Below, piece after piece: positions 1-64,000 of a stretch of DNA of 64,000 bases. The translations under genes were made by a program, and so were the position numbers. This stretch comes from Marsupella aquatica. Its lineage: Eukaryota > Plantae > Marchantiophyta. Within the stretch, counting starts at the first letter, position 1. Every line of letters starts with the position of its first letter. Under the pieces are notes generated by a model, which was given only the letters and a program-made list of their open reading frames with translations, ran no database searches and was not told where the DNA came from. The stretch is taken from the NCBI GenBank assembly GCA_973895155.1, contig OZ316891.1:27193561-27257560 (forward strand). Direction: 5' to 3'.

Positions 1-2704
1 CTGTTGGGAGTTGCCCAGAGCTGTCTGCTACTGCTGCCCAAGTAAAAATTTACTTGCCTGATACTGCTGTCCAAGCAAAAACTCTTTTCTACCCAAATGC
101 CTGCTTGCGACCAAAAAATGCTATTCAAGGCCAAAAAACACCTCTCAGAGCCTTGAAAACGCTCCCCAAAGCCTATTAAGTGCTTCCTGCAGCCAAACAA
201 GAGGGTTATCGTTTCATAAAAAGTCTAGTTAACTAATATAAACTTTGGTTCACTTACTCTTGTTAACCTAGCTAAGGTTTAGTCAAAACCCTAACATAGA
301 CTTGGGAATTCGAATGGTAAACACTTAGAAGTGAAAGTTTAAAAAATTGAATAACAAAGAGTTTGGGCAAAAAAGTAATCTCTTATGACTGTTCTATTAT
401 TATTGTTATAATAAAATATTTATTTATATTTAATTCATTTCCTTAAAAAAACTAATTAATTCTATCCATTGGATCTGCTTGATTGACGCATTGGATCAAT
501 CATTGGCTAAGAAAGAATGGTGCACACTTGTCATATATTGTGCACAAAGAGGATGGTGGAGGATGGTGCACACTTATCATAAGAAAATATGCATATATTA
601 TCATTTGATATCTTAGATCAATGAATGAGATCAAATGTTAATCAACTGTAACGGTGTGCACTTTACATTGACTGTACATTAAGTTAGTCAGTTGTTTCTT
701 TTGGGGTTTTCATAATGTTATTTCTGTGCTAGTGGGCTCCATTAGCATCATCAAATGAGTATTTTAGCCCATACTTTTGTAGTCCTAAGCCCTTTGGGCT
801 AAGAGTTTTTACATTTCTACCTAGGTTGGAGACCTATTTACTAGATAAATTTGAAGAAAAATATAAGTCCCAAACTTCTTTATGACCCTCTTCATCAAAC
901 CAAAGAGATGAAGAGAAAGAAAAAAGAGAAGTGAGTTGGGATTTTGAACAAACATAAGAAAATGGGTGGAAGTTTAGGGTGCGTAAGGAGGGGAAAGAAA
1001 CTTGAGGTTGCAAGTTTCCGTTTCGTTGAGCTTTTGTTGAGCTAACTACTCACGGATAGCTCATTTTTGTGAAGGACTCTTTCAGTAGTTTGGGCATGAG
1101 AAGCAAGTTATCACTTTTAGATAGGACGCTTTGGGCTTAAGAAGGAAGCCTATTGTATTCTCAGTGTGGGGAGCAAATCCCCAAGCTGAAAGCCGAATGC
1201 AAATGGTTAGAAGCCCATTTACAAGTCAGATTCTGCCAAAGCCATAGTAGGAGCCATCAGAGTCTATTTAGATGTTATGTCCCAGTCCATCCAAGCTTTT
1301 GAGATCCGTCCAGGCTGCACAGCAAATCCTGGGTTTATTTTCATAGTGTCATGAACCTGGCTTGTTCAATAAATAAATACTTATTAACATTTTGTACCCA
1401 ACTAACAAATTATTTTAGTGTGCTTATGAACCATCAACAAATCTATCTGTGACACAAATTTAAGAATGTTATCAGCATTTTGATATAAACACGGAGTGTG
1501 CGCGTTATTTTTAAAAAGTAACATAAACGGGTCTGAATATATGTATTATCTTCCTTACAAGTATTGGAGCACAATAAGTAGGTTGTCTTGGGGGGTTAAC
1601 TTAGTGTATATTTTGGGGTGTCATGCCCATACACATCGCTACAAAACATACATCGCATGTCACACACATCAAATCATAAGCACAAGCAAACATAAGAGAA
1701 TGGGATACTAGTGGACCTCATGTCCACAGATGTCCAAAACCCACAATAATCTTCACAAAATCAAGCCGCGATCAACACCAACAATACACAACCGATCACG
1801 TCCGATCCAATCACACATGAATGTCAAGCCAAACGCACCTTGCATTTCAAGGAATCCACATTGCATACACATAACCCAGTCGGCCACACCATAGCCACAG
1901 AGCTTGTGCTGAAAGGCTCAACATCAAACGATGTGGCCTTTGAGCCACCACAAGGAATAACTATCCTCCAAACGTGAACTGAACCATATCAACTCAAATA
2001 GCACACATATGCAAGCCATAGACTCAGACAACATGATATACTCTAATAACACTCATAATGGTGTGATAGGGGTACCACGTGCAATCCTAGCCTAAGATAA
2101 ATACATCTATTTTATAAAGAAAACATTCTAGGATATTATCTATTTTCCATAATAATTACACAGTACTTTGTAGGAGATATATATAAGATTAATTAGGGCG
2201 TCTCATACCCCAGCTCATTCCCAGAGGTTTCATGTGACTGAATGTTGGAGGCCAGGTCACGGACCAAAAATATGCAGTTCCCATAACAGGTGATTTTTGG
2301 TAACTCAGGTGGTCAGCGCACTGCCGTTTGCACTGAAAGTTGCTTTGCGCAATATGTGTTGGCACCCTTCAAGAATTGTTTGCACACTTCATGAACTGTT
2401 GACGCCTAGCTGACTTGCGAAAGTGTGTTGAAACCCATCTCAAATCTGAAACTTTGTGGATTAAGTTGGCCCCAAAATTGGGTTTTGGTCTAGGTTGCGG
2501 ACGTAGATTTCTTAGAACGGCTAATTGGGAAAAAAAGGGGGAGAGAGCAAGTTTAAGACACTCTCTTGAATGTCTAGATCTGCAAATGAAAACCTTTCTA
2601 AAACCGGGAAGAGTGTGAGTGGGTGGAAGTCTAATTGGTGTCATGATAATCAATCCATGGAGATCATGTACTTGACAAGCTAGGACAACCCCGGTTCAAA
2701 TGTA

Positions 2705-3174
2705 CAGTCTACCGTGTCTAAGTGCAGCGTGTATAACTGCATTCCGTGGGTAACTGCAGGGTGGTCGTGTCGTCCCTCAATATTACAGCAAATTCTTTTG
2801 TAAATGCACCAAAAAATGCCTGTTTGTAAGTGTTGTCCGTCACTAAAAGACAAATACATAAGGACATTTTCCATCTATAAGAGTACAGATGCATTAATCA
2901 ATGACTGCAACACATATGTTAAATGCATTTATTGATAAGTGCAACAAACAACTACACATTGTAGTTTCATGCACTTATTCAGTTCAATCGTGCACTATGA
3001 GTATTCTGGGTATAGTCTATGTATATGACCTGACAAGATTTCATAGACACTTATTGGAAAGTGCAACAGACACATGTGGAGAAGTGCAACATGCACTTAT
3101 GATGAAGTGCATAAAGTGGATAACTGCAGGCTTGGGTGTCTTCCGAGGAACCTGCACTTAGACACGGTAGACTG
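2705..3174. mobile_element. Tc1/mariner (pogo-like) MITE
   Basis: Perfect 23-bp terminal inverted repeats CAGTCTACCGTGTCTAAGTGCAG (2705-2727 / 3152-3174). Preceded by TA; the right flank reads CA (possibly a mutated TA). No coding capacity; internal TAACTGCA repeats. Confidence 0.8.
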
Positions 3175-3799
3175 CAATACTATTTAGTACAAAAACAATA
3201 TATGAAGGGTATTGTTGTAATAGTGCCAGGGCCATATATATACCTGGACATTAGGTAATGACACCATGTCAACTAGCATGTTGACACGTTGTAACATCTG
3301 TATGACATATAGTTCTTGTAATGTTTTGAGCAGAGGTAGCTACACGTGTCCATATCGCTGTCCCCCCAGAAAGGGCAAAGGGAGATTACTGCCCTGGACA
3401 AAAGCAACAGAAGTAATAACCTGTAGCTCAACTACTTGTCAATTAATATGTGGCTGGACTTGACCCATTGTCAGCCCAAGATTTTAACCTTTGGGTTCTT
3501 GCCGGTGTTGTGGCTCCCACCTGTCCTTTGATTCTGGTCCCTTGGTTGTTCTTCTTTTCTAATTCCTCGTTGGTTTGTGGCCGAGTGTCTTTGAATTCTA
3601 CAATTGCTTTATTCAAAAGAAAATAATGACAACAACAACTACAATAATTTATGAGCAGGCTACCGTAGGTTGGGATTGGGCCAAATCTGTCATGTCATTA
3701 GTCGTCACTAAGACTTCTACTGTACTATCATGCACATGATCTCTAGTTCAAACATGTGAAAGGAATGCATCTATACAGACTACAATCTATTACACTACA

Positions 3800-5100
3800 T
3801 AAGAATGAAAGGCAGCCAATGGGGACGACACGATTTGGGAGGCAGGAGACCAAATGAAGGGGGAAACCAAACGAAGACCAAAAGCCAAAAAGCCCAGCAA
3901 AGCACTACCCAACAAAAAATAGCTAGAAATTATAGCCTAAGACCTACCTATTGGCAACTGAAAACCCTGCTACAGCTCAGGGGGTAGACTATACCGGAGG
4001 GTCAAACAGAGAAAATTGACTAGAGTAGTTTAAACCAACCGCCTCCCTCTACAATGAATAGGAAATGCATGAGCCCTCTGAAGTACAACAGAGGCCCTCT
4101 CTCTAAAGAAGGTTGTGATGACGAAAACCGGGGTTCTGCTGGACACAATGTAAGTTTCAAGTATGTAAGGCGTGGTCAAGGAGCCCCAACAACCTCAATC
4201 GCAAGCCCATAGCACAGGTCTCTAGGTTAATGTGTCTCAGATGCCTCCTCCTTCATTCAAGGAGCCCTGGCAGCATTGTGGCAGCCACCACAATGTTGGG
4301 CCGGCTAATAGGGTCCACAATGACCTCACCATTGAAAAATACAGTAAAGTGTGAGGTAAAGTCCTCCCTTGAGGACATAGTCTGCAGTGATAGCATAGGC
4401 CTTTCAGCAACGTGCTTTCCAATTTGGGAGAATGCCCCAAATGGATTGCTTTAATTAAGTTTATGTTATCTGGAGTTTTTGTTGTATAAATTCTGGACCT
4501 TATGTGTCCAGCTAAGTTTAGCAAGTGAGGCTGTCCAAGGCATTAGTCAAAATGATGGATATCCAACAAAATTAGCATTATTAAGATTTGTAAATGTCCC
4601 AATTTTTTATTGAATGATGATTTGATAACAAGGCCCTTAAAACGCCAGGAGGGCTTAAAATTGTCATCGCCAATTTGGGAGCAGATGGGAACTTATAAAA
4701 AACAATTATCTTCCATAAGAGCAAGAGTCTGGATTGGATGTGGCAAGGTCTCTTTCATCATGGTCTAGACGAGAGTGTACTATGACGGGTTGATGCTTTT
4801 ATAATGACTTTTAGTTCCAACTAACCTTGATGCTCTATGTTCAATACTAGTCAATTGCTCATCTTCTTGATACAAGGACATATCCAGCCAAAAAAGTATG
4901 GGTAAAGTGCGAATATAGCTAGGCTTATAGACTAGTGTGCAATTAATTTCCAGATCCTTCAAGGTCAGGCTTTCACTGATTATAGCCCTTGCCTAGTGAT
5001 TCCAAAAATGAAGCCCAGATAGACCTCTAGGTTAGTCAAAATGTTCCCATGGATTTTTGCAATTCAGATGAACCGCATTGTACACAAAATGTGACAGAGA
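3800..5100 (-). mobile_element. Highly degenerate LINE-like remnant
   Basis: Fragmentary minus-strand peptides (e.g. LIKAIHLGHSPKLESTLLK) and composition resembling the LINE remnant at 21.4-22.2 kb. No intact motif; boundaries approximate. Confidence 0.3.
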
Positions 5101-5519
5101 ATATTCTCAATTAGTCCATCCCCAGTTTCTGGTTAGGGTCCATGGGAACATCATTTTCTAGTGATTCCTCTCCAAGTTTATATTTTAATGTCTCATTACA
5201 AACTATACAATGTATCTGCAAAATTGATCGCTGCACACAGTACAAAAATACTGACAGGGTCAATGTGGGCCAATCATACCTCAACAGGGGGCCTAAAAAT
5301 AAGATCAAATACATATGGTCAAAGTTACAAGCTACACTGTCGTCCAATATCTCATAATGGGGAACATATGCACTTAGATGGATTACAGCTATGGACAAGT
5401 TCACGTGCAATTTTAGACATTTTCAGGATTTAAATAGGTTTTCTTGTATAATGATCAGAACTGAGGAAGAACACTTAACTTTCCTTGTATAATGATCAGA
5501 ACTGAGGAAAAACACTTAT

Positions 5520-5782
5520 TGTAGTAGATTCTCCCCACCCCAAGAGTGACATCCATTCATGGTAGGGAACCCATTTCAGGATGAGCCCCCATGGATCCAA
5601 CAGGGACCCACACCACTAAGGAGAGAATATTAAAGCAAGGCCACAAAGTAAATAATCAAAACTCCCATCCCCTACTCACAAAATCCATCCCACCCACACA
5701 TATACTCTCCAAAATCCTGTGTGTGGAGGGGGGATTCAACCTGGGACATTTTAGATCTGGTTCTCTAGCCAACTGACCCCAC
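5520..5782 (-). mobile_element. Possible tRNA-derived SINE
   Basis: Minus strand reads GGGG-TCAGTTGGCTAGAG (A-box-like, 5763-5776), then GGTTGAATCC (B-box-like, 5732-5741) at tRNA-like spacing. No full cloverleaf; 3' boundary approximate. Confidence 0.4.
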
Positions 5783-7389
5783 TTTCAGGTCTCAAAAATT
5801 GCTACTAAAAGTCCATGCTTCTTTCCGTCAATTATGAATGTATGAGGGAACTAAAACAAAGTAAAGAAGTAACTCAGAAGTGTCTTTTCGATCACAAAGT
5901 GAAATATGAATTTATGAGAGAACTAAACAAAGTAAAGAAGTAACTAAGAAGTGTCTTTCTAAATGCAAAGTAAAACTTGAACACGTCGGAGAATTTCAAG
6001 TTTGAGGGCAGATACTTAACTAACATGCAGAATACCTGCTCCTCCCACCCAGGAAATAGGACTTTTTGCTGTGGATTGCCTCCAAGTTCTTAGCGGTCAA
6101 GTCCACGTCGAACGGTTAGGAGAACTTGTTGGGGGCAGGGGCAGGGGCAAGGCTTGTCACATGGAAGAAGGTCCCATGCGGCCATTGAGAGGGCCATGAT
6201 CACGTCTTAAACCAGTCCAGCTCGATCATGATCACCTTGGAGTCGCTTCCAGCACGATGTTTGGGGTTACGGTTAATCCCAGGTTTTGGCTGTACAGGTT
6301 TACGATACGCATCAGACGGCGCGTTTCAAATGCATGCGATGGCGTATCGCTAGATTGAAGGCCGGGGTAGGTTTCTTAAAAATTTCCAGCAGGTTACACG
6401 TCGTTATGCCGGATGGACCTTCCGAAGAAACGTGACTTCACTACGATTATCTAGTCAAAGAAACGTGATTTCATGCTGGAACTCTCCGTCTTTAGTGTGA
6501 AATTAGCTGGAGCTTGGACGAGGAAGGATTATCACGTCTAGGAGTAGACGTGGCATAGTGCAAAGAAGCGATGGTCTAATTGGAGACTCACAGCAGTTGG
6601 TGGCACGGAAGGCGAGTATTCGATGATGGGTCGTGAACGGAACGCTCGCCACCGTTTTGTGAGTTGTTGCAGGACTGGACATGCACGCCAGACCATGGCG
6701 GTGTGCTGTGGTCACGCTAATGTGATTCCCCTGGGCCCTGTGGGCGACAAGTGGGCCTTCAGATTAGCTAAGCTAATGCAGGATGTTCGACCTACCCTTC
6801 CGTGTGACGTGCCCTAGCCTCGCAATGACGAATCAAACTATAATACAAATCTGTCACATCTCCACCCCGCCCGGTCGTTTCCTGTGAACATCTTCTCCCA
6901 CTTCTACGCCAAGAGCAGGCTTTGAGTAAAGGAGTAAAGGATGGCACACTCACGGCGAAGCATTTAAATCAGTAGGAGACCATGACTGTGACTCGTATTC
7001 CTGGCCCGGATACGCCTTCAGTACCTTGCGTTCAATGATTCTTTCTATACTCGTCTCTGGTGTGCGCATCTTACTGAGTGATGGACTGCTCCCAAAGACA
7101 AGGACAGCAGTTTCAATGCTTCCCACCGAAACGCAGGACGATTCATCCGTGCAGGTGCATCTATAGGAGATGACATGACGCTTTTCGAGAGAGATATTCC
7201 TAGGTGCCGGGACAATCTACGAAGAGCACCCTGCAAAGAATCCACTAATCTAGTCCTCTAACCGCCAGTCTATTACCTCAGGAAGACAAAATCTAGTTGC
7301 CTGAACGTATTTCACGAAAGAAGTTGACAGGAATCCGATCTAACGATACGACAATGTTATTTACACGTAACTAAGATTGTATTACTGTA

Positions 7390-10300
7390 CTATCGTGAGA
7401 TGTCGTCGTCACTCACGTTATCGTCACTCTCATTACTGTCACTCTCGTTATCGTCGCTCTCTTCGCTGCTCGTCTCATCAACTACAATTACAGACGGTTT
7501 CTTCCTAGTTTTCTCATTGGTCACCGTATTACAGGCACGCTTCATGGGAGTTCGAGCTAATCGAGGTACTGGTTTGTTATAAATTTTCTTGGTCGCAATA
7601 GAACCACTCCTTATACTAACGCTGGATGACTCCGTGTTGTCCAAATCTAAATCTATTTTATGGGAAGTGGTCTCGGTAACTGGCAATGGACGTGAGACTG
7701 TCGAGCCGGTCGTTGTTCCGACCCCTAGCGGTCGATCACAACGTACACGAAGTTTTAATCCTAAGGTTTCATGATGATTATTCGTCCGGGGCCGGGCAGA
7801 CTCCACCGGAGCGAGCTTCCCATCAACCTGACAAGTGAAAGCGAAAGTAACCTGGAAAGGAAACGAGTTTAGTCAGGGCGACACCACAGGTGAAGAGGAG
7901 ACTCAGGGGATGCAAAAGTAATGAAGTACGCCGTAACAAGTACGACTGCTATGAGCCTCACAAGGTATGTCTAGAGACGTACTAGACAATGCACGACGTA
8001 AAATAACATATCCATGATGGATACCTCGCCACAAGCTGCAATTTGGAGGAGAGAGTCTGGGATCGTGGACGAATTCGCGTGATGAGCCCAACTTTTGAGG
8101 TCCTCTTCTAATGGATTCCCAATCTGAATCAGAGAAACTTGTGTTAAACAAATATGTGCAAACGACGAATACGGAGGCACAGATCCAATTGCCTCGATAA
8201 AGGAGCTAACACAAAAGTAATCAACAGAGGCTCAGACCTGTCTCTCCCAGGGCCGCAATTTGTCCAAGACGCCGGCAACTTCCCCAAACCGACCAATGTC
8301 TGTGTACTCGCCCAAGGTTTTATTTTGTTGATCAACTATAGGTACACCGTCTGAAGTGAGTTCCGTATCGGCGTCACATCGGCTGCAGCCTAACGTCTCA
8401 TGAGTATCTGACCTGAAGTCGAAGTCATCAACTTCTCAGCGTTAGCCGGGTCAGCAAACCGATACTGGATCCACTTCAACAGTACCAAAATCAGCAAATT
8501 TGGATGTCATTGTTGTACATACCCGGTATCTTTCCGAAGCGTGAAAAGATCTCTCAAATCTTCAGTTGAGATGTCGTTCACCTGAAACACAAGGAATCAC
8601 GAACCTGAGAGCCCAGTTCCAATAAGGAAAACTACAGATTCCATTCCATTCCGTTGCGAGAACTCGCAGACATCAAGAATAATAAATGCATATGCGCAGG
8701 AAGGTTACCTGCGCTTTTCCATCGGCGTTTTGTTCCTTGTCAACAACCTTTTGGAGTCCCTCTTTAGAAATTTGACGCTGATAGACCTGCGAGAACTGAT
8801 AATTTTAGATACAGTGATCATTGGCTCAGCCTTAGGTCTTAAATCTAATCATAACTTCGCAATGTGCTGAAGTATCGAGTGATAAGGTATAATTCAGGAG
8901 TACCGACCTTTTCTTCAATGGTGCCTGCAGCTAAAAATCTGTACAAGTATACCCTCTTCTTCTGCCCATCTCGCCAGACGCGTGCTGCAGCCTAATGACA
9001 CGCAGTAACTCTTAAGAAATTAATTAAGCCCGAACAAATCACAGGCCGTATACAGGCAGCTCGTTTAAACTGATAAATTTGTAGAGCAATTAAGATGAGT
9101 ATGTAGTGAAACGGCCAACCTGCTTATCTGTAGCAGGATTCCAATCGGGATCGAACAGAACCAAACGGTTTCCTCCAATTAGATTCAAGCCACATCCTCC
9201 AGCCTTGCTGCTGAGCAGAAATGCGAACTCATTCTGCATGAGGAGTTATAGTCAACGTAACAGGCAAATTATTGTGACGATCCATACCCACCATTCTAAG
9301 ATCCCGTTGTGACATTCTAAAATCAACGTTACTACAATAGAATCGGCCATTTTAAATCACTGCCAAAACGTGAATCCAGTCTCAGGATATTCCATGCAAT
9401 ACATTCTCGTCAATTCTTGGCCGACAAACCACTTCTGACTTGCACAATGGCCAGAATTCAAAAAACAGATAATACACTGAACGGTCGCACTGAGACCCGT
9501 ACCTGTACGGGATCGTTGAATCTTTGGACCAGTTTCTGTCGCTTGCTTAGGGAAGTCGTGCCATCGAGCCTAACGTATGGATACTGTCTTTCCCGACATA
9601 TCTGAGAGAAGAGGTCCAGAGTCTGGCAACAGGTGCGGACAACACTGATCAAATTTTCACAAAGCAACAAGAGCTATGGGCTATCAGCTGCACTTAAGAA
9701 ACCTCCACATGTTTATAAGCAGAAAGGCTGGTTTCGATTATCCTAAGCGTTCTTGTTGAAGTAGATCAGAGGCATCCAAAACATGAGTTCCACTTACTTG
9801 AGTATAGTTGGAAACTAGCACTATTCTGTCATCGGTCGACTCGCGAATGTTGGCCAGCAATCGGGCAAGCACGGCCATCTTTCCGGACATTTCAATCCAA
9901 GTTCCGTCTGAAAATGAAGCAGGCCCCACCCTTGACCATTGAAGAGTCAGATCCAACAACATTTGGAATAATTAGACTCACAACTATCCCTCAAAAAACT
10001 TGGACAAGATCAGACAAACCGATACTAACGTACCTGCTCGAAAACACCCCCTGCGGAAAATATTTCATACAGTCTTCAAAGCCTGCCACTTGCGAGCTTC
10101 CAGCCCGTAGGCTATCATAGATGAGCTGCAAAATCCATCGGCCATTTATCGTATAGGATCAGTGGATAGATTCTGTAAACTATGGATTGCAAGCCAGGTC
10201 TTTGAAAGATGTGCTACAATTTTTTCCCAAAATGAAACCAAAATGCATAATACACAAACACATGGAGAAGTATCATACTGTTCCTGTCTGAATTAATAGC

Positions 10301-13300
10301 AAACCATTCCTTGGTTCTTCAACCTCTCTAAAAAACTGATGTCAGAAAACTCAATGCCGACAACCTGTCAGAGTTTAAATTTGAACCACCTTTGGATGAT
10401 TGCATAATTTCTTCAGAGCTGTGATCGAAGCCAGGACTTTGGCGCGCTTTGTTTTGTCTTCAAGCGCTTGCCGCACCTGATAATCCCAACCACAAGATTA
10501 GGCTACTAGAAGCTCATGTTGGCCTTTCAAAATTCCAGAGGTAAGCGGCAACAGACACTCATTCTATAAACATAGGGTCACCAAGAAGTACTGAAGCGAA
10601 TCCAGCTACTCACATTTTTAGAGTGTATGAAGTGTTCGTAAAGCTTCAGCTGAAGATCTGTTAACTTGCAGCAGACAACTTGAACAATCTGTGCAAAGGA
10701 GCCTTCATGAGCAAGTGCACAAAGATTGCGGAATGACAACCGGAAGTGTTCAGCTGTAGCATGCATTGTAGCGTGTCTAGATGTCAGGGACAGATATAAT
10801 TGCAAAGAATTTAATTGGGCCTGAAAACGAACAAACCTTAGGAGGTAGATGATTAGAAAGCAGCGAGTTCGTCCGCCTCAATATAAACTGCAATCAGTTT
10901 AACCACAAAAGTGGTTGAAGTTTATGTAATTGCACCAAGTGCTTGATCGCGTAGAAAGGATGACAAATGCGAAACAAGTGACATCGCTCCTGTGATTGAA
11001 ACAGGAAACGGAAGGACAGTTTGAGGAGTACCTGGTTGACTATCTCGCTGAGCTCAGCAGACCGTTCGGCAGAAAGAGCTCTTGCTTCATCAGTTGCATC
11101 TGGTTCACGACCAATCAAGATTGGACTCTGCCAATCGACTAGTCCAAGTAAGTAAAGTAGTAGCCAACGGAGCACCGTGCACAACAAACACTCCGAGAGA
11201 CCATGCAATATCACTGCCTTACCTCGTAATATCGTCTGAACGCAGTCGCATTGCCCAGCACTCCAGGATTCGTAAAATTGACCATCGCATAAAACTCTTC
11301 CAAGTCATTCTGTGATTAAGCAATGATAAATCGAATCAGGAATTGCTTCTTGAAACAGCGTAATAAACATCACCCTTATCTTGGCTGATGCGGCAATGAA
11401 ACTGGATTAGTATGATTCATCCTTCGCCACTACAGGATATTGTGAGCAGCATGAGGAGTCGAACGAAAAAGGGGGAAACCACTCACTTGCATTGGCGTGC
11501 CAGATAACAACACTCGTCTGCGACAATGCAGAGATGCAAGCGCCTGCCCGACAAACAGCTCCCCAGATTAGGGTTTAGGGTACGGAGAGTGTCCCTATTT
11601 CAACAATATCGATGAACAGACAGCCAATGACTAAATTGTTGGGTCGGTGAAGGTATCCTCGATTTGTTACGAGTTTACTTACTTGGTTTGTCAATGTCTG
11701 ATCGTTTTTCAGCCTATGAGCCTCGTCGCAAATTAGAAGATCACAGCTGCCTTCATTTTCAAATTTTTTCGCGTGCAGTCTGAATGTTTCGTACGAGATT
11801 ATCATGACCTGAGTTCCGACATCCATGGATACCTCAGAATTCCCAGCACATTTACTCGGCAAATCACTGCCAAAATCCGCAAGGCCAACAAATACAGATA
11901 AATCCTCTACAAAAATTTTAAAATGAGACCTGAAATGGATTTCGAGGAGACAGAAAGCTGGTTATGCCCGATATCACTTCTGCTCGTGTTGATTCTCCAA
12001 CGGCCATGACTTTTACCCGCCCGTCCAGCCACTTGTTCAGCTCGGACTCCCAATTGCTAACGAGACTCGTAGGTGTAACAATTAAAACTCGCTTAGCCAA
12101 AGGATTCCCGCTGAATCCTTGTCGTAGAAGAGTCCAAAGAAGCGTAATGGATTGCAAGGTTTTCCCGAGCCTGCGCAACAAACAAAACGTCACTATTAGG
12201 GTAACTGATACCCTTTCACTTGCAATGAATTAAACTTGATGCATAGATGTACTTTACCAAGTAACCGATCAAAGGGAAAAAGATTAAATCATACCCCATG
12301 TCATCAGCTAAGATGCAGCCACAGCATACTGAATCTTCCCCGGCTGTCTTCGAAAATGGACGAAGGCCCGTCACGCACTCAAACATAAACTGTACTCCCT
12401 CCCTGCGCATCCAGCAACGCAGAATTTTCTCATTCAAACGAAGAAAGCACCTGAGAATAATCAGGTAATCGGACCTCATCCACACCACCGAGCACTTTTG
12501 CCAATATAAGCACTTTTGCCAATACAGTCAGAATTCTTCTTGGCAGTGCTTAACTGTGTCCATGTCAACAAGTCCGCAGAAATGAGGGGATAAGAAACTG
12601 AAATATAAAGTCACATCTAACATAAAGTGCACATGAACATTCGTTCTCGTAAGGATTAAACTCACCGTTGGTGAGGTCGCAGAAATTTTACAAGAATATT
12701 ATCGACGCTAATAGACGCAGGCTCCAATTCGTCCTCGTTCGCAGTTTCTGCCTGCCATAAAACCAGAGGTTCTATACCTGGCGGTAAAGCCTCACTCTTT
12801 GTTTCTGACAAGTCATCGACTGGCGGATCAATTCGAGGCAGATTGGTGAGAGGGACAAAGGGCTGCCTGGTCTGCCAGGGAACAAATCGCTTTCGGGCTG
12901 AGAGGCGCCGCTGGAGCTCCAATGTAGAGGTAGCATGACTTGGAATTGGAGACTTAAATGCACCTCTGGCAACAGCTGCTCCATCAGACACATGTAGTAC
13001 TTTTGGAAGTAACGATTGCCTCCTTACAATCAGGTCGCCGCTGCAGAACAATCCGACCGAAGAGATTTCGAATTTAAGATTACAATTGGAAAAGCCGCAG
13101 AAAATAAATGGACTCAATGAGGGAAATTCCTCAAGGTTGATCACATGACATAGCAAGGAATTCGACAGAAAACGTCAACAATCACTTCAGTGACATATCA
13201 GAAGAGATTTAGAATCCTGGGCCACAGGTACATACCTGACAAGAGCGGCAATGTTTGCAGACTTCGAAACTTCCACGGGTGCGGATGTCTCCTCCTCGGC

Positions 13301-13807
13301 GTCGTCTTCGCTATGAGACCGCGAATCTGAGAAGTCCGAGGATGCGTTGCTTCCATTTTCTTCCTCTTCTTCCGATTCATTCCCTTCGTCCTCTTTTCCA
13401 GCTTCTGTATCACTTACGCTAGGAGATGCATTATCATTACCAATGCTTTTCACCATCACCGGGCTATCTTTCACAGGGGCTCCATTCGCTTGCATGGGAT
13501 ATCGGTCCTCGCTTTCCCCGTCTCCTCCATTCACGTCACTTTTCTCTTCCGCACCAGCTTCGCGCTCTTTGCCAGACGCTTCATCCAAATGAACAGAGTT
13601 CTCCCCTGCATCCTCTACCTCTGTATCTCCACTCTCGCTAGCAGACATGTCTTCGCTATCTCCTGCTTCCTCCTCTCCATCCACTTTCTCCGAATCGTCA
13701 CTGTCGCTGACAAATTGCGGAGCTGCTGCAGGGACTCGAGAAACAATCCCGGAACGCGGCGACCCCGCCGTGTCCGTTCTCCTTCTCAACTTCATTCTGG
13801 CCAGCAT
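7390..13807 (-). CDS. RAD54: DNA repair and recombination protein RAD54 (SNF2-family helicase, CHR25 orthologue), multi-exon
   Basis: Exons with GT-AG boundaries encode [82 protein letters not shown] and the terminal [13 protein letters not shown]. Exon 1 is 13807-13236 (alternative ATG at 13795); the last exon is 7851-7390, ending in TAG. Confidence 0.95.
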
Positions 13808-14879
13808 GCTGCTGCTGTACAGAGATTTGAGACACTGATACCACCCCTGCTGCGGCAATCGCGCACATCGCTCGATCTACAGCTTGATCGTCACGCTCGA
13901 TGTTCCCACTTGCACTCAAATTGTGGTGTCAATTCAGCTCTTTCCTTCGTAGCAGTGCAGGAAGCGCGATTTGGCGCCACGCGAGAATGTTCAAATTACC
14001 CGCAATTCATCCGAGAGGCCATCTTCGAGAAGACGCATCGAAGTAGCCTACCGCAGCAGGTTGCCTCACGAACTGTACAGCTTGTGCTATTCACTTTGCT
14101 AGTACTACAGAAGTGATTTGTATTTTTGATCTGCACTATCTGAGCTACTTGTGGTAGTACTGGGTTCAGGGCGTTCAGACTTTTATTTGAGTAGTGTACC
14201 GGGAAAGTTGTGAAATCAACAGGGTTTACTCTAATCAAACTAAATGAATAAATTATCCTTGTTTCGGTATGAGCTAACCTCGGGATGTAATTGACTAATA
14301 GCAAGGTTACATGCAGTAGAGGCGGGGGGGGAGCCCGTACTCGGGGCCCCTTGCTTCCAGCATTTTGGGAAGTAGTCGGGGTGACCTGCTCTACCTTCGC
14401 ATGGGGCGACTTTGGGCTGCTTCTCACCCCTTGCCCCCAATGCCCTCCAGTCTCCCTTCTCGTCCTCTGTTTTTTGGCAGTTTAAAATATATTACAGTAG
14501 TGATTTGTATTTTTGATCTGCACTATGGGAGCGACTTTTTTTGGCCTTTGAAAAAAATTATTTGAAATTCATCCAAATGCCAGTATACAACAGGGGTGGC
14601 CACAAAAGGGGTCAGCACAGGGGGAGGGCAGGGGGAACCAAAGGTTGGGCAGCCCAACGGACTGGAAATCCGGTCACCAGGAAAGAAGCAGGCCCAGCAC
14701 GAAGGGAGCCAAACAAGTCATGTAACTACAGCAGAAGGAGCGGCACACTCCAAAGACCGGCCAGTGGAGAAGTGCCACCAAGGCACCCAACAGTGGGTCT
14801 GTGACGCAAAACAATATTGGTCTAGCCTGCAGTTAAGCTTCTACTCTTGACTCATAGACTAAATCATGTGGGGTGAGGG

Positions 14880-15282
14880 TGTTGAGCATAGACGACGATC
14901 GCAACGGCAAGCCCATGAACCATCCAACGCACAATAGTCGACACAAGAGATACGTGGTTCACCTCCTTGAGGCTACGTCCACGGGAACACACAAGAGAGC
15001 TTTACTGAACTCTAAGCCCGTCGGCTATACCGAGTCTCCACAGTGTAAGCTCTCTCTATCTCTCAAGTGGCTCCATAACAATGAGCCTTGGTTTTACCTC
15101 TCCAAGCACACATGCCTCTTATGATATAGTGTGCAACTTAGTTGTACCTAACCACATAGTTGTACCTAACCACATAGTTGTACCTAATCACGTAGTTGTA
15201 CCTAACCACGTAGTTGTACCAACCCACGTTGTTGTACCAACCACGTCATACCTAACCTAGACGTAAGAGTAAATACCCAACA
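14880..15282 (-). repeat. 3' LTR of the copia element (403 bp, six ~18-bp internal units)
   Basis: Near-identical to 20936-21374; termini TGTTG...CAACA. Confidence 0.95.
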
Positions 15283-15473
15283 ATCTTCCCCTTGACTCTG
15301 GTCTAGGGGAGAGTAATACTGCCAATGTATATGATCCCTCAGCGGGAAGTTCTGGACAGAAACCAAACCAGTTTCCCTCTCTAACTAGAGCAAACCAGAA
15401 CTAAGCCGTAGCCTAATACATAGGAATGAGGAAGAGCATATATCAGTAATTACAATGAATGTTTAAGAAAACT

Positions 15474-18400
15474 CTACTTGTGATGCAATTGCAAAACCTG
15501 CAATACGTCACGGTGTCTAGAGAAACTCTCCAAAGGAATCACTTTGGTAAATGCGTCAGCCGGGTTGAGTTTACCATCAATCTTGACTAGCTCAAACAAA
15601 TTATCAGACACAGCCTGCCTGATAAAATGGTACCTGACGTCAATGTGCTTCACTCTGCTGTCCATCACCTGGTTCACAGCAAGGTGGAGCGCACTTTGAC
15701 TATCACAATGGAGCTTCACATTCCCCTGTGGCAATCCCATTTCAATGATAAGTCTATCCAACCAAATCGCTTCCTTTGCTGCTTCCGCAGCTGCAACATA
15801 CTCCGCTTCTGTAGTAGACTGAGCAATACACTTCTGCAAAGTAGACCTCCAACTTATGCATCCACCGCCAAGTGTGAACACGTATCCTGTTGTTGATCTC
15901 CTTCGGTCCAAATCTTGTCCATAGTCAGAATCTACATAGTCAATCAATGATCTAGATTTCTTTGCATTCGCATCAAATAAAAGACCATGATCCACGGTAC
16001 CCTTCAAGTACCTGATAATCCACTTCACTGCTTCCCAGTGTACCTTCCCTGGATTCGACATGTACCTGCTCACCTTGCCCATAGCCATGGCAAGATCAGG
16101 TCTAGTGCAAGTCGTCAAATACATGAGACTCCCCACTGCCTTGTCATATGGAACCTTTGACATCAACCCCTTCTCTGTGTCATCCGTAGGACAGAACGCT
16201 GATGATAACTTGAAGTGTGGAGCCAACGGGGTACTTACTGGCTTGCTATTCTCCATGTTGAACCTTGCAATTACCTTCCTCGCATAACTGCTCTGCGTCA
16301 ACCATAGCTTGCCAGCCTCCAAGTCCCTAGTGATCTCCATACCCAAAATCCTCTTAGCAGGCCCTAAGTCCTTCATCTTAAACTCTGCACTAAGCAGTGC
16401 CTTGAGCTTAACAATCTCAGACCTATCCTTGGCTGCAATTAGCATGTCATCCACATAAAGTACTAAAACAATGAACCCAAAGACAACATTCTTCACCGGT
16501 TTCAAATACACACAAGGGTCAAATACACTTCTGTGAAAACCTTGTGACCGAATCCAATCGTCAAACCGCTTGTTCCACTGTCTTGGTGACTGCTTCAACC
16601 CATACAAGGATTTCAGCAATCTGCAAACCAATTCCTCCTGTCCTCTCTTCACAAAACCTAGCGGTTGTCTCATGAAGATCACCTCTTCCAATGTGCCATA
16701 GAGGAAAGTTGTGACAACATCCATCTGATCTAGGAGTAGACCAAACATTACAACAAGTACACACAATAGTCGTATTGTAGAGTACTTAGCAACTGGTGAG
16801 AAGACCTCATTGTAATCCACACCTTTCTCTTGTGTGAATCCCTTTGCTACCAATCTAGCCTTGTAGACCTTTGATCCACCTCCTATGGAATTATCCTTCA
16901 GCTTGTAAATCCACTTGCTGTCCACCACTTGCTGACCCTTAGGCAGCTTAACAAGCTCCCAAGTTTTGTTGTCCTTTAGTGACTGCATCTCCGTTTGCAT
17001 TGCTGCAGTCCACTTCTGCTTCTCCTTTGAAGCACTTGCCTCATGAAATGAAGAAGGTTCTCCTTCTTCCAAAATTAACGCATCACCCTCATCATCAGCT
17101 GTAAAATCATCCTCTTGCAGTTGAGATGAATCAACCCACTGTCCATACCTTGATGGAGCGCGTACAGTGCGACCAGATGTTCTTCTAGCCGATGACTCCG
17201 ATTGATCTGCGTGTGCTGGTACAATTTGAAGCTCAACAGCATCCACTTGCTGCTCACCAGCATCAACAAACTCCTCTGGTTCCTCTGGCACAGGAACCAG
17301 CTCCATAATTGGAGCAACTCCTTCTCTCCGGTCATGCACCTCATAACCAATCTCCCCCTCAACGAGATCCGGGATAGGAGATTTTCCTTTGTCAGTACGG
17401 GAGACCTGAGTATTCTCCCCCTCCTTTAATAATCTGGATTCATTGAAGGAAACATCCCTACTGACAACGAGCTTACAGGCAATAGGATCCCATAGCCTAT
17501 AGGCTTTCACACCACTCTGGTACCCAAGAAAAACACATTTCCTGGAGGTAGGATCCAACTTGGTCCTATTCTGCTTTGGTGTGAGAGCATATGCATCACT
17601 TCCAAAAATTACCAAGCCATGATAGTCTGCTTGCCGCTTATAGCGCATCTCAAACGGCGTTTTGAAATTGATAGCACTAGAAGGAGAAAGATTTACCAAA
17701 TAAGCTGCGGTATTGACAACTTCTGCCCAAAATTCTTGTGGTAAACCTGATTGGCTCAACATACTCCGTGACCGCTCCAACAGTGTCCGATTGAGCCTCT
17801 CAGCGACACCATTCTGCTGCGGAGTATAAACTGTGGTGAGATGGCGAGTTATGCCCTGTTCTGAACAGTACTCTTCAAATTCCATTGAAGTGTACTCCCC
17901 GCCGTTGTCTGACCTCAGACTCTTCACCCTTGTATCCAAACACTTGATCGTGTTTCCAGTCTGATTCTCCACCTGGGCCTTCCACTTCTTAAAAATGGAC
18001 AAGACATCAGACTTATGCGTCATGAAATAAATCCACACAAATCTTGAGTAATCATCAATAAATGATACATAGTACAACTTTCCAGAGTGTGAGGGAGTCG
18101 GGGATGGACCCCACACGTCACTATGTATGTACTCAAGAACCGCTTTGGAACGATGAGTTCCAACACCAAAAGCACGACGATGCTGCTTTCCAAGAATGCA
18201 ATGCTCACAAAACTCTAATTTACAAGATTGCAAATCAGAAATGAGTCCATTCTTCCGTAAGATAGCCAAACCCTTCTCACTCATGTGGCCTAGCCGTGAA
18301 TGCCACAGTTGAGTCATCTCCTCGTGAGACTTGGTTACATTGGCCTCTCCACATACAGTATTGCCCTGTAACACATACAAATTCTTTTGTCTACTCCCCT

Positions 18401-18746
18401 TCAAAATCACTGTCTCTCCCGACCTGACTTGAAGTTCACCATCAATAACGCTCCATTGATGACCATTTGAATCCAACACACCGAGTGAAATCAGATTCTT
18501 ACGCATGCCAGGTACATACCTGACTCCGGACACTGTGCGCACAGCGCCATCAAACATTTGAATCTTCACAGACCCAATTCCCTCAATTTGACAGGAGTGA
18601 TCATTTCCCATCAGAACTGAACCGTTTGAAATAGAGTAAGAACTGAAAAACTCACGAATGTAACAAATATGAAAAGAGCAAGCACAATCAAGAATCCACA
18701 CATCATCTGCTCTCCTAGATGACGTGCACAGGGCATACCCCCGGCT
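15474..18746 (-). CDS. Copia pol polyprotein (protease, integrase, RT, RNase H)
   Basis: WILDCACSFH, LWHSRLGH..CEHC, HSDVWGP, LRSDNGGEY, PQQNGVAER, YKARLVAKG, LYVDDML, KHIDVRYHF. The frame is open from the gag stop onward. Confidence 0.95.
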   Translation of the reverse strand, partial: SRGYALCTSSRRADDVWILDCACSFHICYIREFFSSYSISNGSVLMGNDHSCQIEGIGSVKIQMFDGAVRTVSGVRYVPGMRKNLISLGVLDSNGHQWSVIDGELQVRSGETVILKGSRQKNLYVLQGNTVCGEANVTKSHEEMTQLWHSRLGHMSEKGLAILRKNGLISDLQSCKLEFCEHCILGKQHRRAFGVGTHRSKAVLEYIHSDVWGPSPTPSHSGKLYYVSFIDDYSRFVWIYFMTHKSDVLSIFKKWKAQVENQTGNTIKCLDTRVKSLRSDNGGEYTSMEFEEYCSEQGITRHLTTVYTPQQNGVAERLNRTLLERSRSMLSQSGLPQEFWAEVVNTAAYLVNLSPSSAINFKTPFEMRYKRQADYHGLVIFGSDAYALTPKQNRTKLDPTSRKCVFLGYQSGVKAYRLWDPIACKLVVSRDVSFNESRLLKEGENTQVSRTDKGKSPIPDLVEGEIGYEVHDRREGVAPIMELVPVPEEPEEFVDAGEQQVDAVELQIVPAHADQSESSARRTSGRTVRAPSRYGQWVDSSQLQEDDFTADDEGDALILEEGEPSSFHEASASKEKQKWTAAMQTEMQSLKDNKTWELVKLPKGQQVVDSKWIYKLKDNSIGGGSKVYKARLVAKGFTQEKGVDYNEVFSPVAKYSTIRLLCVLVVMFGLLLDQMDVVTTFLYGTLEEVIFMRQPLGFVKRGQEELVCRLLKSLYGLKQSPRQWNKRFDDWIRSQGFHRSVFDPCVYLKPVKNVVFGFIVLVLYVDDMLIAAKDRSEIVKLKALLSAEFKMKDLGPAKRILGMEITRDLEAGKLWLTQSSYARKVIARFNMENSKPVSTPLAPHFKLSSAFCPTDDTEKGLMSKVPYDKAVGSLMYLTTCTRPDLAMAMGKVSRYMSNPGKVHWEAVKWIIRYLKGTVDHGLLFDANAKKSRSLIDYVDSDYGQDLDRRRSTTGYVFTLGGGCISWRSTLQKCIAQSTTEAEYVAAAEAAKEAIWLDRLIIEMGLPQGNVKLHCDSQSALHLAVNQVMDSRVKHIDVRYHFIRQAVSDNLFELVKIDGKLNPADAFTKVIPLESFSRHRDVLQVLQLHHK

Positions 18747-19781
18747 TCATAAAACATACTCATCATTGAGTAAATCAGCTTCTCCATCAGCCCTAGCCAC
18801 ATTTGCCGATGAAGTTTCCGCTGCCTTTCCCTTACAGTCTCGCTTGAAGTGTCCAACTTGGTTGCACTTCCAACATGTCACCTGCCTCCTCTGAGGGGAT
18901 TTACCCTTGGACTTAGATCTGGATTTAGATCTAAACTGGGTTCTACGGTCCCCAGTTGGTCGCTGCATACTCCTCCCATGGTTAACATTGAGGGCAGCAC
19001 CAGATGATGAAGGCTGTGACGTGATGTGCATCTTCTGCTGAAGATCATCACTAAGCAGAGAACTTACCACGTCATTGTATGAAATGGTATCCCTATCACG
19101 ATGCAACAACACTCGTGATAGGGACTGGTAGGATGGAGGCAATGAACTAAGAAGCTGCAGAGCCTTCGTCTCATCATTCAAAGTCTCCCCAAGGTTTTCC
19201 AAGTCAACGACCATGTCGTTGAAAGCATCCACATGGTCTTGCAACTTCGTACCAGATTTCTTCATCCTGAAACTCATCAGTTTGTAGGAAGTGTAGAGCC
19301 GGTTCGATAACTCCTTGCGGTGATACTTGCTCTGCAATTCCGCAAATAAGGACATGCAATCCTTATGTGCACCCAACTGCTTGATGATGGGAGGCATGAG
19401 ATAGAGTGTAACACACCACACTCCCTGCTCCTGCATGCGGTCCCATTGTTTCTCATCAACATCGTCTTCACGAGGGCTCAGCAGTTGGCCCATCCCTGAC
19501 GCATAAAGCACTCCCTTCACCTGCTTCTCCCATAGCAAGTAGTCAGAGCGCCCATCATACTTTGTCACTTCATACTTGGGTCCCCCAAGCTTGAAAGTCC
19601 CCATCTTCTTCTTTACCGTGAGCTCCGGTAGTAGTACTGCTTCCTCCACCACACGCCGCACCGGTGATGGTATCGGTGTTACGTGCTCTTCCTCCTGCTC
19701 CTCTCTCTGCCCCTGAAACCTCCACGGTGATCCTCGTGCTTCAAGTTCCACGTCTTCGAAAAACTCCTCCGAATCACTCAT
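18747..19781 (-). CDS. Copia gag
   Basis: YDGRSDYLLW, LLSSLPPSY and a CCHC zinc knuckle (CWKCNQVGHFKRDC). Ends at TGA in frame with pol. Confidence 0.93.
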   Translation of the reverse strand: MSDSEEFFEDVELEARGSPWRFQGQREEQEEEHVTPIPSPVRRVVEEAVLLPELTVKKKMGTFKLGGPKYEVTKYDGRSDYLLWEKQVKGVLYASGMGQLLSPREDDVDEKQWDRMQEQGVWCVTLYLMPPIIKQLGAHKDCMSLFAELQSKYHRKELSNRLYTSYKLMSFRMKKSGTKLQDHVDAFNDMVVDLENLGETLNDETKALQLLSSLPPSYQSLSRVLLHRDRDTISYNDVVSSLLSDDLQQKMHITSQPSSSGAALNVNHGRSMQRPTGDRRTQFRSKSRSKSKGKSPQRRQVTCWKCNQVGHFKRDCKGKAAETSSANVARADGEADLLNDEYVL

Positions 19782-20935
19782 ATGAGAAAGTCACAAAAAA
19801 TGTTGTTTTTCACAACTTCTCAAAAAACTCGAAACTCAACACCGCCGCGTAGCCCACAAAGCTAGGAGTCCAATACTGAAAACCAAAATCAAAATCGAAA
19901 TTTGACGGAAAAGTTATTCAAATTTCGGTCGAGGTGGGTAAAACCTTGGGAAACTCCCCCGTTTTGACCACCTCAGGGAATAACCGAAATACCAAGTACA
20001 ACCCGTTGTCGGAATTGCGATGTGATTGGTGTGCTGCATTGCCAACTTCAATGGCTACGACCTCGCCAAAAAATAACCAAAAAAGTTACCGTTCGGCGGA
20101 TGAAATCTTTGTCGGACGGTCAAAAAATAGCTCTCTGGTTTTTTGGAATATTCTATGACCCTTGTACAGGCCCTATAGGAATTTTGGAAGAACAATCGAG
20201 GGGCTGACATGTGTCCTCGAACCCCCAAAACCCCCTACCACCCTTCGTCGTCGAAATCTGGTCGCGCGCGCAGAAAATACACACGGCAGAATGTACCCCT
20301 CGACACCAAACGCAAGATATCTCACTCGGGTTTTGACTAAATCAAGATCCGATTTCAGATTTGGAAACTAGACTCCGAGGTGATGAAGATCGATATAAGA
20401 AGCACCCAAAACGAGGAAAGAACAAGGGAGAAAAAAATTGGTAAAGATGACAGATTTCTCTCAATTGCCATAGCCAATTTCGAATCAGTTTTTCAAAGAG
20501 AAAAAAATGGTACCTTGTCAACAACGAATGTTGATCAATTGCACTTGGTGCCGTCACCAAGTCCAACAAGGTAATTGATTTTGCTTAGCCTTCCTCTTTG
20601 CATCAAAGAGCCAATCCCGGACTCAAAAACAATCGTCTTGCCTCAATCTCTCCGTTGAGTCAAAACACTTGACGCTTCTCCCTCTGAGTCGATTGTCAAC
20701 TTTCTTCACAAAATCCAGAACGACGAAAACTTAGATCTCTCTGCACCACGAGCTCCGTTCAACGATTTCTTCACACCGTTAGAAAGCTCTTACCCTGATC
20801 TATCCGTTGAGCCCATAAACTCCAAGTTCCATGCGATGGAACTCTGGAAAATCCACCAACACTCAACGCTGGAAAAACCGTCATGAAATCCCGTCACGAA
20901 CACACGTCACCTCCCAAGCATGCTCTGATACCAAT

Positions 20936-21374
20936 TGTTGAGCATAGACGACGATCGCAACGGCAAGTCCATGAACCATCCAACGCACAATAGTCGACAC
21001 AAGAGATACGTGGTTCACCTCCTTGAGGCTACGTCCACGGGAACACACAAGAGAGCTTTACTGAACTCTAAGCCCGTCGGCTATACCGAGTCTCCACAGT
21101 GTAAGCTCTACCTATCTCTCAAGTGGCTCCGTAACAATGAGCCTTGGTTTTACCTCTCCAAGCACACATGCCTCTTATGATATAGTGTGCAACTTAGTTG
21201 TACCTAACCACATAGTTGTACCTAACCACATAGTTGTACCTAATCACGTAGTTGTACCTAACCACGTAGTTGTACCTAATCACGTAGTTGTACCTAACCA
21301 CGTAGTTGTACCAACCCACGTTGTTGTACCAACCACGTCATACCTAACCTAGACGTAAGAGTAAATACCCAACA
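20936..21374 (-). repeat. 5' LTR of the copia element (439 bp, eight ~18-bp internal units)
   Basis: Adjacent to the PBS; 36 bp longer than the 3' LTR. Confidence 0.95.
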
Positions 21375-22210
21375 GAGGGTGCATCGGTGGTACTTGTAGG
21401 ATATCACCATGGATTTCCCACAATTCAGCCCAAGATCCATAGTTGATAGTCACATATTTGCTGGCATCACTTGAAGAGGTTTTTCCGGTCTGAATTTTGA
21501 ATTGTTGTTTGGCCCAGTCTCTTCGGAAGTAAATCCTCAGGCAGTGCCAGGATTTCCGGATGACAGCTTGGTCACACAAACGAGTATGCTCGATGAAATG
21601 TGAACTCCTTTCCTTCCACAAGATCCAAGAAGCAATGGCTCTCAAAGTATGCCAAAGTTTCAGAGGAGTGTCCCAAACAGCTGGGAGGGGGGCACCCAAA
21701 AAGATGTGGGAGGGTTGAAGATGGTGGTTGAGTTCCTTGTGGAGGATGCATTGTGCAGGATGAAATTGCACCCAGCACCAGACGGATGAAGAAATAGGGC
21801 AACTCCAGAGACAATGTACGAGATCCTCTTGTAGGTTAAGATCACATAGTGCGCACCAGGTTAGTGGGTCTGTTGTTGGCAATGTTGGCAGCCTCCAGTG
21901 CTGGGCAGCTGGGATCCAATAAATAAGCTCTGATAAGAAACAGATTTCTGCTGTTGCACGAAAGGGTAGCCAAGTATTAGCCCACAGTAGTTTCAGATTA
22001 GGGCTCCAATCAAGCGTTCTGCCCACTTCTGGACAGCCTTATGTGTCACTGTTCGCAATGGGTCTTGAATCTCCCGTAGTCGAGCAGTGTTGGCTTCCAG
22101 GAATGGGGTGCCATCCTTCCATTCATGCTGCAGCAAAACCTGTAAGAGGCCAACCCCTCTCCCAATATGCTGTTGTGAGCAATTAGACCTTTTGTTGGAA
22201 CAAACCACCC
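21375..22210 (-). mobile_element. Degenerate LINE (L1-like) ORF2 C-terminal remnant, interrupted by the copia
   Basis: zf-RVT-like motif WCALCDLNLQEDLVHCLWSCP..VW and ASWILWKER. The frame continues across the copia TSD (...PPMHP|HPT*) into ~14860-14879. Confidence 0.75.
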
Positions 22211-23606
22211 TTGCAGCATTTCATGTTACTTTCATTAAACCTTGGCTTGATTGTCACATCTTACATGCTTAGTTAACTCGATCTTCCTTGTTGCAGCTCA
22301 TACAACTTATTTTGACACATTTTGCTCCTTGCTAAGAGTTCCTCATTGCTATTGAAGAGATTTTGTCTTTGTGTCTCAGACTTAGTGCATGGTTACAATA
22401 TGTTAAAGATAATACATTCATCTGTTTCCACATCAATATGCACTTGAAGTCCCTACAGGAAGTGGGACAATGATTGCATGTATTAGAGCAACCCTGGATA
22501 GACCCCTTGATTGGCTTGTACTCCAGGTGAATGTTTTTAACTTTTTCAACAAAGTCTTTTTGGGTAGCCATATTTTGTGGATTGATATCAGAGTTGTGGT
22601 TACAGACCCATTGTGATCCCCCAAAATCCAAGAAGATAGTTTAAAGAAGGTGGTCACTAGTGTATTTTGGTATCAGCACCATGAGCTCCCAATCAACTGG
22701 ACTGCAATATTATAAATAGCATTGCCAATAGATCTAAGGGTAAAATGTGATTACCCTAACTAAATACAGGTTGGGGGCAAAGAAAAGAGGGCCATAACTA
22801 GTCAGAAAGTGACATGTCCCCTGAAAGATATGTGAGGGGAGGATATATTCTGAAACTCTCACCAAATCATCAAACTGTTGTGATCAATTGAGACTTGTCC
22901 TTACTCCCTCTCCAACAATGAGCGGGGCAGTGAGTCAAAGAGTAGCATCAGGCGTTCATGCATTCAAGGGGAAGCGCTAGTGGAGGTTGTGGCTTCTGAC
23001 TTAAGGTGCGCCCAAGGTGTGCGTGGTCCCAACGTGTTGTTTCTGCAGTACGTCAATTATTTTTTTGTCATTGTCTGGGGCCCATAGACACTAGTTTGAG
23101 AATCACAGGTGATCTCAAGGAACTAGTGGATCCACATGAAGTGGACGGCGAGAGCCACTAGAGGGTTTAGTGAGAGAGCCGAAGTGAGAGCCGAAGTGAG
23201 AGCCGAAGTTTGGTGCTCGGAGGTGAGTCGGAGGTGGGAGGGAGGAGATGCGTTGTTCGCGAGAGTAGGTAAGCCGAGGGCGCGGAAGGAGGGGCAAGGG
23301 AGCAAAGACTTGAAGATTAAATCTCTAGAAATCTCTACATGAAATCTGTTTTGAAAGACTCCTTCCTTTCCTGATCGAGATCTTCGGAATCCGCATAAAC
23401 GTTGCAAGAAGCTCAATTGCTGCGGAGGCAACGAAGCCGGGAGCGATGTGGATGGTTATTCCGCTGCAGAGCCGGAGATTTCTTCTTCTGACTTTTTGGA
23501 TTAGTGGCTCGAAAGGCACGAGTGGAATTGGAGGTCAGTGATGACGCCCTGAATTTTGGCCCTCCTATGCTTCTGAGAACAATTTCGGCAGTAGGATTCT
23601 TCTGAA

Positions 23607-26985
<3,379 letters not shown>

Positions 26986-28548
26986 ATATTCGGATTTTAA
27001 GATTCTAACTAGATATAGAGTGTACCACATCTATGCAATTTTGTCCCCGATGTAACCGTGCAGGAGAATCGAAAAGTGTAAATTGAGTACATGTCTTTCT
27101 CGACATTCCATTGCATTGGAGCTTTAAGATGTGATTGTGTTACGATATGCGAGTCCGAACACAACTTACCAGTTCTCATGTAGTTTGAATGAAACTCTGA
27201 CCATGCAGTCATTTTTTATGAACTCATGAACAAGCGTTTCTCCTCATGCAGATCCATTCCTCAATGGAAAGAAACAATTGTATTCCAGACCAGCAATGAT
27301 GATCTGGATAGCTCGAGTGGAAATGATGAGTGAAGTTGATCTGGTCACAGAGAAGTGTTTGCTGGACGAATGCTTTGGGACATGCAATTGAACATTAAGG
27401 GAGAGTGTAAAATCAAGGACAGAAAATGAAGATAAGGAACTCTTAAGTCTGTTGGTGCTAGGAAAAGAGATAGATGAGGAAGGGCCATGTACAATGAGTA
27501 ATTTTAATTTATGGGTGCCCATGTACCGTTCCTGGGACTGTCAACGAAGTGGTAGTTCTAGTCATGTATAAAATGAATGCGATGTTAGTGGCTCTTACCA
27601 CCGAAGTTCGCACTGCAGTAAGACATGCGTATGACCGGATTATGGTTTCTGTTTCCCAAGCGTGGAGTTCCTTCTAGTAAAACCTTTACTCACGAAGGGA
27701 TACTCGAACATGAAGCGTAAGTCAATTGAGTTGCCCTCCTGTGCTTGTAGGAACAGATTGCAGAGAGTTGTGACAAGAAATCAAATAACAGGACAGTACT
27801 TGCGTTGCTTGGTACGAAACTTACACTTCATTGTGCTTGTTTGAATATTTCAAGGAAATCCTGCGATTCCATAAGGGCAAAACCTCTTGTTGGGCGGTAT
27901 TATCACCGCTTTAATTCCCGAGGTTTCAGAGAAATTAAATGCCCAAACCGTAACATTTGCACCATCACTCCGACAGCATTGGGTTCAACTTTTGCTATAC
28001 GAAATATTAATCGGAGGACTGCACTGGATGTCCCAGAGTGGTCCCAATCGTTCTTACGACACTCCGTTTCTATACTTATCTTCACCAAATGCAATGTTCA
28101 AGGCTTGGCATCGGAAACCTGACTGAAGCGCTCTTGTCTACAAACTTCGCTTCCTTGGTTGTCAAGATGCAGATAAGTTCAGAAATTGAAGGGCAATAAA
28201 TAGACGATGAATGGATGGACTCGCTGCTCTTCAGCCCATGAAACCACCCGCCGAACCAACACCATGACTAGTCGGTGCTGCAGCTATTGTGTTCCACTCT
28301 AGACTGATGAATCAAAGAGTTCCATCAGATCTTCCGCAAATCACCTCCACTGCCCGACTCTGCAGAAGCTAGAATACCAGGCTTTCCACAAGGCAGTGCA
28401 CCTTTTCCCCTTGTACTGGTCCCCCTAGTCCGCATTAAAAAATCCAGAAGGTTCATTGCAACTCTAATTGAGGGGATTGAATCCCGGGCGGCAAAGCACA
28501 CTCCCGTCTCCCAAATGGAGCTGGAGCTTAAATACCCAGGGTTGGTAT

Positions 28549-28614
28549 CCCTTGGTCTGACTCTAAAACTCCCTTGGTCTGGTTCTAAAACTCCCTTGGT
28601 CTGGTTCTAAAACT
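28549..28614. repeat. 22-bp tandem repeat x3
   Basis: CCCTTGGTCTG(G/A)(T/C)TCTAAAACT, three copies. Confidence 0.85.
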
Positions 28615-28711
28615 CAACTACTTCTGACGAAAAACGAAATTTAAATCAGCCAAGGGAACCTGAATTCCAGCGGACCTTTGAACCAGGCAGAGCTCCTCTG
28701 GACTAGGAGCA

Positions 28712-31651
28712 CTACTTTGACTTTGTTGACTGCAGCTTCTTACTCTTCTTATTGGAGGAATTCCCGGAGCGTTTCTGTAAGATGCAAATTGTTCACGCTT
28801 GGGTCAGTTACTGGACCAATGGAAGGGAACACGAGCAAAGTTGCATACTGTTGACAAGAGCATGAATGAAGTCTGCGCATGAGTCACCTTGTAGGCAGAA
28901 TAAGTGCGCTGGCCATTCCCAACGATGTACACCTGCACGCATGAATCCCAGTACGATCTTTCAATACTAGGGGGAGAAGATGAATTCACATAAAATGAAC
29001 GCGAAGTGGAGTGCTGAGAGACTATCTTGAACTAACACTCAGCCAAGGAAATAAGAAGTTTTAAGCATCTGCTGCACATAGAAAGAGATATCGTAGCAAA
29101 GAGAGGGACGCCCCTAATCGTGACTGTAAATTTTTAGTCTCAAAAGAAATTAAAGCACAAAGACCGTCATTTAGAGTAGAGTAAACGCGTTGGATCGCTG
29201 TTCAGTAAGGGAATCGGACCAATTGACAATTAGGTTCGTGAACAAAAAGACTGACCCGTGATCCATGGACGGTTCTCCATTTTCCTTCCCCTGATCCTCC
29301 CGGCCCTCGTTTCCCAGGTCGCGAATTCCTTCCACCTGAAGAAGAGGCCCTCCCAGGATTTGATTTCTTTGGTTGATTCTTAGGTTTAACCGTTTTCTTC
29401 CCGAGGTTTCGTCTCTGAGCGGGAATCGAGGGCGGGGATGCAGAAAAGGCTCCATTTATACTCCTTACTGGTGACCATCTAGTGCCTGTTCCCATACTAG
29501 TGTTTCCTGACTGAAGTTGAGTACTACCCCTCGCGTCGGCAAATTGCCTCCTGCAGGCAGATACATAATCAGAACGACAGGAAACGATCAATACTCATCA
29601 GCAGAATGTAGGTTAAGTGTCCAGAGCGCACGAAAGTCCAAACTAGCGCTCTAGATTCACAGACGGCAAACCTGACCATACTCTGGATTCAACCAACATT
29701 TTGAATTTGTATGGTTCTCTAGCTCTTATTTCTTTCGGAGAACTAATGACTACTCAGAGAGTGCGTCGATCCCACACATTTTCAAAGCCCCACAGATTCC
29801 ATAAACAAAGCGGAAAAGTTGAGATCTCTGCAAGGAATGAACCACCTCCTTAACGAGAAAGAGTTAGGTGAAACGAGAGTTAATGGGGTACCTATAATCT
29901 ATGTACACTGGCTCGTTATCTAGATCGCCGTCCACCAAAAGAGCATCGACAGGCTTAAAATGAGGAAACCTCTGGCGAAGAAATGCCTGAATTCGATCTT
30001 CCTCTGCTTCGTTGCCTTCAGCATTACGGAGGGCCTGAGAAGGTCGGGCCTGAGAAGGTCCTACGATGTCTCTCCTGGCAGGAGTCTCCGTATAAAAGCT
30101 TTTTAAGTTAGTGTCTCTAAACAGATCCCGCTTAGATGTTTTGAACAGATTTGGAATGGAGTTGGCCTTTTGACTTGCAGATGTGGAATTGTGAAGGTGT
30201 TGAGGGGTCTGAGCAGGCTTGATAAGATCAGGTTTTGTCCGTCTCCAACCTGACCCGGATATGAAATCATCGAACAATAATGGATCCTCTTCGCTGTTAG
30301 GCATCACGCACGTTGTGGGTTCGGTGCGTTGGGACGATCTCAAGGGAGCCTTTGATGGAAAATCAGCTCGTGGTATGTGTAACACGGGCCTTTCAAAGGT
30401 TTCGGGGGAGGAAGAGAGTAAAATCGGGCTTGATCCAGAAATCTGAGGTCGTAGTGATCTACGACGAGCTCTTTGGGTTCGGGATCCTGTCAAAATCAAT
30501 GTTCAAGAAAATGATTAACAATCCCTCGAAGTATCAAGCCCGGAATATATAAAAGAGAGCACAAACGAGTTAAGGTGAAATAAGCCCCATTCGTACGACA
30601 CATACAGTAACACATTGATTAACTTGCTGAGTGATGTCAAGCTATCTAGAGAAGAGTCAGTAGTCTTACCAGAACCAAATATCCCATCGTCTGAAAATTC
30701 TTCAATATCATCCTCATCCTCGTCCACATCTCCTCTAGAAGATGGCTGAATATTCACGAAAGGATTAATTCTATCAATTTGAGTCGAGGAAAGAGACTCG
30801 CTGTTGAAATGGATAGCCCCTTCAGTGCTACAACTCTCTCTTTGAAACCCAAAGTTGGAAACCTCCGTGCTCCCGAAATCACGAGAACATTGGGCAATCT
30901 CTCCGCTACCTAGCTGTGATTCCGGCTCCAGACGTTTCTGCCCACTTCTGTGATCAAATGTAGATGATAGAACGCGGTCACCGCTATTGATCTGAGCATA
31001 CTTTTGCCTCGAATTAATGAATTCTATGCCTGCACCTTTCGAACCCTCCGGCACTTTTTTGAAGTCCTTGACGAAAGGAAGAGGCTCCTTATACAGTTGA
31101 CTGCTAAATATACTCAAATCTTTACTTTTCTTGTGGGCAGATACATCCGTCTTTCGAACTAAATCGCAGTTACCATTATGAAGCTGAGTGCAAAATTCAC
31201 TCGGATCTTTGCTTAGCCTACGGGCAGAAATATCCGCTCCCCTAAATAGATCGCGTGCACCAATTAGGGGGTCTTTTTCCGCTGACGATGGTCCACGTTT
31301 CAAGCGTTTGAAATTTCTTCGCCGCTGACTTGCCGATATTTGGAAATCTTCTATACTGTCTTCAGAATCGCTCACGACAACGTCTTCTACTGATTTACGA
31401 CTCTTACTATTCTCCTCGCCGCCTCCTGAAATTTTTTCCAGGAATTCATCATTTGGTGGACTCGATCTAAGAAAATTTCTTTCCTCCCCGCCGCGTCCTG
31501 AACTGTTTCCCTGGAATTCATCATATGACGGAATCGATCTAAACGCCTCCGTGTCGATGCCGAGCGAAAACGAAGGAGCCTCGAAATTTAATCGAGCAGC
31601 ACGAAGACGACGGATGCCGCTTGGAGTCTCACTAAAAGACCCCGACGCCAT
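28712..31651 (-). CDS. Uncharacterised plant protein with FEAPSFSLG / FKRLKRG / DDIEEFS / IDY motifs, 5 exons
   Basis: Exons 31651-30670, 30486-29892, 29550-29256, ~28932-28888 (VYIVGNGQRTYSAYK) and ~28774-28712 (KRSGNSSNKKSKKLQSTKSK*) splice in frame with GT-AG sites. Confidence 0.7.
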
Positions 31652-33819
31652 CACCTCCCCATCAATATCGAGAACCACGCTCACCTGAAGTTGAAACAAG
31701 TATCAAAAAATGAGTTCTCATAAAGTACGCTTAAAAGACCCTCAGGTACAGGATGTTGAACCTAATATCTCCAGTCCTCCCACTCAAGCCATGTGAAACT
31801 TTTGGGCATGGAATCTTAGATTGTACGCTCCGTGAGAGAACGAAACGACCGAATGAACGATCAAACTCTTCGGACGACACAACAGCAGAGAGACACAGAA
31901 TTCTCTCCGCGATCCAGAGCTCTACACTACGTCCACTGTGCAATAAGGAAACAAATCCAAAAACCAATGTACGACCAAACATTCCTTATTTCAGCCGGCC
32001 AAAGCATTACCTCGTTCGACCCACAAATCCTCCCAGAGTCCCGACCGCACTTTCTTCTTTCCTCCAAAACTCCTTCGCCAGCTCCTCATACTGTGAAAGA
32101 AGTCGGTGCTCCGTCATCATTATCCTCCTATGCTCTATCTTTTCAGGGCAATCAACCACTCACTACACCACAAAGAGACTCGAGCACCTCAATCAAAGGG
32201 CTGTAGCAATGGCGATCGACGGGGCCTACACTAGCTTCATCTTTCGCACATCTCTCAGTGTCTTCTTGTACGACCGATCGACTGGTCACATCAAACTGAA
32301 GGGAACTGTAGTATGGTAAATCAATCGAAGTCGGACGAGACTCACAACAGAGCTCTCTCGAGTTCCATCGACGATAACATGCTGCACATTCAAAGGGAGT
32401 ATTCATTGATACATCGGTGTTTATCAGACGTTCGCCCGCGCAGCAGTTTGAACTACAAACATGCCGGGGCTGTTTTGGTGCACCGTATCTTGCCTCCAAC
32501 ACGACTACTGTGGTCGGGTTCCATCTCACGCGTCTTTCTTTTCAAATTCCCAAAAAACAAAATAGAATATACACATTTTTTATATACAAAGGGACCAATC
32601 AAAGTACAAATGAACAAACAAAAGAGTACCCAAGCGGACAAAACCAATCCAAAAAGAAGTGAACAAAAGGGAAACACTAAACACCAAGAAAAAGAAACTA
32701 AAAGTAAGAAATGAACAATAGGGAACCCCTAAAAACCAAGAAAGAGAGACTAAAACTAACCCAAGCGGACCGAGTTCCTGATCATCCCTAGCAAATGTGG
32801 CAAAAAGCTACTGGTCCACATCAAGGGTCAAAGCTAGATCGGCAAGTGGGATTGGAACATCCTCTAGGGGAGCTAGCCGCTGCGGAGGCACACTAGCACC
32901 CACTATAAGAGATCGACGATAGATGGCCCGAGCTTGAGCACGCTGCAAGGTGACTGAAATGCGTTGGCAAAAGTGCGTGGTGAAAATAGAAAGCGGGGTC
33001 CGGTGGGACCCATGCGGCCATGAACATCCCGGGCAGCTTGCCGAAGAAGCCCATCAAACTGAGGATGAAGACGCCCAAATAGCTCCAGAGCAAGGGGGAG
33101 GAAGCTGTTGGATGAAGCTCATGCAACATATTTGGCATCCTTCGTTGTTGCCGCACGTGACGTTGCTGCCCCTGCCGTAGTTGTCGCTGTCCCAATGATG
33201 TCTTGGCGCAATGGTTTGCCACCACTACATCTGCCAATGTACGTTGACCCTCACAGACCATGGTAAGATCCACCCGTAATGCTGTGATGGAGGACCAGGT
33301 AACTCGAGTACCACCTCCCGCCGCACGCATACCAAAGAGCCAGAGAGAACCTGAGCAGTCGCATCTCGCACAGCGTCGTGAACAATAATGGTTTCACCTC
33401 CCAAACTGCACCGAAGAAGATGGACACCTGTGGCATCACAAGGCTTCCCACAAGTGCAAAAAGGGGGTAAACCTGCAAGAAGTGGGTGGGGCAGCCCCAT
33501 ACGAAGACGCATGGCTGTGGAGAACTCTGTTGAAGACGAACGGGATCCAAGGATAAAAACTCCTGAAAAGAAGGTAACGCGACGCGAACGGGATCTGGTA
33601 ATGAGGACCGCGCTACGCGCAAATGAACCTGAAACAGGAGGGAACCCTCCCTTACCTCCATGAGAGATGAAAGTAAAAAAGGGCGATCATCAATAAGAAA
33701 ACGATCGGCCAACAATGAGAAGGCGGCCGCCCACGCACCCAAAAAGGCCAAAGGTGCAAGGCTCTCAATGGAAGTAAACCCAAAACCACCCTGCAAAATA
33801 GCAAGACTGAGTTGTTTGG

Positions 33820-36637
33820 CACTGTTTTTTGTTTGGCACTGTTTGGAGAACACGCAATGTTTGAGAGAGAGACAAGGGGACAGTTTTGAGATTTCGTGAC
33901 TCAATTTGGGTTGTAACTTTCTCCGGGAGTTTTGGATTTGGGAGTTCTTGATGGCTTTGGAAAGCTCTTGGCGAGGCGGTGAAGATCGATACGACTTGCA
34001 CCCCAAACGGTCACCGTATGAGCGAATTACATCAGATTTAAGTTTCGCTGTTTTTTCACTTTTTCTGCACGTTTGGCAATTTCGACGATTTTGCGACTCA
34101 ATTTGGGTCGTAACTTTCTCCGGGAGTTTCGGATTTGGGAGTTTTTGACGGCTCTGGAAAGATCTTGGCGAGGCGGTGAAGATCGATACGACTTGCGACC
34201 CAAACGGTTACCGTATGAGCAAGTTACATCACTTTTCACGTGCAGAAAAAGTGAAAAAACGGCGAAACCTAAATCCGATGTAACTCGGTCATAGGGTGAC
34301 CGTTGGGGGCGCAAGTCGTATCGATCTTCACCGCCTCGCCAAGATCTTTCCAACGTCAAAAACTCCCAAATCCGAAACTCTCGGAGAAAGTTACAACCCA
34401 AATTGAGTCGCGACATCGTCGAAATCGCCAAACGTGCAGAAAAAGTGAAAAAATAGCGAAACCTAAATCCGATGTAACTCGGTCATAGGGTGACCGTTGG
34501 GGGCGCAAGTCGTATCGATCTTCACCGCCTCGCCAATATCTTTCCAAAGCCGTCAAGAACTCTCAGATCCGAAACTCCTAGAGAAAGTTACGACCCAAAT
34601 TGAGTCACAAAATCGCCCAAATCGCCAAACACGCAGAAAAAGTGAAAAAAACGACGAAACTTAAATCCGATGTAACTTGCTCATACGGTAACCGTTTGGG
34701 GCGCAAGTCGTATCGATCTTCACCGCCTCGCCAAGATCTTTCCAACGTCAAAAACTCCCAAATCCGAAACTCTCGGAGAAAGTTACAACCCAAATTGAGT
34801 CGCGACATCGTCGAAATCGCCAAACGTGCAGAAAAAGTGAAAAAATAGCGAAACCTAAATCCGATGTAACTCGGTCATAGGGTGACCGTTGGGGGCGCAA
34901 GTCGTATCGATCTTCACCGCCTCGCCAATATCTTTCCAAAGCCGTCAAGAACTCTCAGATCCGAAACTCCTAGAGAAAGTTACGACCCAAATTGAGTCAC
35001 AAAATTGCCCAAATCGCCAAACACGCAGAAAAAGTGAAAAAAACGACGAAACTTAAATCCGATGTAACTTGCTCATACGGTAACCGTTTGGGGCGCAAGT
35101 CGTATCGATCTTCACCGCCTCGCCAAGATCTTTCCAACGTCAAAAACTCCCAAATCCGAAACTCTCGGAGAAAGTTACAACCCAAATTGAGTCGCGACAT
35201 CGTCGAAATCGCCAAACGTGCAGAAAAAGTGAAAAAATAGCGAAACCTAAATCCGATGTAACTCGGTCATAGGGTGACCGTTGGGGGCGCAAGTCGTATC
35301 GATCTTCACCGCCTCGCCAATATCTTTCCAAAGCCGTCAAGAACTCTCAGATCCGAAACTCCTAGAGAAAGTTACGACCCAAATTGAGTCACAAAATCGC
35401 CCAAATCGCCAAACACGCAGAAAAAGTGAAAAAAACGACGAAACTTAAATCCGATGTAACTTGCTCATACGGTAACCGTTTGGGGCGCAAGTCGTATCGA
35501 TCTTCACCGCCTCGCCAAGATCTTTCCAACGTCAAAAACTCCCAAATCCGAAACTCTCGGAGAAAGTTACAACCCAAATTGAGTCGCGACATCGTCGAAA
35601 TCGCCAAACGTGCAGAAAAAGTGAAAAAATAGCGAAACCTAAATCCGATGTAACTCGGTCATAGGGTGACCGTTGGGGGCGCAAGTCGTATCGATCTTCA
35701 CCGCCTCGCCAATATCTTTCCAAAGCCGTCAAGAACTCTCAGATCCGAAACTCCTAGAGAAAGTTACGACCCAAATTGAGTCACAAAATCGCCCAAATCG
35801 CCAAACACGCAGAAAAAGTGAAAAAAACGACGAAACTTAAATCCGATGTAACTTGCTCATACGGTAACCGTTTGGGGCGCAAGTCGTATCGATCTTCACC
35901 GCCTCGCCAAGATCTTTCCAACGTCAAAAACTCCCAAATCCGAAACTCTCGGAGAAAGTTACAACCCAAATTGAGTCGCGACATCGTCGAAATCGCCAAA
36001 CGTGCAGAAAAAGTGAAAAAATAGCGAAACCTAAATCCGATGTAACTCGGTCATAGGGTGACCGTTGGGGGCGCAAGTCGTATCGATCTTCACCGCCTCG
36101 CCAATATCTTTCCAAAGCCGTCAAGAACTCTCAGATCCGAAACTCCTAGAGAAAGTTACGACCCAAATTGAGTCACAAAATCGCCCAAATCGCCAAACAC
36201 GCAGAAAAAGTGAAAAAAACGACGAAACTTAAATCCGATGTAACTTGCTCATACGGTAACCGTTTGGGGCGCAAGTCGTATCGATCTTCACCGCCTCGCC
36301 AAGATCTTTCCAACGTCAAAAACTCCCAAATCCGAAACTCTCGGAGAAAGTTACAACCCAAATTGAGTCGCGACATCGTCGAAATCGCCAAACGTGCAGA
36401 AAAAGTGAAAAAATAGCAAAACTTAAATCTGATGTAATTCGCTCATACGGTGACCGTTTGGGGCGCAAGTCGTATCGATCTTCACCGCCTCGCCAAGAGC
36501 TTTCCAAAGCCGTCAAGAACTCCCAAATCCGAAACTCCCAGAGAAAGTTACGACCCAAATTGAGTCGCAAAATCTCAAAATTGTCCCCTTGTCTCTCTCT
36601 CAAACAGTGTCTGTTCTCCAAACAGTGCCAAACAAAA
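33820..36637. mobile_element. Non-autonomous fold-back element, probably CACTA/CACTG superfamily, filled with a 196-bp satellite
   Basis: Left end CACTGTTTTTTGTTTGGCACTG. A ~70-bp unique cap is inverted at both ends. About 2 repeat units run in one orientation (to ~34230) and about 12 in the other. Confidence 0.7.
34235..36570 (+). repeat. Tandem satellite, ~196-bp monomer in a 392-bp higher-order dimer
   Basis: Identical ORF translations recur at 34600, 34992, 35384, 35776 and 36168 (period 392), with alternating monomer variants. Confidence 0.97.
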
Positions 36638-38621
36638 GGCGACACATGATCCTAAGACAAAAAAACCCAATTAAGGGGGGACAACCAAAGCGCCAAAAAT
36701 CCAGAAGGACCAGAGAGAAGCCGCCCAACAGAAGAAGCCCAACACAAGAATCACCAGGGACAGAAAAATATAAGGACTGTGTTGCATGTGCAAAAGTACT
36801 TTAAAAAGTTGCCCTTGACTGGCCCACAACAGACAGGAAAGAAAGTATGACCAAATCAAAGCACAATACTCCAATGCAATCCATGCTCACACTCAGTACT
36901 GTTTCCTCCTTTGTAGTTTCAGCCCCTTTGTCATTATCAGTGTATTTTTTTTGTTTATGAATTTGAAAGGTGGGGACTATAAAGGGCCGGAAACTTTAGG
37001 GCCGTTGCCCTTGAAAAAACTGAATTGCTGCCATATGGACTGACACACAAGGAGGGTGAGGCAGGAAAGGCTCAAAGAGTAAGCATGTGCCACCTGATCT
37101 GTTAAAGGGTCGATAATTTGGGGACCCTCACATGCAAGATGGCCCTAAAACCCTACCTATTCTCAAACTTACAAGCCTGGTAGAGCTCGGGTGTGAACTT
37201 CATAGGAGGGTCAAGCAAGGGCATCCTACATGACTTACAGATGAACTAAATCTAAAACAATTTGAATAGGTGACCAATCTTGAGACCCTGATGAGGAACA
37301 CACAAAGAATCTTGGCCAAAGGATACAGAATTCTCTAAAATCTAGCCTGCCACACTTGCCCAAAATGAAAATTTGAGAATTTTAGATTAAAAAACAAATT
37401 GAAAAATATGTTGAAAATTTTTATGTTTACCAAAAAACATAATTTGATATTTTCTGTGCCAAGGGAAGACTGGGATTAAATTGCAATATTTTTTATGCAA
37501 TGATGTCTTTCAAGCAATGAAACGCTAAATGCAACACCTCACTTGTTGAATGGTCTCAGTCTTTAACATAACAATTTGTTTTAATACATACTAATATCTT
37601 TTGCATAGCGACATCTTTTGAAGGCTTTGGTAGTAGGCTTACTGTAATTACTTTCTATGGTTTCAATGGAACTTAACACTGGCAATGGCATAAGAAACTC
37701 TTGCTCTGGTCTTTCCAAAGAACCTGCAGAGTATTTTGATAAAGCTGGCAACTTGTGAAGGTAATTTGATAGTGTAGCTAATAAAATGCAATCGAAAGCT
37801 ACTCCTTGGGCTTATTGTCTAGAGTGAAGTCTCTAGACACTGACCCTAACCTAGGTCATACCTGAATATCTCACTTATAAAGTGCAAACAAAATTTAGAT
37901 TGGGGTCTAGACTTCTAGAGAGTAACTTTAGATAAAGACAAACTAATGTTATGAATACATCGCAAACATAAGCTACTTTTGAAGGTGAGGGTCTCATGTA
38001 AAACCTCTATACCATAACTCCAAATATGGACAAAATTGAACTAAAAAATAAGGACAAAGTAAGGGTGAACAAAAAAATGAGATGGGGCAAATATAAACAA
38101 GATATAGCATATAATTCTTTCTTTTGCTAGTTCTTTTTTTTGTCTTCATTGCTATTTACAATCAAGGAAGGGATAATCAGGCTAGTAAGGGCAATACAGA
38201 AAGTGAATACCAAAAACATGGAGGGGCAAAAATGAAGGCAAACAACATAGATTCTTTTGCAGGACTTTTTTTTGGTCTTATCTCTATTAATATTCAAAGC
38301 ATGGGCATTAAGGTTCCTAAGGATGCAAGTGAAGACCACAATGCCAATATTTGAACACAAGGCGCCTCTCGGAGTACAAAAAATGAAAACATATTGTAAA
38401 ATTTGAATACAATTTCCAGTGGCATTATTTGAATAAAGCTCCCCATGTCAATTCGAATACAATAAGGCCATGGCGTTCACGTGAAGACAGTAGTGTTTCC
38501 CGAGATTCGTCACTCCCCTTTTCTCTTCCTCCCCCTCTGTTTCTTCCGCCATTCAGTGGGATGCATGAGCATGTATTCTTGTTAAACTACTCCCTGTCGG
38601 TAGTCTGTACACGACAATACG

Positions 38622-38780
38622 TATAGGGTAACGACGATCCGGTCGACCGTTACTGGGGTGTAACGGGACGACCGGGTTCTGACACAGGCGTGACCGGCGG
38701 GAGCCGAGAGCGCCTGGGGAGGAAACCGGGAGCCCCGGTACACCCCAGTAATGGACGGCCTGGATCGTCGTTAGCGTACG
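38622..38780. mobile_element. ~150-bp hairpin mini-element (putative non-autonomous partner of the tyrosine recombinase element)
   Basis: Imperfect ~34-bp inverted repeat TAACGACGATCC..GG..TTACTGGGGTGTA (38629-38662 vs 38739-38773). TACGTA occurs at both sides. Confidence 0.65.
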
Positions 38781-39414
38781 TAATCGCGATCTAGGTTTCA
38801 GGTTCACCGGCTCCTGCAAGTTGAAACACTCTGGGTCATTGGATCAAGTAGACGCTGCATCGGGACCGTCAATTCAATTGCAGTGAAGGGGGGAGGGGGT
38901 ATTTTGCGGATAGGGCGGGCTGCACTGTTTTGTCCCGATGTTGAACAAGATTGAACGAGACGGAGTTGGGAGGCTGCAGCAAAGCGCCGCGCGATCCGGC
39001 AGGGAGAGGCGAAGCTCGGAGACTGCAGGCTGCAGCGAAGCGCTGCGCGATCTGGCGGGGCAAGGTGATGCAGTGGCGATGGTGGTGGTGAAAGCTTGGA
39101 GATGGTGGCAGGATGGAGTGCAGCTCGTTTGAGCTGGTTTGAAACCAATGCGACTGTGTTGCGACCAGGGGGAGCTTTCCATTTTCAATTTTGATTTCTT
39201 TTGAATATCTTCAGGCGCCATGCATTGTTTGCAGATCATGGATAGCGGGGTGGAAGCAAGTGCAGCATTGAAGTGGAGTGTGGTTATATCATTTGATTGC
39301 TTGTTGTTGAGTTGTAGTACTTATGCATTGCTTTCAATGTTGAGTAGTCAAATGGCTGTAGCGGCTGAGCAACTCATCTCGTTTGGAGTGATCTGTGAAG
39401 TAGCTCGTATCAAG

Positions 39415-41635
39415 ATGGAGGGAGAGTTAAGCGATGGAGTTGTTCCTGGCGATTATTCAGACGCTGAGAGGGAGATGTTTTATATGGATGATTTGAGTGT
39501 TGACGGGGAGACTTGCGATCTTTCAGAATTTGATTCGGCCACTGCATTTGATGAGGCATCTAAAGAAGCTGTTTCTTTAGATGTATTTTCTACTTTGGTC
39601 GAACCTAATCGAGAGCTTGTCAATGAGGTTGAGAGTGGGCTGCAGGTTGCTGAGCAGAACCATTCGGATCAAGCGGATGCAAGTTCATCCGGCTTGAGGC
39701 AGGATCTATTGGAAGTAAGCCTGCCAGGCTTGAGACTCCTGCCTGATCCTGCTTTAGAGGAAGCAGGGCGAGGATTGGAGAAGTTGCCATCCGCATGGAA
39801 CGACCAGTGGGCTGTGAGGAGGGCTGACGGGTTGCGTAAGGGGATGGGGTGGGACTTGAGTGTTGCATTTGGAGACTTGTTGCTTGTGCAGGTGGACGAG
39901 TTGCTCAGCAACTATTTTGCTCGAGCAGTGAAGAAAGACGGTAATGTTTACCCATCATCTTCACTCATGAACCAAATGAATAGCTTCAATCGAGTGTTGA
40001 GGCGAGGGAGTGATCTGAGATCGCTGAAGGGTTCTTCTTACATTCTGCCGAGAGATTTCAACATCAACTCACATCCAGCCTTCTCAAGAACTCGAATGGT
40101 GTTGAAAGCGGCCATCAAGAAGTCTGCGAAGGAGGGGGCTAACAAGAAACGAAAGAAGGTGAGAGCTGCCAACTTGCATTGTCTTTAAAGATGTTGTGTG
40201 CTTGTAGACTTGTCTGCTGCTTCTGACTTTTGGATGTTCTGGTCCAGGTTGAGATATTGACAGAGGAGCACGAGAAAGCTATTATGGCTGACATTGACCA
40301 CCAAGTGACAAGCAGCCATGGATGTCAAAAGCGCTTGGCATTTTACTGTCTGGTCAGGCTTGGCATTCGTGGAGGTGGCGAGCTCTATGATCTACATAGA
40401 GGCGACTTATCTGTATGCATCGACAAGGCAGGAAGGAACTATGTGCAGTAGGTGTTTTTTGTCTAGTTTGATATTTCCGTTTCTAAGATGTAGCTTTTTT
40501 GTATTTGTTTATTGTCTGGCAATGATACTAATAAACATTTGAATTTGTTCAGGTTTGAGGAGCGCCAGAGTAAGAATAACTCTTACATGCTGGATCGGTA
40601 CAACGAAGAGCAGTTTCGAAAGATGTATCATAGTTATGAAGTCGATTTTGTGTTTACTGTGAATCAGTACAAGCGCCATTTATCTCCAGAAGCAGAGTCG
40701 TCGAAGCCTGACCTCTTTATGCAGACAATTACCAATCCTGCCAGGAATGTCTGGTATAATAAAGTCCACAAGGTAGGGAGAGATACTGCCGCTCACTGGC
40801 TTAAGAATATGTTGGCGCTGGTGGGGCTGCCACCTGATCTCTTTTCAAACCGAACTGGAAGGACCACACTAATCTCTCGACTAGCTGCAAAAGGAGTCCC
40901 TGATGTGGTTGGTATGCTTATTAGTGGGCATCATTCAACCGGAGGTTATTCACGTTACGACAAAACACAAGAACTTAAGATGGAAGCTGCAGCCCTGGTC
41001 TCTGCTAGTCCAGGCCTTGATTATGAGAAGGCTCTTGGACATGTTTCAAAATCCTTTGTCCGAGAGAAGCTTGTTGGATCATCCGAGGGTCTGAAACCCC
41101 TTGTTGACAGGGTGAACGAAAAGGCCAATGTGCAGCCTTCACTTTTGACACTTGTACAGGTATGTCAACGAACTTTGATTTGTTTGTGAGTGAGGTTTCT
41201 TGGTATTGTTGCTAATGGGAATGTTGTTGGTTGGCAGGGATCTACAGGTTCAAGTGGAGTACTAGGAGAAACATCAGCAAGAGCTTCAGAGCAGGTTTGT
41301 TTGTAGTGATTTTGCATGACTGTCGGTTGTTGCCTGTCATGCAAGACTGAGATTAATGTTTGTTTTGTGTGTGGCAGGATGGAAGCCACATTGTTGGGGA
41401 TATGTTAGTACAAAGGGCAGATGCTGCCAGATGGGATTCGTCCTATGACGGAATTGATTGGGTGGGCGAGTTATTGAAGCAGAACCCTTTGCTTCACGAG
41501 AAAATTTCAGGCCCAACACCAGCCAGAGTTTCTGTGGGCAGCAATATGTCTGGAAATTCCTTCCACAATTGTTCAGTATCAATTAAAATTGTCAAGGCAG
41601 GGGAGGAGGATGAGAAGGAGAACGCAGGCCACTGA
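39415..41635 (+). CDS. DUF3504/Crypton-type tyrosine recombinase, ~621 aa, 5 exons
   Basis: Exons 39415-40158, 40248-40447, 40553-41159, 41238-41294 and 41378-41635 join in frame with GT-AG sites. Motifs: VKKDGNVYPSSSL, GIRGGGELYDL, EERQSKN, VWY..VGRDT, NRTGR, SGHHS..GYSRY, C-terminal FHNCSVSI. The start could lie further upstream (ORF open from 39220). Confidence 0.85.
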
Positions 41636-42179
41636 GATTGTAGTTAGTGATATTGTACTTAGTTTTTCAGATATTGGATCTGATTTAGAAACCACCGATG
41701 TAATACTCTAGTTAGTTTTCAGATCAGTATCCTGATGGACAGAAATACCATTAGCAGGAAATAACAGTAAGCTAGTAGGAACATTATACATATCAGCAAT
41801 TTACTGATATGGCTATATGAGCGTACCTATGTACATCAAGAATGGTTTTACTATTCGGTTAAACTTTGCATGACTCCCGGCCATGAATAAAGTGGAATTT
41901 TTTGAGTACTTAACTTCTTCCAATCACTGTTCGCGTTCAATACTTAAAGTCAATAAAAGTTTTACGACTCCAAACTCTCCAAACACAATGCTGAAACATC
42001 ACCAAATAGAAAAATTGGACACAAGCCTGATCATAACTTGTTTAGGACAATTCCGATTAACCTATTCTGAAGGATGGACTATGCCAATTGGATGTACACG
42101 TATGGACCTGTGTATGGATGGAAAATGTGTTCGGGACGGTACATATAAGGTGGATGAAATACTGATTTTCCATCCAGTA

Positions 42180-42278
42180 GTTATAGGGTTCCGTAGCTGC
42201 ATTACGGGATTCCGTAGCCAGGTTACAGAGTTCCGTAGCCCGGTTACAGCATTCCGTCACCCATGTTACAGAGTTCCA
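42180..42278 (+). repeat. Subterminal 21-bp degenerate tandem repeat (~5 copies)
   Basis: GTTACAG(A/C)(G/A)TTCCGTAGCC-type units about 75 bp inside the right inverted repeat. Confidence 0.8.
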
Positions 42279-43451
42279 AAATGTCAGCCGGGTCAGGAAG
42301 GGAGATTACGGAAATACAGGGACCACCCAAAATAGGTTACAAATGTAGGTAACCTGAAACCAAGACCGCGATTACGACTCAGCAGTCAGCCACTTGAGGC
42401 AGCCCCCGCCCCGCGCCCCGCCCCGCCCGGCCCCGCGCAGGGAGGCTCCGAGGACAGATTTGAACTTCCGAACAGCACGGGCTCGAGTGGTACCTCTCTC
42501 CATCTCTCTCTCTCTCTCTCTCATTCTCTCTCGTGTGGCACGAACGAATGATCTTAGAAGACCGGCCTGTGGAGCATTAATCGCTCCTTGAGGCTTGGAC
42601 TTCGGAGACTCTCCGAGATTAGTCGCGGTTGCGTTGTGACGGACGGAGTGGCTGGCTGCAGTAAGCAGTGGAGCAGTGGAGCGGCTATTTTAATGGAGGG
42701 CCTGACGATTGAGCTGGAACGCGAGCTTCGATTTCAGGCGCCGTTGCAGTTTGCATTGTCCTATGAGATGGACGGACTCACTGACGTCAGGCAGTCTCTC
42801 AGCCGATGTGAGCAAAGAGCTGCTGCGCGGGATTGAGCGAAAGGAGCACCTTGGCAGCTGCTGTTGTTGCATTTGTGCTTTCTAAGGGTGGGAACTCTCT
42901 CAAGAGGCTCTTGTTGTCAACGAAAGGTTTCCATGGGATCGAAGGAGCGCTTCTGAGCTGGCGATTACTCTGTACTGGATCGAAGTAGCCGTTTTCAGGA
43001 GGCTTCCGATGTGGTCTAGCTCAATTGCAGTGGTGCAGGAGGACTCTGTGGGTTCTTCTGATGGACTGACCTGAGGAAGCCGCGACGGAGAACCGTAATG
43101 AAGTTCTTCTGTACTTGTCTTACGAGAGGAGAAGTGTAAACCGTCCCAGAGTAGATAATCCCTAAGTAAGAAATGCAAGAGAGACAGAGCAGCTACTCTT
43201 GAGTGATTCAAAGGTTAATGGAGGTTTATGGAGGATTTTACAGGATTTTGGATTGGCGAGTTTAGACGACGATGAACTTCATGTGTCAACGGATGGATTT
43301 GTCATGAAAGGACTCACAGAGACAGTCACTTACATTTAGGCATCTCGGAGGAAGACCATTTTGTACGATAATGTGTCGGAAGGAATGATGAGATTACAAA
43401 GAGTGACGGATTCGGGATGAGGTGATCAACTCTTTCAATTCCGCATCATCA

Positions 43452-46072
43452 ATGTCCAAAATGGACGAACACGCCCTTAACAGTATGGCTGCGGGATTTT
43501 GCGGCCAGCTGAAGACTTTTGTAACATGTCTCCATTCCAACACTTCTCAGCTGAGAGCTTCAATCACGCACAAGCCTCCTGCCTGTAAGTACATCATTCA
43601 CTGACGACTCTGCAATGCCGATTAGATTTTATCCTCTGTGGACCAGTTCCTACGTTCTGTGCTCTCACGTTCAGAATCACTGTACTGTAGTTGAAATCGT
43701 TCCACATTAGCATGATAGAAGCGAACCTTCACCTTCTCAGTTGCCGGGCTAGCATTGGAATGGCGTTGAATGAACAAGAACGCTATTACTGAGTATCGAC
43801 GGCAAAGTTGCCATGTTAACTTTCAGATGCCGAATTGTCGTCATTTTTGCTCGATTTCAACGATCGGCTAGCGGAGGACGGTGCTCAAATGGACCTGTTG
43901 GAAGAGATGACTGTGGAGAACGTCAGCTTCGAGGAACTACTCGCGCACTGCATGGAGTTGTACAAACAGAACGAGAGCAGCATCTCATCGCTGGAGTCAC
44001 ACTTGGAGCAGTTTGGATATTCCAGAGGTTTGTTTTGCACTCATCCCCATTGCCCTTCTCAAGTTGAAAATACTTCTCGAACCCTTCCAATCTTGGATGG
44101 ATTATAAGTCAAGTCCACGGAAAGAATGGTTAGTTCTCCGGAAATATTACTTCGGTCTGTAGTTCCGTCAAGCAACCCTTCTCCATGAGCACCACCTTCT
44201 TGGCATGGTCGTGATATCTCCTCCAACTTCCCATAATTCCTACCCTTGCGTTTCTATGCCCAATTCTAAATTTTGTTTTATCTCTATTTTTAAACATAGG
44301 TGATAGTCAATAGCATTCTTAACCAAGAGATGTCTCAATCCTGACAGGCGGGAATGTTGGCGGAGGAGAAGAAGGCCAAGCGTTGGATACACCTTTTGTG
44401 GAGGGGCTGAAGCAGCGCGTTAGGGCCAAGGAGTCTAGTCCTAAAGAGTCGACAAAGGTCAGGGACGATGTACCAGGGACCCCGAATGCAGAACTACTTT
44501 TTTCGTCGAACTCTTCGGGACGCTCCTATGCACATTTTGAGACGATTCGGTCGTCTGATCCCAGATCACGTCTTCAGTCGAATCTAGGATCATATCAGTC
44601 GCCTCTACCGGCAGCTCTTGCGCAATCGAAATTGGACAGCAATGACCTATCGATGTATCCTTCAACTTATTTCTGAATGCTGTCCTGGTTTCCAGTTGGT
44701 GATAGCAGACTATTTAATCATCAGAGAACTGTATAGATTCCTTTCCTGTATATCACTTTCAGCTCTTAAATGTTCTTCTTAACTTTTAGTCAGGCTTTGT
44801 GAATCATTTTCATTGGAAGACTTCGGGATATCAGCTTCAAGCCTTGCGTCCTTAGCGAGTAAGTTTTGTGATTACGATCTCGATTGAAATATCATCTTCC
44901 ATTGCTCCAGAGTTCTTTAATTTTCAACCTTAGACTCAAATTTAGTCGGTCATTGTTCATCTCACATGGGACATCACTAATGGTAAGATAACTCGGTATT
45001 TTTAGGATGAATTCGATCCTATGTTAGGACACAGTTGAAGCCCCCGTTCGAAGTATTGCTCATGTTTAAAAAATTGACTTTGCTTCCTCAGGATGCAAGA
45101 TTACTTATAGCTTCTTTCATTGGCAGAAAATGATCTGATTACTCCCGAAAAAGTGGACACTCCTGTTCATCAAAAGCGAGGAGTTACTTCTGCAGAAGTT
45201 CTATCAGAGCACTGCAGTGATGACATGGATGAGAGTTGTGGTTCCTCTCCACCAAATTCACCAACAAACAAATGTAGTGAACAAGCTGCGGGTGAGCACA
45301 AGAATCTCTTACAGCCGGCTTCATCTCTTCATTTTTCCGAGAATCTGATGGCAGGTCTGGATCTAGGTTTGCATGCTTTTGGACTGCTATTCAACATGGT
45401 CTTGACTGCTTGGTGATCACAGGGATCAAAGCTCAAAGCAGCTTGCAATTGCTAGATATGATTACTATTGAAGAGTACAATCAATTGCTACCGTGGCTGA
45501 GGCAGCGAGTCTCTTTAGAGGTAAGGCTCACTCAATGCAGAGGTACAGGCTTACAAATTTTCATATTTCTTCTTCAATATAGGTATGGTTTGTTCTACCA
45601 TGTTAGGAGCTCTCCTGAAGTATATGTTGTGATATACTAACAGTTGCACTCTGCTATTATGCCCTAGGAACTGAATGACATCGTCCTCAGAATTAATGAT
45701 GCTTTCCATATTCAAAGTGAAACACTGTCAAGTGCCGGCGGTGATAGGAAGCAACTTGAGCTGGAGGAGTCCTTTCTTCATACCTTGGGTAACAACCTTG
45801 GTCTCAACGATTCCTTGTCCTAGTTTGCCTTGGAGGCTTTACTTGTTGTGGTCAATTAGGCTGTGTAAGGTCCCCGGGACATACTTCTGTATTCTATTCG
45901 TAATGTATTTACTCAAACTTAGTACAGATCATTAATCCAACTTGTGCTGTCTGCAGGTTCCAAAATGAAACCTGCCCTTTTCATCCTTGTTCAGATTGAC
46001 AAGCTGGTTGTGGTTCGTCACAATTCATGCTCTTATTATCGTCCCTCTGAATTGGCCAAATTTCGTTGCTGA
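43452..46072 (+). CDS. SKA3: Spindle and kinetochore-associated protein 3-like, multi-exon
   Basis: FCGQLKTFVTCLHSN, MDLLEEMTVENVSFEELLAHCMELYKQN..HLEQFGY, SLEDFGISASSLASLA, EEYNQLLPWLR and the terminal KMKPALFILVQIDKL follow the plant SKA3 motif order. ATG at 43452 or 43461; TGA at 46070-46072. Confidence 0.75.
44655..44793 (+). other. U12-type (minor spliceosome) GT-AG intron
   Basis: 5' site GTATCCTT; branch point TTCTTAAC at 44776-44783, about 10 nt before the AG. Splicing keeps the frame (DLSM-LCESFSLEDFG). Confidence 0.8.
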
Positions 46073-48085
46073 TGTGTTTATAGCAGTGGTATTTATGATT
46101 TTATCAAGGATACGTCGGGGTAAACTACTGCAATTGGTCCACATCCCTGTATCGTCCCACTCGCTTCAACGATTCTCCTTGATGAAGTGAGTGGCCATCC
46201 TGGTCAGGCAGAGCCATCATGCCAACTGTGGCTAGACCAATTTTTGTCGTCTACTCCCTTCGTTTGAAGGTTGTCTTCAAGCACCGATTAATACAATGTT
46301 GCCTGAGCAGCTTTTCATGACGGGCGATCGACGTCCATGTCTCAAGTACGGTTTTGACCATCTAGTGAAGAACTTTGATGGTTGCCAACGTACTGGATAT
46401 CTAATATTGGATATTATTTGGATGCTGTCTGTCATATCAGGATTGGATTGTGCCAATGTACTGGTCTCAAATCAATTGAATCTAGTAATCTATTTCCCAT
46501 TGAGAAGAACTCGAAGACGCGTTGTCATTTTTCCATCAACTCGGTTGACATTATTATCTAGTTTTTGGAAGCCTACCAAAGTTACATTCCTACCAAAGAA
46601 CTTAGTCGAGATTGCAGAGCGTAGTTCGATCGGCTAACTTGCATCTGATCAGACTTTACAATCTGAGTATAATGGTTCAATGGGGTTTAGGGTTTAGGGT
46701 CTAGTGCGGTCCTTTCTATGCGTCGTTTCTTAAAAGATCAAGTGCTCCATTCTGACTTTTTTGTCAATCCACAACAAAATAAATTAAATTAATGTCTAAA
46801 TGGGACTGTTAGCTTCTATCCATGTCTTTTCTTATGAAAGAACACATCATCATGCATTGGATATTGTTCCCATAAGGGAAGAAAATAGGTTTTTTTTTTT
46901 GTCATTCCACTTTTGTCAGTGACATTTTCGCTTAAATGGCTGCGGAAATGTCACTGACAAAAGTAGTGTGGTGGATAGTGAGGTTGGGTTAAATAGACCA
47001 AATGCATTGCACACTTTGAGCATATGCGGAAGGTGGTGGTGTCTCAGTGTGGCCGTGCTTACCCATAGGCCACCATCAACCGCTACAACAGAAAATGTCT
47101 GAGTTGTCTAGGAGCCACAAGACCTTTGATCTCCAAATGCCCGGTGCTAGTCCACTGCAATAGACGTCGTTGGACATCTTGATTCACCTGTGACATCTCC
47201 ACCATTGGGAATCTGTATTTCATCATGGACAATCCAGACTTAGCTTCCCTTCTCCCATGGAAGCTCCTCATACCTCAAGAAGTCAGACAATGCATATTCG
47301 GTACGTCGGGAGATAGAGACCCACGGTCTGGAAAGTACAACATGAGACAAACTGCCAAAGTGCTCTCGGCAATGGGTGTGTGTATTCGTCCTGTCCATCT
47401 CGTGCATAGGGTCTAGGCTACAGTAGACGCTTAACAATGAGTTTAGCACACTTGCAAAATATGCCGTCTCCTCAGACATGGAATCACAGATATTGCAAAA
47501 TTCAAATTCAAAACAACACCATTCTCTGAAGCGAGAAGGAAATGTCAAATGACTCCCTAGCCCTCACTATGATGGAGGGTCTGCACATATTTTAATTCCA
47601 AAAAGCACGGACTTTCACCAAGATTCTCTCCTCGGATACGGGAGTGACAACACTCTCCAAATAATGTGTGACCAGACCTAAATTACACCGTGTAAACAAA
47701 ATGGTTCCCTGCAAGAGCTCCGTGCAAGAGCTGTCTGTTCTGCTCAAAAAATGTGGTCGAGAGAGATTGCCACGAATCGGACGACAGACAGCGTGATAAA
47801 CATAGAAACATGTTTTCGACACTTTTCTTCCTTTTCCTGTGCTACGACAACATTCCATGAAGTGCTTGACCTCATTCTACTCTCCAAATGTAATTGTGTC
47901 AACGGCATGCACCACACAGCTCAACAAGCCTTGGTTGCATTGCATTGAGCTCCTGAGAGAGTACAACCTACTTCGTACACTGTAAAGAAGTTGAAGTAGT
48001 CAGAGATGAGAGGAAAACCAGGCAGGGCCGCCAAAATCAGCAGTAAGCTGTTAGAATCTATTGTCGCTGAGGACGAACACGGAAA

Positions 48086-49315
48086 CTATTTCAGAGGCAG
48101 AGAGTTCTCATATGCTTCGACGGAGAGTCTCTCTAGTCTGGTGAGCATTTGTTGGTACATACTCTCAAATTGAATGACCCTTGATCCGCCCTTAGCGTCT
48201 GCTGACTCATTTACGGGTAAACTACCAAGATCATCTTCATAAGCACTTCTGCTACTCTTCCCACCGTTGTTATCCAACAATGTGGCAGATTTCCCGGAAC
48301 TGCTTCTTTCTACTCCGCTTCGAAGCTGAGCTGGGGACCCGCCAGCACTGGTTTCTAAATCCAATTTAGAATTGAACCATGATGGAATCGAAGCAACGGG
48401 AACAAATGAATCATAGAACCCCCGAAGAACACCAGCATTGACAATGTTCACGGGAAGCGGTTCAAATTTGATACCTTTAGGGTTTTTGAGGGATTGAAAA
48501 GCCCTGTACTCATGGGTCCTTACAGATTTGTTAGTGGAGTCAGACTCTGTGAACAACACAAAAAAGCAAGGAGCGATTGGTGTTATATTGTCCACGACAG
48601 GCTCGATTCGCATCTCTTGACGAGGGCTGGAGATACTATTACTGCTCCTCCTGCTGGGAGAAGCGCTCATGGTGGGAGAGCCAGGAATCTCCAACGTTAG
48701 CACCGATGGCTTGGCTGCTGCTGCTGCTGCTGCTGCTCCTGCTGCTCCTAAACCCCCCACTCTCCCTGTCTGTGGGATACTGTCTACAGGTGTCAATGAG
48801 GGGCTCCTTCGAGTGCCAGTAAGGCTTGTAGATGAGGGTTCACCTCCGAGTACACTGCCTACTTGTCCAATATTCAATTTAGAGGGATTAGCTGCATCTT
48901 CTTCTGCCACAGGCGGTGCGATGATTCCGGATCGAAGAGATGTGGTGACGGCTACTTCTCTCATAGACGGCCACAGGCTGGAATTCCTCCTACCAAGGTA
49001 CCACCCGATGGGCGGATCTTCTCCTCGGGATTGCCTTTCTCTAACAATATTCGACAGCTTAGAATGGTTGAGCCTGCCGGTGGCGTCGTAGAAGCTGAGG
49101 ACACGACCAGAGCAGTAGTAGCCAGTAACCCTAGCAGTGATCTGCTCGTGAGTGATTGCCGGCCCAGCCGAATCGTCCTGCATGTTGGATGTTGTCTGGT
49201 GCTGCAAACGCCCGAATAGGAGCCCATCGCAGTCCCCTTCCACTGAGCCAAAATCATGCATGATTTGCGCCAATGTGGGTCCTGCAATTGCGAAGCTTCC
49301 TGCCGATGTCTCCAT
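48086..49315 (-). CDS. BRCA1-A/BRISC complex subunit Abraxas (FAM175)-like MPN-minus protein, intronless CDS
   Basis: FAIAGPTLAQIM..DCDGLLFG, SFYDATGRLN, IGWYLGRRN..PSMREVAVT, CFFVLFT, THEYRAF and a C-terminal coiled-coil segment ESMYQQMLTRLERL. Confidence 0.8.
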   Translation of the reverse strand: METSAGSFAIAGPTLAQIMHDFGSVEGDCDGLLFGRLQHQTTSNMQDDSAGPAITHEQITARVTGYYCSGRVLSFYDATGRLNHSKLSNIVRERQSRGEDPPIGWYLGRRNSSLWPSMREVAVTTSLRSGIIAPPVAEEDAANPSKLNIGQVGSVLGGEPSSTSLTGTRRSPSLTPVDSIPQTGRVGGLGAAGAAAAAAAAKPSVLTLEIPGSPTMSASPSRRSSNSISSPRQEMRIEPVVDNITPIAPCFFVLFTESDSTNKSVRTHEYRAFQSLKNPKGIKFEPLPVNIVNAGVLRGFYDSFVPVASIPSWFNSKLDLETSAGGSPAQLRSGVERSSSGKSATLLDNNGGKSSRSAYEDDLGSLPVNESADAKGGSRVIQFESMYQQMLTRLERLSVEAYENSLPLK

Positions 49316-50849
49316 ACTCGCATCTAGTTGCACCAAAATTGAAGAACCCTGCTCGAAAGCTCTCTTCTATCTATCTATCTATCCCGCGCCCTGAAGTTCG
49401 ACAAGACAATAATGATCACAGCTTCATTCCCAGGGCTATTTCCCCTAAAATCCTCGGCAACAGGTTGCACATCTGGAACAGTGGGAAAGCTTGGTTCGGC
49501 ATAGAATGTTCAACGGAGAGACTTCTCAACCATCCAAACTGTCCAAACCGGCTCTCGTTAACAGTTCCGTTACTTCTCATGAGCATCCGCCCTCATTTAG
49601 TGACAGGAATTAACATTAAGCAGTGATTGAGCCCTAAAAATGGGGCTGTGGTTCCCCCGGAACTGTGTGGACGAGGCAGCATCCAGACTCCAAAATCTAA
49701 CACGCACACTTGCGTCGCTACAATAAACAATCTCCCCTTCAGGATTGTAGGCACTCAATTCCTCTCCGGAACAAGTCATCAGTGGCTTAACTCCGAGGAT
49801 TGGAGGATTTCCGAAACGCATTCCAGGTCTGCACTGACTCTAGCAGAGAAGAGTCAAATTAGGGTTTATACGCTGTAGAAGAAGACCATCCGACCTGGTG
49901 GCATGAGAGTAGTCTTCTGCCACGAAAGCAACGGAGCAGGCCGTGGAGATCCTGGAAAACGACAAATCTCGATGAGAATAGAGACAGAGAGAAGCAGAAC
50001 AGATTTTGAAATTATGTGAGGGACGAGAATCGACGCAAACATGGAGCTCAGACAGAAATTGGCGGACAATCTGCCGTCCGGTAGCATGGATCATCGTGTG
50101 TTCCACCGGTCAGGAAATATATTCTCGGCTATAAACGGTGGCTACATACCGATAATAAATTCCGCCATCCGTCACCAGAGCTCTGGCGCGATAGATTGAA
50201 CTCAATGAAAAAGAGAAAAAGTTGGAATAACCCCTATCGAAATATAAAAGCAAGGACCAAGAAGAGAAGAAGAAACACATTGACGAAGCGGTCTGGGAAG
50301 CTCCACTTCCAACGAGACTCTCGAATGATTGAACTGTTCCATCCACGGAAACACGAAGTATCCAAACAACAACAAGACCAAAGTATCTAGGGAGCAGTGT
50401 CACAAAAACAAAAACAAAAACAAACAAAAAAAACAGGTAGACATCCAGCAAGAACAGAATGTCTACACATAACGTGGGTACCTCGTTTGGTTGATACAAC
50501 AATCTTCTCGAATGATCTGTATTAAGAATGGTCCCCGAACTGTCTGCTCTCCACCAATCTCAAGAATTGCCATGGGCGGGTCTCCCAAGCTATGATAATC
50601 GACACTACGTACTTGTTAAACAGACAAATTCTATCCTACTGATGGTTTCTGCGCTTCTTGTTGTCTTTCTCCCGTCTCATCCACTTCAAGGACACTTTCA
50701 AACTGCGGACGAAGGGAGCAGACAGCGAAAGTCTTCGGTTCTATGTGCAAGTTTAGGAACCTTGTGTTCTGTTTTAGGCTTGAAACCGAAAGCAGACCCA
50801 ACAATTATGAACCTTGTATTCTCTCAATGAGAATTGAGGGTTCAAATAT

Positions 50850-51330
50850 GTCCAAAAAATGGAATCAGAACAAAGAAGTGGTCCAGCCTACAGGTGCTGA
50901 GCTCCCAAAGGAATGCCCTGACCCCACCAAAGTCATGTTGTAGCAGCCCAATGTTTGTTGTGGATGTGGCCATGCTCTCACATATAAAATAGTGGCATTG
51001 CACCTTACCATTGTTTGAGGTGCAGCGCATAGGCACATACACAACATTGACCATTTCTCTTTGTGCTTGGATGCAAGACTGTTTTGAAAGATCCACTGAT
51101 CCCAAAATTGTTGTTGCCTTTTCATGTTCTTAAGCAGACCATGTCCATCTGAATTTTGGCGAGGTTGCTTACTGTGGACTTGGATAGGGTGATCCATTGA
51201 GGTTGTTTTTTAGTGTTAGACCATGTAGGGTAAGGTGGCAAGCAACATTTACTAAAGCGTAATACTTTATACTTGTGGCCAGGCACCCACTGGATCATGG
51301 CCCACAATTCTTGCATCAGATACACTACAA
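50850..51330 (-). pseudogene. Possible degenerate DNA-transposase remnant
   Basis: Cys/His-rich fragments with stops and frameshifts; family not identifiable. Confidence 0.2.
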
Positions 51331-54300
51331 AAATTTGAGAAATAGTTTAGAGTGCTAATAAAGCATCTCCACTTGAGATTTGCCAACTGGTATTGTTAGA
51401 TGTGATGTGTAGAGATGGGAAATTGTAGCCTTAAGCAAAGGTCTTAGTTTGACTAACCCATGTGTGAAATATAGCAAAAGACAAAAAAATATAACTGTCT
51501 AATTGTCTGGTCTGTCTGGTGGTTGTCTAATCTGTCTAGTGGGTTATGAAATCCACATTGTAACTCATTGTCCCAGCTATCCAGTAGAGTGTCTCAAAAA
51601 TGGACGATACCAGGACAACATCTTCCCATAACGAAGAGTCATGGAAACTCCCATAAAAATTAGTTGGTAGCCAATCTTTGGCTCTCGTAATGAAAGTCTG
51701 TGAGCTCAACACTTGACCAAAATAGCCTTAACAACTTTCCGGTGACTTTAGGTGAAAATATGGAAATCTGCAAATTCAATAATCCATAAAGTTGGGATTA
51801 AAATCATGTGCACTTTGGGCCTGACATGGTGGCTGTTGCATTGCAACTGGACAGGAGAGAACTAAGGAAAAGGGATATATGTTGTGTATGGGATTGTGAG
51901 ACTGAGGTGGGGCAATAACCTCTGTCTCGTGGGGCGGGTCAGTGCCTCAATGCTGCCTTCCCCCCATTTTTTCAATCAATAACTTGATTCTACAACCTGA
52001 GTTATGGGACTAACCCTAAACCTGCAAATCAGACCCATGGCTGAGTTCTGAGCGCTCTAGTGAACCATAACCCATTGGATCAAGTGTTGACATAGTTCAT
52101 GGCTATTAGCATGGAACCAAGCCCCAACTTGTTTGTTGTTGCTTTAGGAAAACTACTTGACTTAAATCAGCAATTAGTGGAAGACCGTTTTGTGCTGACT
52201 ACATAGTCAACTTTATATATCTGGGCTGTATTGCCCAAACCAATATTGTCTACTAGATAGTTGCAGTGGGAACGTCTCTACCCTTCACCAAGCCTACGCC
52301 TCCAAAGGAGTCCCTCCCTAGCCCCAAAATGACGTGGGTACTAGAATGCCCTTGCTATCATCTATTCCTAGATATCCGCCATCCCAAGACCAACTTTGGT
52401 CCCTTAAATGCTGCCCTCCCCCCACCCAAAGTGCTTATGGACCTGCCCTTCGACATACACATTGGCTTTGGAATGTTGACCACAATGGTATCTCTTGGTC
52501 TTTTGAGCCAACAAGTATGCCCATTTGTCTGCCATTTGTGTCCCTAGCCTTGGTGCTCCATGCTTGGCTTGTGATGGACCTGGTGATAGAACTTCAGGTG
52601 TTGGCAAGTCCAGGCACCTTGAATGCCAATCTAGGCACTGTTGATGCCATATGCAAGTTTGGCCCTCCACAACTCCAGGTCACTCAAGTAAGCACTGAGG
52701 TGTGACAATTGTCCAAGCACAAAGCACGACTAACATCCAACTCAGTGCCACTCCCAGGTCCCAATGACAGAGTTTGGTCCAGGCATTTTGCTTCAAAAGC
52801 CCTAGAGTTCTTGCTAAAGTTCCAAGTGCTATAACATAAGATCCCAAAGTCCGTCGAGAACCTGCCTTATATCGCTATGATTGGTTCAACACATTGCTCA
52901 TCTCTAGGATATGGGGTATGTCTTTTGACCAACTTCTTGAAATGATAATTTCTCATGCCTTGCTTCCTTGACTAGAAAGTAGTTGCAAGATGATCCACGA
53001 TACCTTATCACAGAAACTATGTAGTGAGACCTAAACTTGTATCCCCTTGTGAGACTTGCACGCAAACATTATGCCTACGACATGTTGCATCACCATAGCA
53101 CCCTCATTTTCCGCGTGCTGCCCAATATTTTGTCCATGTGGACAGATAGGTAGACAAACAAAAGGAAAAAACTATTTTTGGTCTACAACCCTCACTAGCT
53201 CCAGAATTTACATATGGGAATTACACTACTAGACCCGCAAAAGTTGGGTGAAAAGGGACCCTCATTTGTTCATTGTGATGGTTAGGTTGCCATATCTGTG
53301 ATGAAGTCACCCTCACATCCAAACCTTTTTTTCACATATCAAAACATTAGGCCTTATTAGATATGCTGTATTCCCTAGGACACCCAATCTTTGTCCACGA
53401 ATGAAAAAGACACAGGTATGCAACAAATGAAAGAACTATTTTGCATCTAAAGCCCTCACTAGCTCAAAATTTTACATGCATATTCATTGATCAAAATGTA
53501 TGTGTAAGAAGTATCAAATATATGTCAATGGAGATTCTCTCTAAGTGGTCCCAAAGTTTCAGATTCTCTCCCAATGGATCTTTGGGCCCACTCTCTATAA
53601 TAGTGTTCTTGTGAAAGTGTTTTATTACCAAACACTTGAGGATGACTATGTACCCTGATAACATTGTGGTAGTTCTTGTGTAGTAATGTCAAAAAGTAAA
53701 TGTGTAGGCCATAGCACTGGCCCCAGTAGAGCACCCAAGTGCCGTGCATTGGCCTTCCTACTTGAATGGTTGAATACATTGTGGCTAATGGATCCCAACT
53801 ATAATCAAAAGAGTTTATGGTTGCATTGAAGCACGCAAGCATTGTAGCACACCCAACCTCATTGCTTTTTTCTTGCTTTTTTTAAGAGAATGTCAATATT
53901 AAATAAAAAGTCAAAGAAATATTTAAAATTCTAATTTGTGCCCCCTTTGAGAACCTGTTTTGTTCTAATTGTGTTTAGGTTCATTTCTTGACATTTTCTT
54001 CTGCTGCTTGTTCTTGTTGTTTTTACTCACATCCTTGCTCATGTTTCTACTCTGCTACCCTCGAAGATGTGTGAATTGTGGCGAAGGAGTGGCCAAAAAA
54101 TATCATCTTGCCAATCCATGTTTAAGTTTGCAATTTAGCAGGTTCTAGATTCAATACATTTTGCATTGTATTCTATTTTCAAAATGCATGTATCCATTTT
54201 GACTTTATGCACCTATGCGGGTTTGCCCTAAACCCTAGTTCTCTAACTTTGTATACATTGTTGTCAAAGAATGTATACAAGTTCTAACTACAACCTGGGG

Positions 54301-54985
54301 GGTTTCATTTCCACAAAAATGGTACATCACGTGCAACGAAGTATAGGGTTGTTTTATTGGATTGAAGGGAAGACTTAAGAATTTTTGTAGAAGAACAATA
54401 GGGTCATTTAAATCCAATTTTGAGACTTATAAGAACATTAGTATCTTTTTAATCAAAATTTGGAAATATTCCAAGACCATTCCAACTTTATAGGGGTTAA
54501 AAATAAAAAACAGTCTTACATTTTAGAGGGTCTGAGATCTAAAAACGTCCCCCGAGACTACAACACTCCGTATTGTGCTGTGGCCCAGTTCACTTGACAT
54601 TACAATTGTAGTTGAATGCATTTGGCGACATGGTTAGACACTCAAAAACCGTAGAATGATTTACAATGACTTTCTTGTTGTAAGGACTATAAATTCTTAC
54701 TTGACATGAAATGGTATTGGTGGGCCGGGCCCCCCCGGTCCACTGGGACAAATTATCCATCTTTTGGTTGGTTAAGAAAGAAAACTTTGTTTGCAGTTTG
54801 ACTAAGTATATCTCTTCACTTATATATAAAAATAATTTCAGTACCATCTAAACTTACAAAAAAAGGTTGTCAAACTCCGTATTTAAAGTACTCGGTAAGC
54901 AAAACCCCATTGGGGTTGGGTTAGAGATACACCACACTCGTTGTGTGGAGGTTCTTTTTTGCCTCGAGAGGAAAGGTTTCGAGGC

Positions 54986-55057
54986 AAACCCTAGAGCGTG
55001 GAGGGGCCGACTCGCAGGCCCGAGTGAGGAGCTCCTGCACCACGAGTCGAAACCCTA
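54986..55057 (+). promoter_or_regulatory. Two telo-boxes (AAACCCTA) in the RPS7 promoter/5' region
   Basis: AAACCCTA at 54986-54993 and 55050-55057, plus site-II-like TGGGCC at 54721. This combination is typical of plant ribosomal protein genes. Confidence 0.7.
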
Positions 55058-55179
55058 GACCGTCGAAAGTCCGGCGGGAGCAGTAGCGTTGCCCCTCTCG
55101 CTGTAGTGTTGTGCAGCAGCGTTGCATTGTGCTCCTTCTTTCACTCAGTCTTTTGCAGGACGCTAGGGCTGCTGCAATC

Positions 55180-56589
55180 ATGTTTACAGCACGCAGGAAG
55201 ATCCAGAAGGAGAAGGGCCTCGAGCCTGATGAGTTCGAAGAAAATGTAGCCCAGGTGAGATTTATTCGCTGTCGTGTGTGCGTGTTGGCCGCTCGATTCT
55301 TGCTGAGCTGATGGATGATTTGTTTCTAGTTTTGACTTGTGGAATGGCGTATTGCCGTTGGAACGTATTTGCAGGCGTTGTTCGACCTGGAGACTACAAA
55401 TCAGGAGTTGAAGAGTGACCTTCGAGATTTGTATATCAACTCCGCCAAGTAAGTGCTGTGTGTTTATCCCGGTGCATCTTCGCTTTTGTTCTGACGACAT
55501 CTCTTGTGACTCCATGTTTGGTCGAGACGAGTTGTTCATTCGGTGGCGTGTGGTGGTTTGCAGGGAGGTCGATGTTTCTTCTAACAGGAAGGCAATCATC
55601 ATTCATGTTCCGTACCGATTGAGGAAAGCCTTCCAAAAAATTCATGCAAGGCTCGTCCGTGAGCTTGAGAAGAAGTTTAGTGGCAAGGTATGTCCATCGC
55701 TTCCTGTTAATTTACACGCTAGGGCTTCTTATCGTCTTGGGTGCGATCAATCTTTAAGGAATGTTCCTAAATTCTTTAGTTGAACGATGTTGTTAAGGTG
55801 TTGATACCACTGGACCTGTGGGCACACCTCGTGCAGGATGTCGTGATCATTGCCACAAGGCGCATTCTCAAGCCCCCTAAGAAGGGAACTGCCGCTGTCC
55901 GACCCCGCAGCAGAACTTTGACTTCTGTGCATGAGGCAATTTTGGAAGATTTGGTTTACCCCACCGAAATCGTTGGCAAGCGCATCCGGTATCGACTCGA
56001 CGGCTCCAGAATCATGCGGGTAAGTCTTCATTCATATCTTCTCCAGTGGTTAGGTCTAACGTGGAGTTAGACCATACTTCCATAAACGTGTCTGCTCGAA
56101 ATCCTAGAAATTCTACTTTCGCAGAGGTGGAGGAGCACATGGCGACTAACCGCTGTACCTGAGGAAACTTTCCACAGTTTTTTTCGAAGCTCTCTTGTAT
56201 GTATGCCATGGTGATGTAGTAGTTTGTCATTCTCGAAGCTCTCTTGTATGTATGCCATGGTGATGTAGTAGTTTGTCATTCTCGAAGCTCTCTTGTATGT
56301 ATGCCATGGTGATGTAGTAGTTTGTCATTCTCGAAGGGGCAAGTGGTGTACCCATCATTTCGTGATAAGGGTGTGGGCTTCTCGTGATAAGATTCTATTC
56401 ATGTTGTTGACGGAAAATCCTAATTCAATTTTAAATTCCATACGCCTACGTGAGCAGGTGTATCTTGACCCTAAGGAGAGGAACACGACAGAGTATAAGC
56501 TGGAGACTTATGGAGGTGTTTACAAGCGGTTGACAGGGAAGGAGGTGACCTTCGAGTACCCTGTACAAGAGGCTGCCGCAGCAGCTTAA
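55180..56589 (+). CDS. RPS7: 40S ribosomal protein S7 (eS7), 5 exons
   Basis: [13 protein letters not shown]..., [49 protein letters not shown]. Exons 55180-55254, 55375-55448, 55564-55687, 55837-56019, 56458-56589. Confidence 0.98.
56184..56336. repeat. 49-bp tandem repeat x3 in RPS7 intron 4
   Basis: TCGAAGCTCTCTTGTATGTATGCCATGGTGATGTAGTAGTTTGTCATTC, three copies. Confidence 0.95.
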
Positions 56590-57540
56590 GAGTATAGCTG
56601 ACCAGGAATCTCATCTCTGCTCTTTTCCTTACATTTGAGATATCTCTACGTTAGGTCCGGCCAGTCACAAGAGAACAATGAAAACGTGTTTTTTGAGGGT
56701 TCGTCTTCGCTGCTTTCTTAAACCAAATTTTAATGAATGATTTAGAGATCTGAGTACTGCATATTGAATCGATCATTTAGACATCAGAATACGGAATACT
56801 CAATTGTTCACTGAGAGATTCAAGCACGGAAGCATTGCACGGAGCCATCATGTATTTCAACAATCAGCAAGCTAAGCTGTCTGAGGTAAGCCCCAGCGGT
56901 ACATGTGGAACTGAGCACCAGACTCTTGGTTGCGTTCGCAGTCTACAGATTCACTTGCAACATTTATTCCAACAATGTCACGTGTAATGTCCGCATGCTT
57001 GCTTGAGCTTCGGAGTGGAAGCAATGCCCAATCTAGTCAAGAGTAAGAACTCCAACAAAGTATCCAGAATCTCTTTTCCATTTTTCTTCCTCCCGCTTGC
57101 CTCGTCGGACGATTGTTTCCTGCTGCCTTCCTGTTTTATCTATAAGCCTATCTTTTGTCCACCTATACCCTCAATCTTTGTCAATTCTTTCCACTACATA
57201 ATACATCCACATACGTACTTCTCAATCACCTCCTCGTCTTTAGAATCATTCTTTTAGTCGAAGCACCTTTTTTCAGATGAATTCGGGTGTTTCCCGTGCT
57301 AGCTCGTAATTAAATTTCCAACGGTACCCGTACTTGCCGAGCCACATTGTCTGCTTGGAATTACGTGTGGAGGGTTGTCGGCCAACTATTATGTAGACTC
57401 AAGAATACATAGCCCATCTGTGTTATCCCATGGATTACACTGGCTTTATAATAATGGCACTAATTCGCACATGAGGATGCGCTGGTAGGTGACCTCTTCG
57501 TTTTTACGAGAAGTTTTAGCACTTTTGTTACCTGACTGCA

Positions 57541-57662
57541 CTTCCGGAGACGCTCGTCACTAAATTTGCTCTGCGTCCACCGAGCCTGGTAGGTTTTGTT
57601 CTTCCTGAGATTCTTGTCACTAAATTTGCTCTGGGTTCACTGAGCCTGGTAGGTTTTGCTCT
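57541..57662. repeat. 60-bp imperfect tandem duplication
   Basis: Two copies containing GTCACTAAATTTGCTCTG...GAGCCTGGTAGGTTTTG. Confidence 0.85.
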
Positions 57663-58047
57663 CGATGCAGCCAAAAGTTCCTTTGGTGCAGGTTCCCCAG
57701 ATTCATGATTTGGCATTCGATCAACTTCGGACGAAAACCACCCCTAACAAGCTCGGTCCGGAAGTAATAAACCAGAGCTGTAGTAAATCAGTGAACTCTC
57801 TTAACGAACTGAGACAATTTGTTGTTGCAAAATGCAGTCATCTCCTTGCAGTCCCAACTGCTGTTTTTGTACAGGACAGTGAGCACCAGGAACATTTAAA
57901 CTTTTAAAGCACAGGAATGGAATCTAAGGATCTGCACGTCAGAGGTATCCAGTAGGAAACCTACCGAAAGATCCTTTCCACCATTAGACAGGGCTGAATG
58001 ATGGGTGATCTGATGGGTGATCCTTCTACAAAACCTAGAGACTCTAA

Positions 58048-58190
58048 CCGCTTCTCAGAGTATGCACTCAAGATTTCATCCCCAGAAGATTGCTCCCATT
58101 CTCTATTTCTCATTCCTTCCGCTTCTCAGAGTATGCACTCAAGATTTCATCCCCAGAAGATTGCTCCCATTCTCTATTTCTCATTCCTTC
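58048..58190. repeat. 71-bp perfect tandem duplication
   Basis: CCGCTTCTCAGAGTATGCACTC...CATTCCTT x2. Confidence 0.9.
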
Positions 58191-58455
58191 AGACCAGGAA
58201 AGAAAAGTGAGGGCCTTGACCTCTGCTGCCATCCCCAGTCGTTATGAAGTGAAAGCCTCGAGCCCTGTTGCCATACCAGTCCCCGGTCGTTTTGTCCCCA
58301 GTCGTTTTGTTGACATATACATTGGAATGCCAATTCTTTGTTGTAGCCCAATTTAGAACCAGAACCTTGAGGGTTTGAATTGTCACATATTTATCAAGCT
58401 ATTTATGCAACAAATATGTATTTTTTTCTACTAAAATAATTTATTAACATATGAT

Positions 58456-61400
58456 TGTTATACTATAACTAGATTTCATGGTTATTTTAACCATAGTTAT
58501 CGTATACAATAACTCGGGGGAGATTATATATAAAGATGCATCCATTCATTCTATAGAGAGTAATCTCATTATCATTTCTTGCATCATTTCTTAACACATT
58601 ATCAGTAGGATCCTAGACCAGCTGAGCTTGATCATGAATATTTTTTAGAAATTTTCATATGGTTATGATGAATGAATGTTCTCTTAAGGATTTCCAAGTT
58701 ATGGAGGAGAATTGAATTGAGAGTGAGAATGGTAATAGTTTGAACCACCAAGAAAACATGAGTCACGTTGAAACAATGACAAGATGTAACATTGTGGTCG
58801 CGCCGAGAACAAACTTATGAAGGTTTTGATATGATCAAAAAAAATATTGTTTTGAAGGGTGATTTTGAAGATCGTGTGGGAAAGTAGTATTCAAGACAAT
58901 GATTTGAGTCAAGTGGAAAACTATGGCTGAAGCAAGAGAGATCAAGTTCAGCCGCCAGATCAACCTAAATCACTCGAGGCGATGAGTTGACAACCTTAAC
59001 AAGGCAGAAAGAGAAGAGCAGAGACCGGAAGCCAAACAGAGACAACCTTGAATGAAGTTGGGTGGATCGAGAGCAAATCAGGACCCGATCGGGATCATAA
59101 GAAAAATTTTCAAAACCCTAACCTCATAAGGGACGAACACAGGCGCCTTCTCTTTCCCTAAATTTCACAATGTTTCTCAATCGTTGACAGTTTCTTGTTG
59201 GTCGATCTGCGAGCCATAAAGGATAAAAGAAAATGCCCATTACACACGATCGAGTGAAGTATAGGCATTACAAGAGGCCAAACATGGATGTTGAATTGGT
59301 CGTTTGCTGATTCAATGAAGATTCCAATAAGAACCATTTGATACAATCATATCAAATTGGAGAATTAAGATAGAAGCAAATGTCATGGAGGAAGAACATC
59401 TTGGCTTTGGTTGTGAACGTACGGGAGATGGCATCCAGCGAAAGAAACGAGTCATCGTTGTGAGGTCTAGATCTGATAGCATTTTCTGAATCCTAAACAT
59501 GAAATGTTGTGCTTGTCCAAGAATGAGCCTGAGAAGCTGATCGCAATCAAAGAATGAGCCAAAGCGACAAGTGAGATTTCAAGAGACACACATGAGTGAC
59601 TTAAACATGCAACATTCGATCTCAAAATCCTCGAGAAAAACTCGAACACCAGATAAGTGCAACCCTCATTAAAGGCACAATATAGTAAAGAGTTTCTGAA
59701 ATACAAATGCTTGGTGCACTTATCCATATTAACAAAGAAAATCTTGTTGACAACGGATGTTTTGCACTTACGGATAAACAAATGAAATGGAAAATGATAA
59801 GTGCACATTGCAAATTTACACAGTTTACACATGTAAACACATCAACTGGTTTAGGGAAATTACATGTCACTTGTTGAATTTGCATACATTAACATGCCTT
59901 ACATGTGCAACACATGCTTTACATGCATTTGACATATTTACATGTCATACCACCCTTACTTGACTTTGCACATTGGAAATAATGGTTTTATACCAAATAC
60001 CTCTACTTTCCATTTACAAAGTGGTTGTTACACCCATTTCAATCACAAAATGGTTTTTACACCATTTTACACCCCTAGTTTACACCTAATGATACCATTC
60101 TAGATTATACCTCATGACACCAGTTTACACCTAATGATACCATTCTAGATTATACCTCATGACACCAGTTTACACTGGTGTATGTCTTACCATTGTATAA
60201 TCCCATGCTTTACATTGGGTTTATACTTGTTTACACTGGTTACACCAGATTACACTTGCTTATAGCATTTACACTAGTTTACACCAATTTACACCGTCAG
60301 GGGGAGTAAACTTTGGTCCATACACTTTTTGTGTGTAAATTGACCATTTACAACTTTTACACCAATTGACATGGGTTTACACCCATTTACACCCTATATT
60401 AGGGCAATATCTTACTTAAGGGTCTTATTCTCATGGCCTTTACATCATAAACAACTCAAACGAGAGCTTTTATAGCCATCGTTCGGTGGGATGATAGTTT
60501 TTAAGTACGAAACTAATACCATACTTTTAACCATGCTCTATGACCTAGTTTTTGAGGTATTTTGGTAAAGTATAGATTTTCTGAGATCCAGTGATCGATG
60601 GCAGATATGTTTCTCACGAAAGATCCAGAATAGTCTAAGGTACAGTACTTCAGGTTAGTTCCATGACCTTAGTTTCCGGCCATATCCAAAAGCGGATAAT
60701 CAATAATCCTTTAGGGGTTTAACTGCGAATATTTAGAAACCCGAAGTAAACTCAAATCAGAATGAGTAATGAGGGGTTAATATGGGCAAACCCCATAACT
60801 TTGTCCGGTCCAACTTTATTCTAGCTTTCAACTATAATATATGCATAAAATGCATATTTAGGGGGAGAAAGTTTATTTTCTCAAACCCTAATCACACTTG
60901 ATTTACCCACTACGAGTACATTTTGGTACTTGGTCATTAAGTGAGATCTTTTGACTACCACTAGCTCTAAACTATTTTTATGCGGAGTTGTTTGACGTTT
61001 ATGAATATCACTTTACCTCCGCAAGATAGCGAATCATTTTGAGCTAGCACTTCTCTGTGCTATGACACACATGGACGTTCGATTGAATGTTTGGATTCCA
61101 CAATGTTATTTGTGAAGCTATATTGACTTGACACTTTTTGTCAAAATATGAGAACTACAGACGTGCAGGGCAAACGTGCCATATTATACACACACCCGCT
61201 GGTGTTGTGAATGCACACCCTTTGGTGCTGCAGATTATTTTTCATATAAAAACTATTTGATACTACATGTTTTTGAAATCTAAGATTGAGAGATTTCTTT
61301 GTGTGTCGACTACACACGCTTGCGAATTGTGCATTTTGCACAAAAACCCTCTATTTAAGAATCTAATTAGGAGTCCTTGAACTCTAAGGGAGAGTTTTGA

Positions 61401-62130
61401 TATTTGAGTTTTACGAGAATAATATATTCCTCGAAACCTTGTTTTGAGGGGGAGATCATATTTTTTGGACTTTTTACATCTCATACTTTACGCACTCAGT
61501 TGCACGAGATGACATTATTTATTATTATACTTTACACTTTGCGCAGATGAGCCATGGACAAGTGATTTTATGATAATAACTTAATTACTAATCATTTTTT
61601 CATATATGTTTTAATTTGTATTCGATGCGAGGATGTATGTGCGGATGTATGCGCGATGGTGAGCGATTTGGAGACATGTCGCGTTGTTGTTGAGTCGTTG
61701 AGCATACGACAACTTGTTCATTTTGACGGAGTGGAGTTGTTGCTGTTAACCCCACATACCACCGGATTCACTTGAGGACCGACAGGGCTGTACTCTATTT
61801 CCTTTAGAGCCGAGATATATATATATTTTTTTTCTCTGTTAACCTGGTAGAGTTTTTTAGAGCTGTTAAAGGTTTTAACGAGGCAGTACCTTCCTCATTT
61901 GTACTCAAATCATGCCATGTTTATAAGCATGATAATCTAGTTAGAAGACTTTTTGTCTACATAGTTATCACTACATAGCCAAGGGGGAGTGTTATACCCT
62001 AACTAGACTCCATGGTTACCTTAACCATAGTTACCGTATAGGATAACTCGGGGGAGACTATATATAGAGATGCACCCATTCATTCTATAGAGAGGAATCT
62101 CATTATCATTTCCCGCATCATTCCTCAACA
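58456..62130 (+). mobile_element. Old non-autonomous LTR retrotransposon (copia, Bianca-like) with 141-bp LTRs
   Basis: TG...CA LTRs at 58456-58596 and 61990-62130; TSD ATGAT; degenerate PBS CATTATCAGTAGGA; PPT AAGGGGGAG at 61981-61989. The interior has only decayed integrase-like traces (GHIQKRIINN) and TTTACACC repeats. The lineage call is tentative. Confidence 0.85.
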
Positions 62131-62508
62131 ATGATGTGAATGTGGAGGGTTGTTATTCGAATTATATCATACACAGGATAAGTATGTTAATTTTTGTATG
62201 TGCTCCTAATGGCCATTGGTGTATTGTTGTCACCGTTCCCCTCTTCACATGGTCATCAATTCATGAAAGTATTTTTTAGAAATCATTGGGGAAATAAAAG
62301 AGTTAATAACACACAAAATTTCAAGAATCAAAACAAATACATACCTTTTGATATTTTTTGGTGAATAGATGTAACACATTGTAAGTACAACCCGGCCTAT
62401 TGTCTGCCCAACTCCTAGACAAGTGATACCTCTTCACCTCATTACATTGACTCAAATCCTTGTTGTGTCTTAACTTTCCCAAACAAATACTAGACTGCAT
62501 CCTCTGCA

Positions 62509-62646
62509 CCTACCGGGGTTTCCGTTAAATACCACAAAAACACACAAGCACACCAATGCACCAAAGGCTTGTGGCCGTCCTACCGGGGTTTCCGTTAAAT
62601 ACCACAAAAACACATAAGCACACCAATGCACCAAAGGCTTGTGGCC
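62509..62646. repeat. 70-bp tandem duplication
   Basis: CCTACCGGGGTTTCCGTTAAATACC...GGCTTGTGGCC x2, one mismatch. Confidence 0.9.
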
Positions 62647-64000
62647 ATTACTAGGTGTTAAGCATTTACTTTTAGTCTAGGGTTATAACTATAATCATAG
62701 TTAGGGCTTATCTTAGTTGTAGACTAAGTTAGGTTAACAAAACTACACACTATATGCCCAAGCAGTGTTTGCTTGGATAACAGAGAACTTTAGCTTATTC
62801 TTACGGACCTAGTTGAGAGATATGGAGATTTTGTATTGGGGAGACTTGATATGACAAACGGGCCTATAGTGCAATAAACATCTCGTGTGTTCCCGTGGGC
62901 ATAGCCTCAAGCTGAGGTGAACCGTGTATCTCTCCATGTCAACTACTTGTGCGTTGGATGGTTCATGGGCTTGCCGTTGCGATTGTTGTCTATGTTCAAC
63001 ACCAGGGAGACGACATCGCTAAAAATTATCCTCCTACCTAAACTTTCCTACCTAACACATGTGGCACATACATGTGCAACAACCCTTTCCTACCCACCTA
63101 GGGTGACCAACGGTGTCTTCATTAGCGTCTACCAACCTAACTCCTATCAACGTACTAATCTTCTAAACGGGTTGCCATGTTTGCCGGTCCCAGTCTTTCC
63201 TCTGGTGGCCACCAACCCATTGTGCACAAGGGACCCCTACAATTGTCGAAAGCAAAATTTTCTCAAAATATTGTTTTGAGAAAACTTTTGGGTGGCCTCT
63301 TCCTTCCTAATTGCAATCCCTAAACGGCTCCCAAAATGGACTTTCAAGGGCCAACATATGGCCATCGAGTTTTTGACGTTTGGCCATCGTAACAAGAATC
63401 TTTGTCTGTACGGCCACTGCCTCATCCTGGAAATTTAGTGGAGGCCACTGGACATGGCCTCTTGCCTGGGGTGGCCAACAGTTCCTCACCTAGCTGTCGT
63501 ACACATGGTCGTGTTGCGTCGAATCTCAATTTTTCAGCAAAATGCTCTAGCTTGTATCTTACTCATCTCGACTCCGTGTGGAGCGTGCCATACCTTGTTG
63601 GATTCATCTCGGCAAGTAGTTTCCAACAATCTTGTAAACTTATAACTCTAAGATTGTTAAAAAATTGACCTTTGTATAGCCAACGTCCGTACGGATGGCT
63701 TGCCCACCAATGGTCATCTTCTCCCTCTATCATAGCCAATTCACAAATTTTCCTTGAGGTGGCCTCCTCTGATGGCCTCCTCCAAGTCCTCAAGAGATAA
63801 CCACTCCCCATTTTTCCAATGACCTCCTTTTCCACGATGGCCACCTCCTTGCATCCTTTGGCAATGACCTCTTTTACTTCTACAATGACCTCCATCTATT
63901 TCTATGATGGCCCCCATCCTTTTGTATTGCACAATTTGGGAATGACCAACCTCATGCTTTACGATGGCCTCCCAATAAAAGTCTACATTGACTAAAAGCT

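Follow-up and report, generated by a model that had tools for sequence, protein, structure and literature searches.

Cryptons as first described, by Goodwin in 2003 and by Kojima and Jurka in 2011, are said to have no terminal inverted repeats. Described Cryptons generally lack such repeats, none of the eight CryptonA entries in the published supplement lists a terminal repeat, and inverted repeats are given there for only two entries, MarCry-1_FO (16 bp) and CryptonF-2_PI (602 bp) (PMC3212892). CryptonA is known to have non-autonomous partners (PMC3212892), and the Glomhoppers of the Glomeromycota contain introns in 75% of cases and have no detectable terminal repeats (PMC13465315). According to the passages cited here from PMC9977147, CryptonF-1_cRei has CACCG ends, targets CAYCG, excises cleanly and prefers gene-proximal DNA. 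In domesticated DUF3504 genes, the catalytic Tyr and the second Arg have been lost (PMC3212892).

For land plants, the consulted part of a transposon review leaves Cryptons unmentioned and omits DIRS elements (PMC9033089), and our search of the full-text literature returned no description of a land-plant Crypton. According to the excerpt consulted from a 2026 review, no experiment has yet demonstrated how Cryptons move (PMC13565253). Here, we describe an element at 38779-42376 of a 64-kb stretch of DNA, the whole of which we refer to as the window. The element is probably an autonomous Crypton-type DNA transposon that excises as a circle at TACG and inserts at another TACG. An intact copy with defined ends would make the mechanism of Crypton movement directly testable, and the same holds for the termini of DUF3504-type elements, which are given without repeats in the literature searched.

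Results

Predicted gene structure

The element adjoins a probable host gene and lies ~300 bp upstream of that gene. Its own open reading frame, on the plus strand, is uninterrupted after removal of four GT..AG introns and ends at a TGA codon (41633-41635). Splicing and the start codon were predicted from the genomic sequence, and the two candidate ATGs, at 39220 and 39415, yield proteins of 686 and 621 aa, respectively. The initial annotation had proposed five exons encoding an uninterrupted protein of ~621 aa; the predicted frame agrees with this, and all six motifs quoted at the time, including GIRGGGE, SKN, NRTGR, SGHHS and YSRY, were recovered in the protein (6/6). Residue numbers are counted from the ATG at 39220.

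Exon 1 (39220-40158) encodes an acidic N-terminus followed by a QRICH1-like/core-binding helical domain with a KKDGxxYP motif, and its part from 39736 to 40158 is 61% identical to P0001, a homolog from the liverwort Calypogeia. The alignment of the homolog ORF P0006 ends at the exon 1 donor, and both P0004 and P0006 begin or end their alignments at the junction of predicted intron 1 (40159-40247; 89 bp, phase 0), which contains indels of other copies at 40208 and 40238. Exon 2 (40248-40447; 69% identity to P0001) carries the catalytic Arg354 (40368-40370, within GIRGGGE) and Glu358. Across predicted intron 2 (40448-40552; 105 bp, phase 2), the X3 and X4 contigs align on both flanking exons and differ between 40455 and 40548/40550.

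Exon 3 (40553-41159; 61% identity to P0001) encodes Lys387 (40572-40574), Arg480, Arg483 (40860-40862), His506 (40929-40931) and Tyr515 (40956-40958), the predicted nucleophile. At predicted intron 3 (41160-41237; 78 bp), a diverged X4 copy departs from the reference after 41161 with GAGT, corresponding to a GT-GAGT donor. Exon 4 (41238-41294; 19 codons) is poorly conserved, with ~25% identity to P0001 in that stretch and the weakest homology support of the predicted exons. Following predicted intron 4 (41295-41377; 83 bp), exon 5 runs to the stop codon (41378-41635) and encodes a C-terminal tail common to the Calypogeia homologs, with 36% identity to P0001 over 61 aa (E = 2e-7).

Recombinase fold and active site

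Modelling and profile searches support a tyrosine-recombinase fold for the protein, as had been claimed from its motifs. The fold was modelled on P0001, which is 61-69% identical to the window's protein over the core: with a 99-row alignment, the AlphaFold model of the P0001 core reached a pLDDT of 93.7, and a model from a single sequence (pLDDT 35) was discarded. The best PDB structure matches of the core model were Tre and Cre (E = 1e-6, TM ~0.6), followed by Tn1549 Int, QRICH1, XerA and IntI4. A family profile compared with PDB chains matched QRICH1 (9hjt_H, E = 4e-14), an integrase (5e-5) and XerA (3e-4), with R483 aligned to the HxxR Arg, H506 to the GH motif and Y515 to the final Tyr of the matched recombinases. 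In the ESM Atlas, DUF3504/phage-integrase clusters were matched at 0.97-0.98 with a TM of 0.79, and the outlying matches of the family profile were proteins combining DUF3504, QRICH1 and Phage_integrase.

The DUF3504 region named in the initial annotation holds as a relation found through profile, language-model and structure searches only; no Pfam DUF3504 or integrase match was obtained in the window's exon ORFs or in the full-length homologs P0001 and P0002. The DUF3504 (PF12012) scores of the relatives P0013 and P0027 were 24 and 18.5 bits against a curated cut-off of 29.7. A phmmer search of P0001 against PDB sequences returned only a chance match to a ribosomal protein (E = 0.56), and a search with a 10-row profile returned none. 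Pfam matches to RT or DDE transposase were absent from the element's five longest plus-strand ORFs, and the GCR1_C domain had no Pfam match in the exon ORFs, P0001 or P0002.

The residues R354, K387, R483, H506 and Y515 are kept. Of the canonical active site (R-H-R-Y tetrad plus K and H/W), the HxxR His is replaced by Arg480, a point that weighs against the transposon reading. Because this column holds K in 17, H in 15 and R in 7 of the 47 other aligned rows, the substitution is common to the plant-side group.

Element ends

The left terminal inverted repeat (38779-38804, plus strand) and the right one (42351-42376, minus strand) are 26 bp long and match at 24 of 26 positions, as initially annotated; 30 shuffles of the 7-kb region gave at most 22/26. 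With these repeats, the element departs from the original description of Cryptons. The initial annotation had seen no target site duplication and thereby overlooked a 4-bp direct repeat, TACG, that is present at both ends (38777-38780 and 42373-42376) and overlaps the inverted repeats, closing the right one; a third TACG lies at 38618-38621. The left TACG is part of a TACGTA (38777-38782) that is common to the right end of a small hairpin element, and a TA on the host side of this left junction would be expected by chance with a probability of ~0.05. An X1 contig of 173 bp, identical to the window, ends exactly at 42376, and inspection of the window's three remaining TACGTA sites revealed no similar ends.

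A tyrosine recombinase with no RT or DDE match in the five ORFs scanned, and a direct repeat at each terminus whose length falls within 4-6 bp, are two of the features of Cryptons in the broad sense, although the TACG repeats, and with them the proposed transposition and target, are known from this one locus. TACG is likely the crossover core. Joining the two element ends gives symmetry at 23 of 30 positions, and the chromosomal junctions reach 5/30 and 10/30. This comparison bears on the alternative offered by the initial annotation, in which the enzyme is a site-specific invertase acting on its own 3.6-kb cassette. The inverted repeats and the palindromic central CG make such inversion formally possible, and the consulted text of PMC9977147 offers a parallel in the inversions that CryptonF causes in Chlamydomonas. 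Because the symmetric arms occur only inside the element and a symmetric site forms upon joining its ends, inversion is disfavoured; in addition, the TACG cores point the same way, an invertible cassette would not be expected to form a family of many, probably dispersed, copies, and no strand-changing joint occurred among the 15 listed of 46, a weak argument given that contigs drop rare forms. We regard an invertase as highly improbable.

In the preferred reading as a Crypton-type transposon, the tyrosine recombinase from the spliced gene would bind the inverted ends and, by cutting at the TACG repeats, release the 3.6-kb element as a circle. The joined ends would form a near-palindromic site of ~50 bp centred on CG, like loxP/attP, with both arms borne by the element, and the circle would insert at another chromosomal TACG site. 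Because of this exchange with a chromosomal TACG, the motif would come to stand on both sides, resembling a duplication but representing the crossover core. At the right end, a subterminal array (42180-42376, plus strand) consists of a 21-bp tandem repeat (42180-42277) and eight RTTAC/GTAAY motifs. This motif was picked after inspection; its eight occurrences in the last 200 bp compare with 0.64 expected and are the highest count among the 200-bp segments scanned across the 64 kb. The motifs and the 21-bp array are candidate accessory binding sites, a role that the RTTAC arrays may play in the proposed reaction.

A hairpin element in tandem

The small hairpin element (38618-38782, ~160 bp) lies in tandem at the left end and has TACGTA on both sides. 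It folds with -64.4 kcal/mol (z -10.8) and contains five RTTAC/GTAAY motifs against 0.53 expected. It is multi-copy, with X2-X4 showing a variant at 38733 and X3/X4 a joint from 38700 to 38772. Judged by these sequence features, it is probably non-autonomous and depends for its movement on the recombinase of the main element or on a sister enzyme; its arrival in the same target would account for the tandem arrangement. The vertebrate Crypton derivatives Eulor5/6 may be of hairpin nature, which PMC5753468 does not mention, and this carries no weight here.

Every junction can also be read as TA flanking each element, and DDE elements typically carry terminal inverted repeats. Both observations would suit a cut-and-paste element with TA duplications that is moved in trans by a Tc1/mariner-style DDE transposase, the recombinase being a passenger and the hairpin an unrelated Stowaway-like MITE; MarCry-1_FO, with 16-bp TIRs and TA duplications, is a precedent (PMC3212892). 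However, the five longest plus-strand ORFs lack a DDE match in Pfam, the repeat runs to TACG at all three junctions, and an unrelated MITE would be unlikely to hit the terminal TA exactly. The RTTAC motif is moreover common to the hairpin and the main element, and the recombinase frame shows purifying selection among copies, which leaves transposition by a DDE enzyme improbable.

Copies within sequencing runs

Diverged copies in public contigs span the whole element, including its non-coding ends, in two organisms. In run X2, contigs without differences from the element had depths of 8-12 (flanks 8 and 13.8) and contigs with 92-96% identity had depths of 25-31; the exact copy is thus apparently single in X2, and it is present in both samples of organism A. 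Among the 40 listed of 740 variants, 15 were coding and 10 of these 15 were silent (P 0.0003-0.002), indicating purifying selection on the recombinase frame across copies; one frameshift, at 40811, occurred among the X4 copies. Because the depth in X2 suggests no identical twins and the repeats carry two mismatches, nothing points to a recent burst. Activity of the element today is less likely than not.

The initial annotation had named a single-copy domesticated gene as one finding that would speak against a transposon, and the diverged copies, which cover the whole element and its ends in two organisms, do not fit that description. A domesticated or immobilised host gene derived from a recombinase, like ZMYM/QRICH1, with the ends as relics, would be in keeping with the four introns, the location among host genes, the apparently single exact copy in X2 and its presence in both samples of organism A, as well as with relatives in Marchantia and Selaginella that look domesticated. 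Against it stand the retained catalytic R, K, R, H and Y, the 92% match of the inverted repeats, the diverged paralogous copies that include introns and non-coding ends, and the long branch of the window's protein (1.09) compared with other plant members. We consider domestication of this copy quite improbable.

No second copy of either element was found within the 64-kb window. A metagenome scan with exon 3 gave 78 pattern matches, none of which was confirmed, a scan with the terminal-repeat pattern gave no match, and a scan of prokaryote genomes gave 59 matches, again none confirmed. The single viral locus matched (25 aa, E = 6e-4) was rejected as a chance match that sits in an unrelated protein of 1862 aa.

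Relatives across land plants

Relatives were found in Calypogeia, Marchantia, Ceratodon, Selaginella and Adiantum, the nearest being those of Calypogeia, which point to a land plant as the probable host of the element. The lineage, for which the literature searched holds no description, extends over liverworts, mosses, clubmosses and ferns. Calypogeia fissa has four related proteins, each on a different contig, and in Adiantum capillus-veneris one cluster is spread over three different chromosome-size contigs, with two members 98.6% identical. The Marchantia and Selaginella relatives lack catalytic residues and look domesticated.

In a midpoint-rooted tree, for which rows were picked by a plant-derived profile and which includes no named Repbase elements, 33 rows comprising the window's protein and all 17 named plant proteins split from 15 canonical DUF3504-type rows on a branch with support of 100/99. 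Identity to the canonical DUF3504 members is ~22-27%. Because the element has no Pfam DUF3504 match and stands apart in the tree, "Crypton-type, related to CryptonA" is a more exact designation than "CryptonA".

Discussion

The recombinase fold, the diverged copies and the TACG direct repeats support the Crypton-type reading made initially. More tentatively, land plants may have an ancient group of tyrosine-recombinase transposons of their own, the sister of animal CryptonA, which remains mobile in leafy liverworts and ferns. Such elements would integrate at a 4-bp TACG core by means of self-contained inverted arms and would mobilise hairpin MITEs, and at least one domestication would have given rise to the catalytically dead genes of Marchantia (Mp5g04240) and Selaginella; the present copy would then be a working site-specific integrase native to plants. 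If so, the dead Marchantia and Selaginella genes would be the plant parallel of ZMYM/QRICH1. The uncharacterised conserved Marchantia gene is likely a transposon-derived DNA-binding protein, and a eukaryotic recombinase with a short target is a possible tool for genome engineering in plants.

Like CryptonA of animals and the Glomhoppers, the element encodes one recombinase, QRICH1-like in its N-terminal part and DUF3504-like in its catalytic part. It differs from them in lacking a Pfam DUF3504 match, in its low identity and position on the far side of the 100/99 branch, in the K/R that replaces the HxxR His, in its 26-bp inverted repeats and 4-bp direct repeat, and in its land-plant hosts. The Chlamydomonas element CryptonF-1_cRei and the CryptonF/CryptonS elements found in fungi and oomycetes resemble it in size (~3-4.5 kb), in gene-proximal insertion and in a short terminal direct repeat that is taken to be both target and crossover core (CAYCG, TATGG, TAACTA in those elements), whereas the GCR1_C domain of CryptonF has no match here.

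Cre/loxP and the Tn1549/Tn916-type integrases resemble the element in their inverted arms around a short core and in the circular intermediate that is predicted here, and structurally the likeness is closer to Cre/Tre (TM ~0.6) than to Tn1549 Int (0.35-0.46). Unlike these systems, to which identity is 12-16%, the element has a eukaryotic gene with predicted introns, whose product carries acidic N-terminal and C-terminal extensions, and because both arms lie inside the element, its chromosomal target may be little more than the core. The domesticated DUF3504 genes QRICH1, ZMYM2/3/4, KCTD1 and WOC possess a domain homologous to that of the element, which, in contrast to them, keeps the catalytic Tyr and the second Arg within a repeat-bounded, multi-copy element.

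Gene model and recombinase protein

The large element (38779–42376) is an apparently intact, real tyrosine-recombinase element with defined ends, and it is most likely a Crypton-type transposon from an undescribed land-plant lineage of such elements. Its gene reads as the initial annotation described it: removal of four predicted GT..AG introns on the forward strand (40159–40247, 40448–40552, 41160–41237 and 41295–41377), each with stop codons in all three frames, leaves a reading frame without stops that is 621 aa long when begun at the ATG at 39415 and 686 aa long when begun at the ATG at 39220. Either ATG may be the start: for the long form, the alignment with P0001, the closest relative, from the liverwort Calypogeia, begins at residue 44, and for the short form, the homolog ORF P0008 begins at its Met.

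Short of RNA, the splice model is independently supported by comparison with homologs and diverged copies. The joined protein aligns with P0001 without gaps over junctions 1 and 2, and three further homolog ORFs (P0004, P0006, P0003) have alignments that begin or end close to these junctions. In diverged copies from public contigs exons 2 and 3 align and intron 2 differs, and one such copy diverges with GT-GAGT just where the reference has the donor site of intron 3. Among the 12 indels listed of 121 between copies, 10 were non-coding; of the other two, one is a 3-bp deletion that keeps the frame and one shifts it. Support is weakest for exon 4.

Pfam gave no match in the exon ORFs of the gene, nor in the full-length homologs P0001 and P0002. 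The ESM Atlas placed P0001 residues 195–570 and window exon 3 in DUF3504/phage-integrase clusters (0.97–0.98; TM 0.79), and a profile built from 10 close rows recovered 921 relatives with E no higher than 0.001, of which 39 reached 1e-30. When 30 long profile matches were scanned by Pfam, 12 distal ones lay above the DUF3504 cut-off, most of which also matched QRICH1 and Phage_integrase, and two closer ones matched DUF3504 below it. A structure model of the P0001 core on a 99-row alignment (pLDDT 93.7) had Tre/Cre as its best PDB matches (E 1e-6, TM 0.53–0.62, top ranks), followed by Tn1549 Int, QRICH1, XerA, IntI4 and XerH. For XerA, IntI4 and an integrase, the profile aligns the HxxR Arg, the GH and the Tyr with the columns of R483, H506 and Y515 in the window protein (numbered from the ATG at 39220). 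R354, E358 and K387, conserved in 34, 43 and 38 of 47 other rows, are putative catalytic positions placed by conservation and the usual order of the motifs rather than by aligning structures residue by residue.

Termini and the tandem hairpin element

The 26-bp inverted repeats reported earlier at the element ends hold up, with 24 of 26 positions matching against at most 22 in the best of 30 shuffles. The initial annotation saw no TSD; however, a 4-bp direct repeat, TACG, is present at 38777–38780 and 42373–42376. A 160-bp hairpin element (38618–38782; fold z −10.8 against 200 shuffles) with TACGTA at both ends adjoins the left side, so that TACG separates the host from this small element, the small element from the large one, and the large one from the host again. 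Because the small and large elements share the central CG, both termini cannot be complete and some letters must be target-derived. The same junction letters can also be cut as TA duplications, which is how they would be read if a DDE enzyme had moved the element. Joining the ends of the large element to each other gives symmetry about CG at 23 of 30 positions. The corresponding figures are 8, 5 and 10 of 30 for the three junctions with or within the chromosome and 10 for a modelled empty site; the arms of the small element are offset by 2 bp and scored only 5 in this ungapped test. An invertase acting on the inverted ends and a domesticated gene are further rivals to the Crypton reading.

In its final 200 bp the large element has 8 instances of RTTAC/GTAAY, against 0.64 expected and top among all windows scanned, and the hairpin has 5 against 0.53; as the motif was picked after inspection, these P values are generous. 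The observed/expected CpG ratio of the hairpin is 1.32, against 0.70 for the window.

Copies in public sequencing runs

We compared contigs from four public sequencing runs (X1–X4) of two organisms with 37800–43200. The listing covers 32 pieces out of 1462, 40 variants out of 740, 15 joints out of 46 and 24 loose ends out of 675, and the totals include an unrelated repeat at ~37800–38340. That repeat is dispersed, with high depth and numerous loose ends in all four runs. In X2, contigs with zero differences had depths of 8–12, similar to their flanks (8 and 13.8), and other contigs over the large element were 4–8% different at depths of 25–31; from these depths the window copy seems single, alongside a diverged subfamily of few copies. 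Organism B has relatives at 87–95% over the whole length of the element, ends included. The hairpin is multi-copy, with a variant at 38733 in X2–X4 and a joint from 38700 to 38772 in X3 and X4.

Fifteen coding variants were found among the 40 listed of 740, of which 10 were silent, against an expected share of 0.22–0.28 (P 0.0003–0.002). In X1, one contig without differences from the window breaks off exactly at 42376. Copies that are alike up to that point and diverge past it would produce such a stop; reads also seem to be cut soon after, at 42399–42537, so the stop is no more than a hint. X1 also has a contig of depth 50.6 in which the terminal 28 bp (42347–42374) come a second time after 17 other letters, which suggests that a related copy has its end motif in duplicate.

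Proposed mechanism

According to the model of Goodwin et al., as given in PMC3212892, a Crypton moves by recombination between a short sequence at its terminus and a target that is nearly identical to it, and PMC9977147 supports this for CryptonF-1_cRei. We infer all steps beyond the sequence anatomy. The inverted arms would be the binding sites of the recombinase. Recombination between the two TACG cores would free the element as a circle with a symmetric site at its junction, and the circle would then integrate at another TACG. Since the junction of one insertion would recreate TACG, a second element that shares this core would insert directly beside the first, in tandem like the hairpin.

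Distribution among land plants

Source organisms were looked up for 28 homologous proteins. Calypogeia fissa has four related proteins on four contigs, and Adiantum capillus-veneris five on five chromosome-size contigs, two of them 98.6% identical; further named sources are A. nelumboides, Marchantia polymorpha (Mp5g04240), M. paleacea, Ceratodon purpureus and Selaginella moellendorffii, a range that takes in liverworts, a moss, a clubmoss and ferns. The near-identical members on different A. capillus-veneris contigs (P0015/P0155/P0156 and P0016/P0028) suggest recent spread in the fern. P0016 is annotated with fused PPR repeats, possibly a gene-model artefact.

We built a tree of 48 rows, keeping matches that span 220 or more core residues and excluding shorter ones. 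The window protein and two Calypogeia proteins form one group (100/100), and these nearest relatives point to a liverwort as the probable host. All 17 named plant rows lie on one side of a 100/99 branch, together with 15 rows without a named organism, and 15 canonical DUF3504-type rows (12 scanned by Pfam, two labelled via cluster, one unscanned) lie opposite, in a midpoint-rooted tree whose rows were picked by a plant-derived profile. At the HxxR His position the window protein has Arg and most plant-side rows have Lys. Mp5g04240 (P0029/P0159/P0160) is 94.5% identical between two Marchantia species and lacks the GH motif, and the Selaginella proteins (P0046/P0161–P0163) have lost most catalytic residues; both look domesticated and are candidate plant domestications of the recombinase. 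A full-text literature search gave no match for Mp5g04240.

Genomic surroundings

The neighbouring Copia, SGT1 and Abraxas-like sequences show a eukaryotic nuclear setting and do not fix the lineage. The full-length Copia retrotransposon (14880–21374, reverse strand; LTRs 91% identical) has a stop at 18746/18747 separating gag from pol, and a related LTR fragment lies at 62728–63003. The host genes encode an SGT1/ecdysoneless family member (23595–25501) and an Abraxas-type MPN protein (48086–49366). A tandem satellite at 34238–36574 comprises ~12 copies of a 194-bp unit, with a higher-order unit of 392 bp (6 copies, 98% matches). GC boxes and a CT microsatellite lie within 42377–44700, followed by a probable host gene from ~42693, in whose promoter region the large element would be placed. 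Pfam gave no convincing match for an exon near 43829–44026 that presumably resembles SKA3.

Comparison with known Cryptons

No land-plant Crypton was described in the literature searched, including the consulted portions of PMC11630846, PMC5753468, PMC13565253, PMC9033089, PMC12130899, PMC8969392 and bioRxiv 10.64898/2026.09.17.752431; Repbase, Dfam, subscription journals and genome-paper supplements may contain such entries. Because Cryptons are already known from a green alga, the novelty is confined to land plants. The accessible text of PMC13465315 reports DUF3504 elements from animals and fungi, mentions no plant member, and describes the repeats of Glomhoppers as not detectable. In supplement 1 of PMC3212892, none of the eight CryptonA entries lists a terminal repeat, and inverted repeats are given for only two entries. 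The large element is predicted to work like a Crypton but differs from described members in two respects: it has terminal inverted repeats, and it gives no Pfam DUF3504 match. We therefore class it as Crypton-type and as a relative of CryptonA, not as a CryptonA element itself.

Follow-up and report, generated by a model that had tools for sequence, protein, structure and literature searches.

A stretch of 64,000 nucleotides from the liverwort Marsupella aquatica (contig OZ316891.1; hereafter the window) raises the question of what kind of structure places a short hairpin next to a recombinase gene with an apparent recombination site between them. According to the first-pass annotation, positions 38759–38795 hold two inverted 15-bp arms, complementary at 11 of 15 positions, around the 7-bp spacer GCGTACG, and this dyad joins a hairpin "mini-element" to a separate recombinase element. 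The sequence reads as claimed, and the geometry is that of a tyrosine recombinase (YR) core site, for which the accessible text of PMC3212892 gives a spacer of 6–8 bp. Taken by itself, the score of 11/15 is at chance level: the window contains 21 dyads of at least 11/15 with a 7-bp spacer, and 17–21 for each spacer length from 5 to 9 bp. The surroundings, however, are beyond chance: there is a hairpin, a 26-bp repeat recurs at the right end, and the two ends, once joined, match the internal segment.

Based on the features collected in Table 1, we suggest that the hairpin, the dyad and the gene very probably form one element of 3.76 kb (38618–42376), of which the "mini-element" would be the left end. 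This reading is preferred because the repeat starts at about 38618, pieces of other copies cross the spacer, and neither arm stands beside foreign DNA among the listed pieces. Judged by its sequence, the dyad is in all likelihood the centre of an internal inverted copy of the circle joint of the element's two ends.

Table 1. Proposed organization of the element and predicted exons of its recombinase gene (window coordinates).
Feature	Position	Strand	Remarks
Whole element, Crypton-like tyrosine-recombinase DNA transposon	38618..42376	+	about 3.76 kb; putative order A - loop - A' - B' - gene - B
TACGTA at left end	38618..38623	.	first four bases, TACG, recur at right end as short direct repeat
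TATAGGG	38622..38628	+	inside element; together with CG would give a 9-bp spacer at the circle junction
Arm A, left half of terminal hairpin	38629..38690	+	50/62 pairs with A' are Watson-Crick; outer 12 bp perfect
Inner dyad in arm A (TTA - 8 bp - TAA)	38639..38675	.	weaker; matrix scores 3.7–7.0; mirrored around 38741–38748
A' + B', probable internal inverted copy of joined ends	38711..38804	-	77/96 identical columns
Reported dyad	38759..38795	.	probable centre of internal junction copy: arm A' + 7-bp spacer + arm B'
7-bp spacer	38774..38780	.	first and last base show G>A variants; indels absent among variant rows listed
B', inverted copy of right end	38779..38804	+	24/26 complementary to 42351–42376
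Exon 1	39220..40158	+	start codon uncertain; N-terminal region and core-binding helices
Exon 2	40248..40447	+	first catalytic Arg (R354, RGGGEL)
Exon 3	40553..41159	+	K387, R480 (His position), R483, H506, Y515; 61% identical to P0001
Exon 4, predicted	41238..41294	+	GT-AG and open frame
Exon 5 to stop, predicted	41378..41635	+	C-terminus resembles P0001
Subterminal 21-bp tandem repeats	42178..42283	+	possibly degenerate arm copies, minus strand
B, right end	42351..42376	-	ends in TACG (42373–42376)

The boundaries were examined in contigs of four public runs, from two organisms and two studies, which were aligned to the region; the best DNA run may derive from the same sample as the window and does not count as independent. 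In these contigs, the element occurs in multiple, diverged copies. Its left edge was set by contig starts and depth: repeat depth rises at 38617–38630, not at 38781, a collapsed 71-nt contig of depth 39 begins exactly at 38618, and foreign DNA precedes 38617 or 38621 in seven of the 32 pieces listed (of 106). The right edge is less well supported than the left and was set by the end of the 26-bp repeat, by one contig ending at 42376 and by falling depth; this contig, identical to the window, stops exactly where the 26-bp repeat ends, and the depth drops beyond it. The window copy carries the 4-bp direct repeat TACG at both termini (38618 and 42373). Its left motif is common to other insertions in the contigs, and the right-end repeat is known from the window copy alone. 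TACGTA, which occurs five times in the 64 kb, also brackets the hairpin (38618 and 38777).

Of the 32 listed pieces (of 106), eleven extend from the hairpin through the spacer and reach the second arm. Judged by where they break, these spacer-crossing pieces fall into about six types of sequence and show as many as 32 differences over 181 bp; the loose end of one further piece carries a decayed dyad that keeps the register (20/30 by eye). Among 40 of the 101 variant rows, the spacer shows only G>A at its first or last base, and none of the six indel rows falls inside it. The dyad is passed on as part of the element, being present in diverged copies of both organisms. Among the listed pieces (32 of 106) and loose ends (24 of 60 rows), neither the right arm of the hairpin nor the second arm was found beside foreign DNA, and no solo hairpin with a target duplication occurred. 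The idea of a junction between two separate elements is not supported by these data: the repeat begins at 38617–38621, and no free right end of the "mini-element" or left end of the larger one is listed. Given the extent of these lists, solo hairpins may still occur among the other pieces and loose ends. Short contigs drop rare forms, and the left flank is uncovered in organism B. No circle junction, empty site or flipped hairpin appeared among the listed joints (15 of 50 in one contig set and one in another). A contig of run X1 has a joint from 42374 to 42347 with 17 letters between, which may be a copy with a duplicated right-end arm. On the left, the element adjoins a distinct AT-rich high-copy repeat (38000–38400) with high depth and many loose ends.

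The relationship between the ends and the dyad becomes apparent when B is joined to A over TACG and compared with the minus strand of 38711–38804, to which the joined ends are identical in 77 of 96 columns. A 56-mer of this end junction reached a local score of 61 on the element body, whereas 200 pieces of 3.6 kb drawn at random from the window gave no more than 21. The termini A and B match each other at only 8/15 and 11/24 positions, so they are not long inverted repeats of one another; the long inverted repeats run between each end and the internal copy. Each arm agrees best with its own end (A:A' 12/12, B':B 11/12; cross pairs 7–8/12). With TTA/TAA taken as inner edges, the spacer measures 7 in the real dyad, 9 in B joined to A, 14 in the hairpin alone and 2 in the gene-bearing part alone, and therefore a YR-sized site needs one A arm and one B arm. 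There is also a rival register, in which B joined to B' gives 13-bp arms around the 6-bp TACGTA, itself a canonical site. It should be noted that an A-A'-B'-B layout arises automatically from any two tandem inverted-repeat elements.

The hairpin is evident from BLAST (E 1e-19) and from folding, with a plus-strand z of -10.4 (none of 200 shuffles folded as well) and a minus-strand z of -7.7; both strands fold. The two ends co-fold into two adjacent stems at -92.7 (plus) and -81.4 kcal/mol (minus). Rfam gave no match in 38000–43000. A 150-aa ATG frame (41883–42335, plus strand) passing through the 21-bp repeats had no Pfam match at the cut-off and is probably not a gene.

The arm motif had been reported from all four element ends, in a form that includes a GG. 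The shorter form, TAAnnnCG(A/G)TC, does occur at all four places (38629 forward, 38773 reverse, 38781 forward and 42374 reverse) and nowhere else in the 64 kb. The strict form TAAnnnCG(A/G)TCnnGG matches three of them, the GG at 38629 lying one base earlier, and two of the four places are internal rather than element ends. An arm weight matrix revealed no strong further sites: the best outside match scored 12.2 vs 19–21 for the four training sites, for which the value is circular, and only one copy of the 21-bp tandem repeats at 42178–42283 scored above 3. Two inner dyads of the form TTA-8 bp-TAA (38639–38675 and 38726–38763) lie in inverted orientation inside the hairpin, and their spacer letters vary among other copies. 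The degenerate dyad pattern had one match among the metagenomes (contig L001, 3400–4600), which we regard as chance, as it lies inside an unrelated AT-rich virus-like reading frame without hairpin or recombinase. Protein-based scans for loci with flanks confirmed nothing in viral or metagenome contigs.

The gene to the right had been called a tyrosine recombinase, and this identification is borne out. Five predicted GT-AG exons (39220–41635) join into a single open frame of 686 aa, which would encode the element's only enzyme; its other frames had no Pfam match at the cut-off. The predicted protein is 51% identical over 608 columns to protein P0001 of Calypogeia fissa, its closest homolog. For P0001, an alignment-based model with core pLDDT mostly above 85 replaced a single-sequence fold with pLDDT 33. 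The top fold match of this model is Cre (Foldseek E 1e-6; Z 17.6, rmsd 7.4 over 294), with XerA tied (Z 17.2) and the Tn1549 integrase also among the matches (Z 13.2). In the atlas, the P0001 core falls with DUF3504/phage-integrase clusters (0.98; TM 0.78). Pfam DUF3504 gave no match at the cut-off for the window exons or P0001, the relatives scoring below the cut-off, and a phmmer search of P0001 against solved structures returned nothing. By atlas and profile, the predicted recombinase is CryptonA-related; it is filed as no closer than that because the DUF3504 cut-off was not reached.

The catalytic residues R354, K387, R483, H506 and Y515 are present in the predicted protein, and the His of R-H-R-Y is Arg. 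Among 43 aligned rows, this position holds Lys in 30, His in 8 and Arg in 4. The HxxR His is thus replaced by Lys or Arg in 34 of the 43 rows (exon 3, region 40854–40865, and relatives); type IB topoisomerases likewise carry Lys or Arg in place of this His. An exon-3 search yielded 114 relatives, and the named ones among the 20 examined were from C. fissa and Adiantum ferns. A FastTree tree with an arbitrary root was built from 162 columns of 43 rows (four DUF3504-positive proteins and the sequences spanning 140 aa or more of the catalytic region). The window protein and the named plant proteins fell into a clade of 35 of the 43 rows (support 0.93), apart from the four DUF3504-positive proteins. 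One member of this clade, P0071 from Adiantum capillus-veneris, has PPR repeats fused to the recombinase, which may be a gene-model artefact.

Based on the organization described above, we propose a route of mobility in which the internal copy would serve as a splint on which a single strand folds for one exchange, in the manner of integron attC sites; we give this mechanism about an even chance. One strand of the element would be exposed, e.g., during replication, and A would pair with A' and B with B'. The internal copy would then hold the two ends next to each other, creating a duplex site of one A and one B arm with a slightly mismatched spacer (7 against 9 nt). The recombinase would carry out one strand exchange within the common TACG and release a closed single-stranded dumbbell, and the copy on the other strand would be retained. 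A further single exchange would bring the folded circle into another TACG-like site, with replication or repair resolving the product. Such a one-strand exchange would account for the one-sided spacer homology, the tolerated 7/9 mismatch, the retention of the copy and the gain in copy number.

The accessible texts of several papers offer background for this route. [quoted passage not shown] Several observations count against the splint model, including the listed joints, none of which shows a circle or an empty site. The hairpin stem is 81% paired, and there is no real wobble strand bias (G.T vs A.C: 3 vs 1 in A:A' and 0 vs 1 in B':B). The 26 variants listed in 38658–38780 include one compensatory pair and five that restore pairing, and most others break or weaken it, the partners being unphased. 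CryptonF-1 also shows clean excisions, according to the available part of bioRxiv 10.1101/2022.05.23.493040.

Other explanations need to be weighed against this one. The dyad may be a real duplex recombination site inside the element, although we consider this rather unlikely. In the excised circle, it would be inverted to the end junction, and recombination between the two would flip the 150-bp hairpin segment, possibly for Flp-like circle amplification or as an accessory synapsis site; Flp flipping amplifies the yeast 2-micron plasmid. The canonical 7-bp spacer and conserved arms, the TACGTA common to both sites and the Cre-like enzyme suggested by the model are consistent with a duplex site. 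However, strand-change joints and flipped copies are both absent from the contig listing, arm-specific complementarity over 62 bp and 26 bp exceeds what a binding site requires, and a two-exchange YR reaction normally refuses spacers of unequal length such as these (7 vs 9). Of similarly low probability is a fossil tandem integration, in which the ends of an ancestral unit (38777–42376) would join into the 13-bp arms around TACGTA, a small hairpin element would have integrated at this TACGTA, and the pair would then have spread as a passenger-laden unit. TACGTA on both sides of the hairpin (38618, 38777) and the 24/26 match of B to B' speak for it, as does the fact that tandem integration into att sites is normal for YRs. 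Against it, neither unit occurs alone among the contigs listed, copies with as much as about 18% divergence still have the dyad, as do both organisms, and the arms of the hairpin are out of register with TACGTA. The left end also keeps its CpGs (observed/expected 1.34 over 193 bp only vs 0.53 in the gene region).

The first-pass annotation had further suggested that the three 7-mers outside the arms (TATAGGG, GCGTACG and CGACTCA) would fit the coupling sequences of a homology-independent, Tn916-like system; in such a transposition, they would have been taken from donor flanks. The letters are as reported and all three differ; Tn916 and Tn1549 likewise combine a YR with inverted end arms, and the Tn1549 integrase, as mentioned above, is among the fold matches (Z 13.2). 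Nevertheless, coupling sequences of Tn916/Tn1549 vary with each donor site, whereas two of the three 7-mers here are constant components of the element. In diverged copies, GCGTACG is unchanged in length and almost unchanged in sequence; TATAGGG is internal to the repeat, where seven of the 32 pieces listed (of 106), those carrying foreign flanks, align across it. CGACTCA, unlike the other two, is mostly host flank. Because two of the three belong to the element and are conserved, the coupling proposal is unsupported, and with the 4-bp direct repeat at both ends, we consider a Tn916-like route very improbable. Equally slim are the chances that the hairpin is an ordinary DDE-type MITE that landed at the end of the recombinase element with a TA or TACGTA duplication. 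It is flanked by TA and TACGTA and has the size and fold-back of a MITE, but its outermost bases mismatch (GGG vs CGC), the arm motif is common to the hairpin and the right end, and the hairpin never occurs without B' among the listed pieces.

Returning to the dyad as an internal copy of the joined ends of one element, we compared this design with known systems. The element is a Crypton in the broad sense used in the accessible text of PMC13465315. It resembles the CryptonA/DUF3504 group in its single intron-bearing YR gene, the DUF3504-like fold and relatives and the many copies, and it has, like Cryptons, a short direct repeat at both ends, which fits a homology-using Crypton model. It differs from the CryptonA group in the terminal hairpin with the internal junction copy, in the land-plant host and in the R-H-R-Y His, replaced by Arg in this protein and by Lys in most clade members. 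As far as the available texts go, animal Cryptons have no terminal repeats (Kojima and Jurka 2011, PMC3212892), and no boundaries are reported for Glomhoppers (PMC13465315).

The closest likeness to the internal segment is the ICR of DIRS-1. In the accessible parts of PMC7192593 and PMC3266345, it is of similar size (85–130 bp, here 94 bp), one half is complementary to the left end and the other to the right end, the two overlapping at a short junction motif, and the integrase is a YR. According to the same sources, the DIRS-1 segment lies beside the 3' end, not the 5' end as here, and its complementarity is near-exact rather than 80%, with a trinucleotide overlap in place of TACG(TA). No gag, reverse transcriptase or RNase H frame was found in 38618–42376, and long inverted terminal repeats as in DIRS are absent from the element; a DIRS identity was rejected on these grounds.

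Integron attC sites and strand-biased circularizers would share the proposed principle of a YR acting on one folded strand by one exchange, with replication-dependent resolution and a donor copy that is kept (accessible parts of PMC3458562 and PMC9345347). The attC systems differ in being bacterial and using other enzymes, and here the site would be built from ends 3.6 kb apart and an internal splint. Short end microhomology is also found in the Starship Hephaestus (TTAC) and in CryptonF-1_cRei (CAYCG), as described in the available portions of bioRxiv 10.64898/2026.09.21.753150 and 10.1101/2022.05.23.493040. In the printed junction of Hephaestus, the microhomology lies, by eye, at one spacer edge between inverted arms, as predicted here. 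Both belong to other YR families, and the same portions do not mention an internal junction copy.

In the open-access literature as accessible to us (Repbase, subscription papers and supplements lying outside the search), we found no description of an internal junction copy in a Crypton; an internal end-junction design is described there only for DIRS retroelements. No report of Cryptons in liverworts or ferns was found in the open-access texts available (Repbase and subscription papers being outside the search), and a plant genome review mentions Cryptons, in its accessible part, only in general terms (PMC11630846). The present data place Crypton-like elements in liverworts and ferns. It is conceivable, though we lean slightly against it, that seedless land plants harbor a so far undescribed clade of Crypton-like elements whose mobile form is folded single-stranded DNA, with both ends splinted by the internal junction copy for one exchange, so that a tyrosine recombinase would achieve copy-and-paste without reverse transcriptase or HUH enzyme.

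CryptonA ends were not found in the papers as available, and active CryptonF copies increase there although the model is one of cutting and reinsertion. The window copy offers an intact predicted gene, readable ends and a concrete testable substrate. If true, the proposed mechanism would give eukaryotes a counterpart to integron recombination and would account for the copy gain of Cryptons. A plant-native Cre-like recombinase with a defined site could also be a useful tool.

The element lies among other repeats and host genes. An intact-looking Copia element (15474–19790, minus strand) has gag and pol in the same frame with a single stop codon between them, which may be a readthrough signal or a nonsense change, and 18-bp tandem arrays at 15139 and 21195 are probably in its LTRs. 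A satellite-like array (34238–36574) consists of about 12 copies of a 194-bp unit with a higher-order period of 392 bp (98% matches). Exons near 11575–13876 (minus strand), without Pfam confirmation, look by eye like a RAD54-type helicase, which we presume them to encode. An Abraxas-type MPN protein is encoded at 48086–49366 (minus strand) and an ecdysoneless/SGT1 protein at 23595–26664 (plus strand). The ecdysoneless product points to a leafy liverwort as the most likely host: it is 86% identical to that of Calypogeia fissa and about 47–49% identical to those of Sphagnum.
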